Assembly (NCBI GenBank): GCA_965237415.1
Contig: CBDEFM010000001.1
Location: forward strand, 256,001-320,000
Reading direction: 5' to 3'
Length of the DNA stretch: 64,000 nucleotides
Origin: Alphaproteobacteria bacterium
GTDB lineage: Bacteria > Pseudomonadota > Alphaproteobacteria > UBA828
Below are positions 1 to 64,000 of the stretch, piece after piece (position 1 is the stretch's first letter; each line of letters starts with the position of its first letter). The position numbers and the translations under genes are program-made. The notes beneath the pieces are model-generated. The model worked only from the letters and a program-made list of their open reading frames with translations. It did not search any database and had not been told where the DNA came from.

Positions 1-74
1 CGTATCGTAACCAGGCCATGGTGCGGGGTGACGTCATGGGAACAGCCTGGATGCAGCAAATTTGGGAGGTCTCA

Positions 75-1385
75 ATGGTGAACAGGCCGACACATCAACG
101 CCTGAAATCGCTTCTCGTCGCCGGTTCTCTGGCATTGGGCGTTGCCGGGACCATGGGGCCGACGGAGGCTTCGGCGTGGTCGCTGGAAGAAGCCGCGAAG
201 CCCTACGCCGGCAATGAGGTGCGGGGAATTTGCGACGGCTATTCTCCTTGCCTCGCTTATACCGAAATGGCCAAGAAGTTCGAGGAGCTGACGGGAATCA
301 AGGTGGTCCTGGAAGTCGCCGATCTCGAGGCGGTCTGGCGTCAGGTGCTGGCCGACCAGCTCACGGGCGGGCAGTACTACGACATCTTTCCCGCCGCCAA
401 CAATCAGACGGTGGCCTTTGCCGAACCGGGCTTCACCAGCGACCTGACGCAGTTCATGGACGATCCCGCTCTGCGCGACCCCAGCGTCAAGGTCGAGGAC
501 TTCGTGCAGACCCATTTCAAGATCTCGGGCTACCACAATGGTGAGTTGGTCTCCGTTCCCTATCACTACCTGCCGCCCTATGCGGCCTACCGCACGAGCA
601 TCGCCAACGATCCCACGGAGCAGGCCAACTTCGAGGCGGCCTATGGCTACGCCATGCCCCTGCCGCCCACGACCTGGGAGGTGTTCCGGGATCTCGCCGA
701 GTTCTTCACCCGCGAGAAGGGCGAGACACTGGCCGGTCAGACTCTCGAAACCAACTTCTACGGCACGATTGCAGCGTTCAAGCGCCATCTCACGGTCTAC
801 TACGACTATGAGCGCATCCTGCTGGGCATGGGCGGCGAATATGTGGACACGGACCTGAACGTCTCCATCGACAGGGACGACACGGCCGTCAGAGCGCTTC
901 AATACATGCTCGACCTGCGCCAGTTCGCGCCACCCGGTCATACCGAGGCGACGTGGGACACGGAATATTCCGAGATGTGCAGCGGCAACGTGTTCATGAT
1001 CTTCACCTGGGGCGACACGACGCCGTACCTGGAGATCCCCGGCGACTGTCCGGCATCGGCGGGCGACATGACATACTTCGTCCACCCCGGGACCGGGATC
1101 ACGGCGGCCTACGGCCAATCTTGGATCATTCCCAAGAGCGCGCAGAACAAGGAGGCAGCCCGGCTCTTCGTGCAGTGGCTGCTGACCACGGAAGTCCAGA
1201 ACGAGTGCCTGCCTCTCGGGTGCCTCGCGATCCGCAGCGACGTGCTCGGCGATCCGCGCTGGGAGGATGAAGGCTGGGAGAATCGCCAGCGGGAAGCCAT
1301 CCACATCTGGCTGGACGAGAACGGCAAGCTCTACAACCTGCCCAACACTCCGAACTGGTTCGTGTGGCAGGACATCATCATCTAG
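75..1385 (+). CDS. ABC transporter extracellular solute-binding protein (family 1), C-terminus interrupted by a MITE
   Basis: Signal peptide (LLVAGSLALGVAG...ASAWS), SBP-1 motifs (VPYHY, PTTWE, WIIPKSAQNKEAARLFVQWL); same frame resumes at 1515-1601 (ELSAAGADQKDAATAIADIASRMREAVE*). Confidence 0.85.
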   Translation: MVNRPTHQRLKSLLVAGSLALGVAGTMGPTEASAWSLEEAAKPYAGNEVRGICDGYSPCLAYTEMAKKFEELTGIKVVLEVADLEAVWRQVLADQLTGGQYYDIFPAANNQTVAFAEPGFTSDLTQFMDDPALRDPSVKVEDFVQTHFKISGYHNGELVSVPYHYLPPYAAYRTSIANDPTEQANFEAAYGYAMPLPPTTWEVFRDLAEFFTREKGETLAGQTLETNFYGTIAAFKRHLTVYYDYERILLGMGGEYVDTDLNVSIDRDDTAVRALQYMLDLRQFAPPGHTEATWDTEYSEMCSGNVFMIFTWGDTTPYLEIPGDCPASAGDMTYFVHPGTGITAAYGQSWIIPKSAQNKEAARLFVQWLLTTEVQNECLPLGCLAIRSDVLGDPRWEDEGWENRQREAIHIWLDENGKLYNLPNTPNWFVWQDIII

Positions 1386-1514
1386 TCACCTGACACTGAA
1401 GTTGAGATCATTTTCAATTGGCAGTGTCGTCACACTAAGTCGCTCTATTGTCGAAGAATGTGGTCGTGCAATATAGTTGTCTTTATGTGGCGAACTTCAG
1501 ATTCAGGTGACTAG
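1382..1514. mobile_element. MITE copy 1, 133 bp including both CTAG
   Basis: Terminal inverted repeats CTAGTCACCTGAcaCTGAAGTT / AACTTCAGatTCAGGTGACTAG; AT-rich; near-identical copy at 2015-2147. Confidence 0.9.
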
Positions 1515-1799
1515 GAGCTGAGCGCGGCTGGTGCCGATCAGAAGGATGCTGCAACGGCGATCGCGGACATCGCCTCACGCATGCGCGAGGCGGTCGAATA
1601 GCAGGCGCAGGACCGATGGCCCCGCCGCTCGCGCGGGGCCATCGATTCGCGATCCATGTAGGCTGAACAGCGGCGCGCAGACCTTGATGGTGGGGAGAAT
1701 TCCGCGCTAGTGCTGGCTCGGCTCGCCGAGCATCGCCGTCTTGAAAAGCGTGCTGTCGTCGACATATTCGCCGCCTTCGGAGGCGGCCGGCATGACATC

Positions 1800-1927
1800 G
1801 CGGTAGCGACCCGGTCGACCACCTCGTCGTCAACGACCTGACGGTAGATGACGGCACCGTCCTCCTCGAGAATCGCCATCGCTTCGTCGGCAGGCGTATG
1901 CCGGTCAATTGAACGCACTTCTGCCAT
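1800..1927 (-). pseudogene. N-terminal remnant of a phytanoyl-CoA dioxygenase-like protein
   Basis: MAEVRSIDRHTPADEAMAILEEDGAVIYRQVVDDEVVD resembles PhyH N-termini, then the frame degenerates. Confidence 0.5.
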
Positions 1928-2014
1928 GGTCACCGCGCTCTGTTCGGTCGGACGATGTTAGCCCGGAATTCTCGCCACGGACACGGCCTGCGTCGCGGCT
2001 AGGCGTTCGATCCG

Positions 2015-2147
2015 CTAGTCACCTGACACTGAAGTTGAGATCATTATAAATTGGCAGTGTCGTCACACTAAGTCGCTCTATTGTCGAAGAATATGGTCGT
2101 CCAATATAGCTGTCTTTATGTGGCGCACTTTGGATTCAGATGACTAG
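2015..2147. mobile_element. MITE copy 2, 133 bp
   Basis: Same length, orientation and CTAG ends as 1382-1514 with scattered substitutions. Confidence 0.9.
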
Positions 2148-2438
2148 GAGCAGGCCGAAAAGCATAGCGGTGCCTACGGTTGAGGCTCGCGACGTCGCGC
2201 GGGACGCGCGCGGAGCGCACGATGCGGGCGGGCGCCTGGACGCGACCCGAAGGGCGGCGCTCTCTGGCCGACAGCGTGCGTCACGGCGCTTGCCCGATGC
2301 CCCGCATCGTGCGCTCCCGCGCGCGTGGCCGCGCGACGCGCTGCGCGCCGTTCCTGCTCTGTCAGCCGGACAGCGCCGCGCAGACCATGACCGTGGTGAG
2401 AAATGCGGGCTAGTCTGTCGAGCGGGTCCCGTTGCCGG

Positions 2439-4517
2439 TCAGGCAACAGCACGGTCGGCGCGAACATACTCCAGCTTGTAGGGCACGTCGGCGATCGCTC
2501 CGGCGTCGAGCTCGCGGGCGGAGCGGTGGCCCTCGTAAACAGCATGCTGGATCGTCGAGGCGGCCACGCAATCGCCGATCCGTTCGAGCCTCTTGATGCC
2601 GGCCTTCTCCAATTTCTCCGGCGCCGCCGCGAGCTCCCGATAGAGAGCGTCGTTCGGCAACCGCGAGGTGGCGAGAACGAGAGACTGATAGCTGAGGTGC
2701 TGCCGCCTTACATCGTGATAAACATTATAGATCTCGATGCTGTTGTCGCCGATCTGGGCGATGTTGTGATCGGTGATCAACTCGATCCCCATGGAGAGGA
2801 CCTGGCTCATGATCTTCTCCAGCTCCAGGGTGTTTTCGGTCCAGCGCGAGAGCTCCATCAGCGGCGTGACGATGGTCACCTCGTGACCCGCAGCGCGGAG
2901 CTTCTCGGCAATCACGCCACCCATGTAGAAGTGATCGTCGTCGAACACGACCACCGGGCCTTCGAGTGCCTTCCCGCTCATCACGTCGTCGGGCGTGAAG
3001 ACCCTCCTCCCGTCGCATCCGGGAATTGGGTGCGCGTTGGTGTAGGCAACGCCGTCGCCACGCCAGTGGGAGCCGGTCGCGATGATCACGGTCTCGGCGC
3101 CGTAGTCCAGCACGTCCTGTGCCGAGAGGCTGGAGCCGGTGTGCACCTCGACGTTCTTCATCTTTTCGATTTGACCGACCCGGTAATCGCGTACACGTCC
3201 CCATGCCGCAAGGCCGGGAAGTGCGCTCTCGCGCGTCACGCGGCCGCCGACGTCGGGCTGCGCCTCGACGAGGTGCACCGTGTAGCCCCGCTGCCCGAGC
3301 GCGCGGGCGCATTCCAATCCGGCCGGCCCCGCGCCGACGACGAGGACGCCGTCATCGGACCCCTTAGGCTCGATCTCTTCTGCGTGCCAGCCGCGCCGCC
3401 ATTCTTCGCCGGCGGTTGGGTTCTGCGTACACCGGAAGAGGCTGCCCGTATTCTCGGAAGCAACGCACATGTTGCAGCCGATGCACTCACGGATATCGTC
3501 GTTGCGGCCTTCTTCGATCTTCTTGGGCAGGAAGGGATCGGCGATCGAGGGCCGCGCCGCGCCGATGAAGTCGGTGATTCCGCGGTTGATCTGGGAGATC
3601 ATCGTGTCGGGTGAGGTGAACCGCCCCACGGTGACGACCGGCCTGTCGGTCTTCTGCTTGACGAAGGCCACGAAGGGTTCCTGGAAGCCTTCGTCGGTGA
3701 AGCGCGACGTGGCGGAGTCGTAAGCCCAGTCGCTGATGTTCACGTCCCACAAGTCGGGCAAATCGGAGAACATCTCGACCACCGCCTGGCCTTCCTCCTG
3801 CCAGGTGATGCCGTGCTCGCCGCGATTCTCGTCGACGGCCAGCCTGAGTGCCACCGCCGCCCTGTCGCCAACGGCTTCCTTGGTGTCTTCCAAGAGCTCA
3901 CCGATCAGCCGCGCGCGATTCTCGACGCTGCCGCCATATTCGTCGGTGCGGTGATTAGTGTGGGGCGAGAGGAAATGCTGCGGCAGAGCGATATCGTGAC
4001 CGGCATAGACGTAAACGATGTCATAGCCCACATTGACCGCGCGCTTTGCCGCATCGACCTGCCAGCGCCTGAACTCGCGAATGTCCGCCTTGTCCATCTC
4101 CCGGCCCATGATCGGGTCCCAATTGTAGTGAACCGTATTGGGCGAAGGGCCGAGCGGAACTTCCTTGGTCTTGCGGTTGGAAAAGCCGAGCCCGTTATGA
4201 ACCAGCTCCACGGAGGCGAGCACCCCGTATTCGTGCATCGTATCCACCCAGCCGCGCAACTGCTCCGCGTACTCGTCATTCCAGAGTCGCCGTTCCCCAT
4301 AAGGTGCTGAGCAGGAGCTTGGATGAATGCTGCATTGCTCGGTGGAAATGACGGCCCATCCGCCTTCGGCTTTCATGCGCCGATGCGCGACATCCCCATG
4401 GTGCTCGGTGTACCCCATCGCATTGCAGTGAGGCACTTGATAGAAGCGATTCTTGGCAATCTTCGGGCCGATCTTGATCGGCGTGAACAGGATGTCATGG
4501 CGGGGATCGCGGGCCAT
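2439..4517 (-). CDS. Trimethylamine/histamine dehydrogenase-like flavoprotein (OYE barrel, 4Fe-4S, FAD/ADP domain)
   Basis: KNRFYQVPHCNAMG (Cys position for covalent FMN), NHRTDEYGGS, ARPSIADP, ECIGCNMC...C, GAGPAG. Confidence 0.9.
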   Translation of the reverse strand: MARDPRHDILFTPIKIGPKIAKNRFYQVPHCNAMGYTEHHGDVAHRRMKAEGGWAVISTEQCSIHPSSCSAPYGERRLWNDEYAEQLRGWVDTMHEYGVLASVELVHNGLGFSNRKTKEVPLGPSPNTVHYNWDPIMGREMDKADIREFRRWQVDAAKRAVNVGYDIVYVYAGHDIALPQHFLSPHTNHRTDEYGGSVENRARLIGELLEDTKEAVGDRAAVALRLAVDENRGEHGITWQEEGQAVVEMFSDLPDLWDVNISDWAYDSATSRFTDEGFQEPFVAFVKQKTDRPVVTVGRFTSPDTMISQINRGITDFIGAARPSIADPFLPKKIEEGRNDDIRECIGCNMCVASENTGSLFRCTQNPTAGEEWRRGWHAEEIEPKGSDDGVLVVGAGPAGLECARALGQRGYTVHLVEAQPDVGGRVTRESALPGLAAWGRVRDYRVGQIEKMKNVEVHTGSSLSAQDVLDYGAETVIIATGSHWRGDGVAYTNAHPIPGCDGRRVFTPDDVMSGKALEGPVVVFDDDHFYMGGVIAEKLRAAGHEVTIVTPLMELSRWTENTLELEKIMSQVLSMGIELITDHNIAQIGDNSIEIYNVYHDVRRQHLSYQSLVLATSRLPNDALYRELAAAPEKLEKAGIKRLERIGDCVAASTIQHAVYEGHRSARELDAGAIADVPYKLEYVRADRAVA

Positions 4518-4655
4518 TGTTGCCTCCCTGCACAGAATGCAGGCAGCGCCGCTGCAGGGGCGCGCCCTCTTATACGTCCTTGGCGATAGTCCGGCAGCGA
4601 ACGCGCCGAGCGCGTGGGCGCAAGGCGCGGCGCTGCCGGGATGTGAGACCCTCGC

Positions 4656-5036
4656 CTAGGCGGCGAGCTGCTCGGCCTCGGGATCGTGAATGAAGAAGAC
4701 CTTGCGCACGGTCTCCTCGATTACCCAAGTCACCTGCTCACCCTTCGACGTGTAAAAGATATCGCCGGCGGTATAGGTGTGGGTCGTGCCGTCCTGCTCC
4801 GTTACGTGGATCTTGCCCTGGAGCAAGGTGCAGATCTCGTCGCCGGGATAGGTGTATTCGAACTTGCCCGGCGTGCACTGCCAGACGCCCGCCATCGTGC
4901 GCATGCCGAAGCCGCCCAGATCGAAACGTCCCTCGTGCACCGGGTTCCCTTCGAGCACATTCACGAACGGCAGATCACCCAGCGGCGGCCATGGCTCGAG
5001 GCCGCCCTCGTCCTTCAGCGTCACATAGTTGAGCAT
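4656..5036 (-). CDS. EutQ-like cupin
   Basis: AGVWQCTPGKF...DEICTLLQG...W...VRKVF. Confidence 0.85.
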   Translation of the reverse strand: MLNYVTLKDEGGLEPWPPLGDLPFVNVLEGNPVHEGRFDLGGFGMRTMAGVWQCTPGKFEYTYPGDEICTLLQGKIHVTEQDGTTHTYTAGDIFYTSKGEQVTWVIEETVRKVFFIHDPEAEQLAA

Positions 5037-5154
5037 TCTCTTTTCCTCTCCTTTGTGGGGTCTTGTCCCCTATCAGTCTACCCGGTCCATCGGTTGAGTC
5101 ATCGGTCGCTTTGCAGAAGCCTCATGAGCCCGATGCAGGAACATGTGTGACCTC

Positions 5155-7444
<2,290 letters not shown>

Positions 7445-7722
7445 ATGTACTTACAATGCAAGACTTACATACATCAAAGTCGTTCTTGGCACTTCAATCT
7501 AAAGAGTTCGTTCGACCCGATCACACAGGGAAGAACCGACGTCGCGCATTGAGATAAGACTCTTCGAAATCCGAATTCCGCTCTGCCCCTGCCTCCAGGC
7601 GTCCCGTCCACCCTACTCCGGGCGGGCCATCGGGCGCTATCGCGCGAGGCGGCACACTTGCCCTCGCGCGGCCGCTGACTGCAAGCTGAGCACGCAACGC
7701 CCGCAGGGAGAAGGACAACGCA

Positions 7723-9243
7723 ATGGCGAACGCAACGTACGACGCAATCATCGTCGGCGCGGGCCATAATGGGCTCGTCGCCGCCTTCTATCTCGCGCGG
7801 GCGGGGCGCAAGGTGCTGCTCTGCGAGCGCAGACCCTTCGTCGGCGGCGCCTGCGCGACGGAGGAGCTTTTCGAAGGCTACCGCGTCTCGTCTTGTTCCT
7901 ACGTCATGTGGAAGCTCGAACAGAAGGTGCGCGATGACATGGGCCTCGACGCGCGCGGGTTGACCATGCACTTGATCGACCCGCCCGTGTTCCTTCCCTA
8001 CGAAGACGGCTCGCACGCACTCCTGCACTACGACATGGAGACCACGGTGGAATCGATCGCGCGGCTGAATACGCGCGACGCGGCGCGCTTTCCCGAATGG
8101 GTCGACCTCTGGACCAGGGCAACCGCGCTGGTGCAGCCCTACATGCTGACCGATCCGCCGACACTCTCCGACGTTTGGGAACGCGCCAAGGCGAACGGCG
8201 ACGAAGCGGTGTTGGAGCGTTTATTCACCTCGTCGCTCGTCGACCTCGCGGCCGACTATTTCGAGGACGAGCGCGTGCGCGCGATGATGCTCTACGTGCA
8301 GGATATGGCCGACCCCTACGCCAATGGCAGCGCCTGGGCCGAGATATTCTTCCAATTCGGCGCTGCTGGCGGGCACGGCTTCTACGTCGTCGAAGGCGGC
8401 ATGGGCTCGATCACCCGCACCATGGCAGAGGCGGTGGCGGAGCAGGGCGGCGAGATCCGCTGCGATGCGCCGGTCGTGCGGGTGCTGGTGGAGGGCGGCG
8501 CAGCTACCGGCGTGCGCCTCGCCTCGGGTGAAGAGATCCGCGCCGAGATCGTGCTCTCGAATGCCGATCCCAAGCGCACCTACCGGAGCCTCTTCGGGCC
8601 CGAGGATCTGCCGGCGGGTCTCATGAACCGCGTGGAGCGGCTCAAGACCGAGACCGGCTACTTCAAGTTTCACTGCGTGATGGACGAGCCGCCGGACGTT
8701 TCGGGTTATCTCGACGGATATGACGGCCCGCCCATCTCCTACATTCTGATCGCGCCGAGCCTTGATCATTATGCCCGGGCGGGAGCGGAAATGCGGGCGG
8801 GAGAGCCCTGCAGCGAGCCGATCTGCCACCTTCAGGTGCCGACCTTCTATGACAAGACACTGACCGATCGGGATGGCCATATTTGCTCGATCTGGGGTCT
8901 CTACGCGCCGCCGCGGCTCGCGACAGGCACCTGGGAGGAGCGGCGCGAGGAAGTGGGCGAAGGAGTCGTCGATTACGTGACGCGCTTCGTCCCCAATTTC
9001 CGCTCAGCCATCCGCGAGTGGATGTTCATGAGCCCCTGGGACATCGAGCAGCGCACGGGGATCACCGATGGCGCAATCCGCCATCTCGACGTGGTGCCGA
9101 GCCAGTTCCTGAGGGGGCGGCCCGGCTACGATACCGAGATTCGCAACTTCTATCTCTGCGGCGGCGGCACGCACCCGGCCGGCGAGGTTACCGGCGCACC
9201 CGGCCACAACGCCGCCCACCACATCCTTCGCACCAACGCCTGA
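7723..9243 (+). CDS. Phytoene desaturase-family FAD-dependent oxidoreductase
   Basis: IIVGAGHNGLVAA, VGGAC, C-terminal LCGGGTHPAGEVTGAPGHNAA. Confidence 0.9.
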   Translation: MANATYDAIIVGAGHNGLVAAFYLARAGRKVLLCERRPFVGGACATEELFEGYRVSSCSYVMWKLEQKVRDDMGLDARGLTMHLIDPPVFLPYEDGSHALLHYDMETTVESIARLNTRDAARFPEWVDLWTRATALVQPYMLTDPPTLSDVWERAKANGDEAVLERLFTSSLVDLAADYFEDERVRAMMLYVQDMADPYANGSAWAEIFFQFGAAGGHGFYVVEGGMGSITRTMAEAVAEQGGEIRCDAPVVRVLVEGGAATGVRLASGEEIRAEIVLSNADPKRTYRSLFGPEDLPAGLMNRVERLKTETGYFKFHCVMDEPPDVSGYLDGYDGPPISYILIAPSLDHYARAGAEMRAGEPCSEPICHLQVPTFYDKTLTDRDGHICSIWGLYAPPRLATGTWEERREEVGEGVVDYVTRFVPNFRSAIREWMFMSPWDIEQRTGITDGAIRHLDVVPSQFLRGRPGYDTEIRNFYLCGGGTHPAGEVTGAPGHNAAHHILRTNA

Positions 9244-9325
9244 CTCCCCTCGCCCCGCTTCGTGATCCCACAGACCCGCTGATAGACTGAGCGCCGCCGA
9301 GCGCAATGCGGGAGGGCTGCAGCCG

Positions 9326-11773
9326 ATGACCCAAGGGTTTCCCGACCAGGCGCGTGTCGTGATCATCGGCGGCGGGGCGATTGGCTGTGCCACCGCGTAC
9401 CATCTGGCGAAACACGGCTGCGATGATGTCGTCCTGGTCGAGAAAGCCAAGCTCACTTCTGGATCGACCTGGCATGCCGCCGGCGCCTTCGCGCAGTTCC
9501 GCACAGATCCGAACGCGGGGCGGCTTATGGCCTATGGCGCCGACCTCTACGCCTCGCTCGAGGCCGAAACCGGCCAGGCCACGGGTTGGCGGCAGACCGG
9601 CGGCATGCGGGTCGCCTCGAACCGCGACCGCCGCCACGAGTACGAGCGGGCGATCACGACGGCGCGCTCCTTCGGCGTCGAGATGCAACTGATATCGGCG
9701 AAGGAAGCGCAGGCGCTCTTCCCCTTCATGACCATCGATCATGTGGATTGCGCGCTCTATATCCCCTCCGACGGCGCCCTGAGCCCGTCGGATACATGCA
9801 TGGCACTGGCGAAAGGGGCGCGCCAATACGGTGCCCGGCTCTTCGAAGACACCGCGGTGACCGGTTTCGAGATGGAGCGCGGCCGTGTCAACGCAGTCAG
9901 GACGGAGCGCGGCACGATCCGCTGCGAGATCGCGGTGATCTGCTGCGGCATCTGGTCGCGCGAAGTCGGGCGGCTCGCGGGGGTGAACGTCCCAATCCAG
10001 CCCTCGCATCATTGCTATTTCATCACCGAGCCGATCGAGGGCGTGACCCGCGACCTGCCGACGACGCGGGACCCCGACCTCTGGCACTACATCCGCGAGG
10101 AGGTCGGCGGACTGCTCGTCGGCCAGTACGACCCCGATCCGATCCCGTTCACCGATCCGATACCCAGGGACCACGAGTTCAAGCTCATGCCCGAGAACCT
10201 CGACCACTTCATGCCGAGGCTCGAAGGGTTGCTCGACTGGATTCCCGTGCTCAAGACGGTGGGCATCAAGAGCTGGTTCAATGGCCTGGAATCCTTCACC
10301 GAAGACCAGAATCCGGTGATGGGCGAGGCGCCGGAGGTGCGCAACATCTTCGTGAGCGCGGGCTTCAATGCCTACGGTCTCACCGGCTGCGGCGGCGCCG
10401 GTATGGCGCTCGGCGAGTGGATCCTGAACGGCGAGCCGCCCTACGACATCTGGAGCTTCGATATCCGCCGCTTTAGCGGCTACCACAGGGCCGACAGCCA
10501 GGTTCTGGTTCGTTCGCTGGAAGGCCAGGGTCACCATTACACCATCGTCTGGCCCCGCGAGGAGATGAAGGCCGGCCGGCCGCTACGGCGTAGCGCGATC
10601 TACGATCGCCTGGCAGACAGCCGCGCCTGCTTCGGCGCCAAGTTCGGGTGGGAGCGGCCCAACTGGTTTGCGCCCGAAGGGGTCGAGCCGGTGGAGATCG
10701 ACAGCTTCGTGCGCCCCCACTGGCACGCGCACGTCGCCGTCGAGCACGCGTCCTGCCGGGGTGCGGCCGCCCTCTTCGACCAGTCGTCCTTCGCCAAGTT
10801 CGCCCTGGTTGGGCGCGATGCGGAGTCCTGCCTGCAGCGCATCTGCGCCGCGGATGTGAGCAAGCCGCCGGGGCGCATCACCTACACGCAGATGCTCAAG
10901 GGGCACGGCGGGATCGAATGCGACCTGACCGTCGCGCGCATCGCGGACGACTCCTTCTACATCGTTACCGGCACCGGCTTTGCGACCCACGACTTCGACC
11001 ATATCAGCTGCAACATCGATCCGGACGCCCACGCCTCGCTGATCGACGTCACCTCGGCCTACGGGGTGCTCGCGCTGATGGGGCCGCGCGCCCGCGAAAT
11101 CCTCGCTGCCGTTGCCGAAGGCCCTCTCGGGCCGGAGGACTTTCCCTTCGGCGCGGTGCGGGAGATCTACGTGGCCGGCGCGCCCGTCCGCGCCATGCGC
11201 ATCACCTTCGTGGGCGAGCTCGGCTGGGAGCTCCACGTTCCGACCGACTACATGGTCACGGTCTACGATGCGCTGAAGGAAGCGGGTGACGCGCACGGGC
11301 TGCGCGATGCGGGCTACCGGGCGATCGACAGCCTGCGGTTGGAGAAGGGCTACCGCGTGTGGGCGGCGGATATCGGTCCTGACTTCAACCCGCTGGAGGC
11401 CGGCCTCGACTTCGCAGTTGCGTTCGACAAGGCGACGCCGTTCATCGGCCAGGACGCTGTGCGGAGGCAGCGGGAACAGCCGCTGACCCGCCGCCTCGTG
11501 ACCTTCACCATCGCGGACGACCCCGAGGTGCAGCTGTGGGGCCGTGAGACAATCATTCGGAACGGCGAGCGCGTGGGCTGGCTCGCTTCCGGCGGTTTCG
11601 GCCACACCGTCGGCCAGAGCATTGGCATGGGCTATGTGCGAAACCCGGCGGGCGTCGGCGACGACTATCTCGCGAGTGGCACGTATTCGCTGGAGGTCGC
11701 AACGCGCGAGGTGCCGGCCGAACTCCACCTACGGCCGCTCTACGATCCGGACAACGAGCGGGTCAAGGCGTGA
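9326..11773 (+). CDS. GcvT-family FAD-dependent oxidoreductase (sarcosine/dimethylglycine dehydrogenase-like)
   Basis: IIGGGAIG, LTSGSTWHAAG, GWERPNWF, FVGELGWEL, LRLEKGY, PLYDPDNERVKA. Confidence 0.92.
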   Translation: MTQGFPDQARVVIIGGGAIGCATAYHLAKHGCDDVVLVEKAKLTSGSTWHAAGAFAQFRTDPNAGRLMAYGADLYASLEAETGQATGWRQTGGMRVASNRDRRHEYERAITTARSFGVEMQLISAKEAQALFPFMTIDHVDCALYIPSDGALSPSDTCMALAKGARQYGARLFEDTAVTGFEMERGRVNAVRTERGTIRCEIAVICCGIWSREVGRLAGVNVPIQPSHHCYFITEPIEGVTRDLPTTRDPDLWHYIREEVGGLLVGQYDPDPIPFTDPIPRDHEFKLMPENLDHFMPRLEGLLDWIPVLKTVGIKSWFNGLESFTEDQNPVMGEAPEVRNIFVSAGFNAYGLTGCGGAGMALGEWILNGEPPYDIWSFDIRRFSGYHRADSQVLVRSLEGQGHHYTIVWPREEMKAGRPLRRSAIYDRLADSRACFGAKFGWERPNWFAPEGVEPVEIDSFVRPHWHAHVAVEHASCRGAAALFDQSSFAKFALVGRDAESCLQRICAADVSKPPGRITYTQMLKGHGGIECDLTVARIADDSFYIVTGTGFATHDFDHISCNIDPDAHASLIDVTSAYGVLALMGPRAREILAAVAEGPLGPEDFPFGAVREIYVAGAPVRAMRITFVGELGWELHVPTDYMVTVYDALKEAGDAHGLRDAGYRAIDSLRLEKGYRVWAADIGPDFNPLEAGLDFAVAFDKATPFIGQDAVRRQREQPLTRRLVTFTIADDPEVQLWGRETIIRNGERVGWLASGGFGHTVGQSIGMGYVRNPAGVGDDYLASGTYSLEVATREVPAELHLRPLYDPDNERVKA

Positions 11774-11801
11774 GCGCCGCCCGCAACCGGGCGCATGAGG
11801 C

Positions 11802-12779
11802 ATGACGGACAAGCCCATAACAGACGACGAGGTTTATTCGCTGGTCGGCGGCGCGCGCGGCATGGAGGCGCGCAGCGGCGCGGCGATCGAACGCGCCCGC
11901 GCGCTGCCGATCTGGACCGGCGCCGTCGAGCCCGCCTTGTTGAGCGGCGGTCTCAGCAACATCAACCTCACCGCAGAAGACGATGGCCAGCGCTACGTGA
12001 TCCGCGTCGGCGAGGACGAGCCCTTCTTCGGCGTCTCCCGCGAGCACGAGCTCCAGGCCTTTCGTGCGGCCCACGCCGCAGGGGTCGCGCCGGAGGTGGT
12101 CTACGCCGAGCCCGGCCTGATGGTGATCCGCTTCATCGAAGGCCGTTCGCTCCTGCCGGCCGACGTGCACGAGCCGGAGCAGCTCGCCAAGGTGGCCCGT
12201 CTCTTTCGCCAGCTCCATCGCGAGGCGCATAAGCACCTGGACTCGACGGGCTTCATGTTCTGGCCGTTCCAGCATCATCGCTCGTACATTCGGTTGTTGC
12301 AGGAACGCTCCGACCGGCTCTACGAGCGATGGCTAGCCATGTTGCCGGGCCTCGCCGCAGCGAACGAGGCGCTGGAGCGCGCGATGGGTCCGGCGACCAT
12401 CGTCTTCGGCCATAACGACCTCAACCCGCAGAACATCATGGACGACGGCGAACGGCTCTGGTTCGTGGACTGGGAGTTCGCCGGGTTCGTGGTAGACCTG
12501 TTCGACCTCGGCGTCCTCGCCATGAATATCGAGATCAGGCCGGACGAGATCGACCCTTATCTCGAGAACTATTTCGACGCCCCGGCTACCGACGAGCTTC
12601 GCTACCGCTTTGCCGCCGCGACAGTGGTTGCTGCCATACGCGAGACCACCTGGAGCATCGTCTCCGAGGTGATGGACAAGCCGATTGACTTCGACTTCCG
12701 GATCTACTCGACGATGAATGCGGACCGCTACGAGCGCATGTACGCTGAATTCTGCGAGACCTATGGCACTTCGGGGTAG
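11802..12779 (+). CDS. Choline/ethanolamine kinase-family phosphotransferase
   Basis: LSGGLSN, HNDLNPQN, VDWEFAG. Confidence 0.88.
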   Translation: MTDKPITDDEVYSLVGGARGMEARSGAAIERARALPIWTGAVEPALLSGGLSNINLTAEDDGQRYVIRVGEDEPFFGVSREHELQAFRAAHAAGVAPEVVYAEPGLMVIRFIEGRSLLPADVHEPEQLAKVARLFRQLHREAHKHLDSTGFMFWPFQHHRSYIRLLQERSDRLYERWLAMLPGLAAANEALERAMGPATIVFGHNDLNPQNIMDDGERLWFVDWEFAGFVVDLFDLGVLAMNIEIRPDEIDPYLENYFDAPATDELRYRFAAATVVAAIRETTWSIVSEVMDKPIDFDFRIYSTMNADRYERMYAEFCETYGTSG

Positions 12780-12793
12780 CAAGGGGGCGATCG

Positions 12794-13681
12794 ATGAGTG
12801 AAGAGAGGCAGCCCAACGAGACCTGTCGCGTCGCCGTGGAGGGCGGCGAGGTGGCCGTCTACAGCTACGGCGCGAGCGAGCGGATTCTGCTTGGTCTTCA
12901 CGGCGGCCCCGGTCTTCCCTGCGACTATGTGCGAGACAGCCATTCGGTGATGGCGGATCACGGCTATCGCGTGGTGGTCTATGACCAGCTCGGCTGCGGC
13001 CAGTCCGACAAACCGGACGATACCTCGCTCTTCAACGTGGCCCGCTATGTGGACGAGGTGGAGGCGGTTCGGTCCGCGCTCGGGCTCGGCCGGGTCCATC
13101 TGCTCGGGCAATCCTGGGGAACCTGGTTGGGCACCGATTACTGCCTGAAGTACCAGGATAACGTCGCATCCTACGTGATCGCGAACGGCTCAGGCTGTGT
13201 GCCGCACACGGTGGCGGAGATGAAGCGCCTTCGCGCCGCCCTGGGCCCCGAGACGGTGGCCATGATGCAGCGTCACGAGGCGCAAGGAACCACGGACCAC
13301 CCTGCCTATCAGGCCGCCATCACCATCCTGTACTTCAGGCACCTGTGCCGGGTCGACGAGTGGCCCGCGCCGCTGCAGCGCTCGCTCGACGGCATCAACA
13401 TGGCGGTCTACGGCACGATGTGGGGACCCAACGAGTTCTGCTGCGTCGGCACGCTCAAGGATTGGGACCGGCTCTCGGAGATGTCACGCATCACCGTGCC
13501 CTGCCTGATTGTGAGCGGCCTCCACGACGAGCTCACCCCGGAAGGCGCCATGCTCATGCAGGACGTGCTACCGAATGCAACGAGCGTCGTCTTCCCCAAC
13601 AGCTCGCACACGCCTTTCTTCGAAGAGCCCGACGCCTATTTCGCGGCGCTGCGCGACTTCCTCGATCGCCAGCCCGGCTGA
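12794..13681 (+). CDS. Proline iminopeptidase-family alpha/beta hydrolase
   Basis: HGGPG, YDQLGCG, GQSWG, MWGPNEF, SSH. Confidence 0.9.
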   Translation: MSEERQPNETCRVAVEGGEVAVYSYGASERILLGLHGGPGLPCDYVRDSHSVMADHGYRVVVYDQLGCGQSDKPDDTSLFNVARYVDEVEAVRSALGLGRVHLLGQSWGTWLGTDYCLKYQDNVASYVIANGSGCVPHTVAEMKRLRAALGPETVAMMQRHEAQGTTDHPAYQAAITILYFRHLCRVDEWPAPLQRSLDGINMAVYGTMWGPNEFCCVGTLKDWDRLSEMSRITVPCLIVSGLHDELTPEGAMLMQDVLPNATSVVFPNSSHTPFFEEPDAYFAALRDFLDRQPG

Positions 13682-13694
13682 GCCCTGCCGCTCC

Positions 13695-14480
13695 TCAGTG
13701 GATGCTGAGGCCGGCGCAGACATTGATCGCTTGCCCGGTCACGTAGCGTCCGGGATCGCCGGCGAGGCAAACGGCCATCTCGGCGATCGCGGTCGGCGGG
13801 ATCAGGGCGTTCATCATGTTGGTGCGCATGCTCTCGTCATAGACCTTCTCGTAGGGTTCGCCGAGATCGCGCGCCATGTTCTCGTGCAACTCCACCGCCA
13901 TTTTGGTCTCGATCCAGCCGGGACAGATGGCGTTCACCCGGATGTTGTGCTCGCCCACCTCGGCGGCGAGACAGCGCACGAAGCCGACCAGGCCGTGCTT
14001 GGTGGCGTTGTAGGCGGTCCACTCCGCATCCGCGGTCTTGGCGTTGGTCGAGGCGTTGAAGAGCTGCACGCCGCCGGCACCCTGCGCGATCATCGTCGGC
14101 AGCGTGTGCTTCGAAATCAGGTACGGCGCCTTCAGGTTGACGGCCATGATCCAGTCCCACATGGCCTCGTCCATGTCGACGACCTTGCTGTAATCGGCGA
14201 CTCCGGCATTGTTTACGACCACGTCGATGCCGCCGAGCCTCTCGATGGCGGCCTTGCACATCGCCTCGATGGCCGAAGGGTCTGTCAGATCGGCGGGGGC
14301 GGCAAAGGCCTTGCCGCCAGCGTCGGCGATGGCCTCTAGGGTCTCCGCCGCTCGTGCCTCGCTCCGTGCGTGGATTGCGACCGTCGCGCCTTCTCGTGCG
14401 TAAGCCTCCGCGATCGCGCGCCCGATGCCGCTCGCCGCGCCTGTGACGAGTGTCCGTTTGCCCTCCAGTCCTACTCTCAT
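13695..14480 (-). CDS. Short-chain dehydrogenase/reductase
   Basis: TGAASGIG, NNAG, YNATK, ICPG. Confidence 0.9.
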   Translation of the reverse strand: MRVGLEGKRTLVTGAASGIGRAIAEAYAREGATVAIHARSEARAAETLEAIADAGGKAFAAPADLTDPSAIEAMCKAAIERLGGIDVVVNNAGVADYSKVVDMDEAMWDWIMAVNLKAPYLISKHTLPTMIAQGAGGVQLFNASTNAKTADAEWTAYNATKHGLVGFVRCLAAEVGEHNIRVNAICPGWIETKMAVELHENMARDLGEPYEKVYDESMRTNMMNALIPPTAIAEMAVCLAGDPGRYVTGQAINVCAGLSIH

Positions 14481-14520
14481 GACTCTCTCTCCAGGGTTGC
14501 CGCCAGCGTGACCGGGTTGT

Positions 14521-15231
14521 CTAGGCGACGCCCAGATAGGTCTGCTGCACCTTGTCATTCTCGCGCAGGTCGGCCGCCGGGCCTTCGAGAACGATCCGTC
14601 CCGTCTCCATCACGTACCCCTTCTGGGCAAGCGCAAGGGCAAGCCGGGCGTTCTGCTCGACCAGCACGATGGTCCGTTTCTCGGTGTGCAGCGCGCGGAT
14701 GATGCGGGCGATTTCGCGGCACATGATGGGAGACAACCCGAGCGACGGCTCGTCCATCAGGATCACGTTGGGTCTCGACATCAGGGCGCGGCCCATGGCG
14801 AGCATCTGCTGCTCGCCGCCGGAGAGCGTGCCCGCGAGCTGGCTGGCGCGCTCCTGCAAGCGCGGGAACCGCCTGAAGACATCGTCGAAATCCGCACGCA
14901 GACCGTCCGCGTCCTTGCGCAAGTAGGCGCCCATCTCCAGATTCTCGCGCACGGTCATCATGGGGAAGACACGCCGCCCCTCGGGCACATGGGCGATGCC
15001 AAGTCCGGCGATCTTCTCCGGCGAGGCGCCGTTGATGCGCGCGCCCCCCAGGCGGATTTCGCCGCCGCTCAGACGCTCGAGGCCGGAGATCGCCCGCAAT
15101 GTGGTGGACTTCCCCGCGCCGTTGGCACCGATCAGGGTGACGATCTCCCCCTCCTCGACGCCGATGGAGATCCCCTTGACGGCTTCGATCTTGTTGTAGC
15201 TGACCGATACGTTCTCGAGTTCAAGCAGCAA
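14521..15231 (-). CDS. livF: Branched-chain amino acid-type ABC ATPase
   Basis: GANGAGKST, VPEGRRVF, LSGGEQQ, VEQN. Confidence 0.9.
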   Translation of the reverse strand: MLLELENVSVSYNKIEAVKGISIGVEEGEIVTLIGANGAGKSTTLRAISGLERLSGGEIRLGGARINGASPEKIAGLGIAHVPEGRRVFPMMTVRENLEMGAYLRKDADGLRADFDDVFRRFPRLQERASQLAGTLSGGEQQMLAMGRALMSRPNVILMDEPSLGLSPIMCREIARIIRALHTEKRTIVLVEQNARLALALAQKGYVMETGRIVLEGPAADLRENDKVQQTYLGVA

Positions 15232-16006
15232 AGTCGTCGTCTCCCAAGATGTCCTCGGAGCCGAGATAGGCCTCGATCACCTCCGGGTTAGAAACGATCT
15301 CCGCCGGCACACCTTCCGTCAGCTTCTTTCCGAAATTCAGGACCGTGATGTACTCGCAGAGGCCCATCACAGTCTTCATGTCGTGCTCGACCAACAGGAT
15401 CGTGATGTTCCATTCGTCGCGCAGCTTCCGAATTATTGCGGTCATGCGCTCTGTCTCGGCCGGATTCATCCCGGCGACGGGCTCGTCCAGCATGAGGATG
15501 CGGGGTTCCGTGGCGAGCGCCATCGCGACACCGAGCGCGCGCTGATGACCGTGCGAGAGATTGGGCGCGAGTTCGTCTCTGAACGCACTCAGGCCGATGT
15601 AATCGAGAATCTCCAGAGCCCGCCTCTCATTGGCCTTCTCCATGCCGCGCGCCGTGCCGACAATCGCGCCGAACAGGCTCTCGCGCGCATGCAGGTGCCG
15701 TGCGATCAGCACATTCTGAAGCACCGTGAAGTCGCTGAACATCGCGGAGCGCTGAAAAGTGCGCACTCCACCCTTGCCTGCGATCCGGCTCGGGCGCAGG
15801 CCGGTGAGCTTGTCGCCGTTCAGGAAGACGTCGCCGGAGGTCGGCCTGTAGGTGCCCGAGATGACGTTGAAGAGCGTCGTCTTGCCTGCCCCGTTCGGCC
15901 CGATGACGCCGCGGATTTCACCTTCCTCGACCGTCATGTCGAGATCGGAAATGGCGAGGAGGCCGCCGAAGCGCTTGGTCAGTTGTCTGACTTCGAGAAG
16001 CGCCAC
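15221..16006 (-). CDS. livG: Branched-chain amino acid-type ABC ATPase
   Basis: GPNGAGKTT, RTFQ, VEHDM, VIEAYLG. Confidence 0.9.
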   Translation of the reverse strand: MALLEVRQLTKRFGGLLAISDLDMTVEEGEIRGVIGPNGAGKTTLFNVISGTYRPTSGDVFLNGDKLTGLRPSRIAGKGGVRTFQRSAMFSDFTVLQNVLIARHLHARESLFGAIVGTARGMEKANERRALEILDYIGLSAFRDELAPNLSHGHQRALGVAMALATEPRILMLDEPVAGMNPAETERMTAIIRKLRDEWNITILLVEHDMKTVMGLCEYITVLNFGKKLTEGVPAEIVSNPEVIEAYLGSEDILGDDDFAA

Positions 16007-16017
16007 GATTTCGGCCC

Positions 16018-17064
16018 CTATGTGCGCGATGCGAACGTCGTCACCCAGGCGCGCAGACGTTCGAGTTGCTGGCCCGGCGGTGTGCGGAGCGCATTGGCGA
16101 CCTTAGGGAACAGGCTTTCCAGCCCGCCCGGCAAAAAGATGAGGAAGAAGATCAGGACGGTGCCGAACATCAGCGGTCGCCATTCCAGCAGCGGCCGGCT
16201 CCATTCGAAGGCGATGGTCACAACGACCAGTCCCACGATCGGACCCCAGAAGGTGGCGATACCGCCGACCACCACCCAGATGATCAGATAGATCATCGTG
16301 GTCAGGTCGAAGTTGCGAGGATCGATCGAACCCATTCGGTACGCCAGCAGAGCGCCCGCGATACCGGCGAAGAACGCGCCCGCGATGAAGGCGAGGCTGC
16401 GGTAGCGCGCGACGTCGATACCGACGCATTCGGCCAGAAGGTCGTCGCTGTGGATCGACTTCCAGGCGTTCCCGAGGCGCGACTTGTCGAGCCTCCACAT
16501 AATGAAGACGGCGGCAAGCATGACGATAAAGCAGGTGAAGTAATAGGGCACCGGCGGCGACAGCCTGAGCCCGACGATCTCCGGCGACGGGATATTGATG
16601 ATCCCACGCGTACCGCCGAACGGGAACTGCACCTTCACCCAGATAAGCCGGATCAGCTCACCCATGGCGAAGGAGCCGATGAAGAAGCCGAAGCCCGCCG
16701 TTCGCAGCAGTGGCACGATGAAGGCGGCGCCCACGATTGCCGCGGTGATCCCCGCCATCGGTACAACGACACCGAAGGGCAGCCCGGCATGCTTGGCTAT
16801 GAGCGCCGCGCCATAGGACCCTGCGCCCATCAGCACCACATGGGCGAAGCTCCAATCCCCGGTCGTGGTGATGAGCCGGTAGCTCGTCACCATGATGACG
16901 TTGATGAAGAATACGATCGCGAGCTCGCGGTGATAGGGCTTCAGCTCGAAGCCAAGGACACACAGGACGGCGAGCACCGCGGCGAGAAGGAGCAGCGGGG
17001 CGAACCGCCGCATCGCGTTCGCGGTCGCTTGGCTGGTCTCCACCGCTTCGTCAGGCGCGCTCAC
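16018..17064 (-). CDS. livM: Branched-chain amino acid-type ABC permease
   Basis: Polytopic membrane protein, VVVGG...GP, operon context. Confidence 0.85.
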   Translation of the reverse strand: MSAPDEAVETSQATANAMRRFAPLLLLAAVLAVLCVLGFELKPYHRELAIVFFINVIMVTSYRLITTTGDWSFAHVVLMGAGSYGAALIAKHAGLPFGVVVPMAGITAAIVGAAFIVPLLRTAGFGFFIGSFAMGELIRLIWVKVQFPFGGTRGIINIPSPEIVGLRLSPPVPYYFTCFIVMLAAVFIMWRLDKSRLGNAWKSIHSDDLLAECVGIDVARYRSLAFIAGAFFAGIAGALLAYRMGSIDPRNFDLTTMIYLIIWVVVGGIATFWGPIVGLVVVTIAFEWSRPLLEWRPLMFGTVLIFFLIFLPGGLESLFPKVANALRTPPGQQLERLRAWVTTFASRT

Positions 17065-17920
17065 GGCCCAAGAGCCCCTGTGGCCGGACGATCAGGGTGA
17101 TTGCCATGAAGCCCACGCCCACCATCGTCGCGATCAGGTTGTCGGTGACCGTGGTGACGAAGGTGTGGATGAATCCGAGGATGGCAGCCGCCAGAATCGC
17201 ACCCTCGATACTCGCCATCCCGCCCACGATGACGACCACGAAGGCGATCAGGATGACGCCGTGCCCCATATAGGGTGTCACGGAATGGATCGGCGCCATG
17301 AGCGCGCCGGCGAGCCCCGTCGAGGCACCGGCGAGCGCCATCGCCAGCGCCGTCATGCGGTTGGTGCGAATGCCCTGCAGCGCGGCGATCTCCGGATCCT
17401 GCGCGCAGGCGCGCAACGCCTTGCCCAGCTTGACGCGATAGAGGAAGAAGCGCAGCGCCAGCAACATTGCAAACGCGCAGGGGATCACGATCAGGCGTTG
17501 CCAGCCGAGCGTGGCGTCGCCGATGTCAGCGGCGCCCATATAGGGGGTCGGGATGCTCTTTGCCATCCCGACCCCCCAAATTTGCCCCGCGGCGACTTGC
17601 AGAATAAATGCTAACCCGGCAGTCGCCATGAAGCCGGCAAGGATGTTCTTGCGGGTTGGACGGAAGATTAAGCGCTCCGTCACCAACCCGAACAGGGCGA
17701 CGATCGGGATCGCAAGAACGACCGCCAGAGGAAACGGCAGGCCGACGAGCGCGTAGAGAACGTAGACGCAGTAGGCGCCGACCATGAAGAACTCGCCATG
17801 GGCGAAGTTCGCCATCTTCATGACGCCGAAGGCGAGCGCGAGACCGACCGCAACGAGCGCGTAGATCGACGACGCCACCACTGAATTCAGCAGCGTCTGG
17901 ATCAGGGTAGCGGCGTCCAT
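17051..17920 (-). CDS. livH: Branched-chain amino acid-type ABC permease
   Basis: YALVAVGLAL.FG..NFAHGE, GKALRA, RPQGLLG. Confidence 0.9.
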   Translation of the reverse strand: MDAATLIQTLLNSVVASSIYALVAVGLALAFGVMKMANFAHGEFFMVGAYCVYVLYALVGLPFPLAVVLAIPIVALFGLVTERLIFRPTRKNILAGFMATAGLAFILQVAAGQIWGVGMAKSIPTPYMGAADIGDATLGWQRLIVIPCAFAMLLALRFFLYRVKLGKALRACAQDPEIAALQGIRTNRMTALAMALAGASTGLAGALMAPIHSVTPYMGHGVILIAFVVVIVGGMASIEGAILAAAILGFIHTFVTTVTDNLIATMVGVGFMAITLIVRPQGLLGRERA

Positions 17921-17939
17921 GCGACTGGGTTCCGAGAAA

Positions 17940-18037
17940 CGGTCTCCGGACTATCCGGAGACCGCTGGTCCGTACACTGTCGACCGATACGGAAGAACGG
18001 GGCGAGCGATCATGACGTTGTTTTGCTCGCCCCGTTC
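17940..18037. terminator. Two stem-loops between binding-protein and permease genes (mRNA stabiliser or attenuator)
   Basis: CGGTCTCCGGA-cta-TCCGGAGACCG and AACGGGGCGAGC...GCTCGCCCCGTT. Confidence 0.5.
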
Positions 18038-18043
18038 ACATGC

Positions 18044-19354
18044 TTACTGGCGCTGATCCCACATCTGACCGCGCGCCCGCACCTCGGCGATGATCGCCTC
18101 CTTATGGGCGTCGAACCACGGCTCGAAGCGCATCATGGAGACGATGCGCTTGCACTTGCAGTCGGCGTCGAAGACGTTGGTCGGGATCGGGTGCGACATC
18201 ATGTTCCTGATGCCCCACATGTCTTCGCCCGAGATCAGTGCCGGCCCCTCGATGGTCATGATGGCCCTCTCGGCCCGGATGGCCTCGAGCACGGCATCGG
18301 GATCGAAGCTGCCGGCCTTCTGCAGGCCGTGCAGATAGACCTGAACGATCGGCATGTAGAGCCAGTCGATTCCGGTCATCGGCGCGTTCACGTCTTCCGG
18401 TGCCCCGTCGCCGAAGCGCGCCTGCCAATCCTCGACGAACTGGCTTTGCATTGAGGGATTGCCCCACCAGGGGTCGTCCATGGTCGGATAGCTGTCGTAG
18501 CCGCCGACCTTCGCGGCCCACTCAGGCGGCACCTTCTGCAGCACCGATTCCCACTCGATGTAGTTCGCGTTGATGGGTCCTTCGAAGCCCTGCTGATAGA
18601 GCTGCTCCATCACGAGCGGAATAAAGTCCGGCCAGGTGATATTGAGCGCCACGGCATCCGGCTTGGCCGCGAGCAACGCGGTGACGACCGGCGCGAAGTC
18701 GGTGGTCTCAGGCGAGAAATGCTCGTCGTAGACGATCTCCCATCCTGCCGCCTTGGCCGCGCCCACTTCCCAGCTCTGCCCGACGAAGGTAACCGCGTCC
18801 TCCTGAGCGATGACCCCATAGGTGCGGAGCTCGGGATAGATGTTCTTGATGTAGAGCGGACGCATCATTTCGCCACGAGGGAACGAGTCCTCGCCGGCGA
18901 TCACGTAGGGGCGGTTGGGGTTGATGTCGGTGGACGCAAGCGGTGCATAGAACACTCCATTGTCCATCAAGAACGGAATCTGGGAATCTCCGGTCGTGCC
19001 GCCGACACCCAGCACCATCTTGACTTCGCTCTCGAAGACGAGCTGCTTCGCGCCCTGAAGGGCTTTGCTCGGAACATATTCGTTGTCGAACTGGTGAATC
19101 TCGATCGGATGGCGCGTATCGCCGACCAGGAGCCCGCCGTCCGCATTGACCCAATCCGCCAGAATTTGCAGGCCGGTAAGCCCGGGAAGACCCCAGCCCG
19201 CAACCGGGCCGGACAACGGCGCATTGAAGCCGATGCCGATGGGATCCCCGATCTTCTCCTCCGCGTTCGCGTCGGGCAGCGTGCCGAACGCGAGGGCGCC
19301 CGCAGCAGTGAGTATCCCGACTGACCGAAGGGCCATCCTTGCTATCGACTTCAT
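18044..19354 (-). CDS. LivK-type ABC substrate-binding protein
   Basis: Signal peptide, IGFNAPLSGPVAGWG, TTDFAPVV, operon context. Confidence 0.88.
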   Translation of the reverse strand: MKSIARMALRSVGILTAAGALAFGTLPDANAEEKIGDPIGIGFNAPLSGPVAGWGLPGLTGLQILADWVNADGGLLVGDTRHPIEIHQFDNEYVPSKALQGAKQLVFESEVKMVLGVGGTTGDSQIPFLMDNGVFYAPLASTDINPNRPYVIAGEDSFPRGEMMRPLYIKNIYPELRTYGVIAQEDAVTFVGQSWEVGAAKAAGWEIVYDEHFSPETTDFAPVVTALLAAKPDAVALNITWPDFIPLVMEQLYQQGFEGPINANYIEWESVLQKVPPEWAAKVGGYDSYPTMDDPWWGNPSMQSQFVEDWQARFGDGAPEDVNAPMTGIDWLYMPIVQVYLHGLQKAGSFDPDAVLEAIRAERAIMTIEGPALISGEDMWGIRNMMSHPIPTNVFDADCKCKRIVSMMRFEPWFDAHKEAIIAEVRARGQMWDQRQ

Positions 19355-19554
19355 GGTACCTCCCTTTCTCCTGACTGCGCCTTACTTAGTCATGTGAACC
19401 GCTAGCAGCCGGGCAGCATAGTCCTGCGGGAATCGCGGTTCAAGGCGCCCTCCCCCCAGGGCATGGCCAGGCATCCGCGCAGGATCACCCCCGCACATGC
19501 GACGCGCCGAGACCTTGGCGAGTGACCGCGCCGAGGTCGAGGCCAAAGCCAGCG

Positions 19555-19660
19555 CATCGCGCCAGCGCCGGAAGGTCCGCTCCGACACGCCGAGCACCTC
19601 CGCCGCCTCGGCCTGGCTCAACGGCCGCGCCGTGGTCCGCGCATACACCTCCTCACGCAC
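19555..19660 (-). pseudogene. N-terminal HTH remnant of a transposase (ISNCY/IS481-like)
   Basis: LSQAEAAEVLGVSERTFRRWRD. Confidence 0.55.
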
Positions 19661-19766
19661 CTTCGGTTCTAACTATTTGAAATAGGGTCGGTTTTCTCCT
19701 GAAATTCGGTGTCGGGGAACGGATTCTGCAACTTTTCGTTCCCCGGCTGCAACCGCAACCGGGAGA

Positions 19767-20894
19767 ATGAACATGTCCAGAATCGCGTTCACCGAGGCCC
19801 GTATCAGGGCGCTCAAAACGCGCAAGGCAGCTTACGACCTACGCGACAGCAAGCTCACCGGATTCGGCGTCCGGGTCCTGCCCTCGGGCCGCAAACGCTT
19901 CTTCATCCACTGTCAGCATAGGGGGGAGCGCCTCTGGAAGATCGTCGGCGACCCCGCGACGATGGATGTCCGCGAGGCACGGTCTCAAGCCACGGCGATG
20001 CTCGCCGCGATCCGGCGGGGCGAGGATGTGCCGGGCGAAACGGGCGGGGATTACTTCGAGGCGGTCGCCGAGACCGTGTTCCGGCGTCACGAACGGGTCT
20101 GGAAGTCGAGGACCCTTTACGTGAACCGGTGTTATCTGCGCAATCAGCTCCTGCCGCATTTCGCCGGACGCCGGGTCGCGGACATCGGCATGGACGATGT
20201 CCGGAACTGGTTTGCTTCGCTGCGTGCAACCCCGGTCGCGGCGGATCGCTCCATGCCGGTGCTTTCCGTCATCATGCGGGAGGCGGAAGCGATGGGCCTT
20301 CGGCCCGAGGGGTCCAACCCGTGCCGAGGCATCAGGCGATACCGCCGGAAGGGGCGGGAGCGCTTCCTGTCCGACGAAGAGATCCGCAGGTTGTCCGCAA
20401 CGCTGTCGGCCCATGCGGACCGTCGCCCCGGACAGGTTGCGGTCATTCGCCTTCTCCTGCTGACCGGATGCCGCCAAGGCGAGATCCTGACACTGCGCTG
20501 GTCGGACTATCGCGAAGGCCATCTGTTCCTCCGGGACAGCAAGACGGGCCCCAGAACCGTCTGGCTGTCGGACCCGGCCAGGCGCATTCTCGATACCCTG
20601 GAGCGAACCGGTCCATGGGTCTTTCCGGCCGCGCAGCGGGACCGCCCGCGGAGCGCGGGGTGGCTGCACCGGTTCTGGTACCGGGTCCGCACGGAACCCG
20701 GCCTGTGCGACGTGCGCCTTCACGACCTGCGCCACACTCATGCCAGCATCGCCCTGAAGCAGGGCGCAACCGTCCTCGCGATCGGCAGGCTGCTCGGACA
20801 CCGCAGCCCAGAGACGACGCTCAAATATACCCATCTCGCCGACACGATGGTCCACGAGGCCGCCGAGACGGTCGGCGCCGTGCTTGAGGGCTGA
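19767..20894 (+). CDS. Tyrosine recombinase/integrase A with arm-binding domain
   Basis: D..LTGFGVRV, LLTGCRQGE, DSKTG, HDLRH, LLGH, KYTH. Confidence 0.92.
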   Translation: MNMSRIAFTEARIRALKTRKAAYDLRDSKLTGFGVRVLPSGRKRFFIHCQHRGERLWKIVGDPATMDVREARSQATAMLAAIRRGEDVPGETGGDYFEAVAETVFRRHERVWKSRTLYVNRCYLRNQLLPHFAGRRVADIGMDDVRNWFASLRATPVAADRSMPVLSVIMREAEAMGLRPEGSNPCRGIRRYRRKGRERFLSDEEIRRLSATLSAHADRRPGQVAVIRLLLLTGCRQGEILTLRWSDYREGHLFLRDSKTGPRTVWLSDPARRILDTLERTGPWVFPAAQRDRPRSAGWLHRFWYRVRTEPGLCDVRLHDLRHTHASIALKQGATVLAIGRLLGHRSPETTLKYTHLADTMVHEAAETVGAVLEG

Positions 20895-20897
20895 GCG

Positions 20898-22046
20898 GTG
20901 GCGCACAAGAAACGCGTGCGACTCACCGATACGGCCATCGCCCGCCTGCGCCCCCGCGAGCGGGAATATACGGTCTGGGACGGGAGCCTGCCCGGTCTCG
21001 GGGTCCGGGTCCGTCCGTCCGGAGGACGCAGCTGGATATTCCTGCTCAAGACGGATGGAGGGACCCGCAAGATCTCCCTCGGGCCGGCGGCGCTGAAGAT
21101 AGCCGAGGAGGCCCGCCGCGAGTGCCACGTCCTGTCCGCGGCGCCCGGCCACGAGCGCGAGCCCGAGGAGACCGGGCACGTGGCACCTTTGTTCCGGGCT
21201 TTCGTCGCCGGCGCGTGGAAGACGGCTCACTTCAACCGGTACAAGCCTTCGACGCGGAGGGGCGTGCGATATGTCCTTGCCAGGCAGCTCTTGCCCGCGT
21301 TCGGATCGAGGCCATTGGATCGAATATCCCGGGCACAGGTCAGATGCTGGTTCGACACATTCAGCCAGACCGCCCCGGCGGGTGCCAACCGTGCTCTCGA
21401 CATCTTGCGGCAGATCATGAACTTCGCAATCGCCTGCGGCCACATCGACGCCAATCCCGCGCGCGGCGCAAAAAGGAACCGACGTCAGCCGCTCACCCGC
21501 TTCCTGTCCCGCGAGGAGATCGGCCGCCTCCATAGCGTCCTGGACAAGCAGTCCGGCAAGAGCCGCACGCGGCAGGCCGACATCATCCGGCTTCTGCTGC
21601 TCACCGGATGCCGCAAAAGCGAGATCGTGCAGCTGCGCCGGTCCGAGGTCCGGGACGACGTGCTCACCTTGGCCGACAGCAAGACCGGGCCGCGAAACGT
21701 GCCCCTCAACGCAGGAGCCCGGCGCATCCTCGAACGGCAGCCCCAATGCGGGAGCCCGTTCGTGTTTCCGTCGCCCCGCGACCCGGCCCGGCCGCGCAGT
21801 CTCAACCTCCCGCTATGGTATCGGGTCCGGCGGGAAGCCGGGATCGAGGATGTCCGTCTTCATGATCTCCGCCATACGGTGGCGAGCCATGCCGTCATGA
21901 ACGGGGTGCCGGTGCCGGTGGTATCCCGGCTGCTCGGCCACTCCAATGTGCGCATGACGCTACGCTATGCCCATCTCGGGGACCGGGAAATCGAGGCTGC
22001 GGCCGAAAGCATCGGCCAATTCATCGCCGATATCATGGACATGTAG
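20898..22046 (+). CDS. Tyrosine recombinase/integrase B (paralogue of A)
   Basis: WDGSLPGLGVRV, LLTGCRKSE, HDLRH, LLGH, RYAH. Confidence 0.92.
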   Translation: MAHKKRVRLTDTAIARLRPREREYTVWDGSLPGLGVRVRPSGGRSWIFLLKTDGGTRKISLGPAALKIAEEARRECHVLSAAPGHEREPEETGHVAPLFRAFVAGAWKTAHFNRYKPSTRRGVRYVLARQLLPAFGSRPLDRISRAQVRCWFDTFSQTAPAGANRALDILRQIMNFAIACGHIDANPARGAKRNRRQPLTRFLSREEIGRLHSVLDKQSGKSRTRQADIIRLLLLTGCRKSEIVQLRRSEVRDDVLTLADSKTGPRNVPLNAGARRILERQPQCGSPFVFPSPRDPARPRSLNLPLWYRVRREAGIEDVRLHDLRHTVASHAVMNGVPVPVVSRLLGHSNVRMTLRYAHLGDREIEAAAESIGQFIADIMDM

Positions 22047-22164
22047 AATGACCGTTGGCCGGCGTATTCGCCTCGTACCGCTGGTCCGTGGGGTGTGAAA
22101 ACCAACGCGGCTCCGCCCTTGTAGCCGGACGACGGCACAGCTTATGGTTAGGACTCTTTGCTGT

Positions 22165-22257
22165 TTGTTGGTCGGCGCGCGGATTGGACGCCGATCGGCG
22201 CGCTAACTAGTTGTTTTCTTTTGACTCATAGGGGTCAACATCGCGCGCTTAACAACA
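22165..22257 (+). repeat. ~92-bp imperfect palindromic repeat R1
   Basis: TGTTG-TCGGCG...CGCCGATC...TAAnnnnTTG...GGGGTCAA...AACAACA; aligns with 26221-26311 and with the reverse complement of 27199-27291. Confidence 0.8.
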
Positions 22258-22442
22258 CTCAAGCTCGCTGCGCTCCTCCGCAGTCAACTTGATCTCCACC
22301 GATGGCCGCATCACCATGCCCCCCGATTCGATACCACCCCTTTAACAATACGAACTTTTGGGAATTATATCGAATAGTCACATTTTCCGCTTGACCATGC
22401 GCCCATCAATCTTTATCTTATAGTCACACAAGGGGATTGAAG

Positions 22443-23429
22443 ATGGCTCGCAAGGCACCCGGTAAATCGCATCGCAAGGGACTGACCTTCATGGAGGTCG
22501 CCGACATGTTCCGCGACGAAGAGACGGCGCGGGAGTGGATCGAGAAAGAGCGCTGGCCCGATGGCCCGTACTGCCCAAAGTGCGGATCGTTCAACGTCCA
22601 GTCCAAGATCAAGCACAAGACCATGACGCACCGTTGCCGGGAGTGCATGAGCGGCAAGAGCAAGACCATGTTCACCGTCCGCATCGGCACCGTCATGGAA
22701 AGCACGAAGATGCCCTACCGCGCTTGGGCGGTCGGCATTTACCTGTTCACGACGAACATCAAGGGCGTGTCGTCCATGAAGCTGCATCGCGAACTGGGCA
22801 TCAGTCAGAAGGCGGCATGGTTCATGCTGCATCGGCTGCGGCTGGCGTTTGACGCCGAGACCGGGCCGTTCACGGGGCCGGTGGAAGTGGACGAAACGCA
22901 TATCGGTGGCAAGCGGAAGAACAAGCCGTTGGCGAAACGGAAAGAGCTGAAAGGTCGCGGCGCGGTGGACATGACCACCGTTGCCGGGGCGAAGGACCGC
23001 GAGACCAACCGGATTGCGGCCCGCGTCGTTGCAGATACCGATGCGCCGACGCTGCAAGGTTTCGTTCGCGAGCACGCCAAACCCGGCGCGACGGTCTATA
23101 CGGACGAGGCGAGAGCCTACAAGGGGATGCCCGAATTCACCCATGAGGCCGTCAATCACAGCGTCGGCGAATATGTCCGCGATATGGCTTCGACGAATGG
23201 CATGGAGAGCTTCTGGTCCATGCTGGAGCGCGGGCATCAGGGCATCTACCACAAGTTCTCGCCGAAGCATCTTGATCGCTACGTGACGGAATTCGCCGGC
23301 CGGCATAACGACCGCGAAGCCGATACCGTCGATCAAATGACGGGGATCGTTGCGGGCATGGTCGGGAAACGGCTGACCTATGCCGATCTGACCGCGGACA
23401 ATGGGCTGGACTCGGGAGCGCGCTCATGA
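22443..23429 (+). CDS. IS1595-family transposase
   Basis: Zn ribbon CPKC/CREC, VEVDET, YTDE, VNHS, TNGMES, HLDRYVTEF. Confidence 0.95.
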   Translation: MARKAPGKSHRKGLTFMEVADMFRDEETAREWIEKERWPDGPYCPKCGSFNVQSKIKHKTMTHRCRECMSGKSKTMFTVRIGTVMESTKMPYRAWAVGIYLFTTNIKGVSSMKLHRELGISQKAAWFMLHRLRLAFDAETGPFTGPVEVDETHIGGKRKNKPLAKRKELKGRGAVDMTTVAGAKDRETNRIAARVVADTDAPTLQGFVREHAKPGATVYTDEARAYKGMPEFTHEAVNHSVGEYVRDMASTNGMESFWSMLERGHQGIYHKFSPKHLDRYVTEFAGRHNDREADTVDQMTGIVAGMVGKRLTYADLTADNGLDSGARS

Positions 23430-23842
23430 CCGATGAAGAACGCCGTCAACAGAACTGGGTGGAACTCCGGGCAGACTGCACGGCGCAAGGAATCTTCGAT
23501 CTCATTGTGAACGCCGTGAAGCGCGACGTTGAGCGATTCAACAAACTCCCTCCGCAGAGGCGCCGAGACCGAACCTTCAAGCTCGAACAGAATGAACGGG
23601 AAATCGTTGGTGTCGCTCAAGTGAACGATTCCGGGGAGTGGATAAAAGGGCTGATGGGCATAAACATTGAAAAGACCGGAGCGACTATTAGGGTATGGCG
23701 CAACCGAGATTGTCAATTTGCGGTCGAACAGGAATGGAATGAAGAGACGCTCGCCTGCGACCTGAAGATCGACGGTAAGCGCTATTCGGTCTGGCAGATC
23801 AGTCAGAAGGCGATCGGTGACCTGCTGTTCGGCTATGGCTGA
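23426..23842 (+). CDS. Hypothetical passenger protein
   Basis: Overlaps the transposase stop and the MTase start. Confidence 0.65.
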   Translation: MTDEERRQQNWVELRADCTAQGIFDLIVNAVKRDVERFNKLPPQRRRDRTFKLEQNEREIVGVAQVNDSGEWIKGLMGINIEKTGATIRVWRNRDCQFAVEQEWNEETLACDLKIDGKRYSVWQISQKAIGDLLFGYG

Positions 23843-25244
23843 TCCCAACTTCGCGAGCGGCACGGTCTGGACGGGCGACAACCTCGCGGTCATGCGGGGC
23901 ATGAACAGTGGGTGCGTCGATCTGATCTACTTGGACCCGCCGTTCAACTCCAATCGGCACTACGAGGCGCCGATAGGGAGCAAGGCCGCCGGGGCCTCGT
24001 TCAAGGACGCATGGACCCTGGACGACGTTGACGTGTGCGAGCATGGCGAACTAGCCGATCGCAACCCAGCGGCATACTGTGTCATCGAAGCGGCACGCAT
24101 GGCGCATGGAAAGTCCATGCAATCATACTTGATCTTCATGGCGGTACGGTTGCTGGAAATGAGGCGCATCCTAAAGCCCACGGGCAGCATCTATTTGCAC
24201 TGCGATCCGACTGCGAGCCATTACCTGAAGTTACTAATGGACAGTATTTTTGGACAAGACAGCTTTCGTAATGAAATTGTGTGGCAACGGACGCCCGCGA
24301 AGGCGTTGATGACCACGCGGCTGGCGACCAACCATGATATTTTGTTTGTTTATCAGATGGCAGAGCGTGCAACATGGAATGCAGACGCAGCCTTCATCCC
24401 ATATGATCCGAACAACCTCGACAGTCGGACGGCTTCTAAATATCGGCACTTAGATGCCGACGGGCGGGTGTACCGTCTTGATAACTTGACTAATCCGAAC
24501 AGAAATAGGCCGAACCTAACATACGAATTCATGGGCGTTACTCGTGTATGGCGCTGGACACAAGAACGAATGCTAGAAGCGTATGACGCGGGATTGATCG
24601 TTCAAAACAAGCCGGGAGGTGTGCCTCAGCTAAAGCGGTATTTGGATGAGCAGAAGGGACGGCCAGTCGGAGATGTATGGGCAGATATTCCGCCTATAAA
24701 TTCGCAAGCGAAGGAGCGGATAGGCTATCCCACTCAAAAGCCCTTAGCCTTGCTAAGGCGGATCATTACACTGAGTACCTATCCCGATGATTTTGTGCTT
24801 GATCCCTTCTGCGGTTGCGCCACGGCCCTTGTCGCGGCGGATCGGCTCCAACGGAAGTGGGCCGGTATCGACCTCTCGCCGCTCGCCATAAAGCTAGTTA
24901 ACGAGAGAATCGCGGGAGATCGGGCAGCCACCAAGGAGGCCGAACACAACCCCGTGATCGGCGGCTCCCTGTTCCGCGTAACAGCCCTGACAGAGCCCCC
25001 CAGCCGAACGGACCTAGGAGACCTTCCCAACTACCGGACACACCGGCACCGCCTCTACGGCGTACAGGAGGGCGTCTGCGCAGGCTGCGAGACGCACTTC
25101 CCGTTCCGCGTCATGGACGTTGACCACATGCTGCCCCGCTCACGCGGTGGGACGGATCATCCCGACAATCTTCAACTGCTCTGCTCCGGTTGCAACCGGA
25201 GCAAGGGCGGTAAAACGATGGCCGAATGGAGGGCCGCGCAGTGA
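23835..25244 (+). CDS. N6/N4 DNA methyltransferase fused to a C-terminal HNH endonuclease
   Basis: YLDPPF, YPTQKP, DPFCGC; CAGC...DH..PRSRGG..NLQLLCSGCN..K. Confidence 0.9.
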   Translation: MADPNFASGTVWTGDNLAVMRGMNSGCVDLIYLDPPFNSNRHYEAPIGSKAAGASFKDAWTLDDVDVCEHGELADRNPAAYCVIEAARMAHGKSMQSYLIFMAVRLLEMRRILKPTGSIYLHCDPTASHYLKLLMDSIFGQDSFRNEIVWQRTPAKALMTTRLATNHDILFVYQMAERATWNADAAFIPYDPNNLDSRTASKYRHLDADGRVYRLDNLTNPNRNRPNLTYEFMGVTRVWRWTQERMLEAYDAGLIVQNKPGGVPQLKRYLDEQKGRPVGDVWADIPPINSQAKERIGYPTQKPLALLRRIITLSTYPDDFVLDPFCGCATALVAADRLQRKWAGIDLSPLAIKLVNERIAGDRAATKEAEHNPVIGGSLFRVTALTEPPSRTDLGDLPNYRTHRHRLYGVQEGVCAGCETHFPFRVMDVDHMLPRSRGGTDHPDNLQLLCSGCNRSKGGKTMAEWRAAQ

Positions 25245-25420
25245 CCGACAAACCCCGCAAGCGCAAGCTGCCGAAGCCCAGGACGATCACGCTGCCCGAT
25301 CAGAGCTACCAGCCGCCGAAGGCGGAGCAGGAGAAAGAGCACGACATGCCGGGTGCGTCCAAGAAGACGGTGCGCCGTGCATTCTTCCGTCCGGTCAACG
25401 TCCGCCGCGAGGACGGATGA
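25241..25420 (+). CDS. Small basic hypothetical passenger protein
   Basis: GTG start overlaps upstream stop; stop overlaps next ATG. Confidence 0.5.
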   Translation: MTDKPRKRKLPKPRTITLPDQSYQPPKAEQEKEHDMPGASKKTVRRAFFRPVNVRREDG

Positions 25421-25758
25421 AGGGGAAGAAATATAGAAGGCAGATGAAGCGCCTGCGGAAGATGCTGGCCGATGGAACGCGCTACCAGGGCGGGGCGTAC
25501 AAAGACGGCAAGAGGCATGGCCCTTGGGTGGCAATCCGTCGTAATGGGACTGTTGTGGTGTGCGAGTACAAGGAGGGCGCGATGGTTGGCCGTCCTCGCA
25601 AACTCAAGAAGGGTCATTGGCCGCCGGTCATAGCTACGGTGCGGGCCCAAGGCTCTGTTTCAGCACGGAGCTGGGGCCACGCGAGGATGCACGGCCCACC
25701 TCTTCGGGGTGGGAGGGCTGACGGCAATCAGGTGTCGCGACTACGATTCACAATGTGA
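25417..25758 (+). CDS. Hypothetical protein with MORN-like motif
   Basis: YQGGAYKDGKRHGPWV; stop lies in right TIR. Confidence 0.5.
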   Translation: MKGKKYRRQMKRLRKMLADGTRYQGGAYKDGKRHGPWVAIRRNGTVVVCEYKEGAMVGRPRKLKKGHWPPVIATVRAQGSVSARSWGHARMHGPPLRGGRADGNQVSRLRFTM

Positions 25759-25810
25759 CTATTCGATATAATCCCCGAACTTTTCGTACAGAACACTAGC
25801 ACCGGAGGAC

Positions 25811-26179
25811 ATGGACATGTTGAAGACACTAATGTGGGCGACAGTAAGCGTGATCGCCATAGTGGCAACCACAGAAAACCTGACGGGCGCTGACGGCACT
25901 AAGGCTGACACCTGGGCCAAGCAGATAGCAGAGAAGGACCCGCGGAACGCAAATTGGAGGGCGCTGAAAGCTCGCAAGATGAGCGTGGGTCTGATAGAGC
26001 AGCAGTGCCGCAAATACATCAACGGACCACGCAAGGCAGAGGCATTAGACGAGGTAGCCTCACAGCTGTACCACTGGCGAGAGACTGCATACGACATCGC
26101 GGATGCCATGAACTACGACCACATACCGACTGCAAGGACCCTGTGCATGGACTTGAAGACCTTGAGCATCATACGCTGA
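25811..26179 (+). CDS. Hypothetical, probably exported protein
   Basis: GGAGG RBS, hydrophobic N-terminus, lower GC. Confidence 0.65.
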   Translation: MDMLKTLMWATVSVIAIVATTENLTGADGTKADTWAKQIAEKDPRNANWRALKARKMSVGLIEQQCRKYINGPRKAEALDEVASQLYHWRETAYDIADAMNYDHIPTARTLCMDLKTLSIIR

Positions 26180-26220
26180 CCAAATAGCGCTCCGCCCTAC
26201 CCATAGGCGTTGAACGCTGG

Positions 26221-26311
26221 CTGTTGTTCGGCGAGTGGTTGCGCGCCGATCGACGCGATAAGCTATTGAAGTGGCTTGATATTGGGGGTCAAAATTGCAC
26301 GCCGAACAACA
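26221..26311 (+). repeat. ~92-bp repeat R2
   Basis: TGTTGTTCGGCG...CGCCGAACAACA ends; aligns with R1 and R3. Confidence 0.78.
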
Positions 26312-26349
26312 ATAGAAGAAGGGGCAATGCGGTGGGAGGGCATCGCCGG

Positions 26350-27102
26350 ATGACAGAAATGAAACTGACGATCGATCTGCAAAGTTTTTCACCGAAGAAC
26401 GAAGTGCGGAAGCGAGGAATCGCGACCACGCTGGAATCGACGTTCGAAGCCTTCATGTCGGTGTTCGAAAGGCAACCGGATGCGGGTGTGAACGTGGCAT
26501 GGTGGGGATCGCCGAAGCCGCCGAGGACGTTGTTCGACCGTCGGCCGTACGAGATACGGCTGACAGCCCGGGGAAACGGCTGGCCGCAGTACGCCTATCA
26601 GTTTGCCCACGAGCTGTGCCACGTGATGACCAACTTTGATCGTGTCAAGGAACACCGGCACAAATGGTTCGAGGAAAGCCTGTGCGAGCTTGCCTCGCTC
26701 TTCGTGCTCTACAGGCTTGCCAAAGCATGGGCGGCCGATCCGCCTGCCGGAATAAGCGCAGCCGGGAGTTATGCCCCCGCCCATGCGGAGTACGCGCGGA
26801 GCGAGATGGGAAAGTCCGCTCCCGTACCGCGATCGGGACTTCCGGCGTGGATGAAAGCCAACATCGGCACGATGGAGGAGAACAGCACGAAACGTTGTCT
26901 CAATCGGGTTGTTGCGGTCGCACTCCTGGATTGTTTCCGGCAAGACCCCGCGCTCTGGCGGGACTGCGCGTGCCTGAATTTCTGGGATGCCAGCAAGGAC
27001 CCGACATTCGCGGCGTATCTCGACTCGTGGGACGGGATTCTCAGCGGTCGGGGCGCCGTGCCGGGAGCGACGCCAAGCCTTGTGAGGGCACTGGTTCTTT
27101 GA
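26350..27102 (+). CDS. Hypothetical HExxH zinc-metallopeptidase-like protein
   Basis: YQFAHELCH...WFEESLCE. Confidence 0.7.
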   Translation: MTEMKLTIDLQSFSPKNEVRKRGIATTLESTFEAFMSVFERQPDAGVNVAWWGSPKPPRTLFDRRPYEIRLTARGNGWPQYAYQFAHELCHVMTNFDRVKEHRHKWFEESLCELASLFVLYRLAKAWAADPPAGISAAGSYAPAHAEYARSEMGKSAPVPRSGLPAWMKANIGTMEENSTKRCLNRVVAVALLDCFRQDPALWRDCACLNFWDASKDPTFAAYLDSWDGILSGRGAVPGATPSLVRALVL

Positions 27103-27198
27103 GAAGGGTGGTGTGCCGAGTCCAGTGTCCTGTTTCATAAATTACTAGTCACGATTGTTGTTCTGTGATTCGTTATGCCTCGGGTTGTCGATCTGGAG

Positions 27199-27291
27199 TG
27201 TTGTTAAGCACGCTTTGTTGACCCCCCGGAATCCAGCCAGATCAATGGATTACCGCGTCGATCGGCGCCGAACCCGCGCGCCGATCAACAA
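27199..27291 (-). repeat. ~92-bp repeat R3 (inverted relative to R1 and R2)
   Basis: Reverse complement aligns without gaps to R1. Confidence 0.8.
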
Positions 27292-27629
27292 CCGGTTGCC
27301 GACGCAATGAAATTCTGACGCTGCGCTGGGAATTTATCGATTGTGGATTTCCTGCAAGGCGAGAATTTGCATAACTGATTGTAACCAATCTATTTATTCT
27401 ATTTCTCGCCGCCGCCTGGAAGACGGTTTCCTGCACTGTTCAACACTATTTCAACACGGGACCTCCGGTCATGAGCGAGCGCATCCCGGGCGCCGCACGC
27501 CGCAAAGGTAACCGTTCGGCGGCCCTTTCAATTACCCACATCTTGGTATTTTTAGTGTCTTGCCACAATTTGTTGTGTTTGTGGAGTAGAGCGTGATTCC
27601 TTGTCCGGCACCGAATCGGGAACGGAGAG

Positions 27630-28223
27630 GTGCGGATCATGGAGCAACGTTGGTTCGACGAGGAACTATCGGGTTGCCAGCTTGGCGACGGTCGTCTGGA
27701 TAGTCGCCTTCGCCAACTGGTGGAGCGCATGGATGCCGGGTTCGGCGAGAGCATTCCTCTTGCCTGCCAGGACTGGGCCAGCACGAAGGCGGCGTACCGC
27801 TTCTTCTCCAACGACCGGGTGAGCGAAGAAGATATTCTTCGGGGCCATTTCGACGCAACGCGGCGCCGGTTCGTCGCCAGCGACGGCCCGATGCTGGTTC
27901 TTCACGACACGACGGAGTTTACATGGAAACGTAGGCGTTCCGAGGCAGTGGGCTTCACCACGAAGGTAAGCAGCGGCAAGGACAAGCGCGGTCGCGAGCG
28001 CATGCACACGGTCTGCGGGCTATTGATGCATTCGAGCCTGGTGGCGACGACGGATGGGTTGCCGCTGGGAATAGCCGCGGCCAAGTTCTGGACCCGGAAG
28101 AAGTTCAAGGGCACGAACGCCCTCAGGAGGAGGATCAACCCAACGCGCGTGCCGATCGAGGGCAAGGAGAGCATGCGCTGGCTGGACAACCTGCGTCGGC
28201 GGCCGGGGGATTTCAGCGATTGA
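27630..28223 (+). pseudogene. Truncated IS4-family (IS50/Tn5-like) transposase
   Basis: LGDGRLDSRL, TKAAYRFFSN, LHDTTE, KESMRW; C-terminal half absent; possible end CTTTCAATTACCCACA at 27525-27540. Confidence 0.85.
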
Positions 28224-28500
28224 GGGTTCGCTTCCAATCCCTTCTGAGGGGCCGGAGCCAGATGTCCTTTTTCGGCTGGGCGCGTTTCATGTGCCTGTCG
28301 TAGCGCCCGCGATCCTGGGTGGTTCCGACACGGATCCAGCCCGATGCCCTGTACGGCGCCGGTGTAGCGCGGGGTCTCGACGAAGGTCTCGATGAGCACG
28401 GGCGTTGTGTTGTAGCGCTCGGTCCAGTCCTCGGGCAGGCGGCGGCGGACGATGGCGAGGATGTGCGAGCCGAGGTTGGGGATCGTGATCCATGGGATTC
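28213..28500 (-). pseudogene. DUF4338/DruA-like C-terminal remnant
   Basis: NLGSHIL...DW.ERY...VLIETFVE..R.TG; frameshifted. Confidence 0.65.
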
Positions 28501-28803
28501 CAGGACAGGTGGTGTACGATAACGGGCGGGATCGGATTCAGGCTGACGGCGCGGTGGGAGGCGTACTGATCCTCACGATCGCGTTCGACGCGAGCGGCAT
28601 CGGAAGGCAAGAAAGGGGATAACGTGTTCCGGGGCACACAACAGACTGGTGCGTGGCGTGGACGAGTGCACCCCCATCATCAAGCCGGCTCACAACGGTG
28701 GCGCGCGGGTCGGCGTGCACCCCGCGCGCCGGACCACGACCACTTGCAAGACCGGCCCCCTACGGCTGGCATCGCCGCCCGGAATAGGCCCGTGCGCTCC
28801 ACC

Positions 28804-31800
28804 ATGGCTCGCGGGACCGCAGCCGCGCTGCTCACGCTGGCCGTGCTGTTGGGCGTGGCCCTGCCGGGTTCCCCCGCCTACGCGAGCGACGTGCTGTGGG
28901 AGGCCTCGTTGACGGTGGGCAACTACCTGACTGCGGACGAGCCGCATTCGGAGAGGGAACGAGGTTTTCGCAGGGAGTATTGCGTTCCGGAATCCTGGGG
29001 GTCGTACCTCGGTGAGGATTGGTCAAATCTTCTTGAAGAGGATCGATCCAATTATGATATGTGCTATGGCAGCATTTCCGACCGTACGTTCGAAGTGGAT
29101 GGAAGGACCTACACGCTGGAAGGTGTATTTCACTGGGTTTCCGACGAAGTGTTCCTACTCGAATTCACGAGATCGGTCGATATGACCCCGCTGTTGGGCA
29201 AGGAGTTCATCGTCAACGGGGTCACGTTCCGGATGGCAGACGGGAGCTTCCCGGCTGGCAATAGAGGCGACGGCATCGTCTGGCATGCACCCCAATGGAA
29301 CGCCGCCATGGGCTGGGAGGTGGGTTCCACCATCTCGGTGCAAATCAAGGAGTCGGGGCCGCTGACGGCAAAATTCCGGAACCTGCCGAACAGCCACAAC
29401 CGGGAGCCGGCCCTTTTGGGGCTGTATCCGTTTGCCTTTCTGCTTGAGTTCAGCGAGGAGGTCGCGGTCGACGCGGACACCTTGCGCTCGGTGCTGACAG
29501 TGACAGGCGGCGAGATGACCGGCATCGCGCGGCGATATCCGCCGAGGAACCAGATCTGGCGGATCACCGTGCAGCCGGCCTCGCTGGTCGCACCGGTGAT
29601 GCTCACGCTGACGGCGAAGGCGAGCTGCGAGGACGATGGGGCCATCTGCACCGCGGACGGCCGCCGCATGGCCGAGGCGGTCGAGGCCGAGGTGCCGGGC
29701 GCCCCGCCGCCCCGGGTGACGAATGTGGCGATACCGGGATCGTCGGGTCCCGGAGAGAACGGCACCTGGGACACGGGCGAGATCGTCCTTGCGCAGGTGA
29801 GCTTCAGCGTGCCGGTGACATTGGTGAAGCCTGGGGGCAGGGAACCGACCCTCGGCATCCTGCTCGACGGTATGCGCCGCGAGGCGGCGTACTGGACCAG
29901 AACCGAACGGACCCTCCTGTTCCGCTACACGGTGACCGCGGAGGACGACGGGGCGCGCAACGCGTGGGTGGTGTCGAACGGGCTGTCGCTCAACGGTACG
30001 ACCCTCCGTGACGAGATCGACCGGGACGCGAATCTCGGCTTCTCTATCGCGCCGCCCCTCCCCGGGCTTTCGGTAGCGGATGTCACGGTGACGGAGGCCG
30101 CAGGCGCGACGGCGGATTTCGTGGTGACCCTGAGCCCGGCGGCGTCGGAGACGGTGACGGTGGACTACGCCACCTCGGACGGCACCGCGACCGCGGGGGC
30201 GGACTACACGGACACCTCGGGGACGCTCACCTTCAACGCCGGCGAGACCTCGAAGACGGTCTCGGTGCCGGTGGTCGATGACGCCCACGAGGACAGCGGA
30301 GAGACCTTCACGCTGACGCTCAGCAACGCGTCGGGCGGCGAGGCGTATCTTGCCGACGCAAGCGCGACCGGGGCTATCGAGAACGACGACCCCGCGGTGG
30401 AAGCGACGCCGCTGACGGCGGAGGTCCGGGACATTTCCGTGGAGGCCCACGATGGGAGCACGGCGTTCACCTTCGAGCTTCGCTTCAGCGAGGACGTAAC
30501 GGGCCTGAGCTACGCGACGCTACGCAATTCCGCGTTCTCGGTAACGAACGGGCAGGTGACGCGGTCGCGACGCCTCGTGCAAGGGAAGAACAGACGCTGG
30601 GAAATCACCGTCGCGCCCGACGGCAACGACGACGTCACCATCACGCTGCCGGCGACGACGGACTGCGCGGCCACGGGCGCCATCTGCAACGAAGACGGCC
30701 GTCCACTCTCGGCGGCGGTCACGGCGACGGTCCCGCATACGGCGCAGGCGCAGACGGACACGCCCCCGCCGCCGGACTTCCGGGTCCGGTTCGAGGACAT
30801 TCCGGCCGTGCATGACGGGACGAGCGCGATCGTCTTCAAGGTCAAGTTCAACACGAAGCCCAAGGCCAGCTACAGCTACGTCACGATGCGCGACGGCACG
30901 CTGGTCGTCCGGCAGGGCGGAGCGGCCATTGCGGTCACGCGGGCCAAACGCCTCAACAAGCCGCACAACGACCAGTGGGAGATCACGGTCAATCCGGTGT
31001 CGAAGGCGAACATGACGGTCGCGATCCGGCAGACCGCCTCGTGTAGCGAGACGGGCGCGATCTGCACGGAGACGGACGAGCCGCTCGCGAATGGCGGGCT
31101 CTCGCAGACGATCCTCGGCCCGCCGGGGCTCCGGGTGATGGATGCGGAGGTGCGGGAGGCCGCGGACGCGACGGTGGATTTCTCGGTCATCCTGAGCCCC
31201 GTGTCGTCGGCGACGGTGACGGTGAACTACGCCACCGCGGACGACACGGCCACCGCGGGCTCGGACTACACGGCCACGTCGGGGACGCTGACCTTCGAGC
31301 CGGGCGTCACCTTAAAGAGGGTGTCGGTGCCGGTGCTCGACGACGTCCTTGACGATGACGGGGAGACGTTCACGCTGACCTTGAGCAATCCCTCGGGGGC
31401 GAATGCGTATCTGGTGGACGCCACGGCCACGGGCACCATCCGGAACTCCGACCCGCTACAGCAAGCGTGGCTGGCGCGGTTCGGCCGCACGGTGGCCGAC
31501 CAGGTGATCGAGGCGGTGCAGGGCCGTATTCAGGCGCCGCCGCGTCCCGGGGTCGCGGTGAGTCTCGCCGGCCAGGCGATCGGCGGCGACGGATCGTTGT
31601 CCGGGGCCGGTTCCGCGGAGCCGGACGGCGCGGACGCGCGGGCGTCGCTGGCCGAGGAGACCGAGGCCCGGTCGCGGCTGGAGACGATGTCGAACTGGTT
31701 GCAGGGCGAGAATGAGGAGGATGGCAGTCGGGCCGGGTTCCGGTCACGCAGCGTGACGGAACGCGACCTGCTGACCGGGACGTCGTTCTCGCTGACGGGC

Positions 31801-33003
31801 GAGGCCGCGGCGGACGGCGGCTACGCGTCGCTGTGGGGCCGGGGCGCGGTCTCAAGCTTCGACGGCCGCGACGGCGACCTCACGCTCGACGGCGAGGTGA
31901 CGAGCGCCATGCTCGGGGCGGACTGGACGCGCGACCCCGGATCGGGGTCCGGGGCAGGTGCGTGGACCGCCGGGCTTCTGGTGTCGCATTCGCGCGGCGA
32001 CGGCAGCTACCGGGGCGAGGGCGAGGGCAAGGTCGAGAGCGCGCTGACCGGGCTCTATCCCTATGGGCGCTATGCGGTGAGCGACCGCGTGACGGTCTGG
32101 GGCGTGGCCGGCTACGGGTCGGGCACGCTCACGCTGACGCCGAAGAACCCGGTGGAGGGCGAGGACGACAGGCCGATCGAGACCGATATGAGCCTGACGA
32201 TGGGCGCGGTGGGCGTGCGCGGGGTGATGATCGAGGCGCCGGCCGAAGGCGGCCCGGAACTCGCGGTCAAGTCGGACGCGATGATGGTGCGCACGAGCTC
32301 GGAGGCGGCAAGCGGCAGCGGCGGCAATCTCGCGGCGGCGGAGGCCGACGTGACCCGTCTGCGGCTCGGTCTGGAGGGGAGCTGGCGCGGCATCGAGGCC
32401 GGCGGCGGCGAACTGACGCCGCGTCTCGAGATCGGGCTTCGCCATGACGGCGGCGATGCCGAGACCGGCTTCGGCCTCGACCTCGGTGGCGGGCTTGCCT
32501 GGTCGCATCCGGCGAGCGGGGTCTCGGCCGAGCTCAGCGGGCGCGGCTTGCTGACCCACGAGGCCGGCGGCTTCCGCGACCGTGGTATCTCGGGCTCGCT
32601 CGGCTGGGATCCGCGGCCGGAGACCGGGCGCGGGGTGAGCCTCACGCTGACCCAGACGCTGGGTGCGTCGGCCTCGGGCGGCATGGACGCGCTCTTGTCG
32701 CGCGGCACCCTGGCGGATCTGGCGGCCAACGACGACGGGGCGGACGATCTGCAGCGCCGCCGTCTGGAGCTCCGGCTCGGCTACGGCGTCTCCGCCTTCG
32801 GGGACCGGTTCACGGCGACGCCGGAGATCGGGCTCGGCCTGTCGGACAGCGCGCGCGACTACAGCCTCGGCTGGCGGCTCGGTCTCGACCGGTCCGGACC
32901 GAACGCGCTCGAACTCCGGCTCGAGGCGACGCGGCGCGAGAGCGCAAACGACAACGCGGACCCGGAGCACGGCATCGGGTTCAAGCTGACGGCGAGCTGG
33001 TGA
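28804..33003 (+). CDS. Autotransporter adhesin 1 (Calx-beta/Ig-like repeats, C-terminal beta-barrel)
   Basis: Signal MARGTAAALLTLAVLLG...AYA; VTVDYATSDGTATAGADY Calx-beta; AWLARFGRTVA linker; terminal W. Confidence 0.88.
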   Translation: MARGTAAALLTLAVLLGVALPGSPAYASDVLWEASLTVGNYLTADEPHSERERGFRREYCVPESWGSYLGEDWSNLLEEDRSNYDMCYGSISDRTFEVDGRTYTLEGVFHWVSDEVFLLEFTRSVDMTPLLGKEFIVNGVTFRMADGSFPAGNRGDGIVWHAPQWNAAMGWEVGSTISVQIKESGPLTAKFRNLPNSHNREPALLGLYPFAFLLEFSEEVAVDADTLRSVLTVTGGEMTGIARRYPPRNQIWRITVQPASLVAPVMLTLTAKASCEDDGAICTADGRRMAEAVEAEVPGAPPPRVTNVAIPGSSGPGENGTWDTGEIVLAQVSFSVPVTLVKPGGREPTLGILLDGMRREAAYWTRTERTLLFRYTVTAEDDGARNAWVVSNGLSLNGTTLRDEIDRDANLGFSIAPPLPGLSVADVTVTEAAGATADFVVTLSPAASETVTVDYATSDGTATAGADYTDTSGTLTFNAGETSKTVSVPVVDDAHEDSGETFTLTLSNASGGEAYLADASATGAIENDDPAVEATPLTAEVRDISVEAHDGSTAFTFELRFSEDVTGLSYATLRNSAFSVTNGQVTRSRRLVQGKNRRWEITVAPDGNDDVTITLPATTDCAATGAICNEDGRPLSAAVTATVPHTAQAQTDTPPPPDFRVRFEDIPAVHDGTSAIVFKVKFNTKPKASYSYVTMRDGTLVVRQGGAAIAVTRAKRLNKPHNDQWEITVNPVSKANMTVAIRQTASCSETGAICTETDEPLANGGLSQTILGPPGLRVMDAEVREAADATVDFSVILSPVSSATVTVNYATADDTATAGSDYTATSGTLTFEPGVTLKRVSVPVLDDVLDDDGETFTLTLSNPSGANAYLVDATATGTIRNSDPLQQAWLARFGRTVADQVIEAVQGRIQAPPRPGVAVSLAGQAIGGDGSLSGAGSAEPDGADARASLAEETEARSRLETMSNWLQGENEEDGSRAGFRSRSVTERDLLTGTSFSLTGEAAADGGYASLWGRGAVSSFDGRDGDLTLDGEVTSAMLGADWTRDPGSGSGAGAWTAGLLVSHSRGDGSYRGEGEGKVESALTGLYPYGRYAVSDRVTVWGVAGYGSGTLTLTPKNPVEGEDDRPIETDMSLTMGAVGVRGVMIEAPAEGGPELAVKSDAMMVRTSSEAASGSGGNLAAAEADVTRLRLGLEGSWRGIEAGGGELTPRLEIGLRHDGGDAETGFGLDLGGGLAWSHPASGVSAELSGRGLLTHEAGGFRDRGISGSLGWDPRPETGRGVSLTLTQTLGASASGGMDALLSRGTLADLAANDDGADDLQRRRLELRLGYGVSAFGDRFTATPEIGLGLSDSARDYSLGWRLGLDRSGPNALELRLEATRRESANDNADPEHGIGFKLTASW

Positions 33004-33660
33004 GGGCGCGGCGATGCGTCCCCTCGCCCACCCGTTCCGCGGAGCCGGCGCCCGGACCTCAGGCCCGGGTGACCTTCCAGAGGACCTTGCCGACGATATG
33101 GATGTCCGCGGCAAGGCAGGTATAGGCCGGGTAGCCCGGGTTGACCGAGAGCAGGCGCAGGCTCGGCGGGCCCGGCTCGCGGACCGGCTCGACGCGCTTG
33201 ACGACGAGGCCGTCGCCGTCCCACAGCACGAACAGCTCGCCGGCGCCGGGCATGGTGCGCCCGGTGTCGACCACCAGGCGGTCGCCCTCGCGCAGCTCCG
33301 GCTCCATGGAGATGCCGCGCACCTTGATGATGCGCAAGGCCCCGGGCTCGGCGTCGCCCTCGTGGCGGATCATCGCCTCGGGGAGCCGCCAGCGGGCCTT
33401 CTCAAGCACGAAGTCGTCGTTCCAGGCGCCGGGTCCGGCGGCGGCCTCGATCTCCATCTCGGCGACGCCGGTGGTGCGGGGCCGGGTACCGCGGTCCTTC
33501 TTCTTCCAGGGCTTGGGGGCCGGGAGCTCGGCATGGCGCAGCCCGGCCGGATCGCAGTCGAGCAGCGTGCCGAGCGCCTCGCTGTCCTGGAAGGAGAGCA
33601 CGCGGGGCATGCCGCGGGCGAGATATTGCTGGAGATAGGCCTTGTTGCGGCCGATGGCGA
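31463..33660 (+). repeat. ~2.2-kb direct repeat of ~50016-52202
   Basis: Near-identical beta-barrel coding region, intergenic region and repressor 3' part. Confidence 0.92.
33059..33660 (-). pseudogene. 5'-truncated copy of the S24 repressor
   Basis: Near-identical to 51601-52202 but lacks the first ~25 codons. Confidence 0.85.
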
Positions 33661-34095
33661 TGAGTCGTCCTGGCCGTCGCCGTCGTCCTGCTCGTCGGCC
33701 AGCCGGTCATAGGCTTGCTCGACGCTCATGCCCTCCCACGCCTCGGCGTCGGGCGGCAGGGTGAAACCGGCGTCGCGCAGCAGCGCATGGGTGACGAGCT
33801 GCGAGGCCCGCTGCCAGCGTTCGGGGTCGCGTTCGCCCCGGCGGGTGTGATGCTTGAGGGCGCAGGCCAGCACCACGCGGCCGATCGCGGTCTCGATGAA
33901 ATGCGCATCGGTGTCCACGATCCATTGGGGCGCATAGCGGATTTCGCGGCTGTCGCTGGCCACGGTCTCGCGGCTGGCATCGGCCCGGAGCGGCAGCCTG
34001 AGCGCCAGGCTGCCGAAGAAGGGCTGGTCGCGCAGCAATGCGGTCACGCAGCCGCTGATCCGCTGCGCCGATTCAGACTGCATGCGGGCGGCCAT
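33661..34095 (-). pseudogene. 3'-truncated DUF2201/VWA-associated metallopeptidase-like gene
   Basis: LLRDQPFFGSLAL...T.ASD...ALKHHTRRGERDP..W; fused out of frame to the repressor remnant. Confidence 0.7.
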
Positions 34096-34625
34096 CACGC
34101 CGCCCTCCGCGCGGGCTCGGCAGGGGCCTGGGCGTCCGGCGCGAAATACCCCGCGAACTGCTCCATCAGCGCATCGGCGTCGCGCTTCACCTGCGCCCGG
34201 GCGGCCGGGTCGAAGTTGCGCGACGGACGCAGCGTGTCGGGATCGACGCCGGCGATCTTGTCCTTCACCTGCTCGCACAGCCGCGCCAGTGCGGATTCTC
34301 ACCAACGTAGCCGGCCGTTCTCAATCAACGTAGCCGGCGATTCTCACTCAAGGTAGCCACCCAATCTCACCATGGTAGCCACCCCGGAGCGAAGCGAGGG
34401 ATCACGTTATTGTCGGCAGTTCTCCCTTCGCGATTTCCTCTTCAGCGATACCACCGCCGAAGGCCCTGCGGCAAGACGGGGGAGCATGGGGTGCGCGCGA
34501 CGCGTGACCCCTCACGAGTCGGAGCGGCGCGCGCACCCCATGCCGTCGCACGATCCGTTCCACCACTCCGACGCTCCGGAGCGAAGCGACGATTCTGCCG
34601 CGCGAAGCGCGGCCCCCTGCCGCGG

Positions 34626-35387
34626 TCATGACTTGGTAGCAGCGTCGGCATCATCGGTGCGCATGGACGTGCCGTGCAGCTCGATCCGGGTGGCGCCGTG
34701 GACGAGACGGTCGAGGATTGCATCGGCGAGGGTGGGATCGTTGAGCTGCCGGTGCCAGTCGGCGACCGGGAGTTGGCTGGTGGCGACCACCGAGCGCCGG
34801 CCGAAGCGATCATCGAGTATCTCGAGGAGGTCGCGTGCCCGCGCGCCGTCGATCGGCGCCAGGCCCCAGTCGTCGAGGATGAGCACCTCGATGCGGGCAA
34901 GATCGCGGTAGAGCTTCAGTATGGTGCCCTCGCCATGGGCGATCCGCAGATCGGTGAGCAGCCGCGGCACGCGCAGGTACTGGGCTTGGTACCCTTCGAG
35001 GCAGGCCTTGTGGGCGAAGGCGCACGCGATCCAGGACTTGCCGGTGCCGCAGGGGCCGGTGATCAGGATATTGGCGCCGTTGCGGACCCACACGCAGTCG
35101 CCGAGGCCGAGCACGAGGCTGCGGTCGAGACCGCGGGGGCGGCTCAGGTTGATGTCCTCGAAGCAGGCGTCCTGGTGGCGGAGCTGGGCCTTCTTGAGCC
35201 GCCGCTGTAGGGCTCTGGATCGGCGCTCGGCGATCTCGCGGTCGATCAGCAACGCGAGGCGGTCCTCGAAGGTCATGTCATCGAGGTCGTGGCGCGCCAT
35301 CTGTTCTAGGAAGGCGGCCTGCATCCCGGGTAGGCGCAGCTTGGCTATGCGCGCGGCCAGGGGGTGGGATACGGCGTTATCGGTCAT
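34626..35387 (-). CDS. istB: IS21 helper ATPase
   Basis: GPCGTGKS, ILDDWG, ADAILDRLVH. Confidence 0.95.
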   Translation of the reverse strand: MTDNAVSHPLAARIAKLRLPGMQAAFLEQMARHDLDDMTFEDRLALLIDREIAERRSRALQRRLKKAQLRHQDACFEDINLSRPRGLDRSLVLGLGDCVWVRNGANILITGPCGTGKSWIACAFAHKACLEGYQAQYLRVPRLLTDLRIAHGEGTILKLYRDLARIEVLILDDWGLAPIDGARARDLLEILDDRFGRRSVVATSQLPVADWHRQLNDPTLADAILDRLVHGATRIELHGTSMRTDDADAATKS

Positions 35388-36913
35388 CTGTAATACTCCG
35401 GTCCTCTAATGTTCGGATGATCGAGGGGCAGGGCCTCGGGTTCCTGCTCGGCGGCGGTGCGATCGGCGCCGGTGCGCAGGATGTTGTCGAGGCCGCGATA
35501 GGTTCGGGTGCCGAGCTCCAGCGCGTAGCGGCAGGCGGCGTCGAAGCGCGCCGGCTCGTGGCCGTTGGCGAGCCGCAGAACGCCGTAGCACGAGCGGAAG
35601 CCGAACTCCGGATTGGGATTGCGCTCCATGACCGCCGTGACGAAGGCGTGGACATGGGGGCCGAGATCCCGGGCCTTGTCCTCCAGCCGGACGCGGGTGT
35701 CCTCGACGCCGGCGCGCTGATGTGCCTGCGGCTGGTGTTCCCTGAGCGTGGTGGCGCGGCCTCTGGCCTGGCTGCGGAGATGGCTGGCAATCTGCCGGCC
35801 TCGGTGGAAGACGTCGATGACCGATCCGCGCAGGCGGACATCGACCTCCTTGCCGACGTACTGGTAGGGCACCGAGTAGAAGTGGCGGTCGATGGCGATG
35901 TGGTAATCGCGGTGGACCGTGTTCTTGCGCCACTGCGTGCGCTGCCAGCGCCGGTCCGGCAGGGACCGCATGTGGGGGAGATCGACACTCTCGAAACGGC
36001 TGTAGCGGTTCCCGCCCGTGCCATCGGCATAGGGGCGCTCGTTGATCTTCCGGGCCCGGACGGCGATCGCCCGGTTCAGCGACGCCAGATCATGGAAGAC
36101 ATGGTTGCGCAGCGGCGCCAGGATCCTGCGCTCAACGTGAAGCACTCCTTGTTCGACGAGTCCCTTGTCGCGCGGGCGCCGGACCCGCGCCGGCAGGCCC
36201 TGGACGCCGTAATGTTCGAGCAGATCGGCGTAGGTCTCGTTCAGGACCGGCTCGTAGCGCGACGGCTGCGTCACCGCCGGCTTGATGTTGTCGGGCACCA
36301 CCAGCTGCGGCGCCCAGCCCATGTCCTCGAAGCAGCGCACGTGCGAAGCGCACCAGTCCTCGATCTTCTGGGTCAGCGTCGCCTCGGCGTAGAGCCGCCC
36401 CGACACGCCCATCGAGGCCACGAACACCTGCGCCTCGTGCTCGACCCCGTCGACCAGGAGCGCAATCGTCATGCCGGCGTAATCGACGAACAGCCGCTCT
36501 CCGGGACGGCGATTCTGGCGCATCGTCACGTCCCGGCGCGGTCGCCATTCCCGGAACCGGCGGCACCAGGTCGGATAGCTCATCCCGTCGGGATGCGTCT
36601 CGCGCCATTCCTCCCACAGCAGCATCAGAGTCATGCCGCGGCCGGACAGGTCTTTCTCGACCTTCGCCCAGTCCACCTCCGGCCAATCCGAAGCCCGGGA
36701 CCTGCGGTAGAGCGCCGCCTCCAGGACCTCCTCGTCCAGGTCGCGGGCCTCCGGCCAGCTCAGCCCCGAGGCGGCAAACCGCTCCAGGATCTGCGCCACC
36801 GAGCGCCGCGCAAGGCCGCAGTGGGTGGCGATGGCGCGGGCGCTGCGGCCCTCGTCGAAATGAAACGCAAGAATCCTCTTCACCTTTCTCATCGGTAACC
36901 TTCCCTGTGCCAT
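35384..36913 (-). CDS. istA: IS21 transposase
   Basis: GERLFVDYAG, VPDN, PRDKGLVE. Confidence 0.95.
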   Translation of the reverse strand: MAQGRLPMRKVKRILAFHFDEGRSARAIATHCGLARRSVAQILERFAASGLSWPEARDLDEEVLEAALYRRSRASDWPEVDWAKVEKDLSGRGMTLMLLWEEWRETHPDGMSYPTWCRRFREWRPRRDVTMRQNRRPGERLFVDYAGMTIALLVDGVEHEAQVFVASMGVSGRLYAEATLTQKIEDWCASHVRCFEDMGWAPQLVVPDNIKPAVTQPSRYEPVLNETYADLLEHYGVQGLPARVRRPRDKGLVEQGVLHVERRILAPLRNHVFHDLASLNRAIAVRARKINERPYADGTGGNRYSRFESVDLPHMRSLPDRRWQRTQWRKNTVHRDYHIAIDRHFYSVPYQYVGKEVDVRLRGSVIDVFHRGRQIASHLRSQARGRATTLREHQPQAHQRAGVEDTRVRLEDKARDLGPHVHAFVTAVMERNPNPEFGFRSCYGVLRLANGHEPARFDAACRYALELGTRTYRGLDNILRTGADRTAAEQEPEALPLDHPNIRGPEYYR

Positions 36914-37335
36914 CCCGTATCCCTCGGACCAATCGCGAAAGTCCGAGGCGTACGACGGCACCCTGAGTCGCACCAAAACCCGCCGCCCCGCAGGGGTGGC
37001 TACCTTGGTGAGATTGGGTGGCTACCTTGAGTGAGAATCGGTGGCTACCTTCGTGAGATTCCGCACGCCAGCGCGTCGTCGCCGAAGATGTTGAGACGCG
37101 GAACCACGTCGACCAGGCCGCGGATGTTGTCGATCATCGAATCGCGGAACACGAGCGGCTTGCCGTTGTCGTCTTCCTGCAACCGCTCCGAAACGCGCTC
37201 CACGGCTTCGCCCAGGCGCCGGTAGAGGTCGGCGACGGCATCGTGCAGCCGCTCCTCGATCTGGCGCTCGATGTCGCGCTTGACCCGGTCGGTGTCGTCG
37301 CAGGCCAGCTTGGCGATAAAGTGGTCGGCGTCGGG

Positions 37336-37646
37336 GACCTTCGTCATTCGTATGCGTCCCGGGCGCTGGCACTCGGCGAGAGCCTGACGGTCATCGGCCG
37401 GCTGCTCGGCCACAACAAGGTCGAGACCACCGCCAAGTATGCCCATCTGGTTCGCGACGCGGAAAAGGCCGCAGCCGCGCGCACCGGCGACAGCATCGGC
37501 GCCCAGCTCATGCCCGTCGGTGCCGAGGCGGCGTGAAGGGGGAAACGATGGCCGTACAGCAGAAGATCCTCTCCAACCGCACCGTGGCGGCGCTCAGGGT
37601 CGAACGGGACACGGTGTTCTGGGACCGGGACCTGACTGGATTTGGA
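37336..37646 (+). pseudogene. Remnants of a second tandem integrase pair (C-terminus 37336-37536; N-terminus 37548-37646)
   Basis: DLRHSYAS...LLGH...KYAH*; MAVQQKILSNRTV...FWDRDLTGFG. Confidence 0.8.
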
Positions 37647-37950
37647 AATTACGATCCGATTTTGGTCTCGTGAATCAGGATAAACTATTGAATTAAATAA
37701 CTATATTGCACTTTCCATCTTCCGCGCGCACCCATGTATCATCGGTTCCGTAAGCACAGCACAAGGGGATTCACTATAGTCCAGGCGCATCCCTACGCGC
37801 TCTAGGCGTAGCATCCGTGATCGACAATCCTGGCGCGTCACCGTTCCTCCAGGCCGTGATGGCCCGGCCGGGCGGAGGAAGTGAATGGCCGCTGTCGAGG
37901 CGGCGGCGAAACCGTGCCGAGCCGATCGCTGACGCGCAGGCAGTCGAACC

Positions 37951-38105
37951 GGCGCCGGTGAAGCGCGGGGTCTCGACAAAGGTCTCGATGAGCACGGGAG
38001 TAGTGCTGTAGCGCTGGGTCCAGTCCTGGGGCAGTTGGCATCGGACGAGGGACAAGATGTGCGAGCTCAGGTTGGGGGTGGTAATCCAGGGGAGGATGGG
38101 GATGC
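37951..38105 (-). pseudogene. Second DUF4338/DruA-like remnant
   Basis: ILPWITTPNLSSHIL...VLIETFVETPRFTG. Confidence 0.65.
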
Positions 38106-38143
38106 AAGTGGGGGCTCCCTTCTCGGCCTTTTGAGAGAAGCCT

Positions 38144-38797
38144 CTAGTTTTCTGTCGGTCCACACCTTTCCAGAACCTTTTCCCTTCGGTGACGGGCCAC
38201 AAGTAGGGCCAGCAGGAGTGTTGATGTCATCTTCGAGACCTTGAAAAAGGCATCCGCTACGTTGTAATAGTTGGCCTCTTCGTGCTTTGGATCCTCACCA
38301 GACACGACGAAATAAGCCATTTGATCCTCGGCATTCGTCCCAACTAAAGTGGGCCAGAAGTGCCGGAACGACAGGTGCACGAAATCGGACGTTTCTTCGT
38401 AGAGCTGCGTGACCCATGGATATTTCTCGGACAACCGCTCGTGCAGGTATGCATCTGTCATTGACTTCCCATTCTTTGATTTCAGTTTCCTGAACGTAGT
38501 CTCACCGTCGAAGATACGCTTAACGTCGATTTCAGGATCGGCCAATAGCGGGATTCCGTTGACCCTCATGGCCGTGTCGATCTGCGTGCGTACCAGGATA
38601 GTGGCGCAGGAGAAATTCCATCCTTCAACGAGTTTGCGAAAACCCAGGGACTGCGAGACCGTTCGCTTCATCGCTCCGAGCAGGAAATTGTCTATAGAGG
38701 AAATGGGTGCGCCTGACGGAAGAATCGACTGGCCCTTGCGTAGCAACTCGCTCTCAAGGCTCTCAATAGCGTTGAGGCGTTCAGCAAGACTCTTCAT
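38144..38797 (-). CDS. Hypothetical protein (lower GC)
   Basis: GGAGG RBS, long open frame, LYEETSDFVH motif. Confidence 0.7.
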   Translation of the reverse strand: MKSLAERLNAIESLESELLRKGQSILPSGAPISSIDNFLLGAMKRTVSQSLGFRKLVEGWNFSCATILVRTQIDTAMRVNGIPLLADPEIDVKRIFDGETTFRKLKSKNGKSMTDAYLHERLSEKYPWVTQLYEETSDFVHLSFRHFWPTLVGTNAEDQMAYFVVSGEDPKHEEANYYNVADAFFKVSKMTSTLLLALLVARHRREKVLERCGPTEN

Positions 38798-38890
38798 TTG
38801 TCGCCTCCATCCCAATCGCTATCCCGTTCGTCGCAGCAACGCACCTCCCGTCTCCCTGCAATGGAACCGGCGCGGTCGGCGGTCGCGCCT

Positions 38891-39166
38891 TCACCGGTTG
38901 ACGGCATCGCGGAGCGCCTTGCCGGCCTTGAACGACGGTGCCTTCGAGGCGGCGACGGCGATGCTTTCGCCGGTCGCGGGATTGCGGGCCTGTCTTGCCG
39001 CCCTGGCCCTGGTCGAGAAGCGCCCGAACCCCGCGATGGCGACGGTGTCGTCATGCGCCAGAGCGTCGGTGATGGCGGAGAATACGGCAGCGACGGCACG
39101 ATTGGCGGTTGCGTTGTCCAGAGACGCCTCGGCGGCCACGCGGGCGGTCAATTCGGACTTGTTCAT
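38891..39166 (-). CDS. hup: HU-family DNA-binding protein
   Basis: MNKSEL, GFGRF, ARNPATGE, PSFKAGKALRD. Confidence 0.93.
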   Translation of the reverse strand: MNKSELTARVAAEASLDNATANRAVAAVFSAITDALAHDDTVAIAGFGRFSTRARAARQARNPATGESIAVAASKAPSFKAGKALRDAVNR

Positions 39167-39995
39167 GGTGTATCCCCCGGGGTGCGATCGGACAGCCGCG
39201 GTCGGTGCGGCCTCCGGCAAGGGTGCCGATTCGCCGGGCGGCGATCAACGGGTGGTGTGACAACCCGGACCAACGGGTACGTCCCCGACCCGGCATGGCG
39301 TTGCGGGACGGGCTGAGTCGGGTTGGGGATGTCGAACCCGACATCGGGTACCGGGCAAGCGACCGGAGCCACGCGAGCCAACCGCGGTTGCCTCTGTGGA
39401 CATGGCGATGTCTTCCGATATGAGCGTGGGCAGACGGCGGTGGCGGATTTGCCCGTCGCGGAGGACAGGCCGGCCGCGCGGATGCCCCGCGCCTCCGGAT
39501 GCCCTCCCAGCATGAATTTCTACGCAAACGGCATTTTCGTTCCGGTCGGCACGCCGCCAATGAAAGCGGTGGTGCATGCGGTGCATGCGGATTGTCGAAC
39601 GCGTCCCGATCCCGGTCGAGCGCGTCGGCATGCGGCAGGACCGGAGGGTTCCGAGAGCATCCGTGTCGTCGCGAGCGGCAGCCGACCGGCATCGATCGCC
39701 GCGAACATCGGGCGCGTGAGATCCGGGCCGGTACCGCCTGGATGCGGGCGGTGTCGCATCGGAATCAGAAACGCCCGGAGAACGACGTGCCCCGGCGAGT
39801 ACCCCACGTTCGGTCGGGGTTTGAATGACGCGACGGCCGCCCCATACCAATCGATGGAGAACATGCGGCCGGGCGCTCATGGCGGGAACCGTATGTTCGA
39901 GAAGAGAAAGGATGTCATTTGTGGAGTCGCCGCCGCCGGCGGCGATTTCACCCGTTCACCCTCGTTGCCGATGGCGCTCGGCGCTGATGGACACC

Positions 39996-40125
39996 GTGTC
40001 CGGGCGCAGCGCCCGGGCCGGCGCAGCGCCGGGAGCGAATTGGTGGCGAGCCTGCACAGGGGACGCTGGAAGACCACCGCGAAGGTGAATCGCTACGCCA
40101 AGCGGTTGCTCACCCGTCGCAGGCA
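39996..40125 (+). pseudogene. Degenerate C-terminal remnant of a Cre-like recombinase
   Basis: VSGRSARAGAA / LHRGRWKTTAKVNRYAKRLLTRR versus ISGHSTRVGAA / LHAGRWKTTAMVNRYGERLLARR in the intact gene. Confidence 0.75.
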
Positions 40126-41034
40126 CGCGAGTGACCTCGCGCGGGCGCGGGTCCGACTGACCGGGTTCACCGGTGCACCGGCAACCGGTATCGTGCCGAC
40201 GCCACCGCCGCGCGCGATTGCACGGGGAATCGGTATGCGATTTCGACGTCGCGCGGTCCGTGCAGCCCTTCATCGCAATCGCGCAAGGCGCCTCGCCCCG
40301 CGTGACGCACGACAGGGCGTTACCGGGCACCCACGGTCATTCGCACTGTGTCTGTCGACAGCCCCGCACAGTACAGCGCGCTCTCCGGCGAAGTGTGTCT
40401 GGAACTTCGGTGCGCGCCGGCTATCGTCGGCGTCAGTCACCGACGCACAGGCAACGAGATGGCTTGCATCGGCAAGGCGACGGACCGCCACCGGAGCGGA
40501 GTGCGCACACCGACCCCACTGGGCGCCCTCGCGGGTCGCGCCGCAACGACGATGTTGCATCCGCGCATTCGAAGGTGCGTCGACGGCCATCGCGCCCGGG
40601 GCGGGGGTAGCCGGTTGCAGGCGAAACACCCGAAGGCGTCCCCGTGCGGCAGGCCCAATGCCGGTCGAGCATCGAGGTTGCCGCAAACGGCATTTTCATT
40701 CCCGCCGCCGAGTCGATAGTCAGGTCGGTGCACGACACGGCAGCCGCGGCCGGAGGCGCGGACGGTGAAGCGGAGAGGATCGGAAAGCTCGGGAGCGGAG
40801 ACGGCGAACCGCCGCAACGGCGCCGGGGAATGCCGGGCGCGGCGGGCCGTCCATCGCGGCGCGACAGGCGCGATCTTGGCCACGGGCAGGCCATCGGACG
40901 GGCTGCTCTCGCACGTGTCGGGACGCGCATGCACCGAAGGCGCTCGAAGCGCCCGGTCGCGTCCGAAAAATTGTTTGAAAGCAACCGGTTGCGGCGGATT
41001 CCAAGCAGCTCTGGCCTGGAGTCCACGACACCGT

Positions 41035-41068
41035 TTGGCTCGCGATAACTGTTGTTATCGCGAGCCAA
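41035..41068 (+). other. lox-like site A: TTGGCTCGCGATA-ACTGTTGT-TATCGCGAGCCAA
   Basis: Perfect 13-bp inverted arms with asymmetric 8-bp spacer, 34 bp. Confidence 0.88.
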
Positions 41069-41254
41069 CTTGTCAATTCCTGCGTTTCCGACCGGCGACC
41101 CGGAGGCTGCCCAGTCTCGACCCGAACATCGTAAGCCGTGCCGGAACTCGATACAACCGGTTGGTTCAAGGGCGGTTTCTTCCTCCCGGGACGCGCCGAC
41201 TGTGATGCGCGCGCCTCCCTCGCCCGGAAGCCGACCCTGAGCCCGGCGACGATT

Positions 41255-41267
41255 TTGGCTCGCGATA
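41255..41267 (+). other. Isolated lox-like half-site TTGGCTCGCGATA
   Basis: Exact arm match followed by AC, no second arm. Confidence 0.7.
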
Positions 41268-41362
41268 ACATTTTCTGGAAATCCGCCCCTTGGCACGATT
41301 CCTGTCGGGCGCACGGCGCCGGACGCCGCCGTGGGTACGCCGCATGATACGCCACCGCGCCC

Positions 41363-42334
41363 CTACTCGCGATGCTGTAAACGGGCGAGCTGCGCCGCCC
41401 CGCTTCGCCGCGCCAGGAGGCGCTCGCCGTAGCGGTTGACCATCGCCGTCGTCTTCCACCGTCCCGCGTGCAGGATGGCCGCCATGCCGATGCCTTCGGC
41501 GACCATGTCCTGCGCCGCCCCGACCCGTGTGCTGTGCCCGGAGATGCGCTCGACGACGTCGCCGGGCAATCCGGCACGCTCGGCCATGGCCTTGAAGATG
41601 CGCGGCACCTGGCTCGCATCGAGCCGCTCGCCGACCGCACCCCGGTTCAGCGAGCGGAAGAGCATGCCTTGGCACACGCCGCTTCGCTCGAGCCACTCGT
41701 GCACCAGCGCCACGCTGTCGCGCGCAAGATACGCCGTCGCGCCCCGGCCTTCGGCGTCCGTCTTGGAGCGGCGCACCAGCACCGTGGCCGCGCCGTCGCG
41801 TTCTTCAACGATATCCGTCACTTGCAGCGCGACGAGCTCGCCCCGGCGCAGCAGCGTGTCGTAGGCGACGGCCAGTAGCGCGCGGTTGCGCGCATCGATG
41901 AGCCCATCGCCCATGGCGTCGAGCAGGCGCTCGCGCAGCGCCCCGGTGAGCCCCTTGGCCTGCGCCTGACGCCGGCCCGTTCGCCGGTGCATGCGCTGCA
42001 GCGCGCGTCGCACCGGCTCGCGTTGCGTCGTCTTTCCCACCCCCATCGCCCGGTGCGCGGCGGCGATGCTCGCCACGTAGCGGCGCACCGTCGCGGGCGC
42101 GCGGACCCGGGCCATGGCGTCGACGAACGCGGCGAGGGTCTCGGCGCTCGCGGCCAGCGCCGGCTCACCGCGCTCGGTGCACCAGGCGGCGTAGATGGCG
42201 AGGTCGGAGCGCAGCGCCCGCTCGGTGTTGGCGCTCAGCGCCCCGCGCGCGGCCTTGGTGCAGGCGTCGAGCGTGTCCCGGTGAGTCTGGCCGTCGCTCT
42301 CGCGCGGCGGGTAGCGAACGGCGTCTACCAGCAT
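41363..42334 (-). CDS. Cre-like tyrosine recombinase
   Basis: SANTERALRSD, ATVRRY, TLLRRGEL, RSKTD, SGHSTRVG, GRWKT (Trp as in Cre), NRY; start uncertain (42334 or 42388). Confidence 0.9.
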   Translation of the reverse strand: MLVDAVRYPPRESDGQTHRDTLDACTKAARGALSANTERALRSDLAIYAAWCTERGEPALAASAETLAAFVDAMARVRAPATVRRYVASIAAAHRAMGVGKTTQREPVRRALQRMHRRTGRRQAQAKGLTGALRERLLDAMGDGLIDARNRALLAVAYDTLLRRGELVALQVTDIVEERDGAATVLVRRSKTDAEGRGATAYLARDSVALVHEWLERSGVCQGMLFRSLNRGAVGERLDASQVPRIFKAMAERAGLPGDVVERISGHSTRVGAAQDMVAEGIGMAAILHAGRWKTTAMVNRYGERLLARRSGAAQLARLQHRE

Positions 42335-42371
42335 GGGGAAGCCTCCAGGTCCGTGGAATACGGCCCGGAGA

Positions 42372-42405
42372 TTGGCTCGCGATAACAACAGTTATCGCGA
42401 GCCAA
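42372..42405 (-). other. lox-like site B: TTGGCTCGCGATA-ACAACAGT-TATCGCGAGCCAA
   Basis: Exact reverse complement of site A. Confidence 0.88.
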
Positions 42406-42563
42406 ATCGAGTGCGGCGGGGCGACCGGTTCGGACGTGGGCGAAGACGAGGAGCCACGGGCGATGTCGGGGCCATGTCCGCCGTGTCTCGGCTGGGAAGG
42501 GGGACGTCGGGCGCTCGCGCGCGGCGCCTGCGGCGACGAAGGCAAGGCCGGGGAGATGGGTTC

Positions 42564-45500
42564 ATGGCGAGAGTGAGACAGGCAACCGCGTCACGCGGCC
42601 GCACGGGGGCGCCGGAAACCGCCTCGACGCAGTGGGGGGCGCGGTGTCGGCAGGAGAAGCGAGCGGCAATCGCGCCCGGGAAGACACCGGAGGCGGCACA
42701 TGCGTCGCGACGGGAGCCGGTAGCACCCGTCTCCCGGCGGCGAGACTGCCCGCCTAGACCTTCTCCCACCGCGCGGTCCCCGCGCGGGCTATCTTCCTCC
42801 CTACTCGCTTATTTCGCGGCCGTCCCGGCGGCGGCGCTGCGCTGCCTGTCCCCGGATCGGGGTCCGGGGCAAGCCCCGCGCGCGGTTTCCTCCCGGCGCC
42901 GCGGCCCGCCTGCCGCCGCGCTACGCGCCGGGGCGGGCATCGCCCTGCTGCTGCTCGCCATGCTGACCGCCCTGCCGGCCCAGGCGCAGACCGACACCAC
43001 GGCGCCGACGCTCGTCACGACCAGCGCTCGCGGACCCACAGTCATTAGCACTGGCTTATCTCTCTACTTGATTTACGACGAGAATCTGGACCACGACAAC
43101 CATCCACCGGTCAGCGCCTTCAGCGTCATGGTCGATAGCAGTCCGATCACGGTGACAAGCGTAGAGGAAAGAACAACTATCAGCTTGAGGCTGAATCTGT
43201 CCCCCACCATCCGCCAGGGCCAGACCGTCACGGTGAGCTACACCGATCCGAGCTCGAGCAACGACGCCAACGCAATCCAGGACGCGGCCGGCAACGACGC
43301 CGCCACCTTCGCGAACCAGGCGATACGCAACATATCCACCGTCACCGGCATCCCCGGCGCCCCGACGGGGCTGTCGGCGACGAAGATGGGCGCCACGCAG
43401 ATCGACCTTTCCTGGACCGCGCCGACGGACACCGGCGGTGCGGAAATCACCGGCTACAAGATCGAGTGGTCGGCCAACGGCAATGCCCCCTGGAATGAGC
43501 TGATCGCGGACACCGGCAACACGGACACGACGTATTCCGACACCGGGCTCGCCTCGAAGACCACGCGCCACTACCGGGTTTCGGCGAGAAATTCCTTCGA
43601 CCTCGGCCCCGGCCCCGCCTCGAACGTCGACGACGCCACCACCGACGACATCGTCGGGCCGGTGCTGGTGAGGGTGTCGATCAACGCGTCCGGCGATAAT
43701 GTAAGGTTTTTCTTTGACGAGGCGCTTGACCAGCGCTCAGGAAAAACCCCGCCGGAGAGCGCCTTCGAGGTGCTGGCCGATGGAGTCCGGGTAGCGACAG
43801 ACGGTTTCGACGCGGTTTCGGAACCCCACCGTATTGTGCTCGTAACTACCGCCCCGACCATCAAGCAGGGCCAGACGGTCGTCGTCACCTACACCGACCC
43901 GAGCACGGGCAACGATCCCGTCGCCATCCAGGACCTGGCGGGCAACGACGCGGCGACCTTCACCACCGGCGTGTCGGGCGTCCCCGCGGTCGTCAACAGT
44001 TCCAACGTCGCGAATCCCGCCCCGGACGCGCCGACGGGGCTGACGGCGACGAAGATGGGCGGCACGCAGATCGACCTTTCCTGGACGGAGCCGGCGGACC
44101 CTGGCGATGCGGTAATCACGGGCTACTGGATCGAGGTCTCGGATACCGGCGCTACCGGCCCCTGGACCGAGCTGATCGCGGACACCGGCAACACGGACAA
44201 GACGTATTCCGACACCGGGCTCGCCTCGGAAACCACGCGCCACTACCGGGTTCGGGCGATCAATTCCTTCGGCCCCGGCCCCGCCTCGAACATCGACTCT
44301 GCCACCACCGACGACATCGTCGCGCCGGAGCTGGTGAGGGTGTCGATCAACGCGTTCGGCGATAATGTAAGGTTTTTCTTTGACGGGGCGCTTGACCAGC
44401 GCTCAGGAAAGACCCCGCCGGAGAGCGCCTTCGAGGTGCTGGCCGATGGAGTCCGGGTAGCGACAGACGGTTTCGACGCGGTTTCGGAACCCCACCGTAT
44501 TGTGCTCGTAACTACCGCCCCGACCATCAAGCAGGGCCAAACGGTCGTCGTTACCTACACCGACCCGAGCACGGGCAACGATGCCGCCGCCATCCAGGAT
44601 GCCGCCGGCAACGACGTGGCGACATTCACCACCGGAAAGGCGGGCGTCCCCGCGGTCGTCAACAGTTCCAATCAACCCGGCGTGAAGATATCCAAGACGG
44701 AACTGAGCATCGACGAAGGCGGCACCGGCACCTACACGGTGGCGCTCTATTCGCAGCCGACGGCGACGGTGACGGTCACGCCGTCGCGCACCAGCGGCGA
44801 TGCGGACATCACCGTGAGCGGCGGCCCCCTCACCTTCACCACGACGACCTGGAATGTGGCGCAGACGGTGACGGTACGCGCGGCCGAGGATGCGGATTTG
44901 GTTCGCGATACGGCCGTGATCGGCCACGCGGTGAGCGGCGGCAACTACGCCTCGGTCATGGCCGCTTCGGTGACCGTCACCGCGGCTGACAACGATGCGT
45001 CCAACGAGCCTGCCACCGGCAAGCCGACGATTTCAGGGACGGCGCAGGTCGGCCAGACGCTGACCGCGGCGAAGGGCAACATCAACGACCCAAACGGGCT
45101 GACCAAGGCCGACAACGACGAGACGGGCTTCGCCTACACCTACCAGTGGATCCGGGTGGATTCCGACGGCACGTCGAACCCGATGAATGTCGGGACCTCG
45201 AGCACCTACACGCTGGCGGCGTTGGACGAGGACAAGAAGATCAAGGTGGAAGTGAGCTTCCACGACGACAATGGCCACGCGGAGACGCGGACGAGCGACG
45301 CGTATCCGTCCGCGGACACGGTCCTGCCCTCTTCGGCGGTGAGCCTGTTGCTGTCGCCTGCATCGATCCGCGAGAACGGCGGCAGTGCCAGGATCAGGGC
45401 AAGGCTGAACGTGGCGTCGAGTGCCGAGACGACGGTCACGGTATCGGTCGAGCCGGTCCCGCCGGCGGTCGCCGGGGACTACGCGCTGAGCGCCAACACG

Positions 45501-48500
45501 GTGCTGAGGATTGCCGCCGGGCGGACCTTCAGCACGGGCCTGGTGACGCTGACGGCGGTGAACAACGATGTGGACGCGGACGACAAGACGGTCATCATCC
45601 TGGGCGATGCGGAGAACAGCGCGGGCGTTGGCGGTCCGGCCGAGGAGACGCTGACGATCGCGGACGACGATCGGGGCGTGCGGCTGGGCACGCGGTCGCT
45701 CGCGATCGATGAGGGCCGCAGCAAGGGCTACACGGTGGTGTTGGGGTCGCGGCCCACGGGGACGGTGACGGTGACGCCGCAGGTTCCGCCCGGCATGGTG
45801 ACGGTGTCGGGGCCGCTCCGGTTCACGCCGAGCACATGGGACGAGCCGCAGACGGTGACGGTGACGGCGGGCCAGGACGAGGACGAGGAGGACGAGTCGG
45901 TCCAGGTGACGCACGTTGTGTCGGGCGCGGATTACGGCGGCGTGACCGCGGACATCGTGCGGGTCACGGTGAGCGACGACGACGGCGGCACGGGCGTGCT
46001 GGAGGTGGGTGTGTATGACGGCTCGGACGGGGCCGGCGTCAAGGACCCGCCGCCGCAGGTGCATTTCGGGCAGCCGTTCAGGCTCGACCTGGTGTGGTCG
46101 CATCTGCGGACGAAGCATTGGGACAATCCGGAGTACGCGATCGGGCCGACCCGGGCGATCCGGGCGGTCGGCGGGACGGTGCGTGCGGTGCGGGGCCGGT
46201 TCAGCCCGCCCAGTAAGGGGGACCACGGCTGGGACCAGGCGCGCCTGACGCTCGAGGTCACGCCCGAGGCGAGCGACGGCAGCGACGACGTGACGCTGGT
46301 CCTGGAGCCGATGGATTGCAGCAGCAATGACGCGCGAGCGCTGTGCGCCTTCGCCAGCATCGGGAAGTGGACCGGCCTGGCGAAACGGGTGCGCTTCACG
46401 GTGCGCGGTATCACCGGTCCGCCGGAGGTGGCGCCGGCGGAGCTGGACCTGACGGTGACCCCGCAGGAGCGGCGCGGCACGGATATGTTCCTGGTGAGCT
46501 TCGACGCCGACGAGGAGGGGACGCGCTTCCGGCTGCAGACGCAGGCGGCCGGCGGGGATTGGACGAGAACGCGCGAGTGGACCGGGGCGATGCGCTCGGA
46601 GAACCAGCATCGGGTGACGGTCGACGGGGTGTCGCACGATGACGCCTACGAGTTCCGGGTGCGCTGGGAGAACCGCTTCGGGCCGGGGCCGTGGGCGCAA
46701 GCGAGCACGGCCGGCGCGGCGCCGGCGGCGCCGACAAGGCTCACGCTCACGGCGATGTACGACGCCAAGAGCCTGGCGCTCGCCTGGACCCCGGCGGCAG
46801 GCGGGGTGCGGATCGACCGCTTCCAGTACCGGATCGAGCGAATCCGTAGCGAGGAGCTGGTTATCCTTTCGGACACGGGGCCGATTCAATATTTGGGCAA
46901 TTGGATCGACATTCCGAACAGCGGAACGGGCGGCGCGAACCACCGTTCGTGGACGATCGGGGGGCTTGCGAACATATGGGCCGCCAGGATCCGGGTGCGC
47001 GCGGTGAGCGCGTCGGGCCGCGCGGGCGCGGCCTCGGCGGAAGCGGTGGCGGCGGTCGACGTGCCGCGGGTGGTGGACATCTCGATGGCGTCGGACCCCG
47101 GTGCCGACGGGTACTACACGTACGGAAACAGGATCGGGATCAACGTGAGGTTGAGCCGTCCGGTCCGCATCCCGGGTAACGATCGGGGACCGTCGCTGGA
47201 GGTCGAGATCGGAAGCCGCGTGTACAGCCTGGGGCTGGTGTCGATGCGGCAGTCGGTGGCGCATGAACTGATCGGACAGGCGCCGTTGTCGGGCGACGTG
47301 CTGTTCTTCGAGCACAGCCTTGGTACGGGTGACGTGGACCACAACGGGATCCGGGTGCCGGCCGGCGCGCTCAAAGGCAATGGCGGGCGGCTGCTCGACC
47401 TGACACCCGCGGGAGAAGACCAGGTGGCGGACCTCGCCGTGAGCACGGCAAAAACCTTCCCGGCGCACAAGGTGAACACGGTCCCGCCGGGCATCGTGCG
47501 CATGACCTGGCAGCAGAACCTGGACACGAAGGGCGTGGTGCGGGGCGCCGAGGTGCGCATCCACTACGACCGCGACCTCGACCCGGATTCGAGGCTGGAT
47601 CCCGGCAGGGTCCAGTACCGGGTGGCGTATTCGGAGTCGCGGGCGCTCGGCCGCAGCGTGACGGGACTGAGCATCGGCGACGCCACCGACGACGGGATCG
47701 ACAACCCCCGGACGGTGCGGCTGGTGCTGGCGCCGGTGGTCCACGATCCGAGCACCAACCCGCGCAACAGCCCGACGCCGCCCGAGACCGTGACGGTGAC
47801 CTATTCGGGAATGAAAGTGAGCGGGAACACCGGGCGGCGATACGGCCCCTTCGATACGCTGGGGAACCCCCTCGCGGGCTTCACCCGGGCGGCGGAGCAC
47901 CTGACCGCGACGCAGGCAGCGTTGGCGGCGGAGTTCCGAAACGTACCGCCCGAGCACAACAGCCCGTTCACCTTCGAGGTGCATTTCAGCGAGGAGGTCG
48001 CGCTCACCGAAGAGATGCTGCTGAACTCGGTCTTCACGGTGACCAACGGCACGGTGTCGGCCGCGCGGCGGCTCAATCCGCCGAGCAACATCGCCTGGGA
48101 GATCACGGTCGATTCGATCACCGAGGAGGCGGTGACGGTGGTGCTGCCGGAGACCACGGACTGCACCGTGGCGGGCGCGATCTGCACCTGGGACGAGCGC
48201 CCGCTCTCGGCGGAGATTTCGGCGACGGTGGCCGGCCCGCAGATCGTGGCGACGAGCGTGGTGACGAGCGCGGCGGTGACCAACGGTCCCGGAGACAATG
48301 GCACCTGGGACACCGGCGAAACCGTCGAGGCCGAGGTGCGCTTCAGCGCGCCGGTGACGGTGGTGGCGCCTCCGGGCTCCGGGCCGATCCTCGCCATCCT
48401 GCTCGACGGCACGCGCCGCGAGGCGGCGTACACCGGCGGTTCAGGCACCGACACGCTGCGCTTCAGCTACACGGTTGCGGAAGCGGACAACGGAGCCCGG

Positions 48501-51500
48501 AAGGCGCGCGTTGCCCCGAACGGGCTCGCGCTCAACGGAACGACCATCGGAGACAGTGAAGGCGTCGCGGCCGATATCGGTTTCTCTACCGCGCCGTATG
48601 TGACGGCTGTCGAACTCGCGGCGGATGGCTCGGGGGACGGGATCTGGACCCCAGGCGAGACTATTGCCGCCCGCCTCACCTTCAGCGAGGCGGTGACGGT
48701 GGCGGGCGGCACGCCGTATCTCTGGATCACGGTCGCAGGGATGCCGGGCGCGCTCGGCTACGCGTCCGGATCGGGAAGCGACACGCTGGTCTTCTCCATA
48801 GAGGTGCCGGGCGGGAGCCTCTCCGAAATCGAGGTGACGGCGGACAGTCTCAACGCCAACGGCGCGGCCATCGTGTCGCAGGCGAGCGGCATCGCGGCGG
48901 AGCTCGGCCATGACGGCACGGCGCCGGAGGCGGCGCCGGAGAACGCGGGCGCCACCGCGCTGACGGCGGCGTTCGCGGAGCTGCCGGAGAGCCACGGCGG
49001 CGCGGCGTTCACCTTCGAGCTCCGCTTCAGCGAGGCGTTCCCGATCGGCTACGAGACGATGCGCGACGATGCGTTCACGGTGACGAACGGGCGTGTGACC
49101 GGGGCGCGACGCCTCGACAATCCGCACCGCGAGTCCGTGCGCATGGAACCCAACCGGGTATGGGAGATCACCGTCGAGCCCGACACGGACGCCGGAGACG
49201 TCTCGATTGCGCTGCCTGAAACGACCGACTGCACCGCGGCCGGCGCGGTCTGCACCGGGGACAACCGCCCGCTCACGGCGGAGATTTCGGCGACGGTGGC
49301 CGGCCCGGCGCAGGCGGTGACGCCCCCGCCGCCGGGCTTCCGGGTCCGCTTCGAGGACTTCCCGTCGGAGCATGACGGGACCAGCGCGGTCGTCTTCAAG
49401 GTGATGTTCAACAAGAAGCCGGCGAACTACAGCTACCGCACGATGCGCGACAACACGCTCCTCGCCCGGCAGGGGAGCCAAGCGGTCACGCCCAAGCGGG
49501 CCAAACGCCTCAACGCACCGCACAGCGACCAGTGGCGGATCACGATCGAGCCGGCCTCCAAGGCGGACATGCACGTCGAGATCCGCCACACCACGGCGTG
49601 CACCGAAACGGGCGCGGTGTGCACGGCGGAGAACGAACAGCTCTCGAACCGGCTCTCGAAGACGATCCTCGGCCCTCCGGGGCTCGCGGTGGCGGACGCG
49701 CGGGTGGAGGAAGCGGCGAACGCGACGGTGGACTTCGCGGTGACGCTCAGCCGCGCGTCATCGTCGACGGTGACGGTGGACTATGCGACCTCGGACGGCA
49801 CGGCGACGGCGGGCAGCGACTACACGGCGACGTCGGGGACGCTGACCTTCGCGCCGGGCGACACGGCGAAGACGGTGTCGGTGCCGGTGCTGGACGACGC
49901 CCATGACGAGGACCATGAGACGTTCACGCTGACGCTCTCCAACCCCTCGGGCGGCAACGCCTGGCTCTCCGACGCCACGGCGACGGGCACGATCGAGAAC
50001 ACCGACAAGATGCCGCAGGCGTGGCTGGCGCGCTTCGGGCGCACGGTGGCCGACCAGGTGATCGACGCGGTGCAGGGCCGCATTCAGGCGCAGCCGAGTC
50101 CCGGGGTCGCGGTGAGTCTCGCGGGCCAGGCGATCGGCGCCAACGGATCGTTGTCCGGGGCCGGTTCCGCGGAGCCGGACGGTGCGGACGCGCGGGCGAC
50201 GCTGGCCGAGGAGACCGAGGCCCGGTCGCGGCTGGAGACGATGTCGAACTGGCTGCAGGGCGAGAATGAGGAGGATGGCAGTCGGGCCGGGTTCCAGTCA
50301 CGCAGCGTGACGGAACGCGACCTGCTGACCGGGACGTCGTTCTCGCTGACCGGCGAGGCCGCGGCGGGCGGCGGCTACGCGTCGCTGTGGGGCCGGGGCG
50401 CGGTCTCGCGCTTCGACGGCCGCGACGGCGATCTCACGCTCGACGGCGAGGTGACGAGCGCGATGCTCGGGGCGGACTGGACGCGCGATGCGTGGACCGC
50501 CGGGCTTCTGGTGTCGCATTCGCGCGGCGACGGCAGCTACCGGGGCGAGGGCGAGGGCAAGGTCGAGAGCGCGCTGACCGGGCTCTATCCCTATGGGCGC
50601 TATGCGGTGAGCGACCGCGTGACGGTCTGGGGCGTGGCCGGCTACGGGTCGGGCACGCTCACGCTGACGCCGAAGAACCCGGTGGAGGGCGAGGACGACA
50701 GGCCGATCGAGACCGATATGAGCCTGACGATGGGCGCGGTGGGCGTGCGCGGGGTGATGATTGAGGCGCCGGCCGAAGGCGGCCCGGAGCTCGCGGTCAA
50801 GTCCGACGCGATGATGGTGCGCACGAGCTCGGAGGCGGCAAGCGGCAGCGGCGGCAATCTCGCGGCGGCGGACGCCGATGTGACCCGTCTGCGTCTCGGG
50901 CTTGAGGGAACCTGGCGCGGCATCGAGGCCGGCGGCGGGGAACTGACGCCGCGTCTCGAGGTGGGCGTGCGCCATGACGGCGGCGACGCCGAGACCGGCT
51001 TCGGCCTCGACCTCGGTGGCGGGCTTGCCTGGTCGCATCCGGCGAGCGGGATATCGGCCGAGCTCAGCGGGCGCGGCTTGCTGACCCACGAGGCCGGCGG
51101 CTTCCGCGACCGTGGTATCTCGGGCTCGCTCGGCTGGGATCCGCGGCCGGAGACCGGGCGCGGGGTGAGCCTCACGCTGACCCAGACGCTGGGTGCGTCG
51201 GCCTCGGGCGGCATGGACGCGCTCTTGTCGCGCGGCACCCTGGCGGATCTGGCGGCCAACGACGACGGGGCGGACGATCTGCAGCGCCGCCGTCTGGAGC
51301 TCCGGCTCGGCTACGGCGTCTCCGCCTTCGGGGACCGGTTCACGGCGACGCCGGAGATCGGGCTCGGCCTGTCGGACAGCGCGCGCGACTACAGCCTCGG
51401 CTGGCGGCTCGGTCTCGACCGGTCCGGGGCGAACGCGCTCGAACTCCGGATCGAGGCGACGCGGCGCGAGAGCGCCAACGACAACGCGGACCCGGAGCAC

Positions 51501-51533
51501 GGCATCGGGTTCAAGCTGACGGCGAGCTGGTGA
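42564..51533 (+). CDS. Giant autotransporter adhesin 2 (SwmB-like, fibronectin III, Calx-beta, Ig-like repeats, beta-barrel)
   Basis: Signal ...IALLLLAMLTALPAQA; VSYTDP...IQDAAGNDA repeats; PTGLSAT..IDLSW FN3; Calx-beta; terminal W; start uncertain (frame open from 42333). Confidence 0.88.
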   Translation: MARVRQATASRGRTGAPETASTQWGARCRQEKRAAIAPGKTPEAAHASRREPVAPVSRRRDCPPRPSPTARSPRGLSSSLLAYFAAVPAAALRCLSPDRGPGQAPRAVSSRRRGPPAAALRAGAGIALLLLAMLTALPAQAQTDTTAPTLVTTSARGPTVISTGLSLYLIYDENLDHDNHPPVSAFSVMVDSSPITVTSVEERTTISLRLNLSPTIRQGQTVTVSYTDPSSSNDANAIQDAAGNDAATFANQAIRNISTVTGIPGAPTGLSATKMGATQIDLSWTAPTDTGGAEITGYKIEWSANGNAPWNELIADTGNTDTTYSDTGLASKTTRHYRVSARNSFDLGPGPASNVDDATTDDIVGPVLVRVSINASGDNVRFFFDEALDQRSGKTPPESAFEVLADGVRVATDGFDAVSEPHRIVLVTTAPTIKQGQTVVVTYTDPSTGNDPVAIQDLAGNDAATFTTGVSGVPAVVNSSNVANPAPDAPTGLTATKMGGTQIDLSWTEPADPGDAVITGYWIEVSDTGATGPWTELIADTGNTDKTYSDTGLASETTRHYRVRAINSFGPGPASNIDSATTDDIVAPELVRVSINAFGDNVRFFFDGALDQRSGKTPPESAFEVLADGVRVATDGFDAVSEPHRIVLVTTAPTIKQGQTVVVTYTDPSTGNDAAAIQDAAGNDVATFTTGKAGVPAVVNSSNQPGVKISKTELSIDEGGTGTYTVALYSQPTATVTVTPSRTSGDADITVSGGPLTFTTTTWNVAQTVTVRAAEDADLVRDTAVIGHAVSGGNYASVMAASVTVTAADNDASNEPATGKPTISGTAQVGQTLTAAKGNINDPNGLTKADNDETGFAYTYQWIRVDSDGTSNPMNVGTSSTYTLAALDEDKKIKVEVSFHDDNGHAETRTSDAYPSADTVLPSSAVSLLLSPASIRENGGSARIRARLNVASSAETTVTVSVEPVPPAVAGDYALSANTVLRIAAGRTFSTGLVTLTAVNNDVDADDKTVIILGDAENSAGVGGPAEETLTIADDDRGVRLGTRSLAIDEGRSKGYTVVLGSRPTGTVTVTPQVPPGMVTVSGPLRFTPSTWDEPQTVTVTAGQDEDEEDESVQVTHVVSGADYGGVTADIVRVTVSDDDGGTGVLEVGVYDGSDGAGVKDPPPQVHFGQPFRLDLVWSHLRTKHWDNPEYAIGPTRAIRAVGGTVRAVRGRFSPPSKGDHGWDQARLTLEVTPEASDGSDDVTLVLEPMDCSSNDARALCAFASIGKWTGLAKRVRFTVRGITGPPEVAPAELDLTVTPQERRGTDMFLVSFDADEEGTRFRLQTQAAGGDWTRTREWTGAMRSENQHRVTVDGVSHDDAYEFRVRWENRFGPGPWAQASTAGAAPAAPTRLTLTAMYDAKSLALAWTPAAGGVRIDRFQYRIERIRSEELVILSDTGPIQYLGNWIDIPNSGTGGANHRSWTIGGLANIWAARIRVRAVSASGRAGAASAEAVAAVDVPRVVDISMASDPGADGYYTYGNRIGINVRLSRPVRIPGNDRGPSLEVEIGSRVYSLGLVSMRQSVAHELIGQAPLSGDVLFFEHSLGTGDVDHNGIRVPAGALKGNGGRLLDLTPAGEDQVADLAVSTAKTFPAHKVNTVPPGIVRMTWQQNLDTKGVVRGAEVRIHYDRDLDPDSRLDPGRVQYRVAYSESRALGRSVTGLSIGDATDDGIDNPRTVRLVLAPVVHDPSTNPRNSPTPPETVTVTYSGMKVSGNTGRRYGPFDTLGNPLAGFTRAAEHLTATQAALAAEFRNVPPEHNSPFTFEVHFSEEVALTEEMLLNSVFTVTNGTVSAARRLNPPSNIAWEITVDSITEEAVTVVLPETTDCTVAGAICTWDERPLSAEISATVAGPQIVATSVVTSAAVTNGPGDNGTWDTGETVEAEVRFSAPVTVVAPPGSGPILAILLDGTRREAAYTGGSGTDTLRFSYTVAEADNGARKARVAPNGLALNGTTIGDSEGVAADIGFSTAPYVTAVELAADGSGDGIWTPGETIAARLTFSEAVTVAGGTPYLWITVAGMPGALGYASGSGSDTLVFSIEVPGGSLSEIEVTADSLNANGAAIVSQASGIAAELGHDGTAPEAAPENAGATALTAAFAELPESHGGAAFTFELRFSEAFPIGYETMRDDAFTVTNGRVTGARRLDNPHRESVRMEPNRVWEITVEPDTDAGDVSIALPETTDCTAAGAVCTGDNRPLTAEISATVAGPAQAVTPPPPGFRVRFEDFPSEHDGTSAVVFKVMFNKKPANYSYRTMRDNTLLARQGSQAVTPKRAKRLNAPHSDQWRITIEPASKADMHVEIRHTTACTETGAVCTAENEQLSNRLSKTILGPPGLAVADARVEEAANATVDFAVTLSRASSSTVTVDYATSDGTATAGSDYTATSGTLTFAPGDTAKTVSVPVLDDAHDEDHETFTLTLSNPSGGNAWLSDATATGTIENTDKMPQAWLARFGRTVADQVIDAVQGRIQAQPSPGVAVSLAGQAIGANGSLSGAGSAEPDGADARATLAEETEARSRLETMSNWLQGENEEDGSRAGFQSRSVTERDLLTGTSFSLTGEAAAGGGYASLWGRGAVSRFDGRDGDLTLDGEVTSAMLGADWTRDAWTAGLLVSHSRGDGSYRGEGEGKVESALTGLYPYGRYAVSDRVTVWGVAGYGSGTLTLTPKNPVEGEDDRPIETDMSLTMGAVGVRGVMIEAPAEGGPELAVKSDAMMVRTSSEAASGSGGNLAAADADVTRLRLGLEGTWRGIEAGGGELTPRLEVGVRHDGGDAETGFGLDLGGGLAWSHPASGISAELSGRGLLTHEAGGFRDRGISGSLGWDPRPETGRGVSLTLTQTLGASASGGMDALLSRGTLADLAANDDGADDLQRRRLELRLGYGVSAFGDRFTATPEIGLGLSDSARDYSLGWRLGLDRSGANALELRIEATRRESANDNADPEHGIGFKLTASW

Positions 51534-51600
51534 GGGCGCGGCGATGCGTCCCCTCGCCCACCCGGTCCGCGGAGCCGGCGCCCCTGGCGCGGTGTGCGGC

Positions 51601-52278
51601 TCAGGCCCGGGTGACCTTCCACAACACCTTGCCGACGATGTGGATGTCCGCGGCAAGGCAGGTATAGGCCGGGTAGCCCGGGTTGACCGAGAGCAGGCGC
51701 AGGCTCGGCGGGCCCGGCTCGCGGACCGGCTCGACGCGCTTGACGACGAGCCCGTCGCCGTCCCAGAGCACGAAGAGCTCGCCGGCGCCGGGCATGCGCC
51801 GCCCGGTGTCAACCACCAGGCGGTCGCCCTCGCGCAGCTCCGGCTCCATGGAGATGCCGCGCACCTTGATGATGCGCAAGGCCCCGGGCTCGGCGTCGCC
51901 CTCGTGGCGGATCATCGCCTCGGGGAGCCGCCAGCGGGCCTTCTCAAGCACGAAGTCGTCGTTCCAGGCGCCGGGTCCGGCGGCGGCCTCGATCTCCATC
52001 TCGGCGACGCCGGTGGTGCGGGGCCGGGTACCGCGGTCCTTCTTCTTCCAGGGCTTGGGCGCCGGGAGCTCGGCATGGCGCAGCCCGGCCGGGTCGCAGT
52101 CGAGCAGCGCGCCGAGGGCCTCGCTGTCCTGGAAGGAGAGCACGCGGGGCATGCCGCGGGCGAGATATTGCTGGAGATAGGCCTTGTTGCGGCCGATGGC
52201 GAGCGAGGCTTCGGCGAGTGAGACGCCGCTCTGCCATAGCTGTTCGCGCAGTCGGTCTCGCACTGGGTCGCGCTCCAT
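51601..52278 (-). CDS. CI/LexA-like repressor (HTH plus S24 peptidase)
   Basis: SLAEASLAIGRNKAYLQQY, AAAG cleavage motif, GISMEP, VVKR. Confidence 0.9.
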   Translation of the reverse strand: MERDPVRDRLREQLWQSGVSLAEASLAIGRNKAYLQQYLARGMPRVLSFQDSEALGALLDCDPAGLRHAELPAPKPWKKKDRGTRPRTTGVAEMEIEAAAGPGAWNDDFVLEKARWRLPEAMIRHEGDAEPGALRIIKVRGISMEPELREGDRLVVDTGRRMPGAGELFVLWDGDGLVVKRVEPVREPGPPSLRLLSVNPGYPAYTCLAADIHIVGKVLWKVTRA

Positions 52279-52369
52279 CGCGGGCTCCTCTGTCTATGCC
52301 TCACAGGTGCAGGATATCTCCTAACTAATCCTGTTGTCAACGGCGCGTGTTCGGTTTACGTTCGCGTCC

Positions 52370-53086
52370 ATGGCAAGTCTCGACCACCAGTTCCGCACCC
52401 TGCTGCACACCCATCTCGACCGCTCCGGCACGAGCGGGCGGCGCTTCGGGCTGGAGGCGCTCGGCGATCCGGGCTTCGTCGCTTCTTTGGCCAAGGGCCG
52501 GCGGCTGGGCCTGAAGACCGCCGACCGGGTGCTCACGTTCATCGGCCTCACGCCTCTGGCGCCCGCGTTCCGGCGCGAGGTCGAGGCGTTCCTGCGCCTG
52601 ACCGGGACCAAGGTCTATGTGCTCGGCGAGGGCGCGCTGAGCGACCCCTCCTTCATCGAACGGCTGCGCCGGGACGCCTCGTTCCGGCTCGGCACCGTGG
52701 AGCGGGTGCGGGGCTGGATGACGTGCCGCGCCGACGCGGCGGCGCTGGCCGCGATGCGCGACGCGGTCGCGGGCGTGCCGCTGCTCTCGGACGGGCCGGT
52801 CCCGTCCGGCGGCCCGTCCGGCGAGTGTGGACCACAGGGAGATCACGACATGAAACAGGACAACGGCAACTATCTGAGCACGCGCCGGGCGGCGGCCTTT
52901 CTCGGCCTCTCGCCGCGCACGCTCGACCGCTACCGGGTTACCGGCGAGGGCCCGGTCTATCACCGTTTCGGCAACCGCATCCTCTACCGCCGGGAAGACC
53001 TGGAGGCCTGGGCGGGTGCGCGCCGGGTGCGCTCGACCTCGGACGGCGGCGCCGGTTCGGCGTCGCACCCGCGGAGGACGGTCTGA
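52370..53086 (+). CDS. Cro-like duplicated domain in frame with an excisionase-type HTH (possible second start at 52850)
   Basis: FGLEALGDPGFV / LGEGALSDPSFI repeats; YLSTRRAAAFLGLSPRTL...GP.Y...ILYRREDLEAW. Confidence 0.7.
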   Translation: MASLDHQFRTLLHTHLDRSGTSGRRFGLEALGDPGFVASLAKGRRLGLKTADRVLTFIGLTPLAPAFRREVEAFLRLTGTKVYVLGEGALSDPSFIERLRRDASFRLGTVERVRGWMTCRADAAALAAMRDAVAGVPLLSDGPVPSGGPSGECGPQGDHDMKQDNGNYLSTRRAAAFLGLSPRTLDRYRVTGEGPVYHRFGNRILYRREDLEAWAGARRVRSTSDGGAGSASHPRRTV

Positions 53087-53442
53087 TGGGTGCGCGGGTC
53101 GTGAATGTGCGGCGCATCGCGCCCCCACCGGTCCGGGCGCTGGTGTGGGCCGGGGTCCGGGTACTGGTCCCCGCGGGGGTGGCGCTGGCGGCGTCGTTTG
53201 GCCTCGCGGACGGGGCGTTCGCCTCGACCGACGACACCTTTTCCGGCCCGCTCGACACGGTGAGCGGCATCGTCGAGGGCACCGGCGGCCAGCTCGCCGC
53301 GGCACTCGCGGTGGGCGCGGCGCTGGTCGGCTCGGTGCTGCGCTTCAACGCCATGCAGCTGATGGGCGCGGTCGGCGTCGGCGTTGCGGCCGGGGCCGGG
53401 GTCGGCATCGTCACCAGCCTGGTCGGCACGGCGATCGTCTGA
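53086..53442 (+). CDS. traA: Conjugative pilin precursor
   Basis: Leader ending AFA, two hydrophobic segments, directly before traL. Confidence 0.7.
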   Translation: MGARVVNVRRIAPPPVRALVWAGVRVLVPAGVALAASFGLADGAFASTDDTFSGPLDTVSGIVEGTGGQLAAALAVGAALVGSVLRFNAMQLMGAVGVGVAAGAGVGIVTSLVGTAIV

Positions 53443-53455
53443 GGGTGCGGGAACG

Positions 53456-53749
53456 ATGAACGACACCGCGCGCCATACCATCCCGCGCCGCCTCGACGAT
53501 CCGGAGCGCTGGCTGTTCTGGACCGTCGACGAGGCGGCGGCGCTGATGGGCCCGGCGCTGCTCGGGCTCGCCGCCAACCAGTTCGTGCCGGGGCTGATCG
53601 CGGGGCTAAGCGGCTGGATGCTGCTCAGGCGCATCAAGCGCGGCGGCGGCGCCAACATCGCGCAATACGCCCTCTACTGGTTCCTGCCGGACTTCGTGCT
53701 GCGTCTTAAACGCACGCCGCCGAGCCATGTCCGGCGTTACGTGGGCTGA
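53456..53749 (+). CDS. traL: F-type pilus assembly protein
   Basis: IPRRLDDP...WTVDE...YWFLP...PPS. Confidence 0.9.
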   Translation: MNDTARHTIPRRLDDPERWLFWTVDEAAALMGPALLGLAANQFVPGLIAGLSGWMLLRRIKRGGGANIAQYALYWFLPDFVLRLKRTPPSHVRRYVG

Positions 53750-53754
53750 CGGCG

Positions 53755-54306
53755 ATGCAGCGCACGGTACTTGAGGGCGAGCGGCGCCGCGCGCGGGATT
53801 CGCGCCTGGCGCTGGCCGGGCTGCTGGCGCTCTCGCTCGCGGCCAACCTGGCGCTGTCGGCGTCGCTGGCCTCGCGCGAGGGCATGACGGTGCTGGTGCC
53901 GGCGGCGGCGGGACCGGGCTGGGAGGTCGGCGAGAGCTGGGCCGGGCGGCGGTATCTGGAAGACATGGCGCGCACGGCGGCGGCGACGCTGCTGACGCTG
54001 ACGCCGGAGAACGCGGGCTATGTGCGGGAAGCCGCGGCGCGGATGAGCCACGCATCGGCGCGGGGCGCGATCGGCGCCTGGGTGGCCTCGGAGGCGGCGC
54101 GGATGGCGCGGCGCGACCTCGCGACCGCGTTCTATCCGGAGCGGGTCGAGATCGAGGCGGAAGCGCTCGCGGCCGAGGTCACGGGCGAGTTGGTGACCTG
54201 GATCGGCCGCGAGGAGGCCGCGCGGGCAAGCCGGACCTACCGGCTGGTGTTCCGCATGGACGGCGGGCGCATCGGGCTGCTGCGTTTCGAGCAACGGGAG
54301 GACTGA
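53755..54306 (+). CDS. traE: F-type pilus assembly protein
   Basis: TM helix, LVP, YLEDM, LTLTPEN, GELVTWIG. Confidence 0.88.
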   Translation: MQRTVLEGERRRARDSRLALAGLLALSLAANLALSASLASREGMTVLVPAAAGPGWEVGESWAGRRYLEDMARTAAATLLTLTPENAGYVREAAARMSHASARGAIGAWVASEAARMARRDLATAFYPERVEIEAEALAAEVTGELVTWIGREEAARASRTYRLVFRMDGGRIGLLRFEQRED

Positions 54307-54308
54307 GA

Positions 54309-55202
54309 GTGAGAACCACGCAATCGATATTGCCGGCGATACTGCCGGCGCGCGCGGCGCCCCGGTCAGGGTCCGGGGCAGGCTGCCGGCGCACCGTGCG
54401 GGGCGCCCTGCTTCTTGTCCATATGGCCTGCGCGCTGGCGGCGGCGCCGGCGGCGGCGATGCAGGTGCTCGACGCGGTCGACCATGCCGAGCTCACGGCG
54501 GAGGTCTCGGCGACGGCGGTGAGCCGCATCGCGCTCGGCAATGACCGCATCGCGCGGGTGATCCGGGCGCCGGGCGGCTTCGAGACCGAGCACGACCCGG
54601 GCTCCGGCGACCTCTATCTGCGCCCGCTCGGAACCCGGGATGCGGGCGCTGGAATGGACGATACGGGGGACGATCCGCCCGAGACGGCGCCGGTGTCGCT
54701 GTTCATCGGCACCGAGAAGGGATTCACCTACCGGCTGACGCTGGCGGTCGCCGAGCGCGGCTCGGCGCAGATCCTGATCCGCAACGCCGCGGCCCAGGAT
54801 CCGGTCCGGAACGCCCCGGCGGCGGGCGATCCGCGGATCGGCGCCCTGGTGCGCCTGATCGGCGCGGTGGCGCGCCGCGAACCGCTGCCGGGCTATGCGA
54901 TCGAGGCCGCGGCGGCCGGCCCTGACGGCGCGGCCGGACCGGTCTTCGGCACCTTGGAGACCTGGCGCGGGCCGCGCTTCGAGGTCCTTGTGGTCGAGAT
55001 CCCGGACCGGATGTTGGTTGGCGAAACCCCTGGCGGACCCCTTTCCGGCGGACCTGGGGATGCGGCGGCGGTCGCCGCCCGGCTCGGCCCCGGCATCGCG
55101 GCGGCGTGGCTCGCCGGCCCCGGCACGGGGCCATCGGGCGGGCGCATCGCGGTGACGGTGCGCGAGCGAGCCGCGCCGGTGTCCGGGGGGACTTCGCGAT
55201 GA
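54309..55202 (+). CDS. traK: Secretin-like T4SS protein
   Basis: VSRIAL..DRI, GDLYLRP, FIGTEKGFTY; gene order. Confidence 0.82.
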   Translation: MRTTQSILPAILPARAAPRSGSGAGCRRTVRGALLLVHMACALAAAPAAAMQVLDAVDHAELTAEVSATAVSRIALGNDRIARVIRAPGGFETEHDPGSGDLYLRPLGTRDAGAGMDDTGDDPPETAPVSLFIGTEKGFTYRLTLAVAERGSAQILIRNAAAQDPVRNAPAAGDPRIGALVRLIGAVARREPLPGYAIEAAAAGPDGAAGPVFGTLETWRGPRFEVLVVEIPDRMLVGETPGGPLSGGPGDAAAVAARLGPGIAAAWLAGPGTGPSGGRIAVTVRERAAPVSGGTSR

Positions 55203-56473
55203 CGGCGCAGGGCACGGCCGGCCGGGCGGGCGCGATCGACGGCGAATCGCGCAAGGTCCGCAACCGCCAGATCGTGCTGTTCTCCGCCATCGCGGCGGCG
55301 CTGATGCTGGTGTTCGCGGTCTGGATGGGGTTCGGCGCCGGCAAGGCGCCCGCGCCGGGTGCGCGCATCGACGCCGAGCTCGCCGGTCCCGGCACCGCCG
55401 AGGACAGCTGGACCCGGCGCTCGGAAGGGCGGCTCGGGCTGATCGAGACCCGGCTGCGGGAGATGGAGACCCGGGCGCGGCAGCTCACCTCGGAGAATGA
55501 GCGTCTGCGGGGGCAGCTCAAGGACAACGACCGCAACGCGCGCGATGTCATCGACAAGTACAAGGCGGTGATCGACGAGATGCAGGGCGCCCGGGCCGGC
55601 ACACCGGCCCCGGCTCCGGATTTTGTTCCTGACGAGGAAATGTTCGCGCCGGGCGGCGCGGTCCGCCAATCCGCGGCGGGCACGGCGAACGCCCCGGCCG
55701 GGGCGCCCCCGGCCCCGCTGATCGAGAACTTCACGCTCGACGGCGCCGCGCCCGCACTCCTCGGCGACGATCCCGGAACGGTGGATGCCAAACCGCTCTC
55801 GATCTGGCTGCCGGCGGGCAGCCACGCCGAGGCGGTGGTGCTGGCCGGCGTCGACGCCTCGGCCGGGATCTCCAGCCAGGGCGATCCGCGCCCGGTGCTG
55901 CTGCGCCTCACCGGTCCGGCCTGGACGGCGGCGCCGTCTGCCGCGGCCGGGACCGCGCTGAGCGTCGATATCGCGGGCTGCACGGTGACCGGGGCTGCCC
56001 ATGGCGACCTCTCCTCGGAGAAGGTCTATGCGCGGCTGCGCACGCTGACCTGCGCCGGGCCCGAGCCCGGCACGGTGGTCGAGACCGAGGTCGCGGGCTT
56101 CGTCGCGGGGTCGGGCAAGACCGGGGTGCGCGGCCCGGTGGTGAGCCGCGAAGGCGCCTTGGTCCAGAAGGCGTTCCTCGCGGGCCTCGTCTCCGGCGTC
56201 GGCCAGGGCGTGGCGGGCGCCTTCCAGCCCCAGGCGGTGGCCACGGGCGGCGCGGCGGTCGCCAATACCGGGCTGGCCGATATCGGCCGCGCCGGCCTCG
56301 GGTCGGGCGCAGCCAGCGCCGGGCAGAAGGTTGCCGACTACATGATCCGCCGCGCCGAGCAGTACCAGCCGGTGATCCAGCTACGCGCCGGGACCCGCGT
56401 CACCGTGGTGTTCCTCGAAGGCGCGCGCCTCGACGGCGCGCCCGCCAGACCGGCCCCCCGAAAGGAGAAATAG
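55199..56473 (+). CDS. traB: VirB10-like T4SS protein
   Basis: TM, coiled coil, LPAGS, GVDA, GDLSSE, AEQYQPVI. Confidence 0.9.
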   Translation: MTAQGTAGRAGAIDGESRKVRNRQIVLFSAIAAALMLVFAVWMGFGAGKAPAPGARIDAELAGPGTAEDSWTRRSEGRLGLIETRLREMETRARQLTSENERLRGQLKDNDRNARDVIDKYKAVIDEMQGARAGTPAPAPDFVPDEEMFAPGGAVRQSAAGTANAPAGAPPAPLIENFTLDGAAPALLGDDPGTVDAKPLSIWLPAGSHAEAVVLAGVDASAGISSQGDPRPVLLRLTGPAWTAAPSAAAGTALSVDIAGCTVTGAAHGDLSSEKVYARLRTLTCAGPEPGTVVETEVAGFVAGSGKTGVRGPVVSREGALVQKAFLAGLVSGVGQGVAGAFQPQAVATGGAAVANTGLADIGRAGLGSGAASAGQKVADYMIRRAEQYQPVIQLRAGTRVTVVFLEGARLDGAPARPAPRKEK

Positions 56474-56474
56474 G

Positions 56475-57146
56475 ATGACCCATTCCATCCGACCGTGGCG
56501 CGGGCCACGGGTTGTTGCGGGCGCTGCCGTCCTCGCGGCGCTCGCCGGCTGCTCGTCGACCCATGTCGGGGAGTCCTGGCAGTGTCCGCTGGCGCAGGGC
56601 GGATCGTGCACGAGCGTCGCCGGCGCCGATCCGGCGGTGCCGGCGCGCGCCGGCGAAGCGATGGCCCTGCCCGCGCCGCTCTACCGGGTGCGCGCCGACG
56701 GAAACCGGGTGCGCGCTCGGGAGGCGGCGCGGGCCGAAAGACCCTGCGATAGCGAATGCGGCCCCCTCGCCTGGCTGGCGCGGTTGTTCGGCCCGGATAC
56801 GGAAGCCGGCGATGATTCGGCCGGCCCGGAATCCGCCACGGCGGTATCCGCGGTCCGGCCCGGTGCTGCCCTGCCCGCCTCGACCGGCGAGCGTCCGGCC
56901 GGCGATCGTCAGGTCGATCGTCAGGTCAAAGGGTCGGTCAATGAGGCGCCGGTCCACGACGATCCGGCCCCTGGCGATACGGCGGCTATCGAAGCGGCTG
57001 CGATGGATGCGCGTGGCGACGATCTGCGCGAGGCGGAGGTTGTCGGGCGCATCTGGATCGCGCCTTTCGTCGACGGCGACGGGATCTACCGCGAGGCGGG
57101 CTGGGTGCGCCTGGTGATCGCGCCGGCGCGCTGGCGGCTGCCATGA
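56475..57146 (+). CDS. traV: T4SS lipoprotein
   Basis: Lipobox LAGC, two Cys, RIWIAPFVDGDG. Confidence 0.85.
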   Translation: MTHSIRPWRGPRVVAGAAVLAALAGCSSTHVGESWQCPLAQGGSCTSVAGADPAVPARAGEAMALPAPLYRVRADGNRVRAREAARAERPCDSECGPLAWLARLFGPDTEAGDDSAGPESATAVSAVRPGAALPASTGERPAGDRQVDRQVKGSVNEAPVHDDPAPGDTAAIEAAAMDARGDDLREAEVVGRIWIAPFVDGDGIYREAGWVRLVIAPARWRLP

Positions 57147-59822
57147 CCGGATTCGGGATCCCGCGCCGCCTCATCGACCTGTTCGAGGGCTCGGCCGGGC
57201 TTGAGCCGTGGTCGCCGCCGGAGCTGCCGGCGGCGCTCGCCGAGCTGCTGCCCTGGCGCGCCTTCGACGAGCGGAGCGAGCTCTATGTCAACGCCGGCTC
57301 GTGCGGCTTCGTGATCGAGCTGCCGCCCTTTGCCGGGATCGACGCCGAGACCCTGGGCGCGCTTGGCGGTGCCCTGGCCGATGCGGCGCCGGAGCACTGC
57401 TGCGCGAGGCCACTGCACCGTCCAGGTGATCCACTGGGCGAGCCCGCGCTTCGGGGCGGCGCTCGCCGCCTGGGCGGCGCCGCGCGCAAGCGCGGGCGCG
57501 GTCCAGGCCGCGATGGCGCGCGGCCGCGCGGACCTGCTGCGGGACGCCGGCTGGCGGGCGCTGCATGCGGGTGGCCCGCCCTTCACGCTGTCCGATTACC
57601 GGGTCTTCATCGCGGCGACGCTCGCCGGTCCGGCGGGGCCGGCGGCGGAGACCGCCCTCGGCAGCTTCCGCCGCGCGCTCGAGGGCACGCTCGCCTCGGC
57701 GGGCGCGACGGCGCGGCGGATCGCGCCGGACGCGCTCCTGTCGCTGGCCGCCGAGCTGACCGCGCCGGATGTCGCGGGCGCCCAGGACGGCGGGCTCGAC
57801 CGCCCGCACCGGCGCTGGTCGCCGCGCGACCCGCTGCATCTCCAATGCGCCGCGCCCGGGCGCGCGCTCACCGTGGCGCCCACCGGGCTGGTGTTCCACC
57901 ACCCCGACGGCTCCGATGTCGCGGTCCGGGTGCTGTCGGCCATCGCCTTCCCCGAGGTCTGGCCGGGCTGGCGCGGCAACGCGCTGATCGGCGACTTCCA
58001 CCGCGATTTCCTGCAGCCCGGCTGCCCGGTGCTGACCGCGCTCACCATCGTGACCGGGGACGAGGCGGCGGGCGAGCGCGCCTTCCTCAAATCCGCCCGC
58101 GCGACCCAGCAGGCCGGCACCGGGCTGGCGCGCTACCTGCCGGGGCTGCCCGAGAAGGCGCGCGACTGGCAGGTGGTGACCGAGCGGCTGAAGGACGGCG
58201 AGCGCCTGGTCAAGGCCTGCTACACGGTCGCGGTCTATGCGCCGCTCGATGCGATCGACGAGGCCGAGCAGGCGGTGCGCGCGATCTATCACGGCCAGGG
58301 TTGGCGCGTGGTCGCCGAGCGCTATGTCCAGCTCCCCTCCTGGCTCACCTGCCTGCCGATGGCGCCGGCGGGCGGGCTCGACGCCGACCTCGCCCGCATG
58401 GGCCGGATGAAGACGCTGCTGACCTCGGCGGCGGTCGATCTCGCGCCGGTGCACGGCGAATGGCGCGGCCAGGGTGCCGCGCCCGACAACCCGCCCGCCC
58501 TTTTCCTCATCGGCCGGCGCGGCCAGCCCGCCTGCTGGTCGCCCTTCGCCAACGCGGCCGGCAACTACAACGTCGCCGTCACCGGCAAGTCCGGGTCCGG
58601 CAAGTCGGTGCTGATGCAGGAGCTGGTGGCCGGCATCGTCGGCGCCGGCGGCGAGGCCGTGGTGATCGACGACGGCCGCTCGTTCCAGCACACGGCGGAA
58701 GCACTCGGCGGCGCCTTCATCGCCTTCGGCAAGGACCCGGCCTGCCTCAACCCCTTCGCCATGATCGACGCCGGAACCGCGAACCGGGACGGCGACTATC
58801 GCGAGGAGTGCTTCGCGATGCTGGCCGGCGTGGTCGGGCGGATGTGCCGGCGGCGCGGGTCGATCGACGACATCGAGGCGGCGCTGATCGACGAGGCCAT
58901 CGCCGCGTCCTGGGACGAGGCCGGCAATGCCGCGGATCTCGGGACGGTCCGCAAGCATCTCGAAGCGCGGTCCGACCGCCGCGCCACCGACATGGCGACC
59001 GCGCTCGGGCCGTGGTGCCCGGGCGGCGCCATGGGCCGGCTGTTCGCCGGCGGCGACACCCCGGAGCTCGATGCGGCGCTGACCGTGTTCGAGCTCGCCG
59101 AACTCAAGGGCCGCGGCGACGTCCAGGGCGTGGTGCTGATGCTGGTGGTCTTCCTGGCGACCCAGCGCATGTATCACGGCCCGCGCACGCGGGCGAAGGC
59201 GATCGTCATCGACGAGGCCTGGGACCTGCTCTCGGGCGAGGACAGCAAGGCCTTCCTCGAAGGCGCGGCAAGGCGCGCCCGCAAATACCGGGGCTCGCTG
59301 ATCACCGGCACGCAATCGGTCAACGACTACTACGCCAACCCGGCCGCGCGGGCCGCCTGGGAGAACTCGGACTGGGTGATCTTCCTCGCCCAGAAGGACG
59401 AATCGGTCGAGCTCCTGAAGGCGGAGAAGCGCATCCACTGCGATCCGGGCATGGAGCGGGCACTTAAGAGTCTCACCACCGCCGACGGGCGCTTCGCCGA
59501 AGTCGTGCTGCACGGCCCGGACGGCTGGCGGGTCGCCCGCCTCGTGCTCGATGCCTGGTCGGTGGCGCTGTTCTCCTCGCGCGGCCCGGCCTTCACGGCG
59601 GTCGAGACGCTCAAGGCCGAGGGGCTCACCACCGCCCAGGCCATCGACCGCATCGCCGGCGGGACCGGCGCGGACGGTTCCGGTACAGGCGGCGGGACCG
59701 CGAGGGCCGGAGGGCGCGGCGACGGCACGAAATCCGCCCCTTCCAGCCGGGAAGACAACGAAGGCGGCTCCTTTTTTGAGCCCGAAGGAGAACGAACCGA
59801 AAACGCAAGGAGGGATGCATGA
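57143..59822 (+). pseudogene. traC: VirB4-like ATPase, frameshifted by a 16-bp insertion at 57401-57416
   Basis: LAELLPW N-terminus in one frame; GRRGQ, NYN, GKSGSGKS, IDEAW, RKY in another. Confidence 0.88.
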
Positions 59823-60640
59823 GCGCAGACAGGACATCGGATGCCGCCGCGGCAACCGCGGGCGCCGGGCGGCGGCTCGCCTGGCCGGGCGATCCGGAGA
59901 CCGTGGCCGCTGCCGATATCGACTTCGAGGCGCTGGCCCATGTGCTGGCCAACACCTGCCTCTGGGGCGGGCGCACGCGCCGTTACCACGCGCTGGCGGC
60001 GCACGCGCTGATCGCGAGCGAGGAGATCGAGGCGCTCGACGGGCTGGGCGAAGAGGACCGGCGGGTGCTCGCGCTGCATGCGCTGCTCAAGGACGCGCCC
60101 GCGGCCTGGCTCGGCGTCGGGGCAATGGACACGCAGGGGGCGGCATCGCAGCGGGGGGCGGAGCGCGCCAACCGCCTTGCCGCCGGCATCGAGCGCGCGG
60201 TCCGCGAGGCCGCCGGGCTGGATGCGGTGCTGGCCGTCGAGCATGCCGAGCTGCTGCGCTTCATCGCGCGCATGACGGCGGCGTCGGAGCGCCGCGACCT
60301 GTTCGACGCGGGCGAACCGGGACCGGCGCCCGGATCGGGTCCGGGCCAGGCCTGGGCCGCGTTCCCGCCGCTCAAGCGGCGCATCCGCCCGCTCGGGCCG
60401 GGCCGCGCCGCGAAGCTCTGGCTCGCCCGCTTCCGGGCGCTCGCCCGCCCGCCCGGCGGCGCCGGCGCGGGGGCAAATGCGACCGGCGCGGGCAATGACC
60501 GCGAAACCAATGACGGGACCAATGACGGGGAGGACAGCGATGTCGCGGACGTATCGGCGAAGGAAGGACCGGAGAAACGGGCAGCGGCACGGACACCGGC
60601 ACGGACACCGGGGGGCAGGGATGAACGCAAGGCGGCGTAG
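59819..60640 (+). CDS. YfbR/HD-family hydrolase-like protein with degenerate motif
   Basis: DIDFEALAHVLAN..WGG...AAH...ALLKDA. Confidence 0.65.
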   Translation: MSADRTSDAAAATAGAGRRLAWPGDPETVAAADIDFEALAHVLANTCLWGGRTRRYHALAAHALIASEEIEALDGLGEEDRRVLALHALLKDAPAAWLGVGAMDTQGAASQRGAERANRLAAGIERAVREAAGLDAVLAVEHAELLRFIARMTAASERRDLFDAGEPGPAPGSGPGQAWAAFPPLKRRIRPLGPGRAAKLWLARFRALARPPGGAGAGANATGAGNDRETNDGTNDGEDSDVADVSAKEGPEKRAAARTPARTPGGRDERKAA

Positions 60641-60869
60641 GCCCCGCAATGCGCCGGGCTGCGTGCAGGTCGTGCAGGACGCCGAGGCGGTGTTCCGCTC
60701 AGGCGTCCTCGCCGGCGTGCTGTCGGCCGAGCGCTCCGCGCGCAACTGGGCCGGGCACTACATGTACCTGTTCCACGACGAGGACGGCACCGCCTGGTTC
60801 AAGCACCGCGATACCCGCGTGCACGTGACGATGACGGCGCGCCAGCGCGCCGCGGGGTACCGGGGATGA
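60621..60869 (+). CDS. Small hypothetical protein
   Basis: Overlaps both neighbours; WAGHYMYL...FKHRDTR. Confidence 0.6.
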   Translation: MNARRRRPRNAPGCVQVVQDAEAVFRSGVLAGVLSAERSARNWAGHYMYLFHDEDGTAWFKHRDTRVHVTMTARQRAAGYRG

Positions 60870-61297
60870 GCGAGCTCAGGGTGCTGGCCGCAGCGGTGCT
60901 GCTGGCCGGCGGGGTCGCGGCCGCGGTCTCGGCGACCGTGCTGCGTTACGGCCCGGCGATTGAATCGTCGATCGTGGCGGGCCATGGCGCCGACGCGCCG
61001 GCCCGGATCGCAAGCGTGCGCCTCGGCGAGCTGGCGGCGGACCATGCCCTGCGGGTGGCCCGCGCCGGGACTTCGCCGGGGGAGACCGCGGCGGCAACCC
61101 GGGCCTGGGCGGTGGCGCTGGAACGGGCGCTGGCCCGGGTCGCGGCCCATCATCGCGCGGTGCTGCTGCCGGCGCGCGCCGTCGCCGCCGGGGCGCCGGA
61201 CCTCACGGCCGAAATCGAGGCGGCGATGGCCGCGGCGATTGCGGAGCCGATGGCGGACCGGGCGCCGCCGCAACCCGCGCCGGAGACCAGGCCATGA
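60866..61297 (+). CDS. trbI: TrbI-like F-type protein
   Basis: TM, IASVRL, AVAAGAPDLT; position after traC. Confidence 0.7.
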   Translation: MSELRVLAAAVLLAGGVAAAVSATVLRYGPAIESSIVAGHGADAPARIASVRLGELAADHALRVARAGTSPGETAAATRAWAVALERALARVAAHHRAVLLPARAVAAGAPDLTAEIEAAMAAAIAEPMADRAPPQPAPETRP

Positions 61298-61920
61298 GGG
61301 CCCGGTCGATGACGGTAAGGGCGATCCTCCGCGGCGCCCGTCCGGGGCGGCGGCGCCGCGCCGATATCGCGCTCGCCTGCATGGCGGTGCTGGCGCTGCT
61401 GTGGCTGGGCGCGGCCTCGCGCATCCATGTCAATGCGAGCTGGTCGGACGGCGCCTGGGGCTATGCCGCCTTCCCGCTGTTCGGCAATCCCCGGATCGGC
61501 GACCGGGTGCTGTTCGAGCCGCCGGACTCCCTTGGATCTCCGGTGCCGTATCTCAAGACCGTGCGCGGCCTGCCCGGCATGCGTATCGCCGTCGACAAGG
61601 ACAGGACGGTCCGTATCGACGGTGTGGCGCTCGGCCGGGCCAAGACCCATGCCCTCGACGGGCGGGCTCTGGAGGCAATCGCGCGCGGCGTTGTGCCACC
61701 CGGCCACTACTACCTGCACGCCGATCATCCCGACAGCCACGACAGCCGCTATGCGGAGATCGGCCCGGTGCCGCGCGCGCGCATTCTGGGCCGCGCCGTG
61801 GCGCTGCCGGACCTGCCCTGGCTCGGCCTGAAGGGGCCGCTGGTGGGGCCGGAGGATGCCGGAATTGCGCCAGGCGCCGAACAAAGCCCGCCGCGCCTGC
61901 CGGCGGGAGCGGCGCCATGA
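61294..61920 (+). CDS. trhF: S26 conjugative signal peptidase (pilin processing)
   Basis: NASWS, YLKTVRGLPG, HPDSHDSRY. Confidence 0.8.
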   Translation: MRARSMTVRAILRGARPGRRRRADIALACMAVLALLWLGAASRIHVNASWSDGAWGYAAFPLFGNPRIGDRVLFEPPDSLGSPVPYLKTVRGLPGMRIAVDKDRTVRIDGVALGRAKTHALDGRALEAIARGVVPPGHYYLHADHPDSHDSRYAEIGPVPRARILGRAVALPDLPWLGLKGPLVGPEDAGIAPGAEQSPPRLPAGAAP

Positions 61921-62597
61921 GGCGGTCCGCAATGTTACGCAGCCTCGCGCTGCCGGTCCTCGCGATCCTGTTCGCGGCCGGCGCGGCATCGGCGAAGGAC
62001 CTCGGCGTGCGCGGCCAGACCTGGCCGGTCGCAGAGCCGGACCTGCTGGCGCAGATCGAGTCGCGTCTCATGGAGATGGAACGCTCGGGCGAGCTGGCCC
62101 GGCTGCAAGAGGAAGCCCGCGTCCGTGCCCGGTCGCGGCTGGAGGCGCCCGAACCGGTGGCGGGAATCGCACCGGCCAGGACCGGACGCACCCGCCTGTT
62201 CGACCCGTCGATCACCGTCGGGCGCGACATCCGTGCCGCCGACGGGACCGTGATTGCGGCCGCCGGAACGCGGGTCGATCCGTTCGCCCATGCGCCGTTC
62301 ACCCGCGACCTGCTGTTCATCGACGGCACCCGCGAGGCGGAAATCGCCTGGGCGCTCGAACGGACCCGCGACGGGGACAGGCCATCGACGATCGTGCTGC
62401 TGGCGGGCCGGCCCCTCGACCTCGCGCGGCGCCACGGCCGTCCGTTCTTCTTCGACCAGGGCGGGCGCATCGCCCGGCGCCTCGGCCTTGCCGCCACGCC
62501 CTCGCGGGTGACGCGCGACGGCGCGCATCTGCGCATCGACGAAATCCCGCTCGACGACCACGCGGCAGACACGCGGCGCGGCCGCGGCAATCCATGA
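61917..62597 (+). CDS. traW: F-type pilus assembly protein
   Basis: DLGVRGQTWPVAEPDLL, FDPS, LLFIDG, FFDQGG. Confidence 0.9.
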   Translation: MRRSAMLRSLALPVLAILFAAGAASAKDLGVRGQTWPVAEPDLLAQIESRLMEMERSGELARLQEEARVRARSRLEAPEPVAGIAPARTGRTRLFDPSITVGRDIRAADGTVIAAAGTRVDPFAHAPFTRDLLFIDGTREAEIAWALERTRDGDRPSTIVLLAGRPLDLARRHGRPFFFDQGGRIARRLGLAATPSRVTRDGAHLRIDEIPLDDHAADTRRGRGNP

Positions 62598-62644
62598 ACC
62601 CGCAGGACCAATCCCGATGAAGAGAAGGACAGGAGGAAACAGCG

Positions 62645-63088
62645 ATGCTGAACATGAACAGGGTGACATTGCTCGGCCGCGCCGGGCGCGATCCGGAGCT
62701 CCGCACCATGCGGAGCGGCGACCGCGCGGCGTCGTTCAGCCTGGCCACCACGGAGCGGTGGAAACGCCAGGACGGGCAGACCGAAGAGAGTACCGAATGG
62801 CACCGCATCGTGGTCTACGGGGCCGCGGTCGAGGCGGTCGAAACGATGGTGCGCAAGGGCTGCGCGGTGCTGATCGAGGGCCGGCTCGCGGTGCGCGCCT
62901 GGAAGGACGGCGAGGGCCGCGACCGGCAGGTGACCGAGATCGTCGTCGCCGGCCGGCAGGGCCTGGTCAACGTGCTCTCCGGACGCCCGCAAGCAGACAC
63001 GCAGGCGGGCACGGATACGGAGGCGGCGCCGGCCGCGGGCGGGCCGCCCGCAACCGCGGACGCGGCGCCGGCCGGTGGGCCGGCATGA
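62645..63088 (+). CDS. ssb: Single-stranded DNA-binding protein
   Basis: NRVTLLGR.G.DPE, SLATTERW, TEWHRIV, IEGRL, TEIV. Confidence 0.92.
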   Translation: MLNMNRVTLLGRAGRDPELRTMRSGDRAASFSLATTERWKRQDGQTEESTEWHRIVVYGAAVEAVETMVRKGCAVLIEGRLAVRAWKDGEGRDRQVTEIVVAGRQGLVNVLSGRPQADTQAGTDTEAAPAAGGPPATADAAPAGGPA

Positions 63089-64000
63089 GATGCCGTTTCA
63101 TCCTCCTGTTGGCGTTGGTCTCGTTCGCCGTGTTTCCGGTTGGAACCGCGTCGGCGCAGACCTGCACCGGGCGCTTCGTCAACCCCATCACGGATGTGTG
63201 CTGGGAGTGCCTGCTGCCGATCTCGATCGGCCCGATCTCCATTGGCAGCGCATCGGGCGCTCCCGACACGGCCAACCCGTCCTCGCCGATTTGCCTGTGC
63301 GGCTCGCCGATCCCCCGGATCGGGCTCTCCCTCGGAGTCTGGGAGCCGGCAAGGCTAATGGACGTGTCGCGGGCGCCCTGGTGCTTCCCCAATCTCGGCG
63401 GCCTCACCATCGATCCGGGGTTGCCGGCGGCGCGCGGGCGCACCGGGTCCTCGGGCGGCGACGGCGCCTCGGGCTCGGTCTGGCACGCGCACTATTACGT
63501 CTATCCGCTGCTGTCCTGGATCGGGGCGCTGCTCGACCTCGGCTGCCTCGAAGCCGGCGGGCTCGATATCGCCTGGACCTCGGAGCTCGACCCGGCCTGG
63601 CTCGACGACGAGCTGTCCTTCCTGCTCAACCCGGAAGCCGCGCTCTTTGCCAACCTGCCGGCCCAGGCGGCCTGTGCCGCCGACTGCGCGGCGTCCTCGG
63701 CCGGGCTGCCGCTCGATCCGCTGTTCTGGTGCGCCGGCTGCCAGGGCGGGATGTATCCGCTGACCGGCAACGTCGCGGCCCATGTCGGCGGCGTCCAGGC
63801 CTCGCTGCTCGCGGCCCAGCGCCTAGTCTACCGGCTGCACCGGCTCGGGCTCGCCTGGGGCACGTTCGGCTCCGGGGCGCTCTGCGGGCGCTACCCGATG
63901 CCGGTGATGAAGAAGTCGCAATACCGCTGGCAGATGACCCAGCCGGTGCCGGCCACGACGCCGTTCCTGGGCTGCAACCCGACCGGTCGCTCCTCGGTGC
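63085..64000 (+). CDS. traU: F-type transfer protein, runs off the window end
   Basis: Translated by eye: CTGRFVNPITDVCWECLLP, WEP, HYYVYP, SELDP, FWCAGC. Confidence 0.9.
   Translation, partial: MRCRFILLLALVSFAVFPVGTASAQTCTGRFVNPITDVCWECLLPISIGPISIGSASGAPDTANPSSPICLCGSPIPRIGLSLGVWEPARLMDVSRAPWCFPNLGGLTIDPGLPAARGRTGSSGGDGASGSVWHAHYYVYPLLSWIGALLDLGCLEAGGLDIAWTSELDPAWLDDELSFLLNPEAALFANLPAQAACAADCAASSAGLPLDPLFWCAGCQGGMYPLTGNVAAHVGGVQASLLAAQRLVYRLHRLGLAWGTFGSGALCGRYPMPVMKKSQYRWQMTQPVPATTPFLGCNPTGRSSV

Follow-up and report, generated by a model that had tools for sequence, protein, structure and literature searches.

A Cre-type recombinase gene between two inverted lox-like sites: a candidate invertible promoter beside a giant secreted repeat protein gene

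The 64,000 nt stretch of alphaproteobacterial DNA analyzed here (C1:256001-320000, hereafter the window; the genome is assembled in two contigs, C1 and C2) contains a cassette in which a single gene, encoding a Cre-type tyrosine recombinase, is enclosed by two lox-like sites in inverted orientation, with a giant secreted repeat protein gene on one side and a decayed regulator gene and an intact HU-family gene on the other (Table 1). With moderate confidence, and largely from comparison of the cassette with its relatives, we read it as a self-contained invertible promoter that would resemble the hin switch in its layout but be built on a Cre-type enzyme. A hin-like switch of this kind had been proposed in the first-pass annotation of the window; the proposal gains from the covariation of the two site spacers across a large family of loci, from a promoter-like element at one end only, and from homologous loci in which the cassette is flipped, while inversion within the population was not seen. 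Below, UP and DN denote the sites upstream and downstream of the recombinase gene, which in the window are site B and site A, respectively.

Together the two sites form a 35-nt inverted repeat, 100% complementary and with 1303 nt between its arms, which bears out the earlier description of two inverted 13-8-13 sites around ~1.37 kb holding one recombinase gene. Each site can be read either as 13-8-13 or as 15-4-15, the 15-nt count consisting of the 13-nt arm plus palindromic outer spacer bases; the 13-nt arms are perfect, and the central 4 nt are asymmetric, reading TGTT in site A and, reversed, AACA in site B. Allowing up to 2 mismatches, the 13-nt arm occurs 6 times in the window, compared with a mean of 1.93 in shuffled sequence, and none of 100 shuffles reached 6. 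Among known sites the nearest is SloxP, with which the arm end CGATA is shared, and the ACTGT-type spacer ACTGTAAT is as in SloxM1, a site that SCre recombines according to PMC3082901; the SloxP-like spacer claimed from the sequence therefore stands when set against SloxM1. GATA beside the spacer is described as common to active Cre-type sites in PMC10250229. A hairpin telomere resolvase was also considered as the enclosed enzyme and rejected, given that the site center is asymmetric rather than fully palindromic and that the enzyme is 323 aa long and Cre-like. Nor is site A a leftover of a neighboring paralogue, as had been contemplated: it occupies the position of the regular DN site in other family members, and cassette homology ends at its outer edge.

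Table 1. Features of the cassette and its flanks, in window coordinates.
Feature	Position	Strand	Remark
HU/IHF-family DNA-binding protein gene	38891-39220	-	DN side; Pfam Bac_DNA_binding 5.9e-30
Decayed LysR-type regulator gene (inferred)	39245-40760	-	DN side
CAA-N4-TTG motif CAACCGGTTG	40982-40991		outside site A
Site A, DN (downstream) lox-like site TTGGCTCGCGATAACTGTTGTTATCGCGAGCCAA	41035-41068		arms 13-8-13
-10-like hexamer AACAGT of predicted promoter	41048-41053	-	in lox spacer, 17 nt after TTGACA
-35 box TTGACA of predicted promoter	41071-41076	-	2 nt inside site A
Second CAA-N4-TTG motif CAACCGGTTG	41154-41163		within cassette
Solitary third arm (half-site; fifth arm in cassette)	41255-41269	+	absent from first-pass annotation
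Cre-type tyrosine recombinase gene	41363-42334	-	323 aa; sole gene between the sites
Site B, UP (upstream) lox-like site	42372-42405		37 nt before recombinase ATG
Giant secreted repeat protein gene (SWM repeat, fn3, Calx-beta)	42564-51533	+	candidate start 42564

The enclosed protein matches Pfam Phage_integrase (PF00589) at 2.6e-20 (73.3 bits, against a curated cut-off of 27.1), and its best relative of solved structure is Cre (E 2.8e-23, residues 28-308), with XerD next at only 5.5e-7. The Cre-type R-K-H-R-W-Y set reported for this recombinase holds at every position: R163, K191, H267, R270, W293 and Y302 align with R173, K201, H289, R292, W315 and Y324 of Cre, and none of the six varies among 8 paralogues and orthologues. 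Overall identity is ~25-30% to Cre and ~30% to relatives on Shewanella plasmids; among 237 plasmid records with relatives, none of which exceeds 49% identity, one has its gene beside a toxin-antitoxin pair, and the nearest (Methylobacterium, 49%) showed no lox-like palindrome with at least 11/13 arm matches in 8.9 kb. The recombinase ATG is preceded by GGAGG at a distance of 8 nt, and 73 of 76 loci have an in-frame ATG at 33-41 nt past the UP site.

A scan of one genome per species recovered 328 loci with relatives, several of them in the same genome in some cases, and the notion of the module as a one-off is refuted by this number and by three further intact copies in its own genome. One of these, a second full cassette at C2:2142434-2143812, is 86% identical to the window copy over 1388 nt, with homology stopping at the outer edges of the sites, and carries the same G-to-A change in all five of its arms; the two other intact paralogues (66-68% aa identity) have variant sites of their own, and remnants are present as well, including a decayed cassette copy at C2:2247116-2249631. 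Relatives were found in 5 of 20 other genomes of the genus. The best 80 of the 328 loci encode recombinases with 60-84% aa identity to that of the window and belong to MAGs labeled Gamma- and Alphaproteobacteria, Vicinamibacterales (Acidobacteriota), Longimicrobiales/Palauibacter (Gemmatimonadota) and Chloroflexi, so that relatives in this identity range span at least five phyla-level groups; several record titles among the family loci indicate sponge metagenomes. Between the window and MAGs of other phyla, nucleotide homology of 78-84% begins and ends at the two sites. Cassettes fall into two length classes, a short form of ~1136 nt and a long form of ~1310-1414 nt. A scan of metagenome contigs added 32 loci, the best at 81% identity, and among these there was no second version of the window locus.

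The strongest sign that the UP and DN sites recombine with each other comes from their spacers, identity of which is needed for Cre-type recombination. A search of homologues for a like pair of sites had been suggested as a check, and a tolerant site detector found both sites in 63 of the best 80 loci, UP alone in 12, DN alone in 2 and neither in 3. When the UP spacer of each of the 63 loci was compared with the reverse complement of its DN spacer, 32 pairs had 0 mismatches, 27 had 1 and 4 had 2, whereas the same spacers compared directly always differed at 2 or more positions. The central 4 nt come in 12 kinds, and across them 59 of the 63 pairs disagree at no more than one position, whereas random reassignment of the DN sites gave 15.9 such pairs on average and 24 at most. 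This contrast is no probability, since the loci are kin and their counts overstate independence. In the window, as in the spacers of the family, the two partner sites are thus inverted relative to each other, an arrangement in which recombination yields inversion of the segment between them.

Both orientations of the cassette are also found among homologous loci. In two loci with both sites present (L077 and L061), a giant gene with Calx-beta, SWM, fn3 and cadherin domains follows the DN end, which is the promoter end, on the same strand, and a LuxR/STAND regulator lies divergently on the UP side. The regulators of these two loci are 88% identical to each other, and a third locus (L073) has a homologue of this regulator, with 50% identity over 881 aa, on its DN side. 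The regulator thus stands on the UP side in one case and its homologue on the DN side in the other, so that, relative to the flanking genes, the cassette is turned round. It is important to note that L077 and L061 are the only two loci in the flipped state with a giant gene, so that orientation across the family is very lopsided; that their recombinase genes lack the usual Shine-Dalgarno motif and ATG; and that their arms are degenerate. In view of these losses, the two loci may be fossils, switches frozen in the rare state. The L077 regulator was also sought in 81 genomes of the order to which G094 belongs, and only G094 itself contained it. As for the window locus, contigs from four public runs (X1, X2, X3 and X8), out of 10 runs of which none is recorded as RNA, stop at 41064 or start at 41039; because both sites share the 35-nt repeat, short contigs cannot tell the orientations apart. 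Separately, in X1 and X2 a joint connects 41064 with 42098/42099 on opposite strands at the depth of the organism.

The two ends of the cassette differ in their promoter-like content. In an alignment of the region from the recombinase stop codon to the DN site, a TTGACA-like box is conserved 2-4 nt inside the site. Exact TTGAC within 14 nt of the DN site occurs in 40 of 48 long forms, compared with 0 of 78 loci at the UP end; short-form cassettes mostly have TTGCCG in place of TTGAC. At a spacing of 16-18 nt from the box, a second hexamer falls within the lox spacer itself (TACAGT in 17 loci, GACAGC in 10, TACAAT in 8 and AACAGT in 6), and an outward match of at least 8/12 to TTGACA-16/18-TATAAT was scored for 58 of 66 DN ends but for only 4 of 76 UP ends. 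Against the promoter reading, A at the second position of the -10 together with T at the sixth is present in only 35 of 66 loci, AACAGT of the window agrees with the -10 consensus at only 3 of 6 positions, and a stricter consensus promoter scan of 40600-43100 returned 0 sites. Since the spacer reads alike outward at both sites, the -10 half is owned by both ends and the -35 half by the DN end only. We interpret the DN-end pair as a putative promoter element, its activity being predicted from its conservation and position.

Taken together, these features suggest the following scheme. The recombinase would bind the two 34-bp partner sites and flip the segment between them, its own gene included. 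The DN end would carry an outward promoter of sigma-70 type, with its -35 box just inside the site and the lox spacer as its -10; with the one inside the segment and the other in the spacer, the whole promoter would travel with the segment. In the assembled orientation the predicted promoter faces the regulator side, that is, the decayed LysR gene and the intact HU-family gene, and the giant gene is left with the -10 half only and is therefore predicted to be OFF. Inversion would bring the promoter up against site B, directed into the giant gene, which is then predicted to be ON. Inversion in this organism and the two expression states are thus what we infer from a conserved anatomy.

On the UP side, the giant gene occupies a 3066-aa frame that diverges from the recombinase gene. 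This frame is open from 42315, and 42564 is its nearest ATG with a Shine-Dalgarno-like motif; no in-frame ATG, GTG or TTG was found from 42573 to the signal-peptide core at 42960, and the true start is uncertain. The leader between site B and the giant gene accordingly measures 160-550 nt, and long leaders are seen at other loci too. We considered whether inversion supplies a missing start codon to the giant gene, but this is not general, as the giant genes of L081 and L061 start ordinarily. An autotransporter was rejected as an identity for the product, since neither Pfam (E up to 1) nor NCBIfam gave an autotransporter match for its last 599 aa. Large divergent frames are a recurrent neighbor of the UP site: one of at least 700 aa is found in 46 of the best 80 loci (in one of which, L077, it is the regulator), and one passing a codon-bias filter in 53 of 105 loci; domain checks of these large flanking frames covered four of them. 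Such frames are present also in three genomes of the same genus (G003, G005 and G011) and beside a further copy in the own genome (L011). In 14 of 44 loci, only 16-50 nt separate the UP site from a Shine-Dalgarno motif and in-frame giant-gene start, too little to accommodate a promoter of the gene's own.

The annotation from sequence had assigned the output of the switch to the giant-gene side, an assignment that the comparative evidence favors, and had overlooked a second side with a regulator and the HU-family gene. Across family loci, regulators follow the DN site on the same strand: L030, L031 and L038 have LysR together with an HU-family gene, L090 and the Longimicrobiales loci have a hybrid kinase-response regulator, and L073 has a MalT/LuxR-like protein. 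The corresponding stretch of the window (39245-40760) has no intact frame with codon bias; in tblastx it matches, weakly but collinearly, the LysR genes that stand intact beyond the DN site of L030, L031 and L038. What had been taken for a decayed paralogue next door thus proves to be mainly LysR-like, and only a 55-residue remnant is recombinase-like. Some cassettes adjoin unrelated genes, among them TetR, prfB/recJ, sulfatase and Slam.

Two further classes of element occur in the long form. A solitary third arm with up to 3 mismatches is present in 41 of 46 long cassettes and in 0 of 20 short ones. CAA-N4-TTG, which resembles the core of the IHF consensus, has a background frequency of 1 per 6.2 kb; among 48 long forms, 25 have it within the cassette at 80-99 nt from the DN site, and 15 have it beyond that site at 40-49 nt. 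The HU-family protein encoded on the DN side matches the NCBIfam HU-beta and IHF models below their cut-offs, and its gene is kept at a similar distance in L030, L031, L036 and L038. The third arm and the CAA-N4-TTG motifs are probably accessory sites that shape or bias the reaction, possibly when bound by the neighboring HU/IHF-family protein, and they hint that recombination may involve helper factors. A partial sigma-54-like motif near 41289-41304 was also spotted by eye.

Beyond the giant gene, TrbI and TraC-like genes at 54926-59822, 3.4-8.3 kb past its end, agree with the conjugative element claimed for this region, and S24 repressor-like and HTH_17 (excisionase-type helix-turn-helix) genes are found past the giant gene as well; two integrase genes lie at 19686-22046. 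It is plausible, from this gene content, that the cassette resides in an integrative conjugative element, which would explain its spread. We also entertain, as a tentative and rather speculative extension, that the cassette is a horizontally shared, plug-in bistable switch, which would swap its lox-spacer -10 promoter between a giant gene and a regulator/HU operon and would itself move between loci and phyla by recombinase-mediated exchange at its own inverted sites.

An unlikely, and not mutually exclusive, variant is that the cassette is primarily a mobile or exchangeable block, moved for example by double recombination at the inverted sites, with inversion and effects on neighboring genes as by-products. 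The coincidence of homology edges with the outer edges of the sites, both for the own-genome copy and for other phyla, is what such a block would leave behind, as are the multiple copies and remnants in this genome, the several copies in others and the wide taxonomic range; moreover, in three Azotimanducaceae MAGs a cassette sits between recJ and prfB, two genes that stand side by side in 17 of the 24 further genomes from this family. The recJ-prfB insertion, however, is ~2.3 kb long and runs ~800 nt past the UP site, with 96 nt resembling the giant-gene side of G003, and conservation extends to a block at 40-60 nt beyond the DN site. The nearby HU gene is itself 76% identical at the nucleotide level, and the sharp edges may in part reflect fast-evolving flanks. 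A circle cannot be excised by simple recombination when the sites are inverted, the surrounding genes are a conserved and not a random set, and no target duplications and no empty sites bounded by lox-like sites were found.

Other readings concern what the sites and the promoter are for. Inversion could be real with the regulator/HU operon and the recombinase as its output, the giant gene being linked only indirectly and driven by a promoter of its own, perhaps activator-dependent. We think this quite improbable. The promoter-like element does face the regulator in nearly all assemblies, the window leader outside site B is long enough to hold a promoter, and the -10-like spacer at the UP end means that an activator could replace the -35; yet the close giant-gene starts at 14 of 44 loci fit poorly with a separate promoter, the giant gene of L061 follows the promoter end, starting ~130 nt from the site with an ordinary ATG and signal peptide, and the LysR-type gene on the supposed output side is decayed in the window. 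Least probable, to the point that we would be surprised by it, is an explanation that dispenses with inversion altogether, in which the sites would be operators for autoregulation and would serve resolution and stabilization of the conjugative element, in the manner of plasmid-borne Cre-like enzymes. Plasmid relatives are indeed common, if distant, and site B coincides in part with the necessary position of the recombinase promoter. Resolution, though, needs one site per replicon copy and not a second, inverted match, and neither the one-sided -35 box nor the flipped loci are explained. An invertible promoter carried with its own recombinase remains the reading that we prefer.

Several known systems resemble the cassette in part. 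The Hin/hix switch of Salmonella flagella has an enclosed recombinase and an outward promoter that drives a neighbor in one orientation, with nucleoid proteins assisting, and Hin is a serine recombinase that uses an enhancer. The segment described here likewise contains a recombinase and an outward, predicted promoter, but that recombinase is a tyrosine enzyme of Cre type, and the -10 would lie inside the crossover spacer. In Flp/FRT of the yeast 2-micron plasmid, two inverted 13-8-13 sites with an extra third arm undergo inversion naturally; this inversion serves amplification of plasmid copy number, and the repeats are 599 bp. A tyrosine recombinase, two inverted 13-8-13 sites and a third arm are found here too, a likeness of architecture. 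With Cre/loxP the likeness is of the enzyme and site, in near full-length similarity, the R-K-H-R-W-Y set and a 34-bp 13-8-13 site near the gene. Cre, SCre, VCre and the YR series differ in that here two inverted sites bracket the gene, with a third arm in addition, and in that the setting is chromosomal or an integrative conjugative element, beside a giant gene. Within the parts of PMC3082901 and PMC10250229 available to us, Cre-type systems have one site near the gene and natural inversion is not described, and the latter source predicts ~500 Cre-type enzyme/site pairs. In ipuS (PMC6083910), a tyrosine recombinase inverts a promoter element whose outputs are a LuxR-type regulator and a surface adhesin. 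The Fim-type enzymes of fimS and ipuS are nevertheless a different subfamily, act on short inverted repeats and are encoded outside the element, whereas the present cassette encodes its enzyme internally, has full lox-like palindromes as sites, and lies between the regulator and the adhesin. In our literature search, no account turned up of a Cre-type gene that is enclosed by inverted lox-like sites and acts as a switch, and the supplementary pairs of PMC10250229 may include this family.

Natural enzyme/site pairs are numerous in the family, their arms differ and their spacers are of at least 12 types, and in their layout the crossover spacer is at the same time a predicted promoter element. 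Cre-type recombinases are main tools of genome engineering, and the natural role of most of them is, to our knowledge, unknown. If exchange of cassettes as plug-in units were true, there would be dozens of natural, mutually orthogonal sets of Cre-type enzyme, site and spacer. If the switch itself is real, it would give a Cre-type enzyme a job, namely to operate a compact invertible promoter within which its own gene travels. Phase variation of giant surface proteins would then be shared by uncultured symbionts, largely of sponge type, from different phyla, with conjugative elements as the probable vehicle of its spread, which would bear on how the surfaces of these symbionts vary.

Within the 42333-42984 region of the window, the frame of the giant gene, which encodes a secreted repeat protein, contains no ATG, GTG or TTG from 42573 as far as the hydrophobic core of the signal peptide at 42960, and an ATG with a good SD near 42463 is out of frame with it. 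This start-less stretch could reflect an assembly indel, a long leader or the use of a non-canonical start codon. A start is also at issue for the recombinase in one subgroup of its relatives (loci L073, L077 and L061), where the recombinase frame reads through the upstream lox-like site. In L073 the outer arm of that site opens with bases that make an ATG; in L077 and L061, where the cassette lies flipped between homologous flanks, the recombinase is left without a canonical start. It might be that translation of the recombinase is orientation-dependent in this subgroup.

In each of X1 and X2, two public runs kept as contigs, one contig connects 41064 with 42098/42099, the two parts lying on opposite strands. 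This junction differs from that expected of a site-by-site inversion, and the depth of the joining contigs is that of the organism's other contigs.

To the left of the cassette, the window carries two short tyrosine-recombinase remnants and several other features (listed below). The 3' part of the giant gene and its downstream S24 gene seem to have a duplicate here, made up of a 1477-aa frame that contains Calx-beta and, after it, an S24 peptidase-like gene; the shadow-frame pattern is identical in the two regions. An IS21-type pair and an IS1595-type transposase are placed between this apparently duplicated piece and the HU gene.

Features to the left of the cassette, and the S24 gene downstream of the giant gene (window positions)
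Feature	Position	Strand	Remarks
IS1595-type transposase	22395-23429		
1477-aa frame, then S24 peptidase-like gene	28570-33706		
IS21-type pair, IstB	34626-35405		
IS21-type pair, transposase	35384-37021		
Tyrosine-recombinase C-terminal remnant, short	37243-37536	+	Pfam match 3e-5
Second short tyrosine-recombinase C-terminal remnant	39989-40150	+	55 residues, 50% to cassette recombinase
S24 gene downstream of giant gene	51601-52293		

Interrupted or truncated copies occur elsewhere. The decayed third copy in the source genome (C2:2247116-2249631) holds an insert of ~2.1 kb with a 617-aa frame, positioned between the third arm (the solitary half-site inside the cassette) and the downstream lox-like site, and in a genome of the same genus (G011, locus L028 on its contig C1) ~2.1 kb splits a recombinase gene, near 626-aa frames. 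The copy at L038, in another MAG, is truncated at about residue 80. In three Azotimanducaceae MAGs (L049, L054 and L055, ~9100-11440) the cassette and ~800 nt of extra DNA stand between recJ and prfB, a gap of 30-70 nt in most of their relatives.

In the Longimicrobiales loci (L081-L099), TTGTGA-like words form a direct repeat 20-45 nt outside the downstream site, ahead of a gene for a hybrid kinase-response regulator, and may be the binding site of this regulator itself. L038 shares one MAG chromosome with L031, the two cassettes facing each other across ~15 kb that holds LysR, HU and two integrase genes; recombination between these cassettes could invert the larger block.
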